DNA of 57,226 nt from a virus. Taxonomy: Duplodnaviria; Heunggongvirae; Uroviricota; Caudoviricetes. The DNA is taken from IMG/VR virus record IMGVR_UViG_3300025896_000022; one strand, written 5' to 3'. Shown one piece after another: positions 1 to 57,226 of this stretch. The translations under genes and the position numbers were made by a program. The first letter of the stretch is position 1. Each line of letters opens with the position of its first letter. The notes under the pieces were generated by a model. The model made no database searches, had not been told where the DNA came from, and was given only the letters and a program-made list of their open reading frames with translations.

Positions 1-2
1 CA

Positions 3-1259
3 CATAATGAAATATTTGCGGATGCTTTTGATCCAAAAGAAGGTGCAATAAATTTAGTTGTTGGTAGTCAAAATACTGGACAATATTATTCAGTAATGGA
101 TAAAGTAAAAAGAATTGCAGAAAACGATGGAACAAAAGGTATTGAAAAATTAACTGGTTTAGAATTAAAATTATTAGGTAAACTTGGAGGATTAAGTAAA
201 GTACAAGTTTATGAACCTACTACACCAGAATTAGCACGTGCAATGATCAATTCACTTGCTGTTGGAATACATGAAAAAGCAAAAAAATTAATACCTGTTC
301 TTGCTGCACAAGGAAGTATTGGTGATTATAAACAACATGTTTATGTTATGAATAATGCAATTTCAAAATTTGATCAAGCATTATCTCAACAAAATCAAAT
401 TAACTTAAATTATAAAAAAATTGCTGAAACAATTTTAGATTCAAAAGGTCATATAAGAGAATTTTATCAAGGTAAAGTTACAGCAATTGGTCATACATCT
501 GATGGTTATCCAATTTTTGATACATCAAAATTAAATTCTACTGAATTAGCTGGTATTACAAAAAACATAACAGCTGAATATCAAAAGAAAACAACTGGTA
601 CAACTGTGACTAGATTAAATACTGGTGTAGGTGCAGATGAATGGGGATTATTTTTTAGTAATGTTGCTGCTGCAAACACAAGTGATCCAGGATTATTTAC
701 ACAATTAAAATCTATGAATAATGAATCACGTTCAAAATTATTAGGTAATCAATATGAGGTTAGTAGTGATCCTGTTAGTAAAACAGTTCAAGTTACATTA
801 CGTTCAAATAATGAAGATCCTAAAAAATCAAATGCTCCATTAATTGTAAAAATACCATATAACACAATATATACAAATCCAGCATTAGGTACTTTGAAAA
901 AGTATGCAAGAGAATCTGAAATTAATGTAAATTCATTAGGTGATTTTAGTAAATTGCAAGAAAATCCTACTGCTACTATTACAGCAAATAGAATTACAAA
1001 AGGAACAGGATTTGATTTTTCTGCTACTGGTGTTTATGACAGATATGGTTCATACTCAATTTCTTATAATACAAGTTATTTTGATCCACAAAAAAATCAA
1101 ATGGTAAATTCTGGTGTAAACTTTATTCCTGCAAAAGGACCTGATGATGTTGATGCAATACTTGCATTAGATTTAAGTATTAGAAATGAACATGAAGGTT
1201 ATATGGTAGCATTAAAACATATGAATGATGCAAAGAAAAAGAATGTAATAAAAAAATAA
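3..1259 (+). CDS. 5'-truncated virion/late protein of unknown function
   Basis: The frame of ORF 96..1259 is open back to nt 3 (HNEIFADAFDPKEG...), so the real start lies upstream of the window. It sits immediately before the giant-protein cluster. Confidence 0.6.
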   Translation, partial: HNEIFADAFDPKEGAINLVVGSQNTGQYYSVMDKVKRIAENDGTKGIEKLTGLELKLLGKLGGLSKVQVYEPTTPELARAMINSLAVGIHEKAKKLIPVLAAQGSIGDYKQHVYVMNNAISKFDQALSQQNQINLNYKKIAETILDSKGHIREFYQGKVTAIGHTSDGYPIFDTSKLNSTELAGITKNITAEYQKKTTGTTVTRLNTGVGADEWGLFFSNVAAANTSDPGLFTQLKSMNNESRSKLLGNQYEVSSDPVSKTVQVTLRSNNEDPKKSNAPLIVKIPYNTIYTNPALGTLKKYARESEINVNSLGDFSKLQENPTATITANRITKGTGFDFSATGVYDRYGSYSISYNTSYFDPQKNQMVNSGVNFIPAKGPDDVDAILALDLSIRNEHEGYMVALKHMNDAKKKNVIKK

Positions 1260-1276
1260 TATAAAACCAAAACATA

Positions 1277-4200
1277 ATGGCTGAGAATACAGAATTAGAT
1301 ACAACTACATTAGAGTCTACTGATACAAATCAAACTCCTGATTTTCAATCATTAATGGCATCTAGTAAACCAGAACAAACTAATCAATTAAATATTCAAC
1401 CAACTCCACCTGAATCAAAAGATCCATTAGGTGATGCAATGCGATATACTAGATATGTTGCAAGAGAAGATTTAAAAAATAAAATAAATCCTCCACAATC
1501 AATTGGTGATGAGTTCACTTATGAAAAAGGTTTTGGTATTAAAACATTAGATGCTGATAGTATTGCTAATTTTACTCAACAAGAAAATTATAATCCTGAA
1601 GGTTTTAATCCTGAAGATTCAACAAATTATGAAAGATTTGCTGCAAATGAAACTTGGGGTACTGCTCTTGCAAAAGGATTTGATTCTATGAGTAGTAAAT
1701 TTGGTTCTGCTTTTAAAGAAAACTTTGTAGGATATGGTAGAATAGGTTCTGCTATCATGAATATGGATTTTGCACAACTTATGCCATCTGAAGATGAAAT
1801 GATGGTGCAATATTACAAAGATCAAAAAGATGCGCAAAAAAACTTTGTATTTGAAAAACCTGAAAATGAAGATAGTTTATTTTCAAAAAGAACTGTATCT
1901 GAATTTATAGGCAGTAGTGGTTTTATGTTAGGAACATTTGGAGCAATGTCATTAGAAATTGCAGCAGATGTTTTAATTACTGGTTTAACCATTCCTGAAG
2001 GTGGAGAAGGAGCATTATCATTTATTCCTACTGCATCCAAAATAGGTGCAGGATTTTCTAGAATGATGGGTAAAGAAGCAGTTGAAGTTGGTGCAAAAGA
2101 TGCAGCAGTTAATATTGCAAAAAATACAAATTTTGCATCAGAAGCTGCGCAAGGTTTTAATTTAGGTAACAAGTCAATTGAAGAAATTAGATTGTTAAAT
2201 AAAATTGGTGAAGCATCAACTATTGCAAATGCATCTGGTTCTGTTGCACGTCAAGCAATGAATGAAACATTTAATGTATTTAGTGGTAATATTTCTGGTA
2301 TATTAAAATCAAAATCAATTGCTGAAATGTCTGGCAATATTGCGAGAGGATTACCATTAATTGGTACTGGTATTAGATATGGTGAAAAAGTTGCAGCAGG
2401 TGTAGAAGCAGGATTATCTACTGGTAAACTTGTTGGTATGGGTGCACAAGGTCTTAGACGTGTTGCACAAGAATTAAATATGTCTGCAACAGAAGCATCT
2501 TTTGAAGCAGTATCTTCATATGGTGATACATTAAATAAACTTGTTGAAGATCACAAGAATAATAATGATGGTCAAAATCCTGACCAAGCACAATTTGAAA
2601 ACATGAAACGTACAGCAATGCTTTCTAGTTCTTCAAATTATAAAACTAATATGGCAATTTTATTGGCAACTAATAAGTTAGAATTTGGTAACATGTTTAC
2701 TAAATTCATGCCAGCTAATAGAACAATGCGTGAACTTATTGAAGCAACAAAAGATAATTTATTACTTGTTGAATCAAAAGGTTTAAAGAAATTTTATAAA
2801 AAAGGATTTGCTGGTGCATACGGTGCTATTGGACAAGTAGCAAAAGACTTTGGTAAAAAAGAAGCAACTAAACAAGTAGGTAAAGCATTTTTTAAAGACA
2901 TAACACAATTTGAATTAGTAGAAGGATTGCAAGAAAACTTGCAAGATATTTCTTCTAATGGATGGAAAGATTACTATGTTGGACAATATCAAAAATCACA
3001 TTCAACATTATCAGATTCATTTGGTAAATCATTTGAAGATGAGTTTGGCAAACAAGGATTAAAAACTTTTTTAATGGGTGCACTTACTGGTACTATTGTT
3101 AGATTACCAGTTCATGCAACTACAAAAGCACTTGAACATTTTTCTGATAGTTTTACTGCAAGACAATATTCTAAAACTCCAGGTGAAAATCCTATTGAAA
3201 ATGTCAAAAAACAATTTGATAAAGATATTGAAACATTAAACACCTTTTTTAAACAAGCAGAAGAAAGAAATTTTAAACATAAAATAATAAACTTTACTAA
3301 TCAAGTACAAGAAGGTCAAAATCAAACTGAAGCAGCTGCAAAAGGTTTAGTATATGAATTTGAAAATAGTAGAGATAATGCATTAGCATCTGCAATATCA
3401 GCAGCAAAAAGAACTGACTCAATTGATGTATTACAAAGAGCAGTAAAAGAAATGGGTACTGATATGACAAATGAAGATTTTGAAAAATCATTTGGAGTAA
3501 AACTTGAAGAAACTAAATATGCAACAGCACAGGATTTTTCAAATAAGTTATCAAGAGATATTAAAAAGTACTCAGATATTTCTGATGGATTAAGAACAAA
3601 AGTTAAAAATTTCTCAGAGCCTACATTATATACTCCTGGAACTAAAGAATATTATACTGCAGTAATTGCAAGATCTGCACAAGAAGATGCTATACATACA
3701 ATAGCAATGAATGCAATTAAAGGTGATATGACTGCAGAACGTGCACATAAAGTGTCACAAGAATTATTAAGTAATAAACATATAGCAAATAGTTCTGATT
3801 ATGTTGTACGTATTTTAACTGATCCAAAAATTCTTAATGATGAATTAGGAAATATAATGGCAGATTTAAAAATTGCAGAAGTTAATATAAAAGAAAATAC
3901 TGATCCAAAACTTGCAAAAAAATTAAAAAAACAAGTTGAAGAAAAAGAAAAAGAATATGACGCATTAGTAGAATGGCAAACTTACTTTAGTAATAGAGAT
4001 GATATGTCTATTGCATTAAATGCAGAAGGTGAAATTGAAACTAAATCAAATATTGTATTAGATACTTTTGTTGGTAAAAGAATAGATAAAAAGCAAATTA
4101 TAACCAATGAAAATGGTGAAGAAATTGACCAAGTTGATACAACATTTGATACACATGCAAAAGAAGTTATTAAAACATTTAGAACTTTATTAAACATAAA

Positions 4201-6040
4201 AAATACACAAGCAGGTATTGACATGCAAATTTCACATGTTGAAATGAAAGATGTTCATCAAAAACTTGTTGATTATATGAAACTTGATAAAGATACAAAA
4301 GATTATATGGGTGCTGTTGATGTACTTATGAACCCTGATAATTTTAAACATGCTGTTAGTAAAATGTCTGATGGTAAAATGAAATATCAAGTTATTTCAT
4401 GGTTATCAATTTTTGAAGATAAAATTACAGAATCTATTTTTGGTGAAGAAGGATTAATTAACGCACTTAAATCTACTGATGTAAATTTAAATCCTTTAGA
4501 AATTTTTCTTTTACATGAAGAAATGGGTAAAGCAGTTTATCAAAATGAAAATTATAAAAATTTAATTACTGTATCTTTAGATCCAAATCTTGGAATTAAT
4601 AATGCAGAATATACACGAAAGTTAATTGATAATTTACAAAAAGATATTACTGCAAAATTTACTGAATTAACTAAAAGATATGCTCCATCAGAATATGAAA
4701 ATGATATTACTAATGAGGAATATGATGCAATAGTTGCTACTGGTAAAATAGAAACTATTAGAGAACAATTACTTATAGATAAAATTGCAAGAGGAGAAGC
4801 AGAACTTGGACCAAATGAATTAAAAATTATTAATTCAGAAAAGTTTAAAGAAGAAATAGAAAACAAAGTTGCAATAGCAAAACAAAACTTACCTAATGCA
4901 CAAGAAAATGTACCAAACACATTTGTTGATCAAGATGGTAAATGGGGAGTTCTTGCACCTGGAGGTGAAGTTATTAATGAAGGATATAACACTGAAGAAG
5001 AAGCTGTTGCTGCTGCACAAGCAGAAACAAATACTTCTGTTGCACCTATACATGTAGTAACTGAAACAACACCTGGTCAAGAATATGCAGGATTATCTGA
5101 AAAGGAATTAAAACACAAACTAGATGCTAATATAGAAGACTATTCTTTTGCTGTTGAAACTGATGGTACTCAAGAAGAATTAAATCAATTACTTGCTGAA
5201 AGAGCATTAATACTTGCTGAAATAAATAAATTTTCAAATACAACACCTACAACAAATACACCAGAAGCAGCACCAATAGTTTCTACACCAGAAGAAGTAA
5301 CACCAGAAACAATAAAACCTGAAGTAATAACACCAGTTACACCTGCTGTTTCATCATCAGTAACTGATGAAGAATTTACAGGTCAAGATGATACAGACCA
5401 AATTACTGCATATTTAAATAGTATAGGTCAATTTGTTGTTGAACCAAATAATGTAGAAGGATTTGATGTAAAAGATAGTTCTGATAATATTGTAGAAACT
5501 GTACCAACAGAAGAAAAAGCAAATGAAATTGCTACTAGTGCAACATTAACAAGAGAAAATATTGATTTTATTAACAAGTATGTTGATGAAGGTATAAAAA
5601 TGTTTGGTGGTGAACCATCAACTTTAATGTATCAAAACATGCAATCACGTGGTAATCGTGCAATGAAATTATATAATACTAAAAAAGGTACTGAATTTAA
5701 AACACTTAAAGAATTTTATAGTACTATTGATGGTAAAAATAGTCTTGATGGAATACGTGAATCAGTTATAACTGGTAAAGGAATTAAATACAAAAATAAA
5801 AAAGTATCTATAGAAAAACCTGTTACTGAAACACAATCTGATCTGTTTGATGTAGTTAATGTACCTAATGTATTATCTGTTAAACTTGCTGCAATTGAGT
5901 TACTAAATTCTGAACTAAATGATTTTAAAACAAAAACAGAAGAAAGTTCAAAAGAAATTAGTAAATTTGTAAAGGAAGGTATTGTAACAGAATCTTCTAT
6001 TATCGAACAATTAAAAGATGCAGTTGCTTGTTTCAAGTAA
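1277..6040 (+). CDS. Giant putative virion-ejected (cargo) protein, 1587 aa
   Basis: Long ORF directly before the virion RNAP gene, as in crAss-like phages. It has Gly/Ala-rich hydrophobic stretches (FIGSSGFMLGTFGAMSLEIAADVLITGL; FLMGALTGTIVRLPV), a Pro/Thr/Glu linker near the C-terminus, and a single Cys at residue -3. Confidence 0.7.
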   Translation: MAENTELDTTTLESTDTNQTPDFQSLMASSKPEQTNQLNIQPTPPESKDPLGDAMRYTRYVAREDLKNKINPPQSIGDEFTYEKGFGIKTLDADSIANFTQQENYNPEGFNPEDSTNYERFAANETWGTALAKGFDSMSSKFGSAFKENFVGYGRIGSAIMNMDFAQLMPSEDEMMVQYYKDQKDAQKNFVFEKPENEDSLFSKRTVSEFIGSSGFMLGTFGAMSLEIAADVLITGLTIPEGGEGALSFIPTASKIGAGFSRMMGKEAVEVGAKDAAVNIAKNTNFASEAAQGFNLGNKSIEEIRLLNKIGEASTIANASGSVARQAMNETFNVFSGNISGILKSKSIAEMSGNIARGLPLIGTGIRYGEKVAAGVEAGLSTGKLVGMGAQGLRRVAQELNMSATEASFEAVSSYGDTLNKLVEDHKNNNDGQNPDQAQFENMKRTAMLSSSSNYKTNMAILLATNKLEFGNMFTKFMPANRTMRELIEATKDNLLLVESKGLKKFYKKGFAGAYGAIGQVAKDFGKKEATKQVGKAFFKDITQFELVEGLQENLQDISSNGWKDYYVGQYQKSHSTLSDSFGKSFEDEFGKQGLKTFLMGALTGTIVRLPVHATTKALEHFSDSFTARQYSKTPGENPIENVKKQFDKDIETLNTFFKQAEERNFKHKIINFTNQVQEGQNQTEAAAKGLVYEFENSRDNALASAISAAKRTDSIDVLQRAVKEMGTDMTNEDFEKSFGVKLEETKYATAQDFSNKLSRDIKKYSDISDGLRTKVKNFSEPTLYTPGTKEYYTAVIARSAQEDAIHTIAMNAIKGDMTAERAHKVSQELLSNKHIANSSDYVVRILTDPKILNDELGNIMADLKIAEVNIKENTDPKLAKKLKKQVEEKEKEYDALVEWQTYFSNRDDMSIALNAEGEIETKSNIVLDTFVGKRIDKKQIITNENGEEIDQVDTTFDTHAKEVIKTFRTLLNIKNTQAGIDMQISHVEMKDVHQKLVDYMKLDKDTKDYMGAVDVLMNPDNFKHAVSKMSDGKMKYQVISWLSIFEDKITESIFGEEGLINALKSTDVNLNPLEIFLLHEEMGKAVYQNENYKNLITVSLDPNLGINNAEYTRKLIDNLQKDITAKFTELTKRYAPSEYENDITNEEYDAIVATGKIETIREQLLIDKIARGEAELGPNELKIINSEKFKEEIENKVAIAKQNLPNAQENVPNTFVDQDGKWGVLAPGGEVINEGYNTEEEAVAAAQAETNTSVAPIHVVTETTPGQEYAGLSEKELKHKLDANIEDYSFAVETDGTQEELNQLLAERALILAEINKFSNTTPTTNTPEAAPIVSTPEEVTPETIKPEVITPVTPAVSSSVTDEEFTGQDDTDQITAYLNSIGQFVVEPNNVEGFDVKDSSDNIVETVPTEEKANEIATSATLTRENIDFINKYVDEGIKMFGGEPSTLMYQNMQSRGNRAMKLYNTKKGTEFKTLKEFYSTIDGKNSLDGIRESVITGKGIKYKNKKVSIEKPVTETQSDLFDVVNVPNVLSVKLAAIELLNSELNDFKTKTEESSKEISKFVKEGIVTESSIIEQLKDAVACFK

Positions 6041-6057
6041 TTTAAAAAATCATTCTT

Positions 6058-9000
6058 ATGGCAAAATGTGAATTATCAACTGAGAAGTACATTTCAGTTG
6101 TAAAAAATCTAATTAAATTAAATCCAAGTGAATATAAAAACTTTGACAAAACTGCAGAGTTTATTTTAAAAAGTGGTCTTTCTAATTATGAAAAATCACT
6201 TTCTTTATTTTCTATTGCTGAAATTTATATAGGTCTTCATGGTTTAGATAAAAGTTTTTATACAATAGGAAAGGCAAATAAAATTGTTGATGCTCAGATA
6301 TTATTAGAAGATACTGATGAATTTGTTTCAATTGTATCTGACTTATATAAAGTTAAAAAAACTCCAAAAGTAAAAATTGAATCTATTGAAAAAATGATTA
6401 ATGATTTGTCTTCAAAGACAGTTGTTACTCCTAATGATTTAACTGGTACAAATGGTGTATTAACAGCAATTAAAAATTATTTTAATACAATTGCATTTGA
6501 TGATGAGACAATAAGACAAGGTCATATAGACAATGTATCTGCACAATTAAAATCTATATTACGTGAATTAAATACATCAGATGCTTATAAAGATTTATTA
6601 TTAAAATCTGTTGATGCAACTATATCATCATTAACTAAAATTTCTCCATTTATTTCTTTACGTGATATTGCTGATCTTGCTGAACTAAATAATCAACTTG
6701 TTACTCTTGTCAATGGTCAAATGATTGAAGCAGTACCAAGACCTGATGGTTTATATATTATTGATGAACTAGGTAATGAACAAAGACTTGCAGAAGAAAA
6801 TTTTATTGCAAGTAAAGATGCGCGTAATGATGATTATTCTAATAGTAATAATGGCAAACAAGAATTTTTTGAAGATACAATATTATCTAACTTTAAAATT
6901 AAACCTCTTGAAAATGAAGTATTTAAAAGAGAAGCAATAATTGCAAAACTTAAAAAAATGGGTGATGCTGTTACTGCTGGTATTAAAGTACATGCAGTAA
7001 AGATTAGCACTGTTGGTGATGAAAGATTACAAAGAATACATGATATTGCAAATGATCCAAAATATAAAGGTTTAGCAAATAGAACTTATGAAACTTTTGA
7101 AAATGAAACTCAAGTTAACTATTTAAAATCTACTCCTAATGGAACTGTTATAACAGTTGCTAGACCAAAACAATCTGAAAGTAAATTTGTACTTGTGGGT
7201 GAAATTATTGGATCTGGTGAAAAGTTTTATTTGTATCCATTAGATAACTATGTTTTTTTAAATAGTAACAATACAACACAGCAAATAGATTTTACAAATC
7301 CAGTTCATTTAGAAATGGTAAAAGAACATTCTATTAAAAGAACTAGTGAAGGTGTTACTGAGTTAACACGAAATGATTTAGAAACATTAAAGAATACTTA
7401 TAATTTACATAATATATTTAAAGAAAATTTAAATACTTTTTTATCTGATAAATTTAATGATGAAACATCATCAGTTGATGTATCAGAACAATTCTTTTCA
7501 CAATATAGTATTAATTCTCAAAGAGTTGGTGACACTATAATTCAAAATTTAGCAGATCTAATTGATACTGATAAATCTTTATCAAGAAAGTTAACTATTG
7601 TTACTGTTGATACATTTGGAAAAACTATAAAAGAAGAAGAAAGAAATCTTGTTTTTATGTTTACTAAATTTAATGATTATAAAGATGCATCTGGAAATTA
7701 TAAACCAAAAGATGAACAAAATAAATTTCAATTAGTAAATTTATTAGATGGTAATGAAAGAATTAAAATAATAAATGCTGAAGGAGAAGAAATTGATACT
7801 GTAACACAACAAGAATATTTAGATAATCATTTTGATTCATCTATAAAAATGAATGATAATTATATAAAAGAAAAAGTATTTGGTGGTAAATTTTATGAAA
7901 ATCAAAATCATATAATTATTAGATTTAATAATAATAAAACATATGGTTATAAAATTGTCAAACCAGTTTATTTCTTAGAACAAACACAAGGTTTTGCTAC
8001 ATTTTTAAATACATTAACTAATGTATTAACTGCACCAGATAAATCAAGTCAATTAAGAACTTTTAATAAACAGCAATTTAAATTTGCAAACTTTTCTTCT
8101 ATTTCAGGAAAAGTTGAACTTTTTACAAATTTTACAGTAGATCAAAAAGGTAATTTACAAATAGAAATCAGACCTTCAAATATTAAAGAAGGTAGTAAAT
8201 ATGGATTTATATCAAAATTACCTGGTGCTAAATCTGCATTTAATTTTTCACTTGCTGAAAATGAAAAAGATTTAATTAAAGACAATGCAAAGACTAAAGA
8301 TTTAATATCTAAAGTTGTTGCAGAAAATATTATATTTTCTAAATTAGATTTAAATAAATTAAAAGATGTAACTAAATTTTACTCATTACTTAATCAACTT
8401 TCAAAAGATAATAAACCTTCTGAGAATGTTGTCAATTTAATAGATGCAATAGAAACACAACAAAATAATTTTTCTAAATTACTTAATGAAAAAGTAATAG
8501 AAAAAATGCTTAAAGTTGGTGCATTATATCCAGGATTTATAGAAAATTTTAATAGAGATTACCCAAATCCAAAACACTTAATTCTTGATATAAAAGAAGA
8601 TGGTAAAGAAATACCACGTATTATTTTTGCTGATAAAAATGAATCTCAAGCAAAAAAAGATTATATAAAAAGTGCAAGTAGTTTAGAATTACACGATGTG
8701 CCACAAAAGAAATTAGTTATTACATCTAAATCTCCTGTTAATACGGTTACAAAAATTGCTAATGTACCTCTTGCTGAAACAACAGAACATCCAATAGAAA
8801 ATATTTCAGTATCTAAACCAACATTGTATGAACAAATGTTTGGTAAAGAAACTATTGCTGAAGAAGAAACAGATTTGTCAGATGATATTCCAGAAATAGA
8901 TTTATTTTCAATTAGTAATGGTGCTGTTCAAACTGAAACTCAAGCAGAAAGAGAAAATGCAGTTCAGTGGTTACAAAATAATTTACCTCAATTTGAAATT

Positions 9001-12000
9001 AGTCAAGAAGAATTATCTACTATAATAGACTTGTCTAAAATTGATGGTAATGTACTTGGTTTATTTAAAGATAGAGTAATTCATTTAAATAATGAAATAC
9101 TTTCTAAAGGTGTTGTGTATCATGAAGCATTTCATGGTGTATTTCGTTACCTAATGACTCCAGAACAACAATCTAAATTAATTGAACAGGTAACATCAAA
9201 TGTAAAAAATAATAAGTTATTTACTGAATCTGCATTAAAAGCATTTGCAAGTGAAAGAAACTATATTTATGATTATGAAAAAATGAAAGAACTACAAGCA
9301 GAAGAAATTCTTGCTGATGGTTTTCAAAATCATATGATTAAAAACACAAAACCAAAAGGTTTACTTGAACAACTATATTCATTATTAAAAAAATTAATTG
9401 ACATGTTTATTAAACATGGAAATGTTATTGATAGTACTTATAAAAATATTCAAAAAGGTGCATATTCAAAAGTTCAAATTCAATCAGAAATTTATGAGGG
9501 ACAAACAGCATATGCATTAATTCCTGGATTAAAATTAATTGAACCAAATAATAAAAATATATCTGGTGTAAGTCAAAGACAATCAACATTACAAAAAGAT
9601 GAACAAAATCAGTTAGTTTACATGGTATCTAAATATGTTATTGAAGATACATCAGGTAAAACTTTTGATGAAAAATTTGAAAATTCAAGACATCTTATTT
9701 TAAAGCAGGTTTATAATTTAGATCAAATAATTAATAATAAAGAAAATAAAAAATTTACAAGAGATGAAATTGTAAAAGAATTTGGTAATTTATATTCTAA
9801 TTATAGATTTATGCTTGGTGCAAGAACATTAGGTGAAACTATTTATGATGTAAATGTATCTGGTATTTCTAAATTTGATAAAAAAATATTACCAAATAAA
9901 ATCAAACAATATAAAGATAAATCTTTAGATAATGAGCTAGGTCAAGAATCATTAGAAGTACTTAAAAAACTTGTTAAAGAAAAAACAAGAGAATTGTATT
10001 CCATGTTAGATGGTGTGGGAAATACGATAAGTAAAGATACATTAGCAAAAGAATTATCTGGTGCAAATGAATTTAAATCACAAGTTAATGATGATGCTGA
10101 AAATGATGAAGAATTATCTGATGATGTAAATACTGAAGAAGAATTTGGTCAGCATAACAGATTAGATTCTGCACCAAGACAAGTAAGAAGATTTCTTGCT
10201 ATTGTTGATTATAATAAAAAGGATGCAAAAACTGGTATAACAGTGCCAAGAGTTATAAATGGCGAGTCTATATTTGGTACATTGCTTAAAATTACTTCTG
10301 ATGTAAAAGTTGATCAAATAATTAATCATATTAGAGTAACAGCAAATACTTATCGCGAAGATGGTAACTTTGAAGCTGCTGGTGATTTACAAGCAATTTA
10401 TGATAAAATTCATTCATATACAGATATGGATGAAAATGGTAATCCTGCAACTAATAAAGAATTATATAATATGTTTAAAGATGTACTTCATGGTACAGAA
10501 ACAAATTATATAATGAGTTATGTTACTTTGACAACAGGTACATTTGAAGAAGAAGGAAATAATATTTCTAGTTTTACATTATCTGATAGAGTAATGCAAG
10601 CAGATATAGTAAATAAAAGACGTAATTTAATATCTTCAATGATTACTACACATGCAAAAAAACATACTGATGAAGATTATTTAATTGCAGCAAAAAGATT
10701 AATTGATTTATCAACTAAAATTATTGATACTCCTGTTTTAATGGGTAGTAGTAAATTAGCAAATGATACATTAGAAACATTAACATTTGATTTATATAAT
10801 GCATTTAATGATGTAGGTATGACATTACCAAAATCATTAATTAAAATGTCATTATTAGCAATTGATAAAATAAATAATAATAATAATGCATTAACTAATG
10901 TAAATAAAAATACATTAGATCATTATGATACAAATAGATCATTAATTCTTGAAGGTGACTATTTACAAAAAGATTATTTTAGAGATATTAAAGCAATTTA
11001 TAAAACTGTAATTGATGAATCTATATCATCAAATAATTTTGGTAAAATGCTTGATGATAAAAATAAAACATTAAATAGATTTTTTAGTATAACTAATAAA
11101 TTTACAAAATATATTATCAAGTATGATGCAACTGATTTACCAAGTGTATTTAGAAATGCTGCTGGTAAACCAGTATACAGATATACTAAATATACTCCTT
11201 TGCATACAATTGCTCAGTCAATTAGACAAGAGGGTTTACTTGACACATTTAAAAAAGATCGATACTACAATGACTTTTTAGAATCATTTTATTCTGATAA
11301 TCCGTTATTTAGTGATTTATTAAAAGGTTCAAATACTAAACAAGCAAAAGTTGCAAAGTTATTAATGGATAACATGAGTGTATCTTTATTTGGTGGTATT
11401 GCACAGTTTAATAATCAAACATATAAAGATGGTAAAACTTTTGGTAAATTAGATGACCAATCACTTCATATTATGAGTATATTGTCTTTTTTACAAAGAA
11501 GTAATATATCATCAACTGAAACTATTATAGATGAAGATGGTAATGTAACTACACCAAAGACTACTATACAAACATACATGCGTTCTTTTGATACATTAGA
11601 AGCATCACAAACTAACTTTTTAATCACAGCATTATATCAACAATATGCTGATACTAAAGGTATTGTAAAAAATAGTAACAATCATTATAAAATTGTAGAT
11701 GATCTTGAGGCAAAAGTAAAACAAGAGTTTAATAGAATTAAAAAAGAATGGAATAGAAGAACTGAAAGCAAAACTAATTATGATAATGGTACTTCTAATA
11801 AACTTGTTCCAAACTACAATGCTATATTAGACAAAACAGATAAAACAAAAGCTATTGTAGAATCTAAAAATAATAAAGAATTTAGAGCATATAATTTTAA
11901 TGTGTTACCATACTTTTTTTCAGCACCTGAAAATGAATTATTTACAAATAGTTTAATTCAATTAGCAAAAGATAACACTGTAAACTTTGAAGACTTAGAT

Positions 12001-15000
12001 GAAAATATTTTATCTGAACTACGTGATGGTTTAAATAACTATGCACAAAAAGAATTAAACATTTATATTGATAAATTAAAAGATTTAGGTGTTGTAAAAG
12101 AACACGAAGAAACTGTTAAAGCAATTAAAAAAGACACAACTACTGGTGCAGTTATATTGGAAAATGGTAATGCTGTTGTTACAGAAACTAAACAACCTAG
12201 TATTAAATATTTAACTTCAAATTTAATTGCAGACACATTAAAAATAGATTATGAAACTCCTATGAGTCTTTCTAATGTTTATGCAAAAACTAAAGAAAAT
12301 TATAATTTTAGAGGTGATAAAGAACAAAAAGCAAATATTGAAGGATTACTTGCAGATCATTTTTTTAATAACTGGTATAACTCTTTAAATACAAATGAAA
12401 TTTTTACTGGTGATAGAGCATTAAATGTAAAAGATGGAATTGATGCAACTAAACGTAACAAAAAGTTTCTTGCAACTGGTAGTACAATGAAAGAAGGATT
12501 TCACAGAGTTGCATATTTAAATACAATTGAAGGTTATGTTAATAATGAATATCCAGAATATGGTCCTTATTATTCAGCATCAGAAGTTTTAAGTGATTTT
12601 AAAATAACTGACCCATCGATAAAAAAATACATATATGAAAATTATAATGCAAATGATAGTGACATTTATGAAATATTTGATGGACAAAGTATATCTTCAT
12701 TATTTCATCAAGCAGATATGAATGATTCTTTAGGAAGACTTACTCCTAAGATATTAAAATCTATTATTGCAAAACATTATCGTAAATTGACTGAAGAAGA
12801 AGTACGCAATATGGAGAAAAACAAAATTGTAAATAATCCAAAGAAAACTGTTACTGCTTCTCGTAATATATATCACAAATTATCTGAAATATATATTGAT
12901 AGAAATTATGTAAGTAGATTAATTATACCTGCAGGTTCAACAAAAGAACAAGTATATGAACAATTACATTCATATTATACAACTATTTATGCAACAAGAA
13001 AAGAAATACAAGAATATTCTAAAATTAATAAAGATACAAAATCAAATGATTTAGATTCTGCTATTGCAGATTTAGAAAAATATATTCAAAATACGTATAC
13101 TGATATTCATAAGTTTTATAAACCATTAAAACATAGAGTTAAACTACATAATATGTTAAACTCTATGGAATATCATAATGTTGATCAATTAATGGATACA
13201 ACTGCATCTAAAAATGCTACAATGCTTCCTGTTGATTATTTTGCACATGAAAATAATGGTGATTATCTTCCGTTAAATTTATCTTCTATTGAAGTAAACA
13301 ATGAAGATAAATATCTTCAAGTAGAAACTTCTGGTGTTCACGATACAGCAAGATTTTCTGTACAAGGAAAAATATTAATTGCTGCAGATTTACAACATAT
13401 AGAAGAACTTGCTAATAAAAGACATGAAGCAGCAGGTACAACTATGTCATCTACTGAAAGAAAAGCAATGAATGATATTGGTAATGTACTTGTTAAGTAT
13501 CAAGAATCTTTATTTGATATTGCAGATTCTAATTTGCAATCTCTTAAACATTTTTTAAGAAAAGGTGAGAACTTTGAATTAGGTAAAATCTTTAATTTAA
13601 TTAGAGAAAATCTTGAGTCACAAAATGCACCTGAGTCAATGTTAAAATTATTTAGTGTTGATAATTCTGGTAAACCTGTTCACAATGCTAACTTACCTGG
13701 AATAAGAAGCATGCTAGAGTATTATTTCTTTTCATTATATAGTAAACATGTAACAGATGAAAGAGGTTCAGGATTTAAAAATATTCATGTGTCTTCATTT
13801 GGATACAATGTATTAGAAGATGAGTATGGTAATGTTATTACAACTGAAGAATATCAAAATAATCCAGATGCATATCCAAATGTAAAAGATAGACCACTTA
13901 CTGTTCATATTGAAAATATATATAATGATGCAGGAGAAGTTATTAATAAAAGATATTTAGTTGAATGTATTTTACCAAAACAATTCTTTAAAAATGAACA
14001 ACATGAAAAATTCTATTTAGACAACTTAACAGAGATGTTTGCTCTTCGTATACCAACTGAAGATAAACGTTCAATGATTGCTTTAAAAGTAGTTGATTAT
14101 GTAGATAGTTCTAACTTAAATACAATTGTAGTACCACAATTTATTCATTTACTTTCTGGTTCTGATTTTGATATTGATTCATTATATGGTCAAACATACG
14201 CACACTATGTAAATGTAATTGGAAACTATAATAAATTTGGTGAATATGACTCATACGCATCTTCTGATAAAGGAAAGTTTATTGAGTTTTTACATTATAA
14301 AATGGAAGATGAAGATTTAAAACCATTAGTAAAAGCAAAAAGAAAAGAAATTATAAATTCAAAATCATTTGAACCAAGTGCAAATACACTTGAGATCATG
14401 TATGGATTAGGTTTTAATGAAGCTGATTACTTGTATATAAAACAAAATGATTATTTTAAAAATGTAAATACTGATGATAATTTATTATCAAATGAAATTG
14501 ATCAATTAAGAGATTCTAAAGAAATTGCTAAACAAGCATTTATTCAAGCAAAAGAAGACAATGAAATTGATTCATCTGATTATACTGCAAAGAAAAATAA
14601 AGAAATATTTGGTAAAATAGATTACGATGTAAAAGTTAAATTAGAAGATAAATTTTGGTTACAAAAATTTGTAAAAGGTGCATTACGTGTTGAAGCAGCA
14701 TTACAAGTTTTTGAGAAATATGGTTTACCAGTTGATCAAAAGAATTTTGATAAAAATATTGTAAATCATTTATCTGTATTGCCAATACATCAAAATAAAA
14801 ACTTAAAAGCAAAAATAGATATACTGTCTAATGAGTCTGTATTTAAGAATTTATATATACATGAAAGATCTTCTGTTGAAGCATTTGCTGCTATTGCAAA
14901 AGCTTTTGGTATTGATTTAGATAATTTTGGAATTAAAACAGATCCAAATACTATTACTTCTCTTGTAAATTCTAAATCATTAGGTTCTTCATATAAAGAT

Positions 15001-17898
15001 GGTATTGGTATTACTGCATCATTACAAAAGTTTTTAGCACTTGCTAGTCAATATGGATTAGAATTAAATGGTGATAATATTATATGGAAATATAAAAGTA
15101 ATAAAGTAGATAATTTAGGAAACAAAAAAGAAATAGATAATTTATTTTCAAAATTTGGTTCTATAAATGTTAATGGTGATCGTGTAATTGAAATCAATGG
15201 TAATATACTTGGTATGTTTGCAGATGGAATGAAAAAACCTATCCCTGCTGCATTGCAAATGAATGAAGTTAATGCTGGTATTACTCTTGCAATGATTGGA
15301 GTAGGATTAGATCCAGCATTTGCATTTGGTTTTAACTTTATTCCTGAAATTAAAAAAGCAATATATAATATTCAAGCATCACGTTTTGCAATTAGTGATT
15401 CTACATCAAGTGAATACAAGTTTTTAAATAATGAACTTTCCAATGTTATGAAATCTTTTGTTGAAGATAATGGAGGTAGAGTATTACTTAAAGAACTTGT
15501 CGATGCAAACTTAATCACACCAGAGTCACATGTATTTAAAATTCAAATTAACAAACAACATTTGATGATTGATTTTGCTGCAAATAAACTTGATGAATAT
15601 AAACTTCAAAATAATACATTAACAGTTAATGAAATTGGATTTGATGTTAGTTCTGTTGTAGGAGATGTAAAAACTGAATTGTCAAGTGAAGCACAAAAAC
15701 TTATATTATTACAATTATACAAAGAACAATCGCAACAAGCATGGAGTTTAAGAAATGCTGGTTCTATAGTAGACTTGTATAAAAAACTTAATCCTTCATT
15801 AGTATCGTTTGATAAATTAATGAAAAACATAAATGAACTTAAAGATGGTACATCTATATTTACTGCTGAATCAACTGATAAATTATTTACAAATAAACAA
15901 GTATGGGTTCCATTAAAAAAAGCAATTGATGATTTAAATGAACAATCGGTAATATTTTTAGAAAGAACATCTTTTTTTAAACCAATTGCAAATACATTTG
16001 GCACTGTATTTACTGATCCGTCAAATATTGCAAGAACTATTACAAGTTTTATTGGTATACGTAAATATCAAATGAATCAACATAAAAATAGTGTAGGTAC
16101 AGATCCAATTGCACAAGCAAATTTTGATTTGGATAATGCACAACTTAAAGAAGTGTTTACAGCAGATTATTTATTTAATAATACTTTAGAAGAAAAATTG
16201 GATGCATTAAAAAACAAACATCCTAAAAATAAATTTTTACAATATTTAAAACCTGCTAATAATAAAACAGTTATATTAAATGAAAATAATAAACCAGTTA
16301 CTGAGAAAACTTTGCAAATGGTTAGTAAAGCAAAAATTGCTGGTGATTTAGCAAATGATATAGTTGATGATGCAAATAATTTATACAGAGATGAAACTTT
16401 ATTTATGAAAGAACTATTTTATCATGAATTAGCAATAACAGGTTTGCAATATAAATCTGGTTCATTCTTGCAATATTTACCATCTGAACTTCAAATACCT
16501 ATATCTGAAAACATAACTGAGTTTATTACTGCAATTGAAAATACAAAAGGTAATAAAAAAGAACTTGTTAATGTACTTAGAGAATATATTAGTTCTGATG
16601 AAACTAAAACAAATGAAGATGTATATAAATTATTTGATGAACTATTTGTGTTAATGGCGTTTAATGCATCTAAAGAAGTTGGTAATAAAAAAATCAAACA
16701 AGTATCTAAAATATCATTTAGTGAAGCAGAAGGTTTTGAATCTGGTATAATGAAAAAACTCAAGTTTAGCACAACTGATTCTAAAGAAAGAGTTGAAATT
16801 GCAAATAAAGTTGTTGGAAATATACTTGGATTAAATATTTTAAAATCTGGAAAAAGTTTTACTTTATCTGATAAATTAGGTGCTGTACCATTAGAAGAAA
16901 TTACTATTAATATGAAAGGTGCAGATGCAATGCCTGAAATGTCTAATGATGTTGCTATTGAAATTGGTAAAAAATTAAACATACTTAAAGACAAAGATGA
17001 TAAAAATAAATACAAGTTTCCATTGCTTTTAAAAATTGGTGCAACTACTTATTTATTACAAGGTATTGATAATGAAATAGATAACAAAAGTTTTGGTAAA
17101 TCTATTATTGATTCTATTGCAGGTGTTGGTGAATATAAAACAGTAGGTAATGCTGCAAAATATGTTGCATTACCAAAAGAACTTACAAGTGGAACTATTA
17201 ATCCAATAGGATATAATACAAGTGAATTAAAACGTTATACTGATTTGATAAATAGAAAAATTAAATTACCTGTTGTAAAAGAATTTGATCTTGGAGAAGC
17301 AATGAGTGAAGGTTTAACTGCAGATATGTTTGAAGACTATTCTGTTAAACAAGCATCACCAATTAATGTTGCAATAAGTGAAAACAAAAAAGAATTTGTA
17401 GATACTGTTACATATACTCCACAAGGTAAAGAAACTCAAACATATACAATTAAAGATGGTAATATTTTTAATTCTAAAAATGTGGAGGTATTTAAAACAG
17501 ATAGTATAGATAGAAATAAAATTCTTGCAAATCTTGATGTAAAAATAGGTAGAGGTGTTGTTGTAACACATAAAGATGCAAAATATGTAGTGTCATTATC
17601 TAATGGTACAATTACATCAGTAACTTCTGGTAAAATAATGCAATGGCAAGAAAATAATGGTGATAGAAAAGCAATACTTGATTTAGCAGGAATTGGTAAC
17701 GCAGAACCACTTTCAAAATTAGAACTTGATATTCAAAATATTAATGTTACCTTTGATATGGTAAAACATTTTTATGATCAGAGTGCTACTGGTAAATTAT
17801 TTGATGCTTACTCTACTGAGTTTGCTGCATATGCTGCTAATCTGAAAACTACTGGAATGACAAACAATGAAATTATTGAAAAACTTAAATGTTTATAA
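6058..17898 (+). CDS. Virion-associated single-chain two-barrel RNA polymerase (crAss-like) with N-terminal zincin-like domain, 3946 aa
   Basis: Catalytic-type motif LRIPTEDKRS...TIVVP...SGSDFDIDSL (DFDID at 14164-14178, as in phi14:2 gp66). IFDGQS resembles the beta-like DG motif. HEAFH (9121-9135) plus downstream EEILAD form a zincin metalloprotease signature. Confidence 0.9.
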   Translation: MAKCELSTEKYISVVKNLIKLNPSEYKNFDKTAEFILKSGLSNYEKSLSLFSIAEIYIGLHGLDKSFYTIGKANKIVDAQILLEDTDEFVSIVSDLYKVKKTPKVKIESIEKMINDLSSKTVVTPNDLTGTNGVLTAIKNYFNTIAFDDETIRQGHIDNVSAQLKSILRELNTSDAYKDLLLKSVDATISSLTKISPFISLRDIADLAELNNQLVTLVNGQMIEAVPRPDGLYIIDELGNEQRLAEENFIASKDARNDDYSNSNNGKQEFFEDTILSNFKIKPLENEVFKREAIIAKLKKMGDAVTAGIKVHAVKISTVGDERLQRIHDIANDPKYKGLANRTYETFENETQVNYLKSTPNGTVITVARPKQSESKFVLVGEIIGSGEKFYLYPLDNYVFLNSNNTTQQIDFTNPVHLEMVKEHSIKRTSEGVTELTRNDLETLKNTYNLHNIFKENLNTFLSDKFNDETSSVDVSEQFFSQYSINSQRVGDTIIQNLADLIDTDKSLSRKLTIVTVDTFGKTIKEEERNLVFMFTKFNDYKDASGNYKPKDEQNKFQLVNLLDGNERIKIINAEGEEIDTVTQQEYLDNHFDSSIKMNDNYIKEKVFGGKFYENQNHIIIRFNNNKTYGYKIVKPVYFLEQTQGFATFLNTLTNVLTAPDKSSQLRTFNKQQFKFANFSSISGKVELFTNFTVDQKGNLQIEIRPSNIKEGSKYGFISKLPGAKSAFNFSLAENEKDLIKDNAKTKDLISKVVAENIIFSKLDLNKLKDVTKFYSLLNQLSKDNKPSENVVNLIDAIETQQNNFSKLLNEKVIEKMLKVGALYPGFIENFNRDYPNPKHLILDIKEDGKEIPRIIFADKNESQAKKDYIKSASSLELHDVPQKKLVITSKSPVNTVTKIANVPLAETTEHPIENISVSKPTLYEQMFGKETIAEEETDLSDDIPEIDLFSISNGAVQTETQAERENAVQWLQNNLPQFEISQEELSTIIDLSKIDGNVLGLFKDRVIHLNNEILSKGVVYHEAFHGVFRYLMTPEQQSKLIEQVTSNVKNNKLFTESALKAFASERNYIYDYEKMKELQAEEILADGFQNHMIKNTKPKGLLEQLYSLLKKLIDMFIKHGNVIDSTYKNIQKGAYSKVQIQSEIYEGQTAYALIPGLKLIEPNNKNISGVSQRQSTLQKDEQNQLVYMVSKYVIEDTSGKTFDEKFENSRHLILKQVYNLDQIINNKENKKFTRDEIVKEFGNLYSNYRFMLGARTLGETIYDVNVSGISKFDKKILPNKIKQYKDKSLDNELGQESLEVLKKLVKEKTRELYSMLDGVGNTISKDTLAKELSGANEFKSQVNDDAENDEELSDDVNTEEEFGQHNRLDSAPRQVRRFLAIVDYNKKDAKTGITVPRVINGESIFGTLLKITSDVKVDQIINHIRVTANTYREDGNFEAAGDLQAIYDKIHSYTDMDENGNPATNKELYNMFKDVLHGTETNYIMSYVTLTTGTFEEEGNNISSFTLSDRVMQADIVNKRRNLISSMITTHAKKHTDEDYLIAAKRLIDLSTKIIDTPVLMGSSKLANDTLETLTFDLYNAFNDVGMTLPKSLIKMSLLAIDKINNNNNALTNVNKNTLDHYDTNRSLILEGDYLQKDYFRDIKAIYKTVIDESISSNNFGKMLDDKNKTLNRFFSITNKFTKYIIKYDATDLPSVFRNAAGKPVYRYTKYTPLHTIAQSIRQEGLLDTFKKDRYYNDFLESFYSDNPLFSDLLKGSNTKQAKVAKLLMDNMSVSLFGGIAQFNNQTYKDGKTFGKLDDQSLHIMSILSFLQRSNISSTETIIDEDGNVTTPKTTIQTYMRSFDTLEASQTNFLITALYQQYADTKGIVKNSNNHYKIVDDLEAKVKQEFNRIKKEWNRRTESKTNYDNGTSNKLVPNYNAILDKTDKTKAIVESKNNKEFRAYNFNVLPYFFSAPENELFTNSLIQLAKDNTVNFEDLDENILSELRDGLNNYAQKELNIYIDKLKDLGVVKEHEETVKAIKKDTTTGAVILENGNAVVTETKQPSIKYLTSNLIADTLKIDYETPMSLSNVYAKTKENYNFRGDKEQKANIEGLLADHFFNNWYNSLNTNEIFTGDRALNVKDGIDATKRNKKFLATGSTMKEGFHRVAYLNTIEGYVNNEYPEYGPYYSASEVLSDFKITDPSIKKYIYENYNANDSDIYEIFDGQSISSLFHQADMNDSLGRLTPKILKSIIAKHYRKLTEEEVRNMEKNKIVNNPKKTVTASRNIYHKLSEIYIDRNYVSRLIIPAGSTKEQVYEQLHSYYTTIYATRKEIQEYSKINKDTKSNDLDSAIADLEKYIQNTYTDIHKFYKPLKHRVKLHNMLNSMEYHNVDQLMDTTASKNATMLPVDYFAHENNGDYLPLNLSSIEVNNEDKYLQVETSGVHDTARFSVQGKILIAADLQHIEELANKRHEAAGTTMSSTERKAMNDIGNVLVKYQESLFDIADSNLQSLKHFLRKGENFELGKIFNLIRENLESQNAPESMLKLFSVDNSGKPVHNANLPGIRSMLEYYFFSLYSKHVTDERGSGFKNIHVSSFGYNVLEDEYGNVITTEEYQNNPDAYPNVKDRPLTVHIENIYNDAGEVINKRYLVECILPKQFFKNEQHEKFYLDNLTEMFALRIPTEDKRSMIALKVVDYVDSSNLNTIVVPQFIHLLSGSDFDIDSLYGQTYAHYVNVIGNYNKFGEYDSYASSDKGKFIEFLHYKMEDEDLKPLVKAKRKEIINSKSFEPSANTLEIMYGLGFNEADYLYIKQNDYFKNVNTDDNLLSNEIDQLRDSKEIAKQAFIQAKEDNEIDSSDYTAKKNKEIFGKIDYDVKVKLEDKFWLQKFVKGALRVEAALQVFEKYGLPVDQKNFDKNIVNHLSVLPIHQNKNLKAKIDILSNESVFKNLYIHERSSVEAFAAIAKAFGIDLDNFGIKTDPNTITSLVNSKSLGSSYKDGIGITASLQKFLALASQYGLELNGDNIIWKYKSNKVDNLGNKKEIDNLFSKFGSINVNGDRVIEINGNILGMFADGMKKPIPAALQMNEVNAGITLAMIGVGLDPAFAFGFNFIPEIKKAIYNIQASRFAISDSTSSEYKFLNNELSNVMKSFVEDNGGRVLLKELVDANLITPESHVFKIQINKQHLMIDFAANKLDEYKLQNNTLTVNEIGFDVSSVVGDVKTELSSEAQKLILLQLYKEQSQQAWSLRNAGSIVDLYKKLNPSLVSFDKLMKNINELKDGTSIFTAESTDKLFTNKQVWVPLKKAIDDLNEQSVIFLERTSFFKPIANTFGTVFTDPSNIARTITSFIGIRKYQMNQHKNSVGTDPIAQANFDLDNAQLKEVFTADYLFNNTLEEKLDALKNKHPKNKFLQYLKPANNKTVILNENNKPVTEKTLQMVSKAKIAGDLANDIVDDANNLYRDETLFMKELFYHELAITGLQYKSGSFLQYLPSELQIPISENITEFITAIENTKGNKKELVNVLREYISSDETKTNEDVYKLFDELFVLMAFNASKEVGNKKIKQVSKISFSEAEGFESGIMKKLKFSTTDSKERVEIANKVVGNILGLNILKSGKSFTLSDKLGAVPLEEITINMKGADAMPEMSNDVAIEIGKKLNILKDKDDKNKYKFPLLLKIGATTYLLQGIDNEIDNKSFGKSIIDSIAGVGEYKTVGNAAKYVALPKELTSGTINPIGYNTSELKRYTDLINRKIKLPVVKEFDLGEAMSEGLTADMFEDYSVKQASPINVAISENKKEFVDTVTYTPQGKETQTYTIKDGNIFNSKNVEVFKTDSIDRNKILANLDVKIGRGVVVTHKDAKYVVSLSNGTITSVTSGKIMQWQENNGDRKAILDLAGIGNAEPLSKLELDIQNINVTFDMVKHFYDQSATGKLFDAYSTEFAAYAANLKTTGMTNNEIIEKLKCL

Positions 17899-17901
17899 GA
17901 C

Positions 17902-20900
17902 ATGACAAATTGCATAAATATTAATGATCCGTTATTTAAAGAATTAGTTGCTGCATTTAATGGTAATGAAGCACTTGCAAGAACTGCTTGCACATTAAAC
18001 GAAGATGTTATACCATCTGTTGATGAAGCAAAAGTTCTTATTGCTAATATGAAAATAGAAGAAAATGATGAACGACATGTTCGTCATTCTGATCATTTCA
18101 AATTAGAAAGAACAAAAGACCAATATGTAGTTTTACAAAACATAAGTATATTTGCTAATGATTCACAACGTGCTGCAATATCAAAACTTGTCAAAAACAA
18201 TCAAGAATATCAAGAATTTCTGCAAAAAAATATTGATTTAAGAGATGCAGGTAAAAATACATTACCTTCATATTCAGTAACTTCATTTATTGGTTCATCT
18301 GATTTTAAAGGTGATCAAACTAAATATGAAGCATTTAAATTGTTTGGTACATTTATGCATGATGTTTTAGAAAAAGCACAAATAGAAGCATTGAAAAAAA
18401 GTGAGTCTATTGATGCAATATTATCTGAAGAATTTTTCAACAAAACATATGAAAAATATTTAGAAAAAAATCCATTTTACATAGAAGAGTTATCTAAAGA
18501 AAAGATATTTGATATGGCACAACGTGTTGCAAAACATGTGTCAATAAATAAAGATGAAGGTTATTTAATATTGCCAGAGATTACACTTGCTGGAAAAGAT
18601 ACTCATGGTAATTTTATTGTAGGTAGATTAGATTTACTTTTAATTAGTAATACTGGTAAAGTAAAAGTATTTGATTTTAAAACAAAAAAAGTACACAACA
18701 TGGTGTACAATAATGCTTTTAATCAACAGGTAATTGATAAAGATAGAGCATTTGTCAATCTTGCATCAACCCAATATGTTGTAAAAGATAAACCAGGTAT
18801 GGCTGATTCACTTAAAAAAGTAAACTTAAGTAGGACAGCATATGATAACTGGACTTTACAATTAAAAGCATATGAAAACATGCTAGGTCAAATAGGTCTA
18901 GTAGCAGAAGATTCTAAAATTGTTGCATTAATGTATCAAACAGATGCAAATAATAAATTCTTAGGTGATGTATTGCATATATTTCAAGGTAATAATTACT
19001 GGGATTATGCTACACATGCATCTGTTCCTGGAGATAATGGATATTGGAAAACTGATCCATTCAGAACAACAGAGAGGATTAATGAATATAGAGATGCAAT
19101 TGACATAGAAATTCCTATTGGTGATAAAGAAATTGAAGATGAATTAAAAAAGAATTTTCAAAACTTAGAATTTACTCCAACAGAAGATGAAAACAAAAAG
19201 TTAATTGATGCAATTAAAAGTGAATATGATAAACAAATCAAAGAAGTTTATGATAGAATAAATGAATTAAAATCTCAAGGTAAAGACACTGAACAATTAC
19301 ATGAATTACTCAATGTTAGAAAATCTACTTTAATTACTTTTAAACAATACATAGATAGAGTTTCAGATACTGACTTAGGTTATGAAAGAAACTTTTTTAA
19401 TATACTAGCTGCAACTGAAGAAGATTTAAAAAAAATATCTAATTTGTCAGAAGTAGCAATTCAATCTTTTAGAAAAGGTACATTAGAGTTTTCTAATAAA
19501 GATGTTACTCAAATAAATGAATCATTTTCAAGATCAAAAGGTCTTAATGACATAATTGATGTATTGAAAAGTATTATTAATGACGCTGAGAAAAATCCAG
19601 AAAATGATATTTCACCAAGTAGTCCTGTAAGACAAAAGTTATATGAATTAGAAATGAGTCATTTAACTATTGAAGCAAATTTTAGAGAAGCATCAGTATT
19701 AGCATTAGTTAAAATTGCAATGACTCCAGGTGAATATGTATATAATAAAGTTAGTGAACAAACTCGTGAAGCATTAGAACCTAAGATTGCTAAATTAGAA
19801 GAAGAACTTGCTAATATGAAATTAGGTAAAGCTGCTAATATATTTCAAAGTGTAAAAGGAAGTTTAATATCATTTATGTCAAAAGATTTTAAACAAAAAA
19901 TTAAAGATAAAGTTGGAGGAGGAGAACTTGGTAATCAGTTATTAGAAAATATACAACGTGCTGAATTAGAGTTAATTAGATTGAAAGAATATGCAGCAAC
20001 AGGGTTAGAATATAATATTGAGTCATTAAAAAAATATGTAACAGCTGTAACTGATCCAGAGTCACAAATATATATTGGTTCTCAAGATATTTATAATAGT
20101 ACATCTATTTTTTCAGGATTATTATTAGATAAAGGTATTGCAACTGCTTCCAATAGTGATTTATTTTTGTCATCAATGGTTCAAATGTATAAAAATGCTG
20201 GTGCAAAAGCTATACATAGTATTCAAAATAGTTTAGTTGCTATTCAATTTGATAAATCAAGAGATTCATTATTAAAAAGATTTACTGTTGAACAATTAAA
20301 TGATGAAATTTCTGAATGGAGAGAATATACTGTTACTAATAAAACAACAGGTGAAAAAGAAACTAAAAGAAGTTTAAATTTTGTTAAAGTATCTAGTAAT
20401 GATTATCAAAACACATTTAAAGAACATAGTGATAAGTTACAAGAATATAATACTGAACTTCGTAATTTAGAAGCAGAAGCAAATAAAAAGTTTAATACGC
20501 CAGAATATCAAAGTGCTAAACAAAATTTACTTGACAAACGTAAAAAAAAAGAAACATATAATACAGAATATATTAAATGGTTAATAGAAAATTCATCATT
20601 ACCATTTAATGAAACTTTTTATAAACTACAAGCATTGATGCCTGAAGAAATTAGAAATGAACTTCAGGAAAAGTATTTTGAAATACAACAAATTACTTAT
20701 GATGTAGGTAAAGGTAATGAGATATTACTTGAAGATTATGATTTTGATAGACTCAAAGATTTAGAAGATGACATTAGAGTATTAAGAGAAAAAGCAAAAA
20801 AAATAAATCCAGATTATGCAACATACATGGAGGAATTTAATAATCTTTTTGAATTTGATACAAATCATGCATTTTATGAAAGAAGAGAAAAAAATGCTAT

Positions 20901-23790
20901 TGCAAGGTTTCAAGAACATCCAGACTTATTAAAAAAATGGTATCAAGATAATACAGTTACAAAACCTAAAGCAGAATGGTATGAAGAACTTTCTAGTTTA
21001 TATGAACAACGTGCAGAATTATTTGGTCAAGATCAAGCAGTTCTTGATTTAATAAAAGAACGTAGTGATATATTAAGACCACACAAAGTTGCTGGTATAT
21101 TACAATCTCAACATGTGTCGTCTGAAGAAATAATTAAACTTGAAGAAATTGACGCACATTTAGAATCAATCTTTGAAGGTAAAGGTAAAACTGATTTAAC
21201 TCCTGATCAACTGCAAAAAAATGCTATTATCAAAGAACAAATTAATAGAATATCTGCACCACAATTAACAGCATCATACATTAGAACCAGAGATGGAAAA
21301 ATTAAATCTTTATATAATGCAAAGAAACTATTTGTAAATGCACAAATAGAATTAGAAAAAGCAGAAAAATCTGGTGATGCAAATGCAATTGATATTGCTT
21401 CAAAAACTGTAGTTTTTTATGGAGGTCAATTTTCAATTGAAGAAGATAAGTTTAAAATTTGGTATAATGATTTTCATCAATTTGCTTATGAAAATATATT
21501 AGATAGTGAAGAAGATATTTATAAAAAAATGGTTGCAAAATCATTTAATTATCAAAAACTTCCTGCACCTTCAGTTGCCGCACAATATAATGAAACTGTG
21601 CCACATCCTAAATATAAAATTAAAAAGTTAAAAGAAAGTTCTTATAATCCAGATTTTTTAAAATCACCAGATGGTATTCCTATGCCAAAAGGAGTTTATC
21701 AAGATTCTGACAAAGTTTATAAGATAGATCCTTTGACTGTAAAGACTGAAAATATTAATTTAAAATATCTTGGTTTAATGCGTGACCAAGAACTATTTGA
21801 TTTTTATAATAAGTTAACTGCATTATTTTTTGATTTACAAACAAAAACAGATGGTAAAAAAATTGGATACAAAGTTCCTGGATTTTCATCTACACTTATG
21901 CAAAACTTTTCTAGAGATGGAGTTGTCGCAGGTTCTAAAAATAGATGGGACCAATATGTAGATAAAGCATGGAAAACACATGGTGTTCAAGATGATGTCA
22001 GTAATACATTTGGTGATAATGGTGGAAGAATTAGACAAAGGTTTAATGACCAACTACCTGAAAACATGCAATCTAAAGATGCTATTGGTTGTTTAATTAA
22101 ATGGACAACAGAAGCACATTATAATATTGCAATGCAAGAAGTTGCACCTGTTGCAGATATTGCAATAAAAGGTATTGAGTTAATGTCTGAAGATTTAAAA
22201 AAATCTATTCAGAATAAAGCAGTTGTAACTGATAGTGAAGGAAGACCTATTGATATGAATAAACGTCTTGCTGAAACTGAGAATGTTATTTCTATTTTAA
22301 AATTTGAAAGAAGAAAGTTTATTAATGGTCAAGATCAGTCATTAACTTATTTAAATAGAAAACTTACAAAGATTGTTAACAATGTAATGTCATATACCAG
22401 TTTTATAAGAATTGGATTTGATGTTGTAAATCAAACTAAAAACTACGTTTCTGGTAATGTTCAAGCATTTATTGCTGCAGGTGGTTTAAAAGGTGATCAT
22501 TATAGTCAAGAAGATTACATGTGGGCAAAAGGTCAAGTATATGGACTAGGTGAAAATGGATTTTTAAAAAACTATTATGGTGATTGGGGTAAAGTAAGTG
22601 ATATAAGTAAATCAACTATGTTATATAGATTATTTAATCCAATGCAAAAAGATTACTTAAAATATGTTGATGAAATTACTGGTACATCTGGAAGAAGATT
22701 ATTATCTAAAGCAATGAATGTACAAGAATTAGGATATATGTTACAAGATAAAGGTGATACTGAAATTGGTGTTACTGTGATGTATGCAATTCTTAATCAT
22801 TATAAATTTAAAACTTTTGATATAGATGCTACTACAGGTGAAAAAGTATATAGAAAAAATGCAGATGGTTCTGATGAAACTATTTCTGGTCATGAAGTAT
22901 ATATTAAAGACACTGATGGTATAATTACTAAAAGAAAAGATGTAGAATATACACAAGAAGATGAAAACAGATTACGTCATACAATCTATTCAGAAATGCG
23001 TAAAGCACAAGGTAACTACGCTAAAGCAGATGAAACTGCATTTGAAGAAGATGTAGTTGGTAAACTTGTATTTTTCTTTAGAAAATATGTTGTACCTCAG
23101 ATGTTAAATAGATTTGGATACTTAAGACCAAATTATGAATCTGGTGAAGTTGCAGTAGGATACTGGCGAGCATTTGCAACTGCATTAAGATACTATGGTC
23201 CAGGAGAAGTTTTAAAACATATGACACTAGGAAGTAAACATATGTTTAGAACTAATAAAAGTAAAATGAATGATTTTTACAGTAGAAAAGTTAATCAAGC
23301 AAAACGCGATGCATTAATGATGGCATTGACAACTGTATTAGGTATGATGGCATTAATGTATGTAAGAAGAAAAGATGATGATGATAAAGAATTATCATTT
23401 TTAGAAGGTAATGTTGTTAGGTTATTATGGAGTGTTCAAGGTGAGACAACATCTATGTTTCCAATTGGAGGTGGTTCTGCAGAATATATTAAAAACTTTA
23501 CAACTTTTACAGCATATGCAAGAGAGTTTCAAATGCTTACAAAAACAAGTGGTCACATGTTAAATACATTATTAGCATATACACTTAATAGTGGTGAAGA
23601 ACCTACTGATCAAGATAGTGAGTTTTACCATGAAATATGGAAAAATGCTTTTTATATGAGAAAAGCAGGAGGATATGAACAAGGTGATGCCAAACTTATG
23701 AAAGATTTTTATGATTTAACTGGTATAAAAAACTTTAGAGATATGGCAGATCCAAACTGGAGAATTGATATTATGAAACGTAATCAATAA
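17902..23790 (+). CDS. Giant putative ejected protein with N-terminal PD-(D/E)XK nuclease domain, 1962 aa
   Basis: FGTFMHDVLE...PEITL...GRLDLLLI...KVFDFKT (D at 18631, DFK at 18673-18681)...WTLQLKAY. Long coiled-coil middle and a hydrophobic helix near the C-terminus (ALMMALTTVLGMMALMYV). Confidence 0.75.
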   Translation: MTNCININDPLFKELVAAFNGNEALARTACTLNEDVIPSVDEAKVLIANMKIEENDERHVRHSDHFKLERTKDQYVVLQNISIFANDSQRAAISKLVKNNQEYQEFLQKNIDLRDAGKNTLPSYSVTSFIGSSDFKGDQTKYEAFKLFGTFMHDVLEKAQIEALKKSESIDAILSEEFFNKTYEKYLEKNPFYIEELSKEKIFDMAQRVAKHVSINKDEGYLILPEITLAGKDTHGNFIVGRLDLLLISNTGKVKVFDFKTKKVHNMVYNNAFNQQVIDKDRAFVNLASTQYVVKDKPGMADSLKKVNLSRTAYDNWTLQLKAYENMLGQIGLVAEDSKIVALMYQTDANNKFLGDVLHIFQGNNYWDYATHASVPGDNGYWKTDPFRTTERINEYRDAIDIEIPIGDKEIEDELKKNFQNLEFTPTEDENKKLIDAIKSEYDKQIKEVYDRINELKSQGKDTEQLHELLNVRKSTLITFKQYIDRVSDTDLGYERNFFNILAATEEDLKKISNLSEVAIQSFRKGTLEFSNKDVTQINESFSRSKGLNDIIDVLKSIINDAEKNPENDISPSSPVRQKLYELEMSHLTIEANFREASVLALVKIAMTPGEYVYNKVSEQTREALEPKIAKLEEELANMKLGKAANIFQSVKGSLISFMSKDFKQKIKDKVGGGELGNQLLENIQRAELELIRLKEYAATGLEYNIESLKKYVTAVTDPESQIYIGSQDIYNSTSIFSGLLLDKGIATASNSDLFLSSMVQMYKNAGAKAIHSIQNSLVAIQFDKSRDSLLKRFTVEQLNDEISEWREYTVTNKTTGEKETKRSLNFVKVSSNDYQNTFKEHSDKLQEYNTELRNLEAEANKKFNTPEYQSAKQNLLDKRKKKETYNTEYIKWLIENSSLPFNETFYKLQALMPEEIRNELQEKYFEIQQITYDVGKGNEILLEDYDFDRLKDLEDDIRVLREKAKKINPDYATYMEEFNNLFEFDTNHAFYERREKNAIARFQEHPDLLKKWYQDNTVTKPKAEWYEELSSLYEQRAELFGQDQAVLDLIKERSDILRPHKVAGILQSQHVSSEEIIKLEEIDAHLESIFEGKGKTDLTPDQLQKNAIIKEQINRISAPQLTASYIRTRDGKIKSLYNAKKLFVNAQIELEKAEKSGDANAIDIASKTVVFYGGQFSIEEDKFKIWYNDFHQFAYENILDSEEDIYKKMVAKSFNYQKLPAPSVAAQYNETVPHPKYKIKKLKESSYNPDFLKSPDGIPMPKGVYQDSDKVYKIDPLTVKTENINLKYLGLMRDQELFDFYNKLTALFFDLQTKTDGKKIGYKVPGFSSTLMQNFSRDGVVAGSKNRWDQYVDKAWKTHGVQDDVSNTFGDNGGRIRQRFNDQLPENMQSKDAIGCLIKWTTEAHYNIAMQEVAPVADIAIKGIELMSEDLKKSIQNKAVVTDSEGRPIDMNKRLAETENVISILKFERRKFINGQDQSLTYLNRKLTKIVNNVMSYTSFIRIGFDVVNQTKNYVSGNVQAFIAAGGLKGDHYSQEDYMWAKGQVYGLGENGFLKNYYGDWGKVSDISKSTMLYRLFNPMQKDYLKYVDEITGTSGRRLLSKAMNVQELGYMLQDKGDTEIGVTVMYAILNHYKFKTFDIDATTGEKVYRKNADGSDETISGHEVYIKDTDGIITKRKDVEYTQEDENRLRHTIYSEMRKAQGNYAKADETAFEEDVVGKLVFFFRKYVVPQMLNRFGYLRPNYESGEVAVGYWRAFATALRYYGPGEVLKHMTLGSKHMFRTNKSKMNDFYSRKVNQAKRDALMMALTTVLGMMALMYVRRKDDDDKELSFLEGNVVRLLWSVQGETTSMFPIGGGSAEYIKNFTTFTAYAREFQMLTKTSGHMLNTLLAYTLNSGEEPTDQDSEFYHEIWKNAFYMRKAGGYEQGDAKLMKDFYDLTGIKNFRDMADPNWRIDIMKRNQ

Positions 23791-23802
23791 TAGTTGAAAT
23801 TA

Positions 23803-23822
23803 TTTTTTGTATATTATTATAT
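23803..23822 (+). promoter_or_regulatory. Putative phage promoter (T-run-GTATATTA motif)
   Basis: ttttttgtatattattatat lies 13 nt before the ATG at 23836. A similar motif occurs at 30513-30532. Confidence 0.35.
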
Positions 23823-23835
23823 AATATAAATTGTT

Positions 23836-25179
23836 ATGTCTAAAATAATTGTACCATTACATGTCACAAACTTTACAGGTTCAGTTGGTTCAGTTGATCC
23901 AGGGTTTAAAAAATTCTATTTAAAAAATGGATATTTTAAACTTTATGATGGTTCACTTGTATCTGATTTAGTTTTAGATAGACCATTAGATGGATTTACA
24001 CCAATTACTGGTATAATTTCTTCATCTGATACAGTATTAATTGCATTAGAAAAATTACAATATGCAATTTCTAATACTGTATATAGTGGTGGTTCTTTAC
24101 AAAGTGTTACTGATAATGGTGCTGTTACAAACAATACAATAACAATAACAAATATTGCAAATACAAAATCAGTATCATTAAATTCTGAAGGATATTTATC
24201 ATTATCAAAAGATAATACTTTTTATGGTAAGTTAAAAACTAATAATATTTTACATGATATAACACTTGAATATCCAAATAAACCACAAGGTACATATACA
24301 ATTGCTACAACAAGTGATGTTACAGTTTCTGAGACAACTGCTCCAATAACAGCTGATTTAGAAGTTGGTGGTATTGCCGCACAACAAGTTATTCCTAGTG
24401 GAACTGATATACAAGAATTTGTTACATTATTATTAAATAAAACATATTATCCTGTTTTAACTGCACCTACATTTTCATTAACAAATAATGCAGGTGTAAG
24501 AGAGATTGGAAGTAATGCCTTATTAACTCTTACTTTTAATTTTTATAGAGGCGATATATTAGGTAATATAGTTTCTAGTATATGGCAACCAAATGCTACA
24601 CAAGGATATAGAGCTGGAACTTCAACAAGTTACACAATAAACGGAAATTCACAAGGTAGTAATATTTTATCTATATCGCCAACTCTTTTAGCAGGTGGTA
24701 ATACTTTTAATGCTACAGTTACTTATGGAACTGGCATACAACCAATAGATAGTAAAGGAAATCCTTATGATACGCCATTACCTAGTGCAACATCATCGAC
24801 ACAGTCAACAACAGTACAAGGTATTTATCCTTACTTTTGGTATAAATCATCTTCTCCAATTACTGCTGTTAGTATGCAAACAGCAATTGCAAATGGAAGT
24901 GCAACAAAAGTTGTCGGTGTATCAACTGGAACAATAACTATCACATTTGCTGCTGTTGGTGAATATTTAGCATTTGCTTATCCTGAAACTTCTACAACAA
25001 AAACAGTATGGTATGTTACTGCTTTAAGTACTGGTTCAATTCCAGGAGGAGTATTTGGATCAGCAACAGTTTTGTCATGTAATTCACCAACATCATTATG
25101 GTCTGGAATAAATTATAATATACATGTAACTGCTGGATTAATCACTGAATCAGCACAAATGCAACTTAGAAATTCTTAA
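23836..25179 (+). CDS. Virion structural/fibre protein
   Basis: Thr/Ser/Gly-rich beta-type composition with a GSLQSVTDNG motif. First gene of a coupled fibre cluster. Confidence 0.55.
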   Translation: MSKIIVPLHVTNFTGSVGSVDPGFKKFYLKNGYFKLYDGSLVSDLVLDRPLDGFTPITGIISSSDTVLIALEKLQYAISNTVYSGGSLQSVTDNGAVTNNTITITNIANTKSVSLNSEGYLSLSKDNTFYGKLKTNNILHDITLEYPNKPQGTYTIATTSDVTVSETTAPITADLEVGGIAAQQVIPSGTDIQEFVTLLLNKTYYPVLTAPTFSLTNNAGVREIGSNALLTLTFNFYRGDILGNIVSSIWQPNATQGYRAGTSTSYTINGNSQGSNILSISPTLLAGGNTFNATVTYGTGIQPIDSKGNPYDTPLPSATSSTQSTTVQGIYPYFWYKSSSPITAVSMQTAIANGSATKVVGVSTGTITITFAAVGEYLAFAYPETSTTKTVWYVTALSTGSIPGGVFGSATVLSCNSPTSLWSGINYNIHVTAGLITESAQMQLRNS

Positions 25180-25181
25180 TC

Positions 25182-27152
25182 ATGGCAATAAATTTAACAG
25201 ATAATATAAGGGTAGGGCAACAAAAACCTCTTGATGATAAATACTTTAATGGGTTATCACCATGGGCAAATGAAACTGCTGTAAAAAATCAAACAACTGG
25301 TATTGCAACTGGTTTAAGATATAGAGGGTTAACTGTAAACATTGCAGGAGTTGAGTGGTGGTGGAAAGATGGTATTGCTGACAATCAATTAGTTATAAAA
25401 TCTGTTGATTTAACAGGATATGTACCATTTACTGGAGCTACTCAAGAAGTTGATTTAAATACACAAGATTTAAAAGCAGGACAAATTTGGTTATGGGATC
25501 CCTTTGTACCAAATGGAGATGGTATTGGAGACTATGGTAGAATCTATATAGAAAATGATGAGTTTCATGTAAGAGGAGGAAATCCATTATGGACACATAA
25601 TATATTCTATACATCAGATGCAGGTATAACAAACTTTAAATACCAAGGATTTGATGTAAGATTAAATGCAACTTTATTAACAGATAGTAGAGAATGGCAT
25701 TACCCTGATAAAGATGGTACAATTGCATTATTAGATGATGTTACTGCATCTACAGTAACAAAAACTTCTCAACTTATAAATGATGGAGATAATGGTACAA
25801 CTCATTTTATTTCATTAGAAGATTTACCATCAAATTTAACTTTATATGCAACAAATGTAGCAAGTGGAATAAACTCATATACAAAAGCAGTATCAAGTTT
25901 AACAGACCCTGATTTTAACCCTGCTCCAGGAGTAGATATTACTACCCCATCTCTTACTTCAACAACAGTAGGAACTTATTGTGGAGGTATAATTTCATCA
26001 TCAAATATTATAACTGGTAATCCTGGTATTTTTACTATGAGTACTATAGGAAATATCAAGAAAGTATCAGGAAGTGCAGATGCTGTTTTTTATTATGAAG
26101 TATATAAAAGAACAGCAGAAGGAACAGAAACTCTTATAGTAACATCTTCAAATACTGCACCTGTATCTAGTAATATATATACAGAATTTAACGCTGCTGC
26201 TTTATTTAATAATGGACTTTTTGTGGCAACAGATAGAATTGTTATAAAATTTTATGGATTAAAACTTAGTAATGCATCAAGTCCTGTTTATTCTTTTCAA
26301 TTTGGAGGCACAAGTCCAGTAAGAACAACCTTACCAGTACCGTTGACTGTTGTACCAACATTAAAGTTAGATGATTTACAAGATGTTACAGTTCCAAGTC
26401 CAGCAAGTGGAAATTTATTATTTTGGAATAGTACAGCATGGGTAAATAGTCCACTTTCTACTATATTAGGGTATACACCAAAACCACAACGTAGAAGAAC
26501 TTTTAGTAATTTAAATTATTTAGTTTTATCAGATGATGTTTATGTAGGACAAATTGGAACTTTGACAGGACAAGTTACTGTAACCTTACCTTTAGCAAAT
26601 ACTGTTGCAGCAGGTTATGAAATTATAATTGCTGATGATAGTGGAACAGTTACATCAACAAATTCTATATTAATAGCAAGGTCTGGTTCAGATACAATTG
26701 TAGGGAACACTTCAGTAACAATAGGTGCTGCTTTTGGTATGAGAAGATTTTTTTCTGATGGTGTAAGTAAATGGAGTTATGATGTTGGAGCTTTAAGAGC
26801 ATCTAATAATTTATCTGATGTATCTAGTTCAACAACAGCATTGTTAAATTTAGGTGGAATACCTTTACAAACTCCACAAACAACTGGTGTTGCTTTATCT
26901 TTTGTAGCAGATTCAGTTTATGGTACTATTAGTTCTCCTGAAACAGGTAACATTACTTTTAATACTACAAATGCAAAACTAGGAGTGACTAATATAATTA
27001 TTCATAATAATACAACTACAGCACCAACATTTGCTACTAATATGAAAAAACTTTCAGGTAGTAGTTCTTATGTGATAAATACAATTAATTACATATACAT
27101 AACGTATATAAATGCTACAGAAGTTATTTATTCAATAAATCAAAGAACCTAA
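25182..27152 (+). CDS. Fibre/spike structural protein
   Basis: N-terminus MAINLTDN...PLDDKY...RYRGLTV is of a type I recall in Bacteroidota phage fibres. Contains LDDLQDV and ASNNLSDV fibre-like motifs; Thr/Ser-rich. Confidence 0.55.
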   Translation: MAINLTDNIRVGQQKPLDDKYFNGLSPWANETAVKNQTTGIATGLRYRGLTVNIAGVEWWWKDGIADNQLVIKSVDLTGYVPFTGATQEVDLNTQDLKAGQIWLWDPFVPNGDGIGDYGRIYIENDEFHVRGGNPLWTHNIFYTSDAGITNFKYQGFDVRLNATLLTDSREWHYPDKDGTIALLDDVTASTVTKTSQLINDGDNGTTHFISLEDLPSNLTLYATNVASGINSYTKAVSSLTDPDFNPAPGVDITTPSLTSTTVGTYCGGIISSSNIITGNPGIFTMSTIGNIKKVSGSADAVFYYEVYKRTAEGTETLIVTSSNTAPVSSNIYTEFNAAALFNNGLFVATDRIVIKFYGLKLSNASSPVYSFQFGGTSPVRTTLPVPLTVVPTLKLDDLQDVTVPSPASGNLLFWNSTAWVNSPLSTILGYTPKPQRRRTFSNLNYLVLSDDVYVGQIGTLTGQVTVTLPLANTVAAGYEIIIADDSGTVTSTNSILIARSGSDTIVGNTSVTIGAAFGMRRFFSDGVSKWSYDVGALRASNNLSDVSSSTTALLNLGGIPLQTPQTTGVALSFVADSVYGTISSPETGNITFNTTNAKLGVTNIIIHNNTTTAPTFATNMKKLSGSSSYVINTINYIYITYINATEVIYSINQRT

Positions 27153-28837
27153 TGAGTTTTAGAAGAGCAATGATGATGGCTTCTAATTATGTTAGAAGTG
27201 TAATGCAGAGTTTTGTAATAAGAACCTCTGCATTAAATGCTTGGTATGAAGCAGACTATTGTTTAGAACGTTCGTTAGATGATTTGAATAAAAAAGATTT
27301 ATTATATAACGCATCATTAGTAGTTACACCAAATTCATATAAAGAATCTAATTTATATGCTGTTATTTCTAATAGTTCTGTAGGAAATATAGTATTCACA
27401 AGGGCATCAACTGCTACAATATTAAATAGTTCAGGAGTTGTTGAGATAGTACCTTCTCAAAACTTATTACCGCAATCTGAAACATTTAATACAACTTGGA
27501 CTATAGTAGGAGGATTTGTAACTGTATCAACAAATACTAATGTAGCTCCTGATGGTACATTAACAGCTGATTCAATATTTGAAACTGCAGCGGTAGGAAC
27601 ACATCAATTAAGCACACCCGGAACAGTTAATATTATTGCAGGACAAACATATAATTTTAGTGTGTATGTCAATAGAAATTCAACAAGAAATATTAGTATA
27701 TCATTAGGAGCAACTAGATTATATGCAAACTTTATAGCAAGTACAGGAGTAGTTGGTTCAAATGGCGCAGATGGGATTAATTTTTCTTTTGGTTCTTATT
27801 CTTCAATAATAATAAATTCTAATTGGTTGAGAGTTTCTGTAACAGGAACAGCACTTATAACTTTTGCTACATATGCTAGATTAACTTTGGACAATAGTCC
27901 AACAGCCACAGGTGGTGCAACACCAAGTTACCTTGGAGATGTTACAAAAAGTATTATTGTTTGGGGTGCACAAATTACACAAACATCAACAGTACAACCA
28001 TATTTCCCTACAACAACAAGATTTAATGTACCAAGAGCAAATTATTTAATTGGCGATACCTGTCCTACATTATTATTAGAGCCTCAGAGAAGTAATTTAT
28101 ATCTAAATTCAGCAACTCTTGTAACTCAAACTAATGTTGTAGTAACAGCAACAGCATACACAGTTTCGCTTTACGGAACAGGGACAATAACATTTACGGG
28201 AGCTTATATTGGTTCGTTAGTTGGCACAGGAGTTAATAATTTAGTATCTATAACATTTACCACTACAACTGCATCTTTAATTAGTACAGTATCGGGAAGT
28301 ATTACAAATGCTCAATTAGAAGCAGGTAGTTTTCCAACGTCTTATATACCCACAACAACAACTTTAGTTACAAGAATAATAGATGCTCTAACAATTCCAA
28401 CTCCATATACAAGTAATCTTATTACATCATTAGGAGGAACTCTTTTATTAGATTTAAAAGATGTTAAATCATTAATTAGACAAGGAACAGGTAATGGAAT
28501 ATATATTGGAGATAGCACAATAAATACAAGTAACTGTTTTGTAATAAGAGGAAATAATACTATAGCTACATTTCCTTTAATTTTAAAATATGTAGCAGGA
28601 ACTGTTTCAACATTATATACATTAAATGCAGCATCTTCAAAAATAGTAATAAAGTGGAATGGAACATATATAAACATTTTTATAAATGGAACACAAGTAA
28701 TTACAAATAGTACTTTTACAACTACTAATATGAATAATTTTATATCTAATTCTGAATTTGTAACCAATATAAAAATAATGGCATTATATCCTCTTCCATT
28801 AACAAATGCTCAATGCTTATCACTTTCAACTCAATAA
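27152..28837 (+). CDS. Spike/fibre protein with lectin (LamG/ConA-like) type domain
   Basis: FTRASTAT..NSSGVVE..NLLPQSE, VWGAQ, CPTLLLEPQRSN and AQLEAGSFPTSYIPT motifs are typical of phage lectin-like fibre proteins. Start overlaps the previous stop. Confidence 0.6.
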   Translation: MSFRRAMMMASNYVRSVMQSFVIRTSALNAWYEADYCLERSLDDLNKKDLLYNASLVVTPNSYKESNLYAVISNSSVGNIVFTRASTATILNSSGVVEIVPSQNLLPQSETFNTTWTIVGGFVTVSTNTNVAPDGTLTADSIFETAAVGTHQLSTPGTVNIIAGQTYNFSVYVNRNSTRNISISLGATRLYANFIASTGVVGSNGADGINFSFGSYSSIIINSNWLRVSVTGTALITFATYARLTLDNSPTATGGATPSYLGDVTKSIIVWGAQITQTSTVQPYFPTTTRFNVPRANYLIGDTCPTLLLEPQRSNLYLNSATLVTQTNVVVTATAYTVSLYGTGTITFTGAYIGSLVGTGVNNLVSITFTTTTASLISTVSGSITNAQLEAGSFPTSYIPTTTTLVTRIIDALTIPTPYTSNLITSLGGTLLLDLKDVKSLIRQGTGNGIYIGDSTINTSNCFVIRGNNTIATFPLILKYVAGTVSTLYTLNAASSKIVIKWNGTYINIFINGTQVITNSTFTTTNMNNFISNSEFVTNIKIMALYPLPLTNAQCLSLSTQ

Positions 28838-28838
28838 T

Positions 28839-29081
28839 ATGTATTTTAAAAAATATGAATTTCAATCAGAAGAATATTTTGATTTATTAGTACAAGATAT
28901 TCCATTAGAATCAAACCAAGCAATTGTAAAACTTGGAGAGTTAGTAGTAGGTAAATATTGTGTAGATATATTATGGGAAAATGAAATACCTGTAGATTGG
29001 ACACAATATGAAATATGGGATGTAGAAGGCAATGGTTCTCATACTTTTTTGGGATGGGAATTTGGTATAGATTTAAATTAA
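28839..29081 (+). CDS. Small fibre-associated protein (possible assembly chaperone)
   Basis: The ATG at 28839 is 1 nt after the fibre stop and is more plausible than 28806. Acidic, aromatic-rich 80-aa protein. Confidence 0.5.
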   Translation: MYFKKYEFQSEEYFDLLVQDIPLESNQAIVKLGELVVGKYCVDILWENEIPVDWTQYEIWDVEGNGSHTFLGWEFGIDLN

Positions 29082-29101
29082 CCAATTAATATATAAACAC
29101 A

Positions 29102-29239
29102 ATGGCAGCAAAAACAAACAGTACAACATTTACACCAAAACCTAAAGTAAAAAGACCAGGTGTACACAGCAAATGTAAATCTTCTAAATTAAAAGGAAGT
29201 AAAAATTATTTAAAAGTTTACAATGCACAAGGTAAATAG
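29102..29239 (+). CDS. 45-aa highly basic microprotein (not in ORF track)
   Basis: Translated by hand: MAAKTNSTTFTPKPKVKRPGVHSKCKSSKLKGSKNYLKVYNAQGK*. Fills the gap up to a terminator. Confidence 0.6.
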   Translation: MAAKTNSTTFTPKPKVKRPGVHSKCKSSKLKGSKNYLKVYNAQGK

Positions 29240-29269
29240 AAAAAGGGAGCCATTATAGCTCCCTTCTCT
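29240..29269. terminator. Intrinsic terminator between convergent genes
   Basis: AAGGGAGC-cattata-GCTCCCTT hairpin with flanking A and pyrimidine runs. Confidence 0.75.
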
Positions 29270-29288
29270 ATTATTGGAAATGATAGTA

Positions 29289-29909
29289 TTAATCTCCAAA
29301 ATATTTATATCCATCAGAAACTTCATCTAAGTTTCCTTCTGCTATATTATAACACATTGAACCTAATGTGGATGTTGTATTTTTATTTTTGTCATCTTTT
29401 CTAATAAAATATTTAGATGTTTGCATATATTGATAATCTGAAGTTTCATCAAAAGGTTTTACATACATTTCTGTTGCTTTTAAAACAAACTCCCAATCAT
29501 AATCTGGATATTCAGCAAAAAACCATTTAAATTTTTCAAATAACTCTTTAGGATTTGTTCTAAAACTTACAGAAGAACCTTCTTTTTTCCCTTTAGGAAA
29601 CAAATTATTATATGCAACAATTTTAGATTCCCAGTCTGCAAAAGGAATATCATTTTTAATAATTTTCTTTTTATTAATTAGTATGTCTTCTGATTCTTTC
29701 AACAAGTGAAGACCTTTTGTTGTTATAGTATATGATTTGCCAAATTCATTATCTTTTTTAACAACAAATTTTAATAGTTCTAATCTGTATAATTCTGTTG
29801 ATGTATTAACATAATTTACATAACTAAAACTTTTGTAAATGCAATGTAAAATAAATAACCCATTAGGTGTTATTTCATTTTTTACAAGATGATCATAGAA
29901 ATTTTTCAT
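29289..29909 (-). CDS. Hypothetical protein, possibly DNA-binding/replication-associated
   Basis: 206-aa ORF with a wHTH-like N-terminus (ELYRLELLKFV...YTITTKG). Function is an inference only. Confidence 0.45.
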   Translation of the reverse strand: MKNFYDHLVKNEITPNGLFILHCIYKSFSYVNYVNTSTELYRLELLKFVVKKDNEFGKSYTITTKGLHLLKESEDILINKKKIIKNDIPFADWESKIVAYNNLFPKGKKEGSSVSFRTNPKELFEKFKWFFAEYPDYDWEFVLKATEMYVKPFDETSDYQYMQTSKYFIRKDDKNKNTTSTLGSMCYNIAEGNLDEVSDGYKYFGD

Positions 29910-30187
29910 AGTTTATTTTCTGGATTATTCATTTTTGATTCGTATATGTAATAAGTAACTATTACAGGTTTTTTATTGTAATTATGTAATAAATTAGGAA
30001 TTAGTTTTTTACCACATAATAATGCATATTGTTCTTTTGTATATAAAGCATTTCCTTTTGGACCAATAGTTTTATGTTTTTTTAAACCTAACTTTGATAT
30101 TTTATTTAATACAGATTTATAGTTTATACCTAATTTTTTTGATATTTCTTCAGTAGTATAATATGTAGTTTGATTATTTATTTCCAC
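29906..30187 (-). CDS. Helix-turn-helix DNA-binding protein
   Basis: YYTTEEISKKLGINYKSVLNKISKLGL is an HTH pattern. ATGA-coupled to the next gene. Confidence 0.6.
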   Translation of the reverse strand: MEINNQTTYYTTEEISKKLGINYKSVLNKISKLGLKKHKTIGPKGNALYTKEQYALLCGKKLIPNLLHNYNKKPVIVTYYIYESKMNNPENKL

Positions 30188-30413
30188 TATTAAATTGTTT
30201 TATTAATTCACGTTCATCTTCAAAAGAATATCTATACTTTACATCTTTATATTCTTCTGTAATATAAGGGTTTTGCATTTTTCTAAAGAAATTTTTATCA
30301 TCTTTAGTTTCTACAGCAAGGATAATATGTGAATCTGTATATCCACAAACGTGTCCTTGATATTTGTCATGTACTATTAACATGTTTTTAAATTGCTTAA
30401 ATATTTGTTCCAT
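30174..30413 (-). CDS. Hypothetical protein
   Basis: 79-aa ORF overlapping the next gene's start; first gene of the antisense island. Confidence 0.55.
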   Translation of the reverse strand: MEQIFKQFKNMLIVHDKYQGHVCGYTDSHIILAVETKDDKNFFRKMQNPYITEEYKDVKYRYSFEDERELIKQFNSGNK

Positions 30414-30512
30414 GTTTTTGATTATTTATTTATTATTTTTTAAAAAAAGCAGACTACAAAGATCAAAAAAATAATTTTATTTAATTGTATCTTTTTAATA
30501 ATTATTGTAAAG

Positions 30513-30532
30513 TTTTTTAGTATATTAATAAT
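30513..30532 (+). promoter_or_regulatory. Putative phage promoter for lysis cassette
   Basis: ttttttagtatattaataat, similar to 23803-23822, upstream of the holin gene. Confidence 0.35.
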
Positions 30533-30578
30533 GAAGCCTTTGTATAGTAAATACTAACTTTTTTTTATTTTTTTTATC

Positions 30579-31016
30579 ATGAAGATCTACATAATTAACA
30601 TTTTAACAGGACTACTTTTGTTTTTTGCACCTATTCAAGGTCTTTTATTAGGAGTAGGTGGTATTATAATCCTTGATACATTTACAGGAATATTTAAGTC
30701 TGTAAAAAAAGATGGATGGCGTTCTATTAAAAGTAGAATACTATCAAATATTATAAGTAAAATGTTATTATATGAAATTTGTATAATTTTATTATACCCG
30801 ATTGATAAATATTTATTAAATGAATTATTAAATCATTTGATTTCAATTCAATTTTTTGCAACTAAATTAACATGTGTTATTTTGATTTTTATTGAAGGTG
30901 TGTCAATTAAAGAAAACATAGAAGAAGCATTAAAAGTAAATATATGGCAGTTATTACGCAATGCTATTAAAAGAGCAAAAGAAGTAAAGAATGATATTAA
31001 TGAATTAAAATCATAA
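30579..31016 (+). CDS. Holin
   Basis: Several hydrophobic helices, a LDTFTGIFKS motif, E.VSIKEN and a basic C-terminus; first gene of the lysis cassette. Confidence 0.8.
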   Translation: MKIYIINILTGLLLFFAPIQGLLLGVGGIIILDTFTGIFKSVKKDGWRSIKSRILSNIISKMLLYEICIILLYPIDKYLLNELLNHLISIQFFATKLTCVILIFIEGVSIKENIEEALKVNIWQLLRNAIKRAKEVKNDINELKS

Positions 31017-31027
31017 ACCAAATTATA

Positions 31028-31648
31028 ATGCAAATAAAAAATAATTTTACTTATATTATTATTGCAATTTTAATTGCTATTATTTTATTACAAAGATCTT
31101 GTAAAAATACACCAGTAATTAATAAACCACCAGATATTAAAACAATAGTTGACACTGTATGGAAAGTTAAAAATGACACATTAGTAAAAACTGTTTTTAT
31201 AAAATCTATTTCGCATGTTTTGCCTCCTAATGAACCAGCTTATCAAACTTCTGAGAACATAGATACATGCAAAGCAAGATTTAATTATTTATTAAAACAA
31301 CATGCAACTAGAAGAATATATTCAGACACAATAAAAATAGATAGTATTGGTACTATTACTGTAATTGATACAGTATGGATGAATAAATTAAAAAAACGTA
31401 CATATCAAAGTAATTATAAAATTCCTTTTGTAACTAAAACTATCACAATAACTAAACAAGAAGAACCTATAAAGCAATTATATATTGGTGGTAATCTATT
31501 TGGAACTAAAAATAATATAAAAGTTTTATCATCAGGATTAATATACAAAACAAAACAAGATCATATTTATCAGGTAAATGTTGGTATTGATACTGACGGA
31601 GTATTATTATATGGTATTGGAATGTATTGGAAAATCAAATTAAAATAA
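31028..31648 (+). CDS. Membrane-anchored/lipoprotein, spanin candidate
   Basis: Hydrophobic leader IIIAILIAIILLQRSC, a short coiled segment and C-terminal amphipathic beta-strands; lies between holin and endolysin. Confidence 0.5.
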   Translation: MQIKNNFTYIIIAILIAIILLQRSCKNTPVINKPPDIKTIVDTVWKVKNDTLVKTVFIKSISHVLPPNEPAYQTSENIDTCKARFNYLLKQHATRRIYSDTIKIDSIGTITVIDTVWMNKLKKRTYQSNYKIPFVTKTITITKQEEPIKQLYIGGNLFGTKNNIKVLSSGLIYKTKQDHIYQVNVGIDTDGVLLYGIGMYWKIKLK

Positions 31649-31654
31649 TAGATT

Positions 31655-32152
31655 ATGACACCTGAAGAATTTGTAAAAATATATTTACCTGAAGCTCTTA
31701 AAGAAGAACAACGTTCAGGATTTCATCATTTGATTCCATTAACACAAGGTGCTCTTGAAAGTGCATGGGGAACAAAAGCAGTTGGTAATAACTTTTTTGG
31801 TATCAAAGACACAGATGGTGTCAATGGTAATGAACAATTAATTACTACAACTGAATATTTATCTACAGATAAAGCAAAGTTTCCAACAATATTAAAAATT
31901 GTAAAAGTTGGAAATAAATTTAAATATACTGTAAAGGACTGGTTTAGAAAGTATCCTTCTGCTGCATTAGGATTTGCTGATCATAATAATTTTTTTATAC
32001 GTAATCCAAGATATGCAAAAGCATTATTGGTGAAAGATAATCCATCAAAGTTTTTTGATGAAATTGCTAAAGCTGGATATGCCACTGATCCAACTTACGC
32101 AACACAATTAAAACAAGTAATGAATTCAGTTATTAAAAGAATTCCAAAGTAA
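31655..32152 (+). CDS. Endolysin, GH73 glucosaminidase (FlgJ-like)
   Basis: QGALESAWG, NNFFGIK, FRKY and GYATDPTY motifs. Confidence 0.9.
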   Translation: MTPEEFVKIYLPEALKEEQRSGFHHLIPLTQGALESAWGTKAVGNNFFGIKDTDGVNGNEQLITTTEYLSTDKAKFPTILKIVKVGNKFKYTVKDWFRKYPSAALGFADHNNFFIRNPRYAKALLVKDNPSKFFDEIAKAGYATDPTYATQLKQVMNSVIKRIPK

Positions 32153-32196
32153 TAGCTGTACTTTTTTAGTTAGTTAGTTTTCTCTTCTCTTCTGTT

Positions 32197-32224
32197 GAAA
32201 TACCCCCATTACTGGGGGTTTTTC
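32197..32224. terminator. Bidirectional intrinsic terminator
   Basis: ACCCCCA-ttac-TGGGGGT followed by a T-run, between the convergent endolysin and early-gene units. Confidence 0.8.
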
Positions 32225-32226
32225 TA

Positions 32227-32697
32227 TTAACATTTTTTTATTTCTTTATATCTAAAATATAAACCTAACTCATTATAAGTTTTAATACTATTTGTATTTA
32301 AATGTTTAGATAAAGTAGGTTGATTTATATGTGGCATAAGTTTAGTAAGTAATCTTGCTGTTTTAAATTCAGCAATTAATTCATTTTTTAAATTGAATAC
32401 TTGTACTGCTTCTGCATCAACATCATAATCTTCTTTTTTACAATACTCAGAATCGTGAATTGCAATAAGTCTTTTAATTTTATCTCTACCTAATGATCTA
32501 TTCGTAATTGCAATTAATTTTAAATCTTTCATATAGTGATATTCATGAGAAAGTTCTTCATGTCTAAAAAGCGGTCTTTTATAAATTCCATCTTTTGGAT
32601 AATAAACTTTTCTAAATTCCATCATATTTAGAAACATGCATACATATGATCCGTCATCATTATATACATATATTTTTTTTGGTTTTCTACCTGCCAT
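32227..32697 (-). CDS. Protein with two NUMOD1/IENR1-like DNA-binding repeats
   Basis: KKIYVYNDDGSYVCMF and AVQVFNLKNELIAEFKT repeats. Start taken at MAGRK, which overlaps the upstream stop. Confidence 0.55.
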   Translation of the reverse strand: MAGRKPKKIYVYNDDGSYVCMFLNMMEFRKVYYPKDGIYKRPLFRHEELSHEYHYMKDLKLIAITNRSLGRDKIKRLIAIHDSEYCKKEDYDVDAEAVQVFNLKNELIAEFKTARLLTKLMPHINQPTLSKHLNTNSIKTYNELGLYFRYKEIKKC

Positions 32698-33122
32698 TAT
32701 ATTATGTTTTGTTCTACTAATAATTGTTCTACTTTTTCCCAATCTACAAAAGGTCTTGCAGATAATTCAATGTTAAATTTTAATGGACATCCTAATGCAC
32801 TATCATCAATCATAATTTCTGCATATGATTTAGGACTTGTTGTCCATTGATGTTGACTTGGATTAGACTGAATACCATATAATGGAATATCATTTTCCTT
32901 AAACCAATTTACAGCATCTGTTAAAAATTTACCTGTAACATTTTGAATAGTTGGATCTATCACAGGTGTTGCTTCTTTTCTATTACTACGCATAGTAAAT
33001 AGGATTAATTCATGACCTGCATCAGTTAATTTCTTCAATACTGGAACTGCTCCAATGTCTTTACCTACATGTGGAAATGCATGTGTTACTACAGTTCCAT
33101 CAAAATCTATGTTAAATGTCAT
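32697..33122 (-). CDS. HAD-superfamily phosphatase
   Basis: IDFDGT, LFTMR, PKSY and IDD correspond to HAD motifs I-IV. Confidence 0.8.
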   Translation of the reverse strand: MTFNIDFDGTVVTHAFPHVGKDIGAVPVLKKLTDAGHELILFTMRSNRKEATPVIDPTIQNVTGKFLTDAVNWFKENDIPLYGIQSNPSQHQWTTSPKSYAEIMIDDSALGCPLKFNIELSARPFVDWEKVEQLLVEQNII

Positions 33123-33128
33123 ATTATA

Positions 33129-33401
33129 TTATTTATAAAGGTTATGTGTGTCTATGTTAGTAAAAGTTTTAATTATATTTCTAATGGCTTCACCACACTT
33201 TTGTGCCATATCTGCTCTTGTTTCAATTTGAATATTTTCTTTTTCTTGAAGTTCCCACATTTTATCTAATAATGCACTTTGAAAAATATATATTGATGCT
33301 CTAAAACCTTGATCATCAAATCCAGGTTTAGTTTCATAATTATCTAATAATGTACCTTCTATTTCAGATAATATTGGACTTAGTTTTTCTCCTAATGTCA
33401 T
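33129..33401 (-). CDS. Hypothetical protein
   Basis: 90-aa ORF, ATGA-coupled to the upstream gene. Confidence 0.6.
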   Translation of the reverse strand: MTLGEKLSPILSEIEGTLLDNYETKPGFDDQGFRASIYIFQSALLDKMWELQEKENIQIETRADMAQKCGEAIRNIIKTFTNIDTHNLYK

Positions 33402-33712
33402 AGTCTATCTTTTAGACTTGCTTCACATAAAATCAAATAGTTAATTAAATCTCCTATTTTTTCATCAATATGTTCTTCTTTAGGAAAACTTCCTTTCTCT
33501 ACATCATTAAGCATATCCATAAAAGATACATAATGTTTAAGAGCAAATCCCCATAAAGCTTTTTCTCTAGTAGTGTTACCTAATCTAGCTGCCACATTAA
33601 AGTTATGAAGGGGATCATTTCCTCTTCTATATTCTTTACCTTTTTCAATTAATGTTTGCTGTATTTTTTGCACACGTTGTTGCACTAAAATATCAAAATC
33701 TTGTTCTGTCAT
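33398..33712 (-). CDS. DUF1599/nucleotide-modification-associated-domain-like protein
   Basis: KGKEY...DPLHNF...KH...EKIGDLINY pattern of all-alpha (d)NTP-pyrophosphatase-like phage proteins; family recalled, not searched. Confidence 0.55.
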   Translation of the reverse strand: MTEQDFDILVQQRVQKIQQTLIEKGKEYRRGNDPLHNFNVAARLGNTTREKALWGFALKHYVSFMDMLNDVEKGSFPKEEHIDEKIGDLINYLILCEASLKDRL

Positions 33713-33816
33713 TTTATTAATTTATTTTTAGTTTTACATGTCTTACACTCAAGTGTTTCAGGATCAAAGTTTTTTTCTGTTTTACACTTGTCACAATATT
33801 TATATAATGTTATCAT
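33709..33816 (-). CDS. 35-aa zinc-ribbon microprotein (not in ORF track)
   Basis: MITLYKYCDKCKTEKNFDPETLECKTCKTKIKLIK*, with two CxxC motifs and ATGA overlaps at both ends. Confidence 0.7.
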   Translation of the reverse strand: MITLYKYCDKCKTEKNFDPETLECKTCKTKNKLIK

Positions 33817-34070
33817 TTTAAATCTTTCATTATATTTAATAATCTTGATTTTACAACTTTTGAATCAATATCAATATTATAAAATCTTTTAAGATACCTT
33901 TTTGTTAATTTTACAGTATCTAAATTTGTCTTTTTACCAGCAACTTTTACTAATGCTTTTAGAATAATATCTATCATAGGTTCACTATTTAATAATTCAA
34001 TTTTCTTTTTTAATACTTTTAATCTTGTTTCAAGATTTAATACATCTTGCATGTGGTCGTTTAGTTTCAT
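33813..34070 (-). CDS. Hypothetical basic protein
   Basis: 85-aa ORF whose TGA stop overlaps the microprotein ATG. Confidence 0.55.
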   Translation of the reverse strand: MKLNDHMQDVLNLETRLKVLKKKIELLNSEPMIDIILKALVKVAGKKTNLDTVKLTKRYLKRFYNIDIDSKVVKSRLLNIMKDLK

Positions 34071-34083
34071 ATTTATAATATTT

Positions 34084-34108
34084 AAAAAGGGGTATTTCTA
34101 CCCCTCTT
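34084..34108 (-). terminator. Intrinsic terminator
   Basis: Minus strand AGGGGTA-GAAA-TACCCCT followed by TTTT, after the 34116 gene. Confidence 0.8.
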
Positions 34109-34115
34109 ATAATTA

Positions 34116-34922
34116 CTAAAATGGAAGTTCTGCATAAAGTGCTTCTATTGTTCTAGCTTCTTCAACTACATGAGTTGTTTCTTCTATTTCAACAGGTTCT
34201 AAAAATAACTCATCAGAGAATATTTGATGCATTTTTATATGATCATCCATCCAAGTAGAAGGATGTGCATCTTTTAATGCAAGAGAAATATGATTATATA
34301 AAACCCACGCACTTCCTGGATGAGCATCATAGTTAAAACTTGGTTTTTCCATTTCTTTTTTAATCATGTTTAACTGCATAGTAGTTAAAATTTGTTCTTC
34401 AAAAAACAGTTTACCAAGAATATCATACATTACTGAATTAGATATTCGTATGTCTTTTAATTTTTCTTTATGCTTAACAAGTGTAGACCAATATTCTTCT
34501 GAATCTTTAATAAATTCAGATATTTTACCAGCAGCAAGAATATCTGCAGCACCTTTGTGAACGCGTTTGTATGCACCAAATTTAGAATTTGATAACATCA
34601 TACCGTTCATACATACTTTTACTAATCCGCCAAGTGAAAATCTAAAAGCATATTGTTTATTATATGAATTCATAAAGTTTGCAGATAACTCAATATCTGG
34701 ATCACTTTTATAATTTAATTTAAAATTTCCTATTGCTACAGTTCCATCTTGTGTACATCTGTAATCTTCGCCTGTAATAACATATCCTGCTGCAGTTATC
34801 TCAGTTCTCACACGATTGACAACATCAGTATGAGAAATTGGAGTATATGTTTTTGTTTTTTCTGGTAATTCAGTACTAAGCATTTTACCATAGGCAATCA
34901 TGCCATTTATTGTTCTTTTCAT
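34116..34922 (-). CDS. DUF932/DUF945-family phage protein
   Basis: TYTPISH, FMNSYNK, GGLVKVCMNGM and KRVH motifs. Confidence 0.7.
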   Translation of the reverse strand: MKRTINGMIAYGKMLSTELPEKTKTYTPISHTDVVNRVRTEITAAGYVITGEDYRCTQDGTVAIGNFKLNYKSDPDIELSANFMNSYNKQYAFRFSLGGLVKVCMNGMMLSNSKFGAYKRVHKGAADILAAGKISEFIKDSEEYWSTLVKHKEKLKDIRISNSVMYDILGKLFFEEQILTTMQLNMIKKEMEKPSFNYDAHPGSAWVLYNHISLALKDAHPSTWMDDHIKMHQIFSDELFLEPVEIEETTHVVEEARTIEALYAELPF

Positions 34923-34923
34923 T

Positions 34924-36906
34924 TTAAAACATACTTAATTGTTGATTCATTTTATCTTGAGGTAATATTGTAGAAGACTGTTCTACTTTTTTAATCTCAT
35001 CATATATCTTATCTAAATAATACTTTTCATTTACATCATAGTCAATCCATTCTTTTTCTTCAAACTTGTTAAAAATAGTTTGCATATGTTTACCACTTTC
35101 AAGTTGAATTTCGCGACCATCTGGATTGCATTTAATTAATTTAACTCCGTTATTTGAAATATAATATCTAATTAGTTTTTGAAGTTTTTTAACTTCATAT
35201 ACTCCATTACTTACACCTCTTTCTTCAAAGAACCAATTACCTTTTAATTTTGCTCCTGCACAATAATCATAGATTTCTCTATTCTCTTGTAGAAAAACAC
35301 GAGGATCAATTCCTTTAATAAAATATGCATATAATGCTTTAGGTATAATAAGATGAGATTTATTCTTATGAAGTGCCAATTCTTCATATTCAAAGCGACC
35401 TTTGCACTTTGTTTTGCCATCAGTATAAACTGCAATGTAATTATTTACATCGCCAATAATCATTTTGTCATATTCTACTGTTTCAAGTTGTAAAGATGTC
35501 AAATCTTCCCATTCTTTACAGATTTCATAAAATAATTTTTCATCTTGTTCATCAACAAGAAATTCTAAACCATCAGTATTTTGCATTAATGGTTGCGCAT
35601 TAGGTATTCTAGTAGCAATCATTTCATACAACATAGATAATTGTAATTGTCCATTGATAGTAATTCTAAAAGTAAATTCAGGATCATATAAGAATGAATA
35701 TTTATTTTTACTTAATCCATAAGTAGAGTTTAATATAATTTTAAATAGATAGTTCAAAGGAGAAGTTTTTGGATATTTTTTTCTTTCTTCAAAAAACCAT
35801 TCATACAATTCACAAAAGTCTTTTTTAGGTATATGTGCTGGAGACCATTCATTTTTAATTGCAAGATTTGGATAAAAAGAAGTAACATCTGCAGAAAGTA
35901 TCTTCTTACCGTTACCTGCTTTATATATACCAGATTTTATACAACCATGAAGACCACCTAGACCATAATCAGTAGGAACTCCTTTATACATCATTCTGTA
36001 TTTTGGACCTTTTGTTTGTATTTGTTCAATGTCAATTGCAGTATTTACAATTTGACTTTTGAACCAGTTAAACACACCAGTAAATTCTGGCGTATTAAAA
36101 TTAATCATAGGAAGTAGAATATTTCTGACAACTACGTTATCACGTTCAGTTCTCATTACTCTAATTTCCTTTTTATCTTTTTGCAACTTTTCAGATAAGA
36201 AGTGTAAAAATATTTCTTTACTAATTCTTGGCTCACTTGCTGAAAGTAAATTCAAGTTATAAGTTTTACTTAACTCAGACCTTAAATTTATTTGACTCGC
36301 CATTACGCGTTCTCCTTTTGAATTACGAAGAACAAATATTTGTTTAGTTGACCTAACATCATTAATACAATACTTAATAATTGAATCTAATGATTCATCA
36401 TTCAAAACTGGTTCAGTATGATGATGTGGCATTTCTTCCACACTAAACCAATCCATAGAAAATTGTATCCATTTTAAAGAACATCTTTTTGCCATACCAT
36501 CCCAGTGATTCAATTTGAATATATCGACACATTGAATAGTAAGTTTAAATTCTGGATAATCTAACCATTCACCTGAATTAGATTTTCTAATAATTTCACC
36601 AGCATATTGCGCAATAGTACCAGAAACATCATCAGATGATAAACGCAATAACTCATCTCTGTTTTCAAGTATGAATTCAGTTATCTGAGCATCAAACGCA
36701 AGATTATTATAACCAAAATGCCAGTCATTATGTTCAATATTACTATCTAAAAAAGCAAGAAATTTTCTTAAATCATTTTTACCTCTGTTAATAACAAAGG
36801 TGTGAGTTTCATCAGAATTATATGCTCTAAATACAGCAACAAAACAATTAACTATTGTTTCATAATCCATTACCCAAAATATTCTATCACGCTTTTCCAT
36901 TGACAT
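34924..36906 (-). CDS. polB: DNA polymerase family B (crAss-like)
   Basis: Exonuclease motifs MDYET, GYNNLAFD and YCINDV; polymerase motifs SADVTSFYPN, KIILNSTYG, QNTDG and KCKG. Confidence 0.92.
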   Translation of the reverse strand: MSMEKRDRIFWVMDYETIVNCFVAVFRAYNSDETHTFVINRGKNDLRKFLAFLDSNIEHNDWHFGYNNLAFDAQITEFILENRDELLRLSSDDVSGTIAQYAGEIIRKSNSGEWLDYPEFKLTIQCVDIFKLNHWDGMAKRCSLKWIQFSMDWFSVEEMPHHHTEPVLNDESLDSIIKYCINDVRSTKQIFVLRNSKGERVMASQINLRSELSKTYNLNLLSASEPRISKEIFLHFLSEKLQKDKKEIRVMRTERDNVVVRNILLPMINFNTPEFTGVFNWFKSQIVNTAIDIEQIQTKGPKYRMMYKGVPTDYGLGGLHGCIKSGIYKAGNGKKILSADVTSFYPNLAIKNEWSPAHIPKKDFCELYEWFFEERKKYPKTSPLNYLFKIILNSTYGLSKNKYSFLYDPEFTFRITINGQLQLSMLYEMIATRIPNAQPLMQNTDGLEFLVDEQDEKLFYEICKEWEDLTSLQLETVEYDKMIIGDVNNYIAVYTDGKTKCKGRFEYEELALHKNKSHLIIPKALYAYFIKGIDPRVFLQENREIYDYCAGAKLKGNWFFEERGVSNGVYEVKKLQKLIRYYISNNGVKLIKCNPDGREIQLESGKHMQTIFNKFEEKEWIDYDVNEKYYLDKIYDEIKKVEQSSTILPQDKMNQQLSMF

Positions 36907-36938
36907 TTTTTATATATGTATTATCCAGAATTGTCTTC

Positions 36939-37328
36939 TTATATAGATTTTACATCTTTGTCAATTATACTTAACATTGGATGCTCTGGATTAATTGCAA
37001 ACGTATTAATAAAATTTTTTATGTCCACTATATTATCAATATAATATTCATAATAAGTTTCTAACATTTTTCTTTCTTGTACATGTTCTGAATCTTTTTC
37101 AGATAATTTATATTTATTTAAAATTGGTTTACCTGTTGTGTCATTCAACTTTGGAAACATGTGAGGTTTTACTTTTTGATCTTTACCAATTACAGCAAGG
37201 ACATTTGTTTCAGGATCATATATAACTTCATTAAATGGACATTTTTTAGTTGCTGGTAACATTCTAAATGTCTCATTTCCATGAAAATCAGTAGTATACA
37301 CAATCATGTTTTTTGTTTTTGTAATCAT
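36939..37328 (-). CDS. Hypothetical protein upstream of PolB
   Basis: 129-aa ORF in the replication operon. Confidence 0.6.
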   Translation of the reverse strand: MITKTKNMIVYTTDFHGNETFRMLPATKKCPFNEVIYDPETNVLAVIGKDQKVKPHMFPKLNDTTGKPILNKYKLSEKDSEHVQERKMLETYYEYYIDNIVDIKNFINTFAINPEHPMLSIIDKDVKSI

Positions 37329-37349
37329 ATTTTTGTTTAAGTATTTTTA

Positions 37350-37898
37350 TTATAATTGTACTTCTGGATATAACACTTTACATGTTTCTTTGTCAAGATC
37401 ATATTTCTCACAAAGTTCTCCAACTGATTTTAAATCTTCTATGTCTACTTTTAATATCTCAGCATATATTTTAAAATACTTTTCTGGATATAAATAAGAT
37501 TCAATGTAAATCCATTCTGGTGTATGAACACCATAATATGTACTTAAAATCTTTTTAGAATTTTGTGATATTTTTGAATACTTTGCATTGCAAAAAGCAT
37601 CAAAATCATCTGCAATTGTATTAAAATCAAATACATATGCAATAAAATTGTCATTAAGTTCAACACATGAATCAAGCATTCTATGTGTTATCAAATAATC
37701 TTTTTCAAAACGCATCCATTCTTCTGTATGCTGTTTAGCAAAAATACAGATTAACTTACGTGAAGATACATCACAAATTCCTTCCCATTCAATAAATGTT
37801 TGAGAAGGTTTATTTATTATATGCTTTTTAAATCCTAATAAAGGATATAAAAAATTGTAAGATTTTTGGAAATATTTACGATATATGTCTGTTATCAT
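37350..37898 (-). CDS. Hypothetical protein
   Basis: 182-aa ORF, ATGA-coupled to the nuclease gene. Confidence 0.6.
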   Translation of the reverse strand: MITDIYRKYFQKSYNFLYPLLGFKKHIINKPSQTFIEWEGICDVSSRKLICIFAKQHTEEWMRFEKDYLITHRMLDSCVELNDNFIAYVFDFNTIADDFDAFCNAKYSKISQNSKKILSTYYGVHTPEWIYIESYLYPEKYFKIYAEILKVDIEDLKSVGELCEKYDLDKETCKVLYPEVQL

Positions 37899-38938
37899 AA
37901 AATAAGTTCTTTATTTATTATAAATTGATATGGTAAATCAAAGCATCTAGTGTCAAAATGATAATGTGCTTGATCTAATAGTTCTTGAGTTTTTATAACC
38001 CATTTCTCAAGTGTTTCTTCAGAAACTTTAATTGGTGCAATTTGCATGTAATTATCTATTACAATGAATCTAAATTCAAATGTGTAATCAGAATATTGTG
38101 GTTTTGATAAATAAACATTATAAACCAACATATAATACATAGATGCTTGCATCCAATATCTGTAATATTCTATTGATTCAGTAAATGAACCAATATCTTT
38201 ACTTGATTTTTTTAAATCATTTACAAATATTATTTTATTTGTGTTATCAATAACTAAATTGTCAACAAATCCTCTTAATCCAAATAATGGATATTTTTTG
38301 TCAAATGCAGCAAGTTCAATTTCATTTTGTACTTTAAGATCTTGTTCAAAGTCTGGTCTATAACCCATAACTTTCATGACATAATCATTTGTTTTTATTT
38401 CTTCAACTACAGCAGAACATTGTTCATATACAGTTGGATCAACAATAACTTTACCTTCAGCTTTTTTTAAATACTCCCAGTAACTTACATGTTTTTCATT
38501 GATAATTTTTTCAATTCTTTGCGCATCAGTTTTTAATGATTGATACAAATTCATATCTTTTAAAATATCAAGAATCGCGTGTTCAAAATGTTCCAAGTGA
38601 ATTCTTGGATCACCAGATGCATTTAGTTCTTTAAAATGATTGAATAAACGTTGTAATACCTCTTTTGGATTATCACTTGGTATGTCATTTACACTTAATA
38701 CAAATTCTTTATCAAAATCATCAGGATTTAGAAATAGACAATGAATTAATTTACCTTCAATAGCAAATTTATCTGTTGAATCATCTCTTTGTCCTAATAC
38801 ATAGTGTAAATAAAATAATCTTGGACTATATAATAACTTATTCAATCCTGAATAAGACATCATAAAGTTTTTGTCATAAAATTCTTCTTCTTTTTGAATT
38901 TTTGTTCCCATATTGGGAAATAATTGTAATCCTTTCAT
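37895..38938 (-). CDS. PD-(D/E)XK (RecB/Cas4-like) exonuclease
   Basis: MSYSGL, GKLIHC, EIEL, RGFVDNL, NDLKKS and YWMQASMY motifs. Confidence 0.85.
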   Translation of the reverse strand: MKGLQLFPNMGTKIQKEEEFYDKNFMMSYSGLNKLLYSPRLFYLHYVLGQRDDSTDKFAIEGKLIHCLFLNPDDFDKEFVLSVNDIPSDNPKEVLQRLFNHFKELNASGDPRIHLEHFEHAILDILKDMNLYQSLKTDAQRIEKIINEKHVSYWEYLKKAEGKVIVDPTVYEQCSAVVEEIKTNDYVMKVMGYRPDFEQDLKVQNEIELAAFDKKYPLFGLRGFVDNLVIDNTNKIIFVNDLKKSSKDIGSFTESIEYYRYWMQASMYYMLVYNVYLSKPQYSDYTFEFRFIVIDNYMQIAPIKVSEETLEKWVIKTQELLDQAHYHFDTRCFDLPYQFIINKELIL

Positions 38939-39393
38939 TACTTACAGTTTAATAAATCTTTTGCGAAATATTTTCCTAATATGTTACCATTATAACTGTT
39001 ACTTGACAACACATCTAGTTTAATTTGAAGTGAAAATTCACAATAATTTAGGTATTTTTTAGTACAACATAACTCAATGATTTCACGTTTATACATTGAT
39101 TTTCCTTCAATTTTGATTTCTGCAGTCAGTTCTTTACAACTTCCCCAGTATGTTAACCAATCTGAAGATTTTGAAACTTTTTTAGTTTTTTTTCTAGTAC
39201 CAGTTTCTAATTTTTCTTTTTTTGTTATTGCTGTTTTTCTAGTAAACTGCAAACTTTTTTTGCCAATATAAAACTTACCTGTCTTTAAGTGAGTTATTTT
39301 GTATACAAAACCAATAAGGTTTTCGTGATTCGGTAAATCTTCAATTTTTGTAATTACTTTGTTCTTACTTGAAGGTAATGTCCAGTTTTCCAT
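38938..39393 (-). CDS. GIY-YIG endonuclease (DenA/Seg-like)
   Basis: GFVYKIT...YIGKK, YWGS, KREII and YNGNI motifs. Confidence 0.8.
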   Translation of the reverse strand: MENWTLPSSKNKVITKIEDLPNHENLIGFVYKITHLKTGKFYIGKKSLQFTRKTAITKKEKLETGTRKKTKKVSKSSDWLTYWGSCKELTAEIKIEGKSMYKREIIELCCTKKYLNYCEFSLQIKLDVLSSNSYNGNILGKYFAKDLLNCK

Positions 39394-39412
39394 AATGTTG
39401 TTTTTGACAAAT

Positions 39413-40444
39413 TTAGTAAACTAAATCACTATTGTCAAAATATTCTATATTTAACTCTTTATATTTTGCAATTGCTTTATCCAAAATAGGTATCAAGGTG
39501 TATGCTGCTTTACTTATTCCGTGAACTTTTACAATATCACTAAAATCTTTTTCAAGACTAACATAACAAAATGGTATATTATGTTTTTGCAAATAATATT
39601 GCATACTTTCTATACCTGCAGTGTCACTATCCATATAGGTTACAACTGCTTCATATTTATTTTTAAGTGAATCAATCAACTCATCAGATAATTTAGTATT
39701 CTCACTATCTGGAGCAATAACGTCAATGTCTAATTTAGGAATACTTTTAATTGACATGCAATCTTTTAATGAAGAAGTAATAACTAAATATCTTTTTTCT
39801 TCTAGTTGATCCCATCCTTGCACATAATCTAGCAACTTCATGAACTTTCTATCACGTTTCATTGGTTGATAAATTTTATACATTTCATTGTTTACAGTAG
39901 TATATACATAAACAAATTTTGTTGCCATAGTAAATTCTTCATCAGTTTTAACATCACCAATATATTTTGTCATAGTATAACTTCTCAAAGGAATTACATT
40001 GTATTTTTCAAGTAACTTACTACCAATATTGTATTGAAGCCAGTATTTTGCATCATCTTTTGTCCATTCTCTAATATAATAATCAGATAATACCCATGAT
40101 GAAACAACAAAACTCTTTTTTTCAATCATTTTACCATCTTTTGTAAATGATTTATAATCATTCATTATGGTTTGACTTGCAGTTTTAAAATCTACTTGCC
40201 ACAATCTCATCATAAGAGCAGTTGGTGTACCTGATATTCCTGTAGAAAAACATTTAAAGACATATCTATTAGTATTACCAAAATAATGAAAATGCATTGA
40301 AGGAGTCCTATCTGCAGAATTAAATAAACTTGGTATTCTTACATGTTGTCCAGTAAGTTTTTCTGGTAAATCAAGATAGTATTCTAATATCCATTCAGAT
40401 GGAATATCATCAATACTATCAACATAATTGTTTAAACTAAACAT
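39413..40444 (-). CDS. DNA primase (Toprim)
   Basis: N-terminal DRTPSM...FKCFSTG, then SSLKD, APDSE and YMDSDTAG Toprim-type motifs. Start placed at MFSLNN, downstream of the terminator. Confidence 0.8.
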   Translation of the reverse strand: MFSLNNYVDSIDDIPSEWILEYYLDLPEKLTGQHVRIPSLFNSADRTPSMHFHYFGNTNRYVFKCFSTGISGTPTALMMRLWQVDFKTASQTIMNDYKSFTKDGKMIEKKSFVVSSWVLSDYYIREWTKDDAKYWLQYNIGSKLLEKYNVIPLRSYTMTKYIGDVKTDEEFTMATKFVYVYTTVNNEMYKIYQPMKRDRKFMKLLDYVQGWDQLEEKRYLVITSSLKDCMSIKSIPKLDIDVIAPDSENTKLSDELIDSLKNKYEAVVTYMDSDTAGIESMQYYLQKHNIPFCYVSLEKDFSDIVKVHGISKAAYTLIPILDKAIAKYKELNIEYFDNSDLVY

Positions 40445-40465
40445 ATCATTAAGTTTTATATTAAT

Positions 40466-40493
40466 AAAAAAGGGTAGACATAACATCTACCCT
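40466..40493 (-). terminator. Intrinsic terminator
   Basis: AGGGTAGA/TCTACCCT 8-bp stem, with a U-run on the minus strand after the 40518 gene. Confidence 0.75.
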
Positions 40494-40517
40494 AATCTAT
40501 TATTTATTTAATAATAA

Positions 40518-41255
40518 CTATGGAAGTTGTAAGTCATTTACATTATCTTCAAATACAGGTGAGCTATTTGCTGGATTAAAAATATCATCAGCAATAGGAG
40601 CTGGTGAAAACTCATTTATAGTTTCAGCTGTTTCTTCAGTAACTTTTTTCTCATAAATATGAATTGCTTCATTATACATAAAAAAGTTTGGATTTTCTTG
40701 AGTCAATGCATAAGCATATTTTCCTTCTACTCTTTTTGGTAAATATAAAGAATAGTTTGGAAAGTCAGAACCATCTTTGTAATATTTTTGTCCACCAATT
40801 GTAAAATACATCCAGAAGTCTGGTTTACAAACAAAACTTTTGATTGCAGCAACCAATTCTTCAATAGTAGAACATTCAATTTTAAGTGATTGAAATTTCT
40901 CAAGAATTTCCATTTGTTTTAGGAAACTACCTAAATAATTTTGAATTGATTCATCTCTTAAGATATTTTTACCTTTGTATACCCAGTCTTTAAAACCAAA
41001 TTGACCACTTCTTACAGAAGCAATCTGTCCTTTAAAATTTCCTCTTGTAGGATTATTTCTATCTACTTGCACACCTTCAAATCCATCACCAAGTTCTTCA
41101 CCTTCTAATACAAATACTAAATTATACTGATCCTTGTCATAAGGAGGTCTTTCTAATTTTAAATCTATAATTCTACATTTGTGTGTACCTGGTAATAAGA
41201 TTTTTGATACATAATTACCTTCTGCTGGATTGAAATCATTTAAACTAAACGCCAT
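40518..41255 (-). CDS. Putative single-stranded DNA-binding protein
   Basis: Beta-rich N-terminus, acidic tail ending DDIFNP...DLQLP, and position between an AAA ATPase and the primase. Inference. Confidence 0.5.
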   Translation of the reverse strand: MAFSLNDFNPAEGNYVSKILLPGTHKCRIIDLKLERPPYDKDQYNLVFVLEGEELGDGFEGVQVDRNNPTRGNFKGQIASVRSGQFGFKDWVYKGKNILRDESIQNYLGSFLKQMEILEKFQSLKIECSTIEELVAAIKSFVCKPDFWMYFTIGGQKYYKDGSDFPNYSLYLPKRVEGKYAYALTQENPNFFMYNEAIHIYEKKVTEETAETINEFSPAPIADDIFNPANSSPVFEDNVNDLQLP

Positions 41256-41302
41256 TTTTTCTAAATTTTAATTGTTAATTGTTACTTTTTTTACTTTTTT
41301 TA

Positions 41303-42070
41303 TTAATCTATAAATATTTGATCCCAATATGTTACAATAGTACCATTTTCAAGAGTTTCAGAAATAACAATTTCTTTATTTCTTAAATGTTCTGGTCTTG
41401 CACCACATAGAATATCATCTTGTGTTTTAAAACTCAAGATATTTTTGTCTCCTTTACGCACTAGATATCCAATTGCATCAGATTTTGATGTTGTAATATC
41501 TTTTAATTTACCTGTAAGATTTAGATCCAACGAACTAAAATCATTACCATTTTTAGATAACAAAGTATCTTTTACGTGACCTAATAAAATAATATGTGGA
41601 GCAAGATTTTTGATTCTTGCAGTCATATCATTAAATGCTTGACGTAACCACGGATACCCTGCACCATTTGCAAGATTTAATATATTACCATACTTTGCTT
41701 TACCAGTTGTTCTCCAGTTAGCACCCATTGGTGATAAAGAATACAAATGTTCAGCATATGGTATACACATGTCTTCTAATGCAGTAATGGTATCTAAAGC
41801 AATGTACTTATAAGGTTTACCAGCTTTTATAATTGCAGCTTCAATATCCATTAATTCTTTTACATTATTTGCTTTGATTTTCATTGCATCAACATAATCT
41901 GAACCACTTTCTAAATCAATAAGTAAACAGTCAGGTAATTGTGACAACAATGTTGTTTTACCAGTTTTTGGTTTACTAAAAATTATTAGATTCTTTGGAC
42001 TTTTTGTTACTGACATAACTTTTGCTGTTGGTAACACTAAACCTTCTTTTACTTCTGTTGTACTTGCCAT
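41303..42070 (-). CDS. AAA-family (Sak4/AAA_24-like) ATPase
   Basis: Walker A FSKPKTGKTT, IDLESG, Walker B ALDTIT, and LLGH. Confidence 0.8.
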   Translation of the reverse strand: MASTTEVKEGLVLPTAKVMSVTKSPKNLIIFSKPKTGKTTLLSQLPDCLLIDLESGSDYVDAMKIKANNVKELMDIEAAIIKAGKPYKYIALDTITALEDMCIPYAEHLYSLSPMGANWRTTGKAKYGNILNLANGAGYPWLRQAFNDMTARIKNLAPHIILLGHVKDTLLSKNGNDFSSLDLNLTGKLKDITTSKSDAIGYLVRKGDKNILSFKTQDDILCGARPEHLRNKEIVISETLENGTIVTYWDQIFID

Positions 42071-42696
42071 TTTTTACCTTCTTTAATTAGATTATTTAAC
42101 CATTTTTTGTTTGACATTGGAGTATTTTGTACAATACAATAAATATCTCTAATAGTCATTTGTGCATAATGATTGTCCTCTTTTTCTACGTATGATTCTT
42201 CAAATACGTTTTCTTCAAGTTCTTCAAACTTGGGTAATCCCATGTTTATATCACTTGAAATTTTTGCGTTTAATTCTGGTGCAATGTATTTGCTTTCAGT
42301 TTGATTTACTTTTTCTAATGAAGATAGTCTAAATGCATAAGAAGGATATGGAAGCATTGATCCATCTTTTTTTCTTGTTACTTCTACATAGTTTTCTGGA
42401 TTATCTCTCCAATCAAGATTGTTTTTGAACTTATAAAGAGTTCTTTTGCCATCTGGATAAGATTTATCATTCCAATCAAATAGTTCGACATAAACATCTT
42501 GATTTTTAGAAATCTGTTCACCATAAAATCTTAAAGTTTCTTCTTGTACTGAACCAAATTCATTACTATTATAACATAATTTTGCAAAAAATAATGGATT
42601 TTCAATACCCATTTCGCTAAACAGTGGTTCCCAATAAACTGCAAACTCAGCAGTTAATTCATTAATGTGTTTTTTCTTTACTGTTGTTGTTGACAT
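42049..42696 (-). CDS. Hypothetical protein
   Basis: 215-aa ORF in the replication operon. Confidence 0.6.
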   Translation of the reverse strand: MSTTTVKKKHINELTAEFAVYWEPLFSEMGIENPLFFAKLCYNSNEFGSVQEETLRFYGEQISKNQDVYVELFDWNDKSYPDGKRTLYKFKNNLDWRDNPENYVEVTRKKDGSMLPYPSYAFRLSSLEKVNQTESKYIAPELNAKISSDINMGLPKFEELEENVFEESYVEKEDNHYAQMTIRDIYCIVQNTPMSNKKWLNNLIKEGKKWQVQQK

Positions 42697-42739
42697 ACTA
42701 ATTTTAATTTTACATTTTATTAATTTAACTTTTAAACAT

Positions 42740-43738
42740 TTAACTTGAACTTCCTAATATTCTAGTAGATGGAGTAGGTGCTTCAATAATTGTCATTTTT
42801 GCATATTCTGCTTTGTACCATTGAATGCCAACTTCACCAAATCTATTCTTTAATATATGCATTGCTAATAAAAACTTATCATCAATAATATATTTATTTG
42901 GACCATAAAACCCTAAGTTGTATTTTGCTGGTCTATTAAAAGCAATCATTACATCAGCACATTGATTCAAAAAGTCACTTCCATAAACATCAGATTCTGT
43001 AGGGTAATGACCTTCGCCTTTACCAGTAGTTTTCTGCCTTTCTGGATCATCAATTTCTCGATTTAATTGTGTTAATATAATAAAAGTAATAGGTAATTTG
43101 TTTTTCATTTCTGTCATCATTATTGCAAGATTTTGTAAAGTAGATTGTTTATTACTTTCACTACCTGCTTGTTTGACTAACAAAGTATGATCAAGAGTTA
43201 TTACAAATGGTTTTTTCATAGTATTATAAAAACTGAATATTGCACTACGCATTTCATTAACTGTCAGTGCATTATCAATTACATATTCTTTTCTACCACG
43301 TTGTTTATTTGCATAATCTTTTAATTTGTCAAAATCTGCACTTGTCAATGGAGGCATTCCATCATCTTGTGCTGATTGTAAATATCTAATATTTAATCCA
43401 CTAGTTGCTGATAATTCGCGTAGTGCCATGTTTCTTCCAAGCATTTCAAATTGAAAATGCAATACAGCAAAATCTTGTTCAGGATTTAATTTCTGTAATT
43501 CTCGTGTTAATGATGCTGCTATAAGAGTTTTACCAACTCCAGGTCTTGCAGCAATTACATATAATGATTGCCATTCAATACCATTTAAACCAATTTTGTT
43601 AAATTGTTTCCATTGAGTTTTCAAAGATTTAATATTTCCACTAGCTCTTGAGTGAATATATTTTAAACCTTCATTCATAACATCACCATACTGTTTCCAT
43701 TCTATTTTTTTTGGTTCTTCACCAGCTGATGCAAACAT
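42740..43738 (-). CDS. dnaB: Replicative DnaB-like helicase (ATPase domain only)
   Basis: AARPGVGKT, FQFEM, LDH, LTQLNR and LKNRFG motifs. Confidence 0.9.
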   Translation of the reverse strand: MFASAGEEPKKIEWKQYGDVMNEGLKYIHSRASGNIKSLKTQWKQFNKIGLNGIEWQSLYVIAARPGVGKTLIAASLTRELQKLNPEQDFAVLHFQFEMLGRNMALRELSATSGLNIRYLQSAQDDGMPPLTSADFDKLKDYANKQRGRKEYVIDNALTVNEMRSAIFSFYNTMKKPFVITLDHTLLVKQAGSESNKQSTLQNLAIMMTEMKNKLPITFIILTQLNREIDDPERQKTTGKGEGHYPTESDVYGSDFLNQCADVMIAFNRPAKYNLGFYGPNKYIIDDKFLLAMHILKNRFGEVGIQWYKAEYAKMTIIEAPTPSTRILGSSS

Positions 43739-43761
43739 ATAAAGTTTAAATTAAGTGATTA

Positions 43762-43769
43762 CAAATATA
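43762..43769 (-). promoter_or_regulatory. Bacteroidota sigma-70 -7 element (TATATTTG)
   Basis: Matches the TAnnTTTG consensus about 24 nt upstream of dnaB. Confidence 0.5.
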
Positions 43770-43796
43770 ATAAACTTTTAAGATTTAAAAAAGTAT

Positions 43797-44534
43797 TTAC
43801 CATGTAATTTTAGATTTTTTATTAAAAATTAAAGTGTTATTTACTTGATTAAATATGTCATTACAATTCCAATCTTCATCTTTTTTGTATGCAGCAGATG
43901 CTGGATGCGAACATTTAAGAATTTGTGTATTTCTTAATATGTTGTCAATAAGATCTTCATTTTCTTGTGCTTGTTTACCAATCAACACCCATACAAAATC
44001 TTCATTTCTTGAATTAAGCATGTCAATAAGATATTTTATAAAAGGATCCCATATTGGTATATGTTTACCTATTTTGTCAATTTCTGTGGTTAATGATGTA
44101 TTTAACATTAACACACCTTGATTTGACCAGCGTTTTAAATCTGGATCAAGTTTTGTTATATCTAATTTGTCAGAATAAACAGTTTTGTTTATTGCTTTAA
44201 ATATAAATTTTAGCGAAGGTTGTTGTTTTTTAGTATTACCACATGAAAAAGCAATTCCATCAGCAACGCCAATTGTAGGATATGGATCTTGTCCAATCAT
44301 TATTACATTTAAAGTATTTAATGGACATTCCATAAATGCATTAAACACTTGTTTTAATGGTGGTGTAAACCTGTTTCCTTCATCAACACAATTCTCAAGA
44401 ACTCTTATTATATGAAAAAAATCTTCAGATAACAAAAATCCTTTAAGTAAGTCATGCCAACCAGATGGTTTAAGCATTTCATACAATTTTCTTGCATACT
44501 CTTCAGGAGTAAATTTATTTGGTATATTTGACAT
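43797..44534 (-). CDS. ung: Uracil-DNA glycosylase family 1
   Basis: IGQDPYP, GIAFS, PSL, GVLMLNTSLT and SHPAS motifs. Confidence 0.93.
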   Translation of the reverse strand: MSNIPNKFTPEEYARKLYEMLKPSGWHDLLKGFLLSEDFFHIIRVLENCVDEGNRFTPPLKQVFNAFMECPLNTLNVIMIGQDPYPTIGVADGIAFSCGNTKKQQPSLKFIFKAINKTVYSDKLDITKLDPDLKRWSNQGVLMLNTSLTTEIDKIGKHIPIWDPFIKYLIDMLNSRNEDFVWVLIGKQAQENEDLIDNILRNTQILKCSHPASAAYKKDEDWNCNDIFNQVNNTLIFNKKSKITW

Positions 44535-44541
44535 TTATGTA

Positions 44542-44549
44542 TACATTTG
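44542..44549 (+). promoter_or_regulatory. Bacteroidota sigma-70 -7 element (TACATTTG)
   Basis: Matches TAnnTTTG 26 nt upstream of the lone + strand gene at 44576. Confidence 0.45.
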
Positions 44550-44575
44550 TGTATTAATTAATTAAAAATTTTTAT

Positions 44576-44935
44576 ATGGCATCTACAAAAAAATCAAAAA
44601 AAGAAATTTTTGACAAAGAAACTTTACCTGATACATTTGAGGTAATTGAACAAACAGCAATTGTCAATGTTCAAATTAGTTATAGTTTTTTTAATCGCTT
44701 ATCTATTGTATATCAAGATATACTTCAAAGTAAATCACAAGAAGAAATTACTACAGCATTTGAACAAATTAAAAATGGAACAGTTGCAGAACTTTGGATT
44801 CAGAATCTTGAAACCATGTTAATTCTGTTAAAGGAGTTTCAAAAAAATGCTCAAGCAGAAGGTAAAGTTAAAAAAGTATCTAAATCTGATTATGAAGAAA
44901 TGATTAAAAAGTCTTTAGATACTGATCAAAAATAG
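44576..44935 (+). CDS. Hypothetical helical protein (opposite orientation)
   Basis: 119-aa ORF fills the gap between - strand genes, has an A-rich start context and overlaps the convergent gene by 10 nt. Confidence 0.65.
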   Translation: MASTKKSKKEIFDKETLPDTFEVIEQTAIVNVQISYSFFNRLSIVYQDILQSKSQEEITTAFEQIKNGTVAELWIQNLETMLILLKEFQKNAQAEGKVKKVSKSDYEEMIKKSLDTDQK

Positions 44936-45303
44936 TATCCTATAAAGTTACCAATTTCTATACACATTTGTATAGCATCTGATAATTCTTTTTTACTACA
45001 TTCAGAAAAACTTTTATATTTGTGAGAAGCAGGATCGACAAGTCCTGCTTTTTCTTTTACTGTTTCTTTCATTTCTTCAAATGTATTACCAGTTTCTCGT
45101 GCAAGTTCTCTTATACAAGCATGAACTTTAGCAAGTTGACCTGAAGTTTTATCATCTTCGTCAACTATTTTTGTAATATATAATTCAATTATTTGTCCTT
45201 CTTCTAAATCTTTTCTGAATTCTAAATATTTTGTTGTATCCTGCGTAGTTACAGGTTTTAATTCACCATCTCGTTTAACAAATCTAACTGTTATGTTTTG
45301 CAT
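44926..45303 (-). CDS. Hypothetical protein, NinB-like candidate
   Basis: QLAKVHACIRELARETG...S..CSKKELS.AI pattern; family assignment is weak. Confidence 0.4.
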   Translation of the reverse strand: MQNITVRFVKRDGELKPVTTQDTTKYLEFRKDLEEGQIIELYITKIVDEDDKTSGQLAKVHACIRELARETGNTFEEMKETVKEKAGLVDPASHKYKSFSECSKKELSDAIQMCIEIGNFIGYYF

Positions 45304-45314
45304 AATTTATATTT

Positions 45315-46412
45315 TTAAACAATTTTCCAAGTAATTTTTTCTTGATCTAAATCACTTAATGCACTTGTAACCCAGTCAATATCAACAGTATTTTCATATG
45401 CCAAAATATGAATAATTGATTGTTGATCAGGATTTAATCTTAAAAGTCTTCCAATTCTTTGACTACTTTTTCTTTCATTACCATATGCATGAAGTATTAT
45501 ACCATATTTTAAATTTGGTATATTGACACCTTCATTTAATTGCTGTACAGAAGATAAACACATGATTTCTCCAGATTTGAATTTTTCAAGATTTGAATCA
45601 CTGTTTGGATTTTTACTATGATAACTATTGTCACAAACTCGATCAGCTTGCTCTGTAGTATTACAAAATATAATACACTTGTCATTTAAATCACCAAGAA
45701 TCGTTTGAACATGATTTTCTTTAGTTTTATACTGCATCAATCCTTGCATGCGCATTATTCTAAACATCTGTTTTGACTTGATAGAAAACTCTTTATCAAT
45801 TTTATTTGTCCAGTATTGATAATGGTCATGTTCAGATGTCATAAATCCACCACCATTTTTAGTAGAAACTTTAAATGTTTTATATCGAGATAATGGTAAT
45901 AAATGCACTATTATACGATAATCATTAAGTATATTATCATCAATTGCATCATCAGTTAAATAACTATATACAATTGGACAATACTTTTGTACCATTTCAC
46001 CTTTTTCTGAATTTTTAAATCTTGGTGGAGTACCAGATAATCCAAGTATTTTACCAGCAAAAAACATTAAATGTATATCATGTGAGTTTAACAAGTTATG
46101 ACATTCATCAAGATAAATACAATCAAAATCTACACCTTGATTTTTTAATGATATATAAGTTGAAAACTTAATATGTTTTAATAAATGTACAAGGTTGAAC
46201 TTTTCTGCGTCATCTTTCCATGATTGAAAGATTGATAATTTAGGTGCAACTACTAGAAACTTTCTAGCTCCTTTGTCAAATTCTTTTGACATATGTTGTA
46301 ATCCTATAAAAGTTTTACCAACCCCCATGGAAATTCCTAAACCACAACGATGAACATTTTCTACAGCATTTAATGCTTCTTTTTGAATCTGTTCTCGTTT
46401 ATTTTGTTTCAT
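45315..46412 (-). CDS. Superfamily II helicase
   Basis: MGVGKT, LDECH, LSGTP, EGVNIP and QRIGRLLR motifs. Start placed at MKQNK. Confidence 0.88.
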   Translation of the reverse strand: MKQNKREQIQKEALNAVENVHRCGLGISMGVGKTFIGLQHMSKEFDKGARKFLVVAPKLSIFQSWKDDAEKFNLVHLLKHIKFSTYISLKNQGVDFDCIYLDECHNLLNSHDIHLMFFAGKILGLSGTPPRFKNSEKGEMVQKYCPIVYSYLTDDAIDDNILNDYRIIVHLLPLSRYKTFKVSTKNGGGFMTSEHDHYQYWTNKIDKEFSIKSKQMFRIMRMQGLMQYKTKENHVQTILGDLNDKCIIFCNTTEQADRVCDNSYHSKNPNSDSNLEKFKSGEIMCLSSVQQLNEGVNIPNLKYGIILHAYGNERKSSQRIGRLLRLNPDQQSIIHILAYENTVDIDWVTSALSDLDQEKITWKIV

Positions 46413-46683
46413 TTGTTTTTTTCTTTTTGTAAACTTTGTGTTTTGGAAATTCAACTTTTGTATTTTCAATTTCTTTTTCTAACTTTTCTTTTTTTTCAAA
46501 AAGTTTTATGTAGTTATAATCTTCTTTATTTACCCATCTAATACCTAGACAAAATAAATTGTATTTTCTATGAAACCAAGATGGTTTTTCTTGCATCCAT
46601 AATAATAATCCTTGACTTTTTGTTGCTTCTTCTTGAGTTTTTGTACCCATTACATAGCATCCTACAAACTTACTGTTATCCAT
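46399..46683 (-). CDS. Hypothetical protein
   Basis: 94-aa ORF coupled to its neighbours. Confidence 0.55.
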   Translation of the reverse strand: MDNSKFVGCYVMGTKTQEEATKSQGLLLWMQEKPSWFHRKYNLFCLGIRWVNKEDYNYIKLFEKKEKLEKEIENTKVEFPKHKVYKKKKTNETK

Positions 46684-46684
46684 T

Positions 46685-47095
46685 TTATATTCTGTTTTGT
46701 GAAAATTTTAATTCTTTTGCTTTTATTGGATTATTTTCAATCCAGTTATGGCATGACCTACATAGTGGAATCCATGTAGACACATCATTTTGATATTCAT
46801 GTCTACCTTTGGTATGATGAACATCTGTTGCAACTATTGCGCATTCATGCAATCTTGCTTTACATGCTTTATTGTTATCATCTTGAAAAAACTTATTTCT
46901 CAATACAGTATACAATTGATCTTGTATACTTTTTTTGTCAGATTTTGGTTTTATTGGTGATGGAATTTTTTTTGGAAGCGGAGTCAAGTTGTCCTTTAAC
47001 CAACATTGTCTACAATATTTATTGCCATTGTGGTTTTTCCATATAACTTGTTCAGTTTCGCAACTGCGACAAATCTTTTTTTTTACTTCGATCAT
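46685..47095 (-). CDS. HNH endonuclease-like protein with N-terminal Zn finger
   Basis: CRSC...CRQC, then C.ARLHEC...DVHH...PLCRSCHNWIE. Confidence 0.75.
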   Translation of the reverse strand: MIEVKKKICRSCETEQVIWKNHNGNKYCRQCWLKDNLTPLPKKIPSPIKPKSDKKSIQDQLYTVLRNKFFQDDNNKACKARLHECAIVATDVHHTKGRHEYQNDVSTWIPLCRSCHNWIENNPIKAKELKFSQNRI

Positions 47096-47383
47096 TTACT
47101 GTTCTATGTTGTCGTAATCTATAAAATCATCGTCAAGCAGCTTTTCTTCGGGTAAAATTGTTGTTAAGTCTTCTAGTTCTTCCTCAGTAAAATCTTCATC
47201 ATCAGAAAAATCTATTTCATCTGGAGTTGAAGGACCATGTTTTAAAACACTAAATATAAAAGGATCATTGTATTCTTCACCATGATTGTAAGCAACAAGA
47301 CCTTTTAATTCTTCATCAGTCATTCTTAAGTATTGTTCTATTGACATTTCAACACTTTTACCATTAGGCAATTGATATATCAT
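47096..47383 (-). CDS. Acidic hypothetical protein
   Basis: MIYQLPNGKSVEMSIEQYL..., with a very acidic C-terminus. Start placed at 47383. Confidence 0.6.
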   Translation of the reverse strand: MIYQLPNGKSVEMSIEQYLRMTDEELKGLVAYNHGEEYNDPFIFSVLKHGPSTPDEIDFSDDEDFTEEELEDLTTILPEEKLLDDDFIDYDNIEQ

Positions 47384-47498
47384 TATCGTATTTTTTAAAT
47401 ATACTACTAAAGTACTATATATAAACACACTATATTTGATTTACTATTGCCTAATAATAAATACTTTCTACTATAACGCTATGATTTATAAATTACTA

Positions 47499-47660
47499 TT
47501 ATTTTAATTTATCTTTAAATGCAAATTTTATTCCAATGATAAACCAAAATACATGAGCATAAAACATATAATGAAATTTTGAAACAATTGATTCTTTTTT
47601 TATAAATATACCAAAACCAAATTTTCTATTGTTTATATTGTATATATGATGAAATTTCAT
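47499..47660 (-). CDS. Small hydrophobic/basic protein
   Basis: MKFHHIY...; ATG 1 nt after the dUTPase stop. Confidence 0.4.
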   Translation of the reverse strand: MKFHHIYNINNRKFGFGIFIKKESIVSKFHYMFYAHVFWFIIGIKFAFKDKLK

Positions 47661-47661
47661 A

Positions 47662-48078
47662 TTAATTACCTGTTGAACCATAACCACCTTCACCTCTATC
47701 AGTAGAAGATAATTCATCAACTTCTTCAAAAGTTATTTGTGGATAAGGTAATATTACTAATTGACCAATCTTGTCACCAATTTGGTATACATTTTCTTTT
47801 ACGTATCCAAATTTAAATAATACTTCACCTCTGTATCCTGAATCAATAACACCAACACTATTACGTAAGTGTAAATCATATTTAGAAATACTACTTCTAG
47901 GAAATACAAGTCCTACATGACCTTCAGGAATTTCAATTGCAAGACCAGTATGATAAACTATGTTATCAAATTCATCAAATACAAAATCAACACATGTAAA
48001 ATCCATACCAGCATCTTCTGGTTTTGCGTAAGAAGGAATTGTTGCAGCTTCGTGCAATTTTTTAATTTTAACTTGCAT
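47662..48078 (-). CDS. dut: Trimeric dUTPase
   Basis: AGMDF, PRSS, GVIDSGYRGE, GQLV and RGEGGYGSTG correspond to dUTPase motifs I-V. Confidence 0.95.
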   Translation of the reverse strand: MQVKIKKLHEAATIPSYAKPEDAGMDFTCVDFVFDEFDNIVYHTGLAIEIPEGHVGLVFPRSSISKYDLHLRNSVGVIDSGYRGEVLFKFGYVKENVYQIGDKIGQLVILPYPQITFEEVDELSSTDRGEGGYGSTGN

Positions 48079-48121
48079 AATTATTTATTTATTAATTTTT
48101 ACAATATTACTTATTAAATTA

Positions 48122-48159
48122 TTATAAACCAAGAACTGTCATTAATTCTTGGTTTATAA
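48122..48159. terminator. 14-bp perfect inverted repeat, likely terminator
   Basis: ttataaaccaagaa-N10-ttcttggtttataa, just after the His-rich module. Confidence 0.65.
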
Positions 48160-48171
48160 AATTTAAATTAT

Positions 48172-48426
48172 TTAATCAAATACAAAAGAAACTTTTTGAT
48201 TGAAAGGATTAAACTCTACTTGGTTAAACTTATAATAGTTACCAGCTGGAAGTTTAATTATATCATGTTCTTCGTGTGTAATTGTTGCTTCTTTTGCAAC
48301 ATTAAACTTAATTATACTATTTTCTAAGTGTTCATAAGTCATTTTTTTGTCAGATATAACTGCATGTGTATTAGCAAAATCACCTGATGCTAGTACAATT
48401 CTATTGGATTTTAATTCTTTTGACAT
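48172..48426 (-). CDS. Small cupin-like HEEH protein
   Basis: VLASGDFANTHAV...ITHEEH..IKLPAGNY...QVEFNP pattern. Confidence 0.6.
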   Translation of the reverse strand: MSKELKSNRIVLASGDFANTHAVISDKKMTYEHLENSIIKFNVAKEATITHEEHDIIKLPAGNYYKFNQVEFNPFNQKVSFVFD

Positions 48427-49133
48427 TATGTTTGAGATTGAATTAATAAACTATATGTTTTATAATCTAAATGATAAGGTGTACATACTTCTGAATCATC
48501 ATTTGCTTCAACAATAAATATATCACCTTGTCTATAAATTGCTTTTGGATTTGTAATACCAATTCTACATGTCCATGCAATAGCTTCTAATGCAGATTCT
48601 TTTAATCCAATTTCTGTTGGCACATATAACCAATACTCTCTAGCTGTAGTAGTACAAAAACATTTAACTGCATATACTGTACTGTTTTTTCTTTGCCATT
48701 CATTTATTGTACTACCAAATAATTTTGCACCATTAATTGAATACAATCTATATGTGTCAAGACCAGTTTGTATATACTCTTTTCCATCTTTGTCCCAACG
48801 TTTATTATTTAAAACAACATCTTTTATGTCTAATAAATCTGGTTCAGCATGCTGAAAAACTTTTTCTATTCCAATAACATCAAAATAAAGTCTACGTTTT
48901 TCTACATTTTCTTGTTCAAATGCTTCACTTACTTCGATTGGTTCTATGTCTGACCATACGGTAGCAACATAATCTCCAAATTCTTCTAGTGATTCATAAA
49001 TAATTACATTTTTGAGAAATTCGTTAAATGTAGAATAACTAGTTTTCCATAATTTAAGTGCTTCATCTAATGAAACACCTGTAACATTCCTTACTGTGAA
49101 TGTATAACTTTCAAATTTATTCATTGTTTTCAT
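48426..49133 (-). CDS. Hypothetical protein (DUF6745-like, recalled)
   Basis: NVEKRR.YFDVIGIE, CTTTAREYWLYVP, ALEAIAWT and YRQGD motifs. Confidence 0.5.
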   Translation of the reverse strand: MKTMNKFESYTFTVRNVTGVSLDEALKLWKTSYSTFNEFLKNVIIYESLEEFGDYVATVWSDIEPIEVSEAFEQENVEKRRLYFDVIGIEKVFQHAEPDLLDIKDVVLNNKRWDKDGKEYIQTGLDTYRLYSINGAKLFGSTINEWQRKNSTVYAVKCFCTTTAREYWLYVPTEIGLKESALEAIAWTCRIGITNPKAIYRQGDIFIVEANDDSEVCTPYHLDYKTYSLLIQSQT

Positions 49134-49797
49134 TTTCTAATCGTTCTTTTAAATCTATGCATACTCCATTTTCTGAAGTTGCATATGTTGAATAATTAAC
49201 TAAACTTATTTCAAATATTACATTATCATTTGTTGTATTCATTTCAATTCTTTCAATAAGTTCATTTTCATTAAAATAGTTTACATCAATTTTATCAAAA
49301 GCTTCTGTAACTTTAATTTGAACATGCTCAATCATTTCTTTTTCAAGTTCCCGTAATTCTGGAGTAATAAATCCATTTATAATGTTAAAACTAACATCAA
49401 CTGAACATTCAGAGTCTTCATCTCCTGTAATTTGATATTCAACACTATCAAAACCTAATGATTTTGGTATAAATACTTGAATTGGTTCTGCTAAAGTAAG
49501 TGTACCCCAATCATCTTCTGAATAATAATCAATACCTTCAAAACATTTTGTTTCTGGATTATATTCTGCTCTTCCATTTGCAGAAAATTCACCTGCCCAA
49601 GAACCATAATCAAGTTCATTATACATCATATCAACTAATGTAGATATTTCTTCTCCATCAGCATTTTCACCATCTAGTTCAAAGAATACCCAACCTGAAT
49701 CTCCTCCACCTTCCCAGCAAAGTTCAAGTAATCTTCCTTCTTCAACTTGTTTGTCACACCATGTAATAATGTCTTTAATACTAATAATTTCACTCAT
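49117..49797 (-). CDS. Acidic hypothetical protein (DUF6878-like, recalled)
   Basis: WEGGGDSG...YGSWAGEFSANG motif; very acidic. Confidence 0.5.
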   Translation of the reverse strand: MSEIISIKDIITWCDKQVEEGRLLELCWEGGGDSGWVFFELDGENADGEEISTLVDMMYNELDYGSWAGEFSANGRAEYNPETKCFEGIDYYSEDDWGTLTLAEPIQVFIPKSLGFDSVEYQITGDEDSECSVDVSFNIINGFITPELRELEKEMIEHVQIKVTEAFDKIDVNYFNENELIERIEMNTTNDNVIFEISLVNYSTYATSENGVCIDLKERLENENNE

Positions 49798-50200
49798 GAT
49801 TTTCTAAATTTACAGTTTCTTTTTTAAATACATAATCTGATTTTTCATCTTGTATTGTTTTCAATACTTTACGACCTTCACCTGGTTTATACATCCAGTT
49901 TACTTGAGTCATGTTGTCAAGGTAATCTTTAATAGTAGGAATAAATCCTACATCTTCCATAACATGTTGTTCACCAATTGCTCTAACAGGAATCATTTTT
50001 CCTTCTGAATTGATAATGTAAGTGCCAAACTTTTCCTCACACCAGAAAATACCTTCTGAATGATGTCTTAATGCTCTATGACGCATATCTGGATAATGTT
50101 TCTTGGTTTCATCAAACCAATTATGAATTGAAAGATAATCATCAACATGACCACCATGTTTCTTTTTTGATGAAAGTGCGTGATGTAATGGATGTGACAT
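49790..50200 (-). CDS. His-rich hypothetical protein (DUF6915-like, recalled)
   Basis: HPLHHA.SS...GG...DY..IHNWFD..K...DMRHRALRHHSEGIF...IGEQHVMED. Confidence 0.6.
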   Translation of the reverse strand: MSHPLHHALSSKKKHGGHVDDYLSIHNWFDETKKHYPDMRHRALRHHSEGIFWCEEKFGTYIINSEGKMIPVRAIGEQHVMEDVGFIPTIKDYLDNMTQVNWMYKPGEGRKVLKTIQDEKSDYVFKKETVNLENHE

Positions 50201-50202
50201 AA

Positions 50203-50373
50203 TTAAAATATTTTGATGTTAAGGTTTTCTACAACCATCCAATTGCAATTACTATCTAATATGTAATTGCCTTTTTCGTCAGTATAATCTTCAGGTGACT
50301 CCCAGATATTTTCATCATAAGGATACACGGTAACAGTACCGTCATAATAATCAAGCACAACTAATTTTTTCAT
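50203..50373 (-). CDS. 56-aa hypothetical protein (not in ORF track)
   Basis: MKKLVVLDYYDGTVTVYPY...NLNIKIF*; fills the gap exactly, with its start overlapping the upstream stop. Confidence 0.65.
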   Translation of the reverse strand: MKKLVVLDYYDGTVTVYPYDENIWESPEDYTDEKGNYILDSNCNWMVVENLNIKIF

Positions 50374-50564
50374 TATAGTATTTTAAATTTATCAACTTCA
50401 GGAAGTAATCCAAGTGAACTACCATTTTCCCAGTTTACATGAATTGTTCCCATGTCATCAACTTTTTTTACAATACCTTTTGTACCTATTGGCGGAGCTT
50501 GTCCATCATTCATATATACAAGTTCTATTTTTTTACCAATAATATCATTACTATAATTCACCAT
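50373..50564 (-). CDS. DUF4314-like small protein
   Basis: IELVYMND..APPIGTKG.V..VDDMGTIHVNWENGSSLGL....D motif. Confidence 0.75.
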   Translation of the reverse strand: MVNYSNDIIGKKIELVYMNDGQAPPIGTKGIVKKVDDMGTIHVNWENGSSLGLLPEVDKFKIL

Positions 50565-51108
50565 CTTGTTTCATTTTATAATATTCTTCAAATAAATTAC
50601 CAAATCTTCCTTCCGTTTTTTTAACATTTTCATCTCCAAATGGATATGGTTTTAATGATATTGCATCTATTAATTCACCATTTTCGTTTGCCATTTTACC
50701 TTCACGAACCATTTCATGTATTTCCATAAGTGATTCATCTTTACTTTCATAAGTTGAAATCAAACATTCAATTTTAGGTAAATCTTTCCAGTTTTTAGGA
50801 ACTTTTTTTAAACCTTCTGGTGCTTTACGTAACCATGCTTCTGATGACCAAGAAAAACATATTGGTTCTTGTCCTGTTTTAACTAAATGTGCAAATAGAG
50901 AAGGTATTTGTTTTGCCAATTTATCTTTAGAATCATCATCTTCAAGAAATTCACTTGGAACAGGAAATACAGCTACATTAATTTGTTCTTCTTTATTTTT
51001 CACAAGAACAGTAATAACTGGTGCTAAACCTCCATCTTTGCTAAGCATATATAACATTAGTTCTGTATTTGCTTTTTTAAAATCTTTAATGTAATTCTCG
51101 TTGTTCAT
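50551..51108 (-). CDS. Hypothetical protein
   Basis: 185-aa ORF overlapping its neighbours. Confidence 0.6.
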   Translation of the reverse strand: MNNENYIKDFKKANTELMLYMLSKDGGLAPVITVLVKNKEEQINVAVFPVPSEFLEDDDSKDKLAKQIPSLFAHLVKTGQEPICFSWSSEAWLRKAPEGLKKVPKNWKDLPKIECLISTYESKDESLMEIHEMVREGKMANENGELIDAISLKPYPFGDENVKKTEGRFGNLFEEYYKMKQDGEL

Positions 51109-51352
51109 AACTTGTAAAATTTTGAATTTTAATATTTAAATTATAGAAATCTTTTGTGACATATTTTTTTATATGTTCTGCATCATTATTATTAATGATA
51201 ATTTTGCCATTTTCTTTTACGTATTCTACCAGTTTTTTACCTGGTTTTAATATTCCTCTATCTATATTATATCTTAATGCAGATTCAAAATATTTTTGTG
51301 TTACAGAAGTAGGTTTTCTGGTTAATCTTTCGAATTTAATTCTTTTACGCAT
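51086..51352 (-). CDS. Hypothetical basic protein
   Basis: 88-aa ORF in the operon. Confidence 0.5.
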   Translation of the reverse strand: MRKRIKFERLTRKPTSVTQKYFESALRYNIDRGILKPGKKLVEYVKENGKIIINNNDAEHIKKYVTKDFYNLNIKIQNFTSYEQRELH

Positions 51353-51825
51353 TTGAAGTCTAATAAATCAGTAATTAACTGAGGTTTATAATCTATTACT
51401 TCTGCACATACATTAATGTATCTTGAGTCATCAATGCTATTTTCATGTACATGTCCGTGTATATTATGTGAATATCTGAATTCTAATTGTGATGGATGTA
51501 CAGGACAATGTGTTAAAATCACTTTGTTTTTATAATCTATCATACCAGAAACACTATTAACATATTCAAGCATGAATTTTACATGCTGTCTTTCGTCATG
51601 ATTACCAAGAACTACATTTATAATTCCATTTAATCTACTTAATATTTTATAATCTTTTTTTTCTATTGTAATATCTCCAAGAAGATAAACTGCATCTTTT
51701 TTGGATACAGTTTCATTCCAGGATTTTACAATATGCTCGTTCATTTCTTCTGCTGAAGAAAATCCACGATGTTTTGCCATATTTTCATGATGAAAATGCG
51801 GATCACTGTATACAAATGCACTCAT
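51322..51825 (-). CDS. Calcineurin-like metallophosphoesterase
   Basis: SDPHF.H, LLGD, GNHD, THCP and HGHVH motifs. Confidence 0.9.
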   Translation of the reverse strand: MSAFVYSDPHFHHENMAKHRGFSSAEEMNEHIVKSWNETVSKKDAVYLLGDITIEKKDYKILSRLNGIINVVLGNHDERQHVKFMLEYVNSVSGMIDYKNKVILTHCPVHPSQLEFRYSHNIHGHVHENSIDDSRYINVCAEVIDYKPQLITDLLDFKCVKELNSKD

Positions 51826-52046
51826 TTTAAAAATATTTTTAAAGTTTTTCCATCATCTTGATATTGTATTTCAACATCTTTTGCATTGTAATTTGTATAT
51901 GCTCTACCATTAAATGGTGGCGAATGTTGTATAACTTCTACTCTTGTTACTTTTGGTAGTATAAAAGTAGTCTCATTGATTTCACAAGCTCTATTAAAAT
52001 CTTCTTGTTCATCTAACATTTCTTGAGGTGTTCCAAATATTGTCAT
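51822..52046 (-). CDS. Hypothetical protein
   Basis: KVTRVEVI...QDDGKTLKIFL small-protein pattern; ATGA-coupled. Confidence 0.6.
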   Translation of the reverse strand: MTIFGTPQEMLDEQEDFNRACEINETTFILPKVTRVEVIQHSPPFNGRAYTNYNAKDVEIQYQDDGKTLKIFLK

Positions 52047-52049
52047 AAC

Positions 52050-52295
52050 TTAATAATTACAGATTTGATCATCAACACTATATAATCCATCTCTTTGAAT
52101 TTGCTTTGTAATTCCCGAGCAATTATTTTTAACAGTCATAACTGAAAATTGATGTAATCCCCCGGGGACTGCTAAATTAAAAGTGTTGCTTACTTCAACT
52201 GTACCACAATTACAATTTACAGTGTTATCTATTCTATCATTCTTTGAGCAACTATATAAGCTCATTACTAAAATTCCGATAATAATTTTTTTCAT
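52050..52295 (-). CDS. Putative lipoprotein
   Basis: MKKIIIGILVMSLYSC lipobox followed by a Cys-containing mature part. Confidence 0.65.
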   Translation of the reverse strand: MKKIIIGILVMSLYSCSKNDRIDNTVNCNCGTVEVSNTFNLAVPGGLHQFSVMTVKNNCSGITKQIQRDGLYSVDDQICNY

Positions 52296-52308
52296 TTTTT
52301 TTTTAATA

Positions 52309-52566
52309 TTAATATTTTTCCATTACTACAATCCACGTTGAGTGGTCAATACCTTTATTAGCCCCTTCAACCTCTTTTAAAATCCAACCTTTTTTCATTT
52401 GTTGGCTAATGTAATTTGCTACTATTTCGCTATCTATTTCAGCATCGAAATGAGTTATCGTATACAACTTTGGTGGCGCGGGTTTAACAGTCATAACGCT
52501 AACTGTTGCAGCTGATGTAAGAACGACTAATGCAATTCCTAAAATAAAATAAAATGCGTTTTTCAT
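52309..52566 (-). CDS. Exported/membrane-anchored small protein
   Basis: Hydrophobic N-terminus FYFILGIALVVLTSAA. Confidence 0.6.
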   Translation of the reverse strand: MKNAFYFILGIALVVLTSAATVSVMTVKPAPPKLYTITHFDAEIDSEIVANYISQQMKKGWILKEVEGANKGIDHSTWIVVMEKY

Positions 52567-52835
52567 AATCCTTTTTCTTTTTTATAGATTTCTAATAGTT
52601 CTTCAGTTGTATATTCGTTATCTGCCTTATCATACATTCTCCAGCAAGTAGTTTCTTTATAAGCATTATTTGGTATCCACTCCACAAACCCAATAGCAAA
52701 TTCATCTTGTTGCTCCTTTTCCATTTTTTTGGCTTCTTGAACTAACCAAGTATTCGCATTTTCAAACTGTTTTTTGCTTATATAATTGCAAACTAACATT
52801 TGCTCTACCAACCATTCTACCTCTGTTTGTTTCAT
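52563..52835 (-). CDS. Small cassette protein (MKQTEVEWL type)
   Basis: 90 aa ending EELLEIYKKEKGL; GGATTATGA overlap with the next gene. Confidence 0.65.
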   Translation of the reverse strand: MKQTEVEWLVEQMLVCNYISKKQFENANTWLVQEAKKMEKEQQDEFAIGFVEWIPNNAYKETTCWRMYDKADNEYTTEELLEIYKKEKGL

Positions 52836-53218
52836 AATCCTAATTTTTTAATTACTGTTTTGGTTAATGTTTGTTGTTTTTAAAGATTAGAAAGCGCCTT
52901 TATATTTGTGAATACTCCTAAATAAATACTTGCCGTTTCTTCATTAAAACCATCAAATAAACATCTTTCTTTTGCTTGATGGTATTCTGAAACTAGATTA
53001 TTAATGCTGTCTAACTCGTCGCAAGATAAATCTGCATCATTATATAAAGGCTCTTCCAATACATCCCCATCTTCATCACAAGGCACAAACATCCATAGTT
53101 CTAATGGTTGTTTTAGAAAGTTGGCGTAGTTTATTATTAATTCTAATTTTTTTTTATTTGTTATGTCAAGGTATTTTTCTTGCTCCAATACAAAATCTGT
53201 CATTGATATTAATTTCAT
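52832..53218 (-). pseudogene. MKLISMTDFV-type gene with premature in-frame TAA
   Basis: After TAA at 52880-52882 the frame continues KQQTLTKTVIKKLGL to a TGA that overlaps the next ATG via GGATTATGA. Confidence 0.55.
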
Positions 53219-53222
53219 AATC

Positions 53223-53492
53223 TTATTTTTTAAATTTATTAAATAATTCATTAAGTATAGCACCGTTAAAAGTCATATTATTAGCTTGAGCTAACATGCC
53301 AACCATATTATAAACTATTTCTTTAAATTCTTCCTCACTATAACTTCTTTCTTGTTGCCATTTAGCACCTGCTATAAAATTACTAATTTGCAATTCTTTA
53401 CTATCCATCCATGTACTTGTAGGCACTGGAATAATTTCTGTTTTTTTATTAAATCTTTTTTCAGCAGTTTCTTTAAGTGTTTCTTTTTTCAT
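53223..53492 (-). CDS. Cassette protein MKKETL...AKWQQERSYS...FKK (paralog 2)
   Basis: Shares its N-terminus and an internal 33-nt block with 53660..53929. Confidence 0.7.
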   Translation of the reverse strand: MKKETLKETAEKRFNKKTEIIPVPTSTWMDSKELQISNFIAGAKWQQERSYSEEEFKEIVYNMVGMLAQANNMTFNGAILNELFNKFKK

Positions 53493-53816
53493 CTTATTTT
53501 TCTTTAATTTCTTTTAATTCAATTTTATAAGATTCTATAAGTTTACCATTTCTAATAATAGTGTCTGATAATAAATGACTATATCTTTGCGATGTTTTTA
53601 TAACATCTTCTTTTAAGTATTCAATTAGAATTACTATTTCATCTTCTCTTTCCATAATCTTATTTCTTTTTAAATTGTTCAAACCATTCCTCACAAGTTC
53701 TATTCTTTTCATCAATAGCGTGAACATCACTACCGTATCCAATACTAAATCCTACTTTAAAAGCTGATTTCATATCTTCCACGCTATAACTTCTTTCTTG
53801 TTGCCATTTAGCACCT
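53338..53816. repeat. 33-nt direct repeat, 2 copies (53338-53370, 53784-53816)
   Basis: ctataacttctttcttgttgccatttagcacct is identical in both copies and encodes GAKWQQERSYS on the - strand. Confidence 0.9.
53494..53655 (-). CDS. 53-aa cassette protein (MEREDE...)
   Basis: The start at 53655 follows the TAAGATTATG junction, more plausible than 53742. Confidence 0.55.
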   Translation of the reverse strand: MEREDEIVILIEYLKEDVIKTSQRYSHLLSDTIIRNGKLIESYKIELKEIKEK

Positions 53817-53929
53817 TCAATAAATGATTCTCTTTGATAGATATTTGAATCGTGGTATCCATCCATTATTGATTCTATATTTTCAGGGTATAATCTTTCA
53901 GCAACTTCTTCAAGTGTTTCTTTTTTCAT
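53660..53929 (-). CDS. Cassette protein MKKETL...AKWQQERSYS...EQFKKK (paralog 1)
   Basis: Shares repeats with 53223..53492. Confidence 0.7.
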   Translation of the reverse strand: MKKETLEEVAERLYPENIESIMDGYHDSNIYQRESFIEGAKWQQERSYSVEDMKSAFKVGFSIGYGSDVHAIDEKNRTCEEWFEQFKKK

Positions 53930-53930
53930 C

Positions 53931-54866
53931 TTATTTCTTTTTAAATTGTTCTGATATTAATCTTCTTGCTTCTGCATCAGATTTTGTTGCTCTTAATTTT
54001 TGTAGAAATTCTGATTTACATATCCGGTCTTGGCACCATTCAACTCCTATTTTAAAAGAGAGGATATCAAACTTTGGGTATTCTATTTCTTTAGAAATCC
54101 TATAAAATCCTTCTGATGTTGTTTCTTGTTTAGGTTCATCTTCCCACAAACTATCTTCGTGATTCTTCATATCAATTAAATGTTGTTTAGGTTCTGCTAC
54201 CAACAAACTTTTACGATTTACGCAACCATTAACATCGCAATAATTCATTGTACATTTTTCATCTGGAGTTTCTCAAAATGAATGTAGTTTAGGTGCTCCA
54301 ATTGTATCCTTTTTACATTTAACATTTATAAATCCTTGGCACTCTGTATCACAAATACAATTGCTTTGATATTTATAGTTCGGTTCTTCTTTTGGTTTGC
54401 CAACTACAACATATTGTTTTCCTTTTTCCATACCTCCTAATAATTCAACTTGTTTCGGTTCTTCTTTTGGAATTATTAATAAATGAGAATATCCACTATA
54501 ATCAAAGTATGGAACTTTGATAGTTTTAATCTCCTCACAACTACTATTATTCACAAACCATCCTAAAAACTCATCATCAATAGCTTGTACACCATTTTTG
54601 ACTAAGTCTTGGTCTGTTGTTAGGATGATTTTTTTAGTAATTGGTTGGATTCCATAATAACCTTCAAGAAAATAAACTTCATTAGTATGAGTGTTTAACA
54701 CCCAACAATCTTTAATTTCTTCATCAGAAGTGATATACATACTAAATCTTTTGTATTCAGTTCTTTTAGTAGCTATATCTGCCAAGCATAATCTGTCAAT
54801 TACATCATATTTTTGCTTGACTAGCCTACTTGCTAATTTTGTTGGTAATACGTGTATGTTTTTCAT
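53931..54866 (-). pseudogene. MKNIHVLPT-type gene interrupted by a single in-frame TGA
   Basis: ORFs 54273..54893 and 53931..54248 are in the same frame: ...KLHSF-TGA-ETPDEKCT-MNYCD... Start at 54866 by ATGA overlap. Confidence 0.6.
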
Positions 54867-55150
54867 TTGTTTATGTGTTTTAAATAAATCCAATGCACTA
54901 TTGATTCTGTTTCTTTACCTTCAAGACCAGCTTCTACAAAATCTGCTTGTTTGAATCCAGCTTCAAATGATTGTCTCATTAGTTCTAATACATCTTTTTC
55001 TGTATGATTGTTCTTTTTCTTTGGTTTAGCTTTACATTTCTCACAATATAAATCTTTTGTCATTCCAATTGAAATGATTACACTACATGTATGACACAGC
55101 GTGGCGCCTCTTCCTCCATTTAGTTTATGGATTGGTTTAATTTTTGTCAT
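54863..55150 (-). CDS. Small Cys-motif protein
   Basis: KLNGGRGATLCHTC...CEKC, two CxxC motifs. Confidence 0.6.
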   Translation of the reverse strand: MTKIKPIHKLNGGRGATLCHTCSVIISIGMTKDLYCEKCKAKPKKKNNHTEKDVLELMRQSFEAGFKQADFVEAGLEGKETESIVHWIYLKHINK

Positions 55151-55343
55151 TTTTTATTGTTTTAAATTCTTCATCAAGAGTTTGATCTGGTGTAAATACT
55201 TTATCACAATTTGCACAAATAAAACATTCACCATCTTCAGTGTATTTAACTATTGATTTTCCTTCTGTAATATATTTACTACAAGTTGTACAATTGCAAG
55301 CATTTTTAGTTTTGCAATATGGACATGTAAATGCACCCATCAT
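55137..55343 (-). CDS. Small Cys-rich zinc-finger protein
   Basis: CPYC, CNC, CTTC and CANC; the ATG overlaps the upstream TGA. Confidence 0.6.
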   Translation of the reverse strand: MMGAFTCPYCKTKNACNCTTCSKYITEGKSIVKYTEDGECFICANCDKVFTPDQTLDEEFKTIKNDKN

Positions 55344-56038
55344 AAGAATGATATTGTGTTTGTTTCTGGATTCCAATCAAAAGTGAATGGTCTTTGTGCA
55401 TATGCGTATTGTTCATTAAGAACAGCAGCATTAAAAAAGTGTGTATCACCATCAAAGTAATAACCATATCCTGTATGAATATGACCACATAAATGTATTT
55501 TAGGTTTTATTGCTTTTATTCTTGCAAGTAAATCTTGACAACCTAAGTTCTCAGAACGTCTACCTTCAACACTATCTAATATACCATAAGCAGGTCCATG
55601 AGACATAAGAATATCTATATCATCTGGTATTGCATTAAGTACTGCAAGCATTTCTTCACTACCTCTGTGTACATTAAATGCCCAGTTATGAAACCATGGT
55701 GTATGTGGAAATCCATATATTTTAATCATTTTATCCACATCATTTTTGTCACTTATTTTTATCCATTCTTGATTAAGACAATCTATATTTTTATAAGAAC
55801 TGACAAATTCAAATGCTTTTTCTGGATCTTCTTCAAATAACCAATCATGATTTCCAGGTATAAATACTTTATGTTTATATTGATCTTGATTATTTAACCA
55901 TTTGCAAAATTCTTGCACTTCATGTTCATATCCCATTGATGAAATATCTCCTGAATGTAATAATAAATCACCTCCTACTAAATCATTAGTAATTTGATTG
56001 TGTTTATTATGTGTATCACTTATTAATGTTATTATCAT
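55340..56038 (-). CDS. Calcineurin-like metallophosphoesterase (MPPED-like)
   Basis: ISDTH, HSGD, PGNHD, SHGP and GHIH motifs. Confidence 0.9.
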   Translation of the reverse strand: MIITLISDTHNKHNQITNDLVGGDLLLHSGDISSMGYEHEVQEFCKWLNNQDQYKHKVFIPGNHDWLFEEDPEKAFEFVSSYKNIDCLNQEWIKISDKNDVDKMIKIYGFPHTPWFHNWAFNVHRGSEEMLAVLNAIPDDIDILMSHGPAYGILDSVEGRRSENLGCQDLLARIKAIKPKIHLCGHIHTGYGYYFDGDTHFFNAAVLNEQYAYAQRPFTFDWNPETNTISFL

Positions 56039-56060
56039 TTTATTTAATTTTATAATTACT

Positions 56061-56208
56061 AAAACTTGAACAGGAATTGAACCTGATGTCTATCCTTTTG
56101 TCTTGCGCTCTGATAGATCTAACGTTCATAAAATATAATTTTATTACTAAGTTGTTAATACTCTGGCATCTTGTCCTAAAGTTGTTTTACCTCTTAAACT
56201 ACAAGTTC
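56061..56208 (-). ncRNA. tRNA-like RNA with about 75-nt expansion replacing the anticodon loop
   Basis: Acceptor stem GAACTTG/CAAGTTT, T8A9, D-arm GTTT-AAGAGGTA-AAAC, T-loop GG-TTCAATT-CC. No canonical anticodon loop and no encoded CCA. Confidence 0.5.
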
Positions 56209-56222
56209 TAATAATTTTACTG

Positions 56223-56726
56223 TTAATTAATATTTACTATTTTTTTAAACTTTTCTATAACTGCATAACCTTTAGAAGTTGCCCATAAGTTTGCATAATG
56301 TAAGTTTTTCTTTGCTTTGTCATCTTTGCAACATGATTCTCTTCCTTGTTCAGGTTTTAATCCAGCATCATGTAACATGCATTTGTCATCTTTAGTAAGA
56401 AGTTTACAAGTTCCAATTGGTAAAAATGGTGCTCTATAATTTTTATCAGCATCAGTTCCACCACTTAAAAATTCTACATCTTCTCTATGAGGATTTGGAT
56501 TTTCTTGTTGATATTTATATAATTCTTTTTGTAATGCTCCAAAAGGATTATCATTATTTATATCTTCAAGTTTTATACGAGAACCTTCAGGACTCCCAGT
56601 CCAGTAATCTATTCTTAACTTATTTGCATATCCTGCATCAATGATTTTGTCAAATTCTTCTGGTGTTCCAGCACATGGTCTATTGTGACACATGTTAATT
56701 CCATTTACACATCCTGTACAATCCAT
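56223..56726 (-). CDS. Cys-rich Zn/Fe-S-binding protein (YkgJ/CxxCxxCC-like)
   Basis: CTGC...MCHNRPC...CKLL...KCMLH...KP...SCC. Confidence 0.55.
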   Translation of the reverse strand: MDCTGCVNGINMCHNRPCAGTPEEFDKIIDAGYANKLRIDYWTGSPEGSRIKLEDINNDNPFGALQKELYKYQQENPNPHREDVEFLSGGTDADKNYRAPFLPIGTCKLLTKDDKCMLHDAGLKPEQGRESCCKDDKAKKNLHYANLWATSKGYAVIEKFKKIVNIN

Positions 56727-56727
56727 A

Positions 56728-56943
56728 TTAGTCTTCTTCTAAAAAATTAATTTTTACTGGTGTTCCTGTAAGACGTTTATAATGCACTTGAACCATTGCT
56801 GTTTTTGTAGCATTAGCGTAAGATCTTATGGCAAGCATTCCTTGTTTTAAATCTTTTGTTGCTTCATAGGTTTCTTTAAAACCATCACCAACTTCAATAA
56901 GATTTTGTCTTACTTCTCTTATTTTTTTTTCTTTTTTTATCAT
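56728..56943 (-). CDS. Hypothetical helical protein
   Basis: 71-aa ORF, ATGA-coupled to the upstream truncated gene. Confidence 0.6.
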   Translation of the reverse strand: MIKKEKKIREVRQNLIEVGDGFKETYEATKDLKQGMLAIRSYANATKTAMVQVHYKRLTGTPVKINFLEED

Positions 56944-57224
56944 TTTATTGTATTAAATTTTAAAATATTTAAACCATGTTTTTTTGCAAGTTTTCTTTTA
57001 AACAAAATAAGATTTTTATGATGAACATATAGTTCTTCAGTTAATTCATTTGCTTTTACTCCTAATGAAGATTGAACATAATGTTTTGTAATTAAATCAA
57101 CTTCTTTTTTAGTTGCTTTTTTTTTTATTTTTTTCCATCCTTCTGGATTTATATTTTTTTGCCAATTATATGTTTTTTCTCTAACAATTTCTGCATTGTC
57201 AGAGTACCATTTTCTTTTTGTTGC
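56940..57224 (-). CDS. 5'-truncated basic hypothetical protein (not in ORF track)
   Basis: Open frame from the window end (ATKRKWYSDNAEIVREK...LNILKFNTIK*), ending in a TGA that overlaps the ATG at 56943. Confidence 0.55.
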   Translation of the reverse strand, partial: ATKRKWYSDNAEIVREKTYNWQKNINPEGWKKIKKKATKKEVDLITKHYVQSSLGVKANELTEELYVHHKNLILFKRKLAKKHGLNILKFNTIK

Positions 57225-57226
57225 AT

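What the first reader, a model, noticed from the sequence alone, without database searches (positions are those of the whole stretch)
5980..17995. Cys-tipped matching termini could chain the three giant ejected proteins head-to-tail
Seen in sequence (manual scan of the translations): the 1587-aa protein has one Cys, at residue -3 (TGT 6029-6031). The 3946-aa RNAP has three, at residue 4 (6067-6069), the penultimate residue (17890-17892) and one internal position. The 1962-aa protein has three, at residues 4 (17911-17913), 30 and one internal position. The first two proteins end in a similar helix, VTESSIIEQLKDAVACFK* and MTNNEIIEKLKCL*, and the next gene in each case starts MxxC (MAKC, MTNC). 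The outer ends (N-terminus of the first protein, C-terminus of the third) have no Cys. Four of seven cysteines in about 7500 residues therefore sit at the facing ends. Inference: tail-to-head docking helices, locked by disulfides or a metal, join A-B-C in gene order. This could enforce 1:1:1 packaging and ordered ejection of the channel protein, RNAP and nuclease, with release on reduction in the host, analogous to PKS/NRPS docking domains. I know of no description of this for crAss-like cargo proteins.
Basis: partly seen in the sequence, partly recalled or inferred. Interest (0 to 1): 0.8.

Follow-up and report, generated by a model that had tools for sequence, protein, structure and literature searches.

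The report
Terminal cysteine pairs chain crAss cargo
Three giant proteins that this crAss-like phage packs and injects, its RNA polymerase among them, are almost free of cysteine except at the ends where one protein meets the next; relatives gain such a pair wherever the genes are cut and lose it wherever they are fused, which suggests an undescribed end-to-end tie into one thread.

Summary
A (1587 aa) has one Cys, at -3. B (3946 aa) has Cys 4, 2637 and -2. C (1962 aa) has Cys 4, 30 and 1397. Chance gives about 7e-10.

The pattern holds across the family:
- 118 of 120 A homologues carry a C-terminal Cys and none an N-terminal one.
- 108 of 120 B homologues carry both.
- 115 of 121 C homologues carry an N-terminal Cys and none a C-terminal one.
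- Many have no other cysteine.
- phi14:2 and crAss001 (gp47/gp50/gp49) follow the same rule.

Where relatives cut B into two genes, a new Cys pair flanks the cut. Where genes are fused, the pair is gone. In one fusion the two roughly 54-residue end modules are gone too.

Best reading (0.65): matched end modules dock consecutive cargo proteins, and a disulfide staples them into one ordered thread that is released by reduction in the host. No bond was measured. A complex prediction gave only weak support.

I found no paper describing this. The scan had already reached the same reading on at least eight other genomes; I re-derived it independently here.

The parts
1277..6040 (+). Gene A, first member of the chain (1587 aa). 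It has one Cys in the whole protein and none at the N-terminus.
   Evidence: Of 120 homologues, 118 have a Cys within the last 10 residues, none has an N-terminal Cys, and 115 have exactly one Cys. No Pfam or PHROG family matched.
5903..6037 (+). C-terminal end module of A (about the last 45 residues), consensus ..SxKxxKFVExGxVTExSI(I/L)xxL(K/R)xxxxCF(K/S). Cys1585 is encoded at 6029-6031.
   Evidence: The module is conserved in this clade. The Cys stays at -2/-3 even where the context changes.
6058..17898 (+). Gene B, middle member (3946 aa). It combines a zincin-like region with the virion RNA polymerase core, and has a Cys at both ends.
   Evidence: About 120 homologues were listed, and 108 of 120 have a Cys at both ends. 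Residues 2512-2713 align with p-crAssphage gp44 (E 2e-12), and residues 2609-2710 align with crAss001 gp50 (E 6e-10).
6058..6192 (+). N-terminal end module of B (about the first 45 residues), pattern MxxC-x-(I/L)-x-T-x-x-Y-x-x-VV...NFDxxAxF(I/V)L. Cys4 is encoded at 6067-6069.
   Evidence: The Cys lies at position 3-7 in 31 of 43 complete cluster representatives. At least the L148-L153 group and L165 among the other 12 are miscalled starts hiding an MSC/MKIYC start; the other Cys-free N-termini are tallied (9 clusters, upstream protein also lacking the Cys).
9121..9135 (+). HEAFH (HExxH, zincin-like) motif at residue 1022 of B.
   Evidence: B 965-1144 aligns with crAss001 gp47 2099-2298 (E 1.3e-8), which carries its own HExxH at 2157.
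14164..14178 (+). DFDID motif at residue 2703 of B, the catalytic motif of crAss-type virion RNA polymerases.
   Evidence: The same motif is at residue 1361 of the phi14:2 RNAP and appears as DFDVD in crAss001 gp50. The motif's role is stated in the abstract of 10.1101/2020.03.07.982082.
17689..17712 (+). Point inside B (about residues 3878-3885) where relatives are cut into two genes. Here it is continuous and has no Cys.
   Evidence: The upstream gene of L033, L036, L037, L044 and L073 aligns up to B 3860-3889. Their small next protein X aligns with B from about 3877-3891 to 3946 (in L037 the hit starts at 3763). At the cut the relatives end ..DENNC and restart MKC/MAIKC.
17710..17895 (+). 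C-terminal end module of B (about the last 62 residues, helical). Cys3945 is encoded at 17890-17892.
   Evidence: Alignment A3: the Cys is the only invariant column among 34 diverse sequences. pLDDT was 77-78 in the complex runs.
17902..23790 (+). Gene C, last member (1962 aa). It has a Cys at the N-terminus only and a PD-(D/E)XK nuclease domain at residues 145-267 (18334-18702).
   Evidence: (PF12705, E 2e-6, 28.4 bits against a cut-off of 22). Of 121 homologues, 115 have a Cys at position 2-8, none has a C-terminal Cys, and 69 have exactly one Cys. Residues 1490-1755 align with crAss001 gp49 (E 3.5e-7).
17902..18060 (+). N-terminal end module of C (about the first 53 residues), consensus MxxC(P/I)NxNxPx(W/F)KxLVxAxGxExxA. 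Cys4 is encoded at 17911-17913.
   Evidence: Alignment A4: C4 is invariant in 23 sequences down to 23% identity. The equivalent module is deleted in the natural B-C fusion L083.
17989..17991 (+). Cys30 of C. It is not part of the feature.
   Evidence: Replaced by Val in relatives at about 70% identity.

Best explanation
A, B and C are the RNA-polymerase-associated cargo proteins of a freshwater crAss-like phage. They behave as one long polyprotein that has been cut into separate genes.

At each cut, the C-terminal end of one protein and the N-terminal end of the next carry a matched pair of short end modules. Each module is tipped by a single cysteine within 1-9 residues of the chain end.

Proposed mechanism:
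1. The modules dock non-covalently in the reducing cytoplasm and set the order A then B then C.
2. Once the proteins are in the particle, or the particle is released, the two neighbouring thiols oxidise to a disulfide.
3. The cargo then exists as one nearly linear covalent thread, with side stubs of only a few residues.
4. The thread can be packed in fixed stoichiometry and drawn through the tail in a fixed order.
5. The host's reducing cytoplasm breaks the links and frees the polymerase and its partners.

The near absence of other cysteines prevents wrong pairings.

What is shown: the positions, their conservation, the polarity rule, the co-occurrence, and the gain at cuts and loss at fusions. 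What is inferred: the docking (weak model support only), the disulfide chemistry, the thread function and the reductive release.
For: 1. **Positions.** They are confirmed to the base, with chance about 7e-10.

2. **Retention against a near-zero background.** Interior Cys of B orthologues is 0.094%, so a Cys in a given 10-residue end is expected in 0.9% of proteins. The observed counts are:
 - A: C-end 118/120, N-end 0/120.
 - B: both ends 108/120.
 - C: N-end 115/121, C-end 0/121.
 - 115 A and 69 C homologues have no other Cys.

3. **The Cys outlasts its context.** The surrounding sequence changes completely between lineages (KCL, DENNC, NPLEC, NCGG, TKC). The Cys is the only invariant column of the B C-terminal alignment.

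4. **Cultured phages obey the rule.**
 - phi14:2: 1797 aa with its only Cys as the last residue; the 2180-aa RNAP with Cys 3 and -2 only; 1421 aa with Cys 3 only.
 - crAss001: gp47 has one Cys at -3; gp50 has Cys 5, 1334 and -9; gp49 has one Cys at 5. gp47 is encoded on the other strand.

5. **Co-occurrence at the A/B junction.** 25 clusters have both Cys, 9 have neither and none is mixed. In L010 and L011, B (4852 and 4529 aa) and C (1842 aa) each have a single Cys, and these face each other.

6. **A cut gains a pair.** In nine clusters a protein X (137-946 aa) lies between B' and C. X has exactly two Cys, at N3-6 and at C2 (C5 in L167). Its last 56-70 residues align with the last residues of the window's B, which is continuous and Cys-free at that point.

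7. **A fusion loses the pair.**
 - L147 is an A-B fusion: the A profile hits residues 360-851 at E 1.5e-26, and its only Cys is at -3.
 - p-crAssphage gp44 is a B-C fusion without a C-terminal Cys.
 - L083 is a B-C fusion of 4256 aa with no Cys at all. Compared with its split relative L084, it lacks the last ~54 residues of B and the first ~53 of C, that is, both end modules.

8. **Feasibility.** crAss001 virions do contain inter-subunit disulfides (PMC10172136).

9. **No other conserved Cys or His** lies near the terminal Cys. This favours a disulfide over a metal site.

10. **Complex prediction** of the last 66 residues of B with the first 70 of C gave weak support.
 - Score 0.36, best control 0.00.
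 - The mark was reached by 58 of 80 solved complexes and 2 of 110 mismatched pairs.
 - At 0.60 or under it was reached by only 7 of those 80, and by both mismatches that passed.
 - The runs agree in at least 87% of contacts, and the partner's pLDDT is at least 68.
 - My own alignments were used, so these counts hold only roughly.
Against: - No bond has been measured, and nothing here shows the oxidation state of these thiols.
- Gut crassviruses live without oxygen. The disulfides seen in crAss001 were in particles purified in air.
- The phylogenetically corrected test is underpowered. There are only 4 independent contrasts for the A/B junction. All are concordant, but the sign test gives p = 0.125.
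- The complex prediction gave weak support only.
- The docking modules are not conserved across the order. The ends in phi14:2 and crAss001 look like polar tails.
- A few lineages break the simple picture:
 - L163 lacks the B C-terminal Cys.
 - L159 (5642 aa, no Cys) and the L148-L153 group are unexplained.
 - For the L051 group I could not show that the long N-terminal extension of B is an A homologue.
- p-crAssphage gp47 has a lone terminal Cys without an evident partner.
Confidence: 0.65

Rival explanations
1. The facing Cys pair does join consecutive proteins, but through a shared metal ion (Zn, Fe or Cu) or a small cluster rather than a disulfide.
For: This fits the same polarity, co-occurrence, cut and fusion data. 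It would work in the reducing cytoplasm and in the anoxic gut.
Against: Each junction offers only two thiolates. No further Cys or His is conserved near either end. Many junction ends are only a few residues of polar tail.
Confidence: 0.12
2. Each terminal Cys acts on its own or with another partner, not with the next cargo protein. Possible roles are a tether to the portal, capsid interior or tail, a redox switch, or an acylation site.
For: crAss001 tail and portal-vertex proteins use disulfides. p-crAssphage gp47 has a lone Cys at -2 without an obvious partner.
Against: This does not predict that the first protein has only a C-terminal Cys and the last only an N-terminal one. It does not predict that both sides disappear together (25/9/0). 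It does not predict that fusion removes both Cys and both end modules, or that a new cut creates two Cys at once.
Confidence: 0.08
3. The Cys form bonds within one protein, or between copies of the same protein: B circularised end to end, or A-A, B-B and C-C pairs.
For: B has a Cys at both ends, so a ring or a homopolymer is chemically possible.
Against: In L010, L011 and related lineages B keeps only the C-terminal Cys and C only the N-terminal one. These are the only Cys in about 6700 residues, so B-N with B-C is not the obligatory pair. Homotypic pairing gives no reason for the junction Cys to vanish on fusion.
Confidence: 0.04
4. The pattern is not selected at protein level. It would be chance, composition, or a nucleotide signal at gene junctions such as translational coupling or stop-codon read-through.
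For: B and C in the window are in the same frame, separated by TAA plus one codon. The intergenic gaps are short.
Against: The gaps in relatives are 1, 2, 3, 9, 15 and more bases, so the frame is not kept. The position of the Cys and the surrounding codons vary. crAss001 gp47 is on the opposite strand. Chance is excluded by the counts.
Confidence: 0.01

Closest known systems
RNA-polymerase-associated cargo block of Crassvirales: Cellulophaga phage phi14:2 gp67-gp66-gp65 (GenBank gp078-gp077-gp076; gp66 is the crystallised virion RNAP) and Bacteroides phage crAss001 gp47/gp50/gp49
   Same: The proteins are homologous: the DFDID core, the zincin-like HExxH region and the gp49-like C-terminal region. 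They are virion proteins by mass spectrometry in those phages. They follow the same terminal-Cys rule.
   Different: The cuts lie at different places. The window's B spans the gp47|gp50 cut of crAss001 and carries about 1200 extra N-terminal residues. A has no detectable homologue in those phages. C carries a PD-(D/E)XK domain. None of the papers I could read on these phages mentions the cysteines.
Schitoviridae (N4-like) ejection proteins: the giant vRNAP (N4 gp50, DEV gp71) with gp51/gp52 (DEV gp72/gp73)
   Same: A giant virion RNA polymerase is ejected with helper proteins. Cysteine is strongly suppressed in ejected proteins, a feature attributed to passage through the oxidising periplasm (PMC11445570).
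   Different: The N4-like proteins have essentially no cysteine at all, including at the ends. The polymerase is of a different type, and no sequence match was found.
AB toxins with a reducible inter-chain disulfide (diphtheria toxin, clostridial neurotoxins, ricin); from my own knowledge
   Same: A single disulfide tethers a translocated enzyme to its partner during membrane passage. It is reduced in the target cytosol to release the enzyme.
   Different: The two toxin chains come from one nicked precursor, or are assembled in the ER. Their Cys are not at chain ends, there are only two chains, and there is no ordered multi-protein thread. There is no homology.
Docking domains of modular PKS/NRPS assembly lines; from my own knowledge
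   Same: Short matched modules at the C-terminus of one protein and the N-terminus of the next set the order of separately encoded proteins. They become dispensable when the proteins are fused.
   Different: Those contacts are non-covalent and serve catalysis, not packaging or translocation. No Pfam docking family matched here.

Membership tests
Crassvirales RNAP-associated cargo block (phi14:2 gp67-gp66-gp65; crAss001 gp47/gp50/gp49) | A giant protein with the DFDxD catalytic motif, homologous to gp50/gp66 | tested here: met
   DFDID lies at residue 2703 of B. B 2609-2710 aligns with crAss001 gp50 1380-1490 (E 6e-10), and B 2512-2713 with p-crAssphage gp44 (E 2e-12). gp50 in turn matches the phi14:2 RNAP (E 2e-49; E 2e-44).
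Crassvirales RNAP-associated cargo block (phi14:2 gp67-gp66-gp65; crAss001 gp47/gp50/gp49) | An associated zincin-like (HExxH) region | tested here: met
   HEAFH lies at residue 1022 of B. B 965-1144 aligns with crAss001 gp47 2099-2298 (E 1.3e-8).
Crassvirales RNAP-associated cargo block (phi14:2 gp67-gp66-gp65; crAss001 gp47/gp50/gp49) | A third large protein homologous to gp49 / phi14:2 gp076 | tested here: met
   C 1490-1755 aligns with gp49 921-1173 (E 3.5e-7), and C 1488-1834 with phi14:2 gp076 (E 7e-6).
Crassvirales RNAP-associated cargo block (phi14:2 gp67-gp66-gp65; crAss001 gp47/gp50/gp49) | Presence in the virion and delivery into the host; polymerase activity | not testable with these tools
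   This is shown only for phi14:2 and crAss001, in their records and papers.
Disulfide-tethered translocated proteins (AB-toxin-like logic) | Paired cysteines on the two chains that are conserved and change together | tested here: met
   Gain at cuts is shown and loss at fusions. The phylogenetic sign test is underpowered (4 of 4 contrasts concordant, p = 0.125).
Disulfide-tethered translocated proteins (AB-toxin-like logic) | A measured S-S bond between the chains, and its reduction in the target cytoplasm | not testable with these tools
   This needs non-reducing gels or disulfide mapping of virions.
PKS/NRPS-type docking domains | Matched C-terminal and N-terminal modules on consecutive proteins that bind each other | tested here: inconclusive
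   The modules are conserved in this clade (A3 and A4) and deleted in a natural fusion. The complex prediction gave weak support only (0.36 against best control 0.00).
PKS/NRPS-type docking domains | Sequence membership in a known docking-domain family | tested here: not met
   Pfam found no family in A or B, and only PDDEXK_1 in C. The likeness is an analogy only.
Schitoviridae Cys-free ejection proteins | Complete absence of cysteine from the ejected proteins | tested here: not met
   The interior is depleted (0.094%), but terminal Cys are conserved.
Schitoviridae Cys-free ejection proteins | Homology to the N4-type vRNAP | tested here: not met
   Neither B nor its core profile matched any PDB chain.

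The most novel reading that the evidence does not exclude
Crassvirales cargo is a 'split polyprotein'. Separately encoded giant proteins are re-joined head to tail by orthogonal end modules and terminal disulfides into a single thread of 5000-7500 residues. The thread is packed as a unit and pulled through the tail from N-terminus to C-terminus in a fixed order. The host's reducing cytoplasm then acts as the release and activation switch for the virion RNA polymerase. Evolution moves the cuts freely, because a peptide bond and a terminal Cys pair are interchangeable.
Probability: 0.4. Interest if true: 0.9.

Novelty: new variant of a known kind. Interest (0 to 1): 0.8.

Why it matters
How podoviruses pack giant internal proteins and eject them in order is an open question. 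For crassviruses, the most abundant phages of the human gut, the cargo could not be resolved by cryo-EM (PMC10172136). A 2026 paper still calls for the structures of their ejection proteins (PMC13434306).

A terminal-Cys chain would give three things:
- a simple physical rule for stoichiometry, order of ejection and timed release of the polymerase;
- an explanation of why these proteins are otherwise stripped of cysteine;
- an explanation of why gene fusions and splits are so frequent in this block.

It can be tested at once in two cultured phages, phi14:2 and crAss001, with a non-reducing gel or by re-searching mass-spectrometry data for linked end peptides.

It combines two known principles, reducible inter-chain disulfides and terminal docking modules, in a way I found described nowhere.

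Tried and rejected
Searches and comparisons that found nothing:
- PHROGs gave no hit for A, B or C. Pfam hit only PDDEXK_1 in C.
- megablast and tblastn of B and C pieces against INPHARED phages gave no match. Only crAss001 gp50 used as the query linked the named phages.
- PDB sequence searches with B and with its core profile gave no match.
- BLAST and phmmer of A against the long B proteins gave nothing.
- The A profile detected the fusion only in the L147 group.
- hhalign of the A profile against the N-terminal extension of the L051 group gave probability 23%, which I take as not shown.
- The B N-terminal profile against the long B proteins gave no hit.
- The A profile against crAss001 gp47, phi14:2 gp078 and p-crAssphage gp45 gave no hit.
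- Profile comparison of the A and B C-terminal modules, and of the B and C N-terminal modules, was not significant.

Ideas considered and dropped:
- Stop-codon read-through of B into C is rejected, because the gap length and frame vary in relatives.
- Lipoprotein processing is rejected, because there is no signal peptide and the Cys lies at residue 3-4.
- No thioredoxin-like or glutaredoxin-like CxxC motif is present in the window's other genes.

- No whole genome is held for this window.
- P0119 was too long for the look-up of encoding contigs.
- One MAFFT run timed out.
- PMC12127119 is not held.

Underpowered test:
- The phylogenetic sign test had only 4 contrasts.

Full report
**Observation.**
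- A (1277-6040, 1587 aa) has one Cys, third from the end.
- B (6058-17898, 3946 aa) has Cys at 4, 2637 and the penultimate residue.
- C (17902-23790, 1962 aa) has Cys at 4, 30 and 1397.
- The two outer ends have none.

Four of the seven Cys fall within four residues of the four facing ends. The binomial probability is 7e-10 (a post hoc figure). The virion block of the window holds 0.10% Cys, against 1.54% in the remaining genes.

**What the proteins are.** PHROGs and Pfam say little. The only hit is a PD-(D/E)XK domain in C. No INPHARED phage is close.

Local comparison with named phages places the block:
- B carries DFDID at residue 2703 and aligns there with crAss001 gp50 and p-crAssphage gp44. 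These in turn match the crystallised virion RNA polymerase of phi14:2.
- B 965-1144, with an HExxH motif, aligns with the C-terminal part of crAss001 gp47.
- C 1490-1755 aligns with gp49 and with phi14:2 gp076.

So this is the RNA-polymerase-associated cargo block of a crAss-like phage, about 120 kb and from freshwater by the contig sources. B spans what is the gp47|gp50 boundary in crAss001. A has no detectable homologue in the named phages, and the label 'channel protein' is unsupported.

**The rule in relatives.** Three searches of the large protein collection gave about 120 homologues for each protein.
- A: 118 of 120 have a Cys at -2/-3, none has one at the N-terminus, and 115 have exactly one Cys.
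- B: 108 of 120 have a Cys at both ends. Many have only those two in about 4000 residues.
- C: 115 of 121 have a Cys at residues 2-8, none at the C-terminus, and 69 have exactly one Cys. Five of the six exceptions are short, evidently truncated gene calls.

A scan with a profile of the B core brought in 159 loci that include the flanking genes. Among 43 complete cluster representatives, interior Cys is 0.094%. A Cys in a given 10-residue end is therefore expected in 0.9% of proteins. The Cys persists while its context changes entirely between lineages (KCL, DENNC, NPLEC, NCGG, TKC). It is the only invariant column of the B C-terminal alignment.

**Cultured phages.**
- In phi14:2 the three consecutive virion proteins total 5398 residues and have four Cys: the last residue of the first protein, residues 3 and -2 of the RNAP, and residue 3 of the third.
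- In crAss001, gp47 has one Cys at -3, gp50 has Cys 5, 1334 and -9, and gp49 has one Cys at 5. gp47 lies on the opposite strand from gp50-gp49. Gene adjacency is therefore not required.

**Natural experiments.**
1. *Co-occurrence.* At the junction upstream of B, 25 clusters have both Cys, 9 have neither and none is mixed. In L010 and L011, B (4852 and 4529 aa) and C (1842 aa) have one Cys each, and these face each other.
2. *Extra cuts.* In nine clusters a protein X of 137-946 aa sits between B' and C. X has exactly two Cys, at N3-6 and at C2 (C5 in L167). Its last 56-70 residues align with the end of the window's B, and B' aligns up to about residue 3880. The window's B is thus continuous and Cys-free where these relatives are cut, and their cut is flanked by a new pair.
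3. *Fusions.*
 - L147 is an A-B fusion (A profile E 1.5e-26) with a single Cys at -3.
 - p-crAssphage gp44 is the known B-C fusion and has no C-terminal Cys.
 - L083 is a B-C fusion of 4256 residues without any Cys. Compared with its split relative L084, it lacks the last ~54 residues of B and the first ~53 of C.

The last case argues that the end modules exist to join the two proteins.

**Independence.** On a tree of the core, the state of the B N-terminus changes at least 5-7 times. Only four phylogenetically independent contrasts are available. All four are concordant, but the sign test gives p = 0.125, so this test alone is not significant.

**Mechanism.** The polarity (first protein only C, middle proteins both, last protein only N), the joint loss and the joint gain fit a linear hetero-chain in which the facing Cys interact.
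- A disulfide is the simplest chemistry. No other Cys or His is conserved near either end, and crAss001 particles do contain inter-subunit disulfides.
- The Cys always lie within 1-9 residues of the chain end, even when the module changes. That would keep the joint almost linear, as needed for passage through a tail with constrictions under 50 A, where cargo must partly unfold.
- A complex prediction for the end of B with the start of C gave weak support only. The score was 0.36 and the best control 0.00. The mark was reached by 58 of 80 solved complexes and 2 of 110 mismatches. At 0.60 or under it was reached by only 7 of the 80, and by both passing mismatches. The runs agree in at least 87% of contacts, and the partner's pLDDT is at least 68. 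My own alignments were used.

The bond itself, the thread function and the reductive release are inferences.

**Rivals.** A metal bridge cannot be excluded (0.12). Independent roles for each Cys, homotypic or intramolecular bonds, and nucleotide-level explanations fit the polarity, co-occurrence, cut and fusion data poorly. Details are in the rival explanations.

**Novelty.** Cysteine suppression in ejected proteins is known for N4-like phages, where it is total (PMC11445570). The phi14:2 preprint notes that the three proteins are fused in some phages and supposes cleavage. It does not mention cysteine or disulfide. Neither word is used of the cargo in the crAss001 structure paper, in a 2023 review or in a 2026 N4 paper. 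My searches found no description.

This scan had already reached the same reading on at least eight other genomes. I saw those notes only after my own analysis had reached it, and I re-tested their claims here.

I rate it a new variant of known kinds, namely reducible inter-chain disulfides and terminal docking modules. It would be of high interest to phage structural biologists.

Noticed in passing
window 8950-9489 (B residues 965-1144; HEAFH at 9121-9135): B contains a zincin-like HExxH region that aligns with the C-terminal part of crAss001 gp47 (E 1.3e-8). By colinearity, crAss001's gp47|gp50 cut maps to about residue 1190-1230 of B. The window's B is therefore a fusion across that boundary.
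   Followed up: partly
window 17896-17904: B and C are in the same reading frame, separated only by TAA and one codon (GAC) before the ATG. In relatives the gap is 1, 2, 3, 9, 15 and more bases, so read-through is unlikely to be the point.
   Followed up: partly
window 96-27152 versus 29289-56726: The plus-strand virion block has 0.10% Cys (9 in 8985 residues). The other genes of the window have 1.54%. Several small minus-strand proteins have 4-6% Cys with CxxC pairs (46685-47095, 54863-55150, 56223-56726).
   Followed up: partly
L084:11935-12288: A Cys-free ORF of 117 codons is wedged between B and C with overlapping stop and start codons. B and C still carry their facing Cys. Similar small Cys-pair-less ORFs lie there in L085, L096 and L164. 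Their function is unknown.
   Followed up: no
L159 (B-like ORF from 1046, 5642 aa); L148-L153 and L161 (about 4400 aa): L159 encodes a 5642-residue protein with no cysteine at all and no partner gene downstream. The L148-L153 group has an N-terminal MSC (hidden behind an earlier ATG) but no C-terminal Cys and no C-like gene downstream. These may be further fusions, but I could not show homology to C.
   Followed up: partly
L098/L174, L163, L166, L170, L179 (clade that holds the human-gut contigs on the core tree): In these lineages the RNAP protein has 12-40 interior cysteines, whereas most of the JGI and IMG/VR lineages have 0-5. Habitat labels were checked only for the contigs named 'human gut' (L087, L093, L099). 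The terminal Cys are mostly kept. The interior depletion may be tied to oxic habitats.
   Followed up: no
L183:1588-4161 (p-crAssphage gp47): This 857-residue protein upstream of the block has its single Cys at -2. The next protein, gp46 (857 aa), has none, and gp45 has no N-terminal Cys. It is an unpaired terminal Cys that the chain rule does not explain.
   Followed up: no
window 25182-27152: The 656-residue protein downstream of the block has a weak, sub-threshold match to GH85_C (E 0.004, 18 bits against a cut-off of 27).
   Followed up: no
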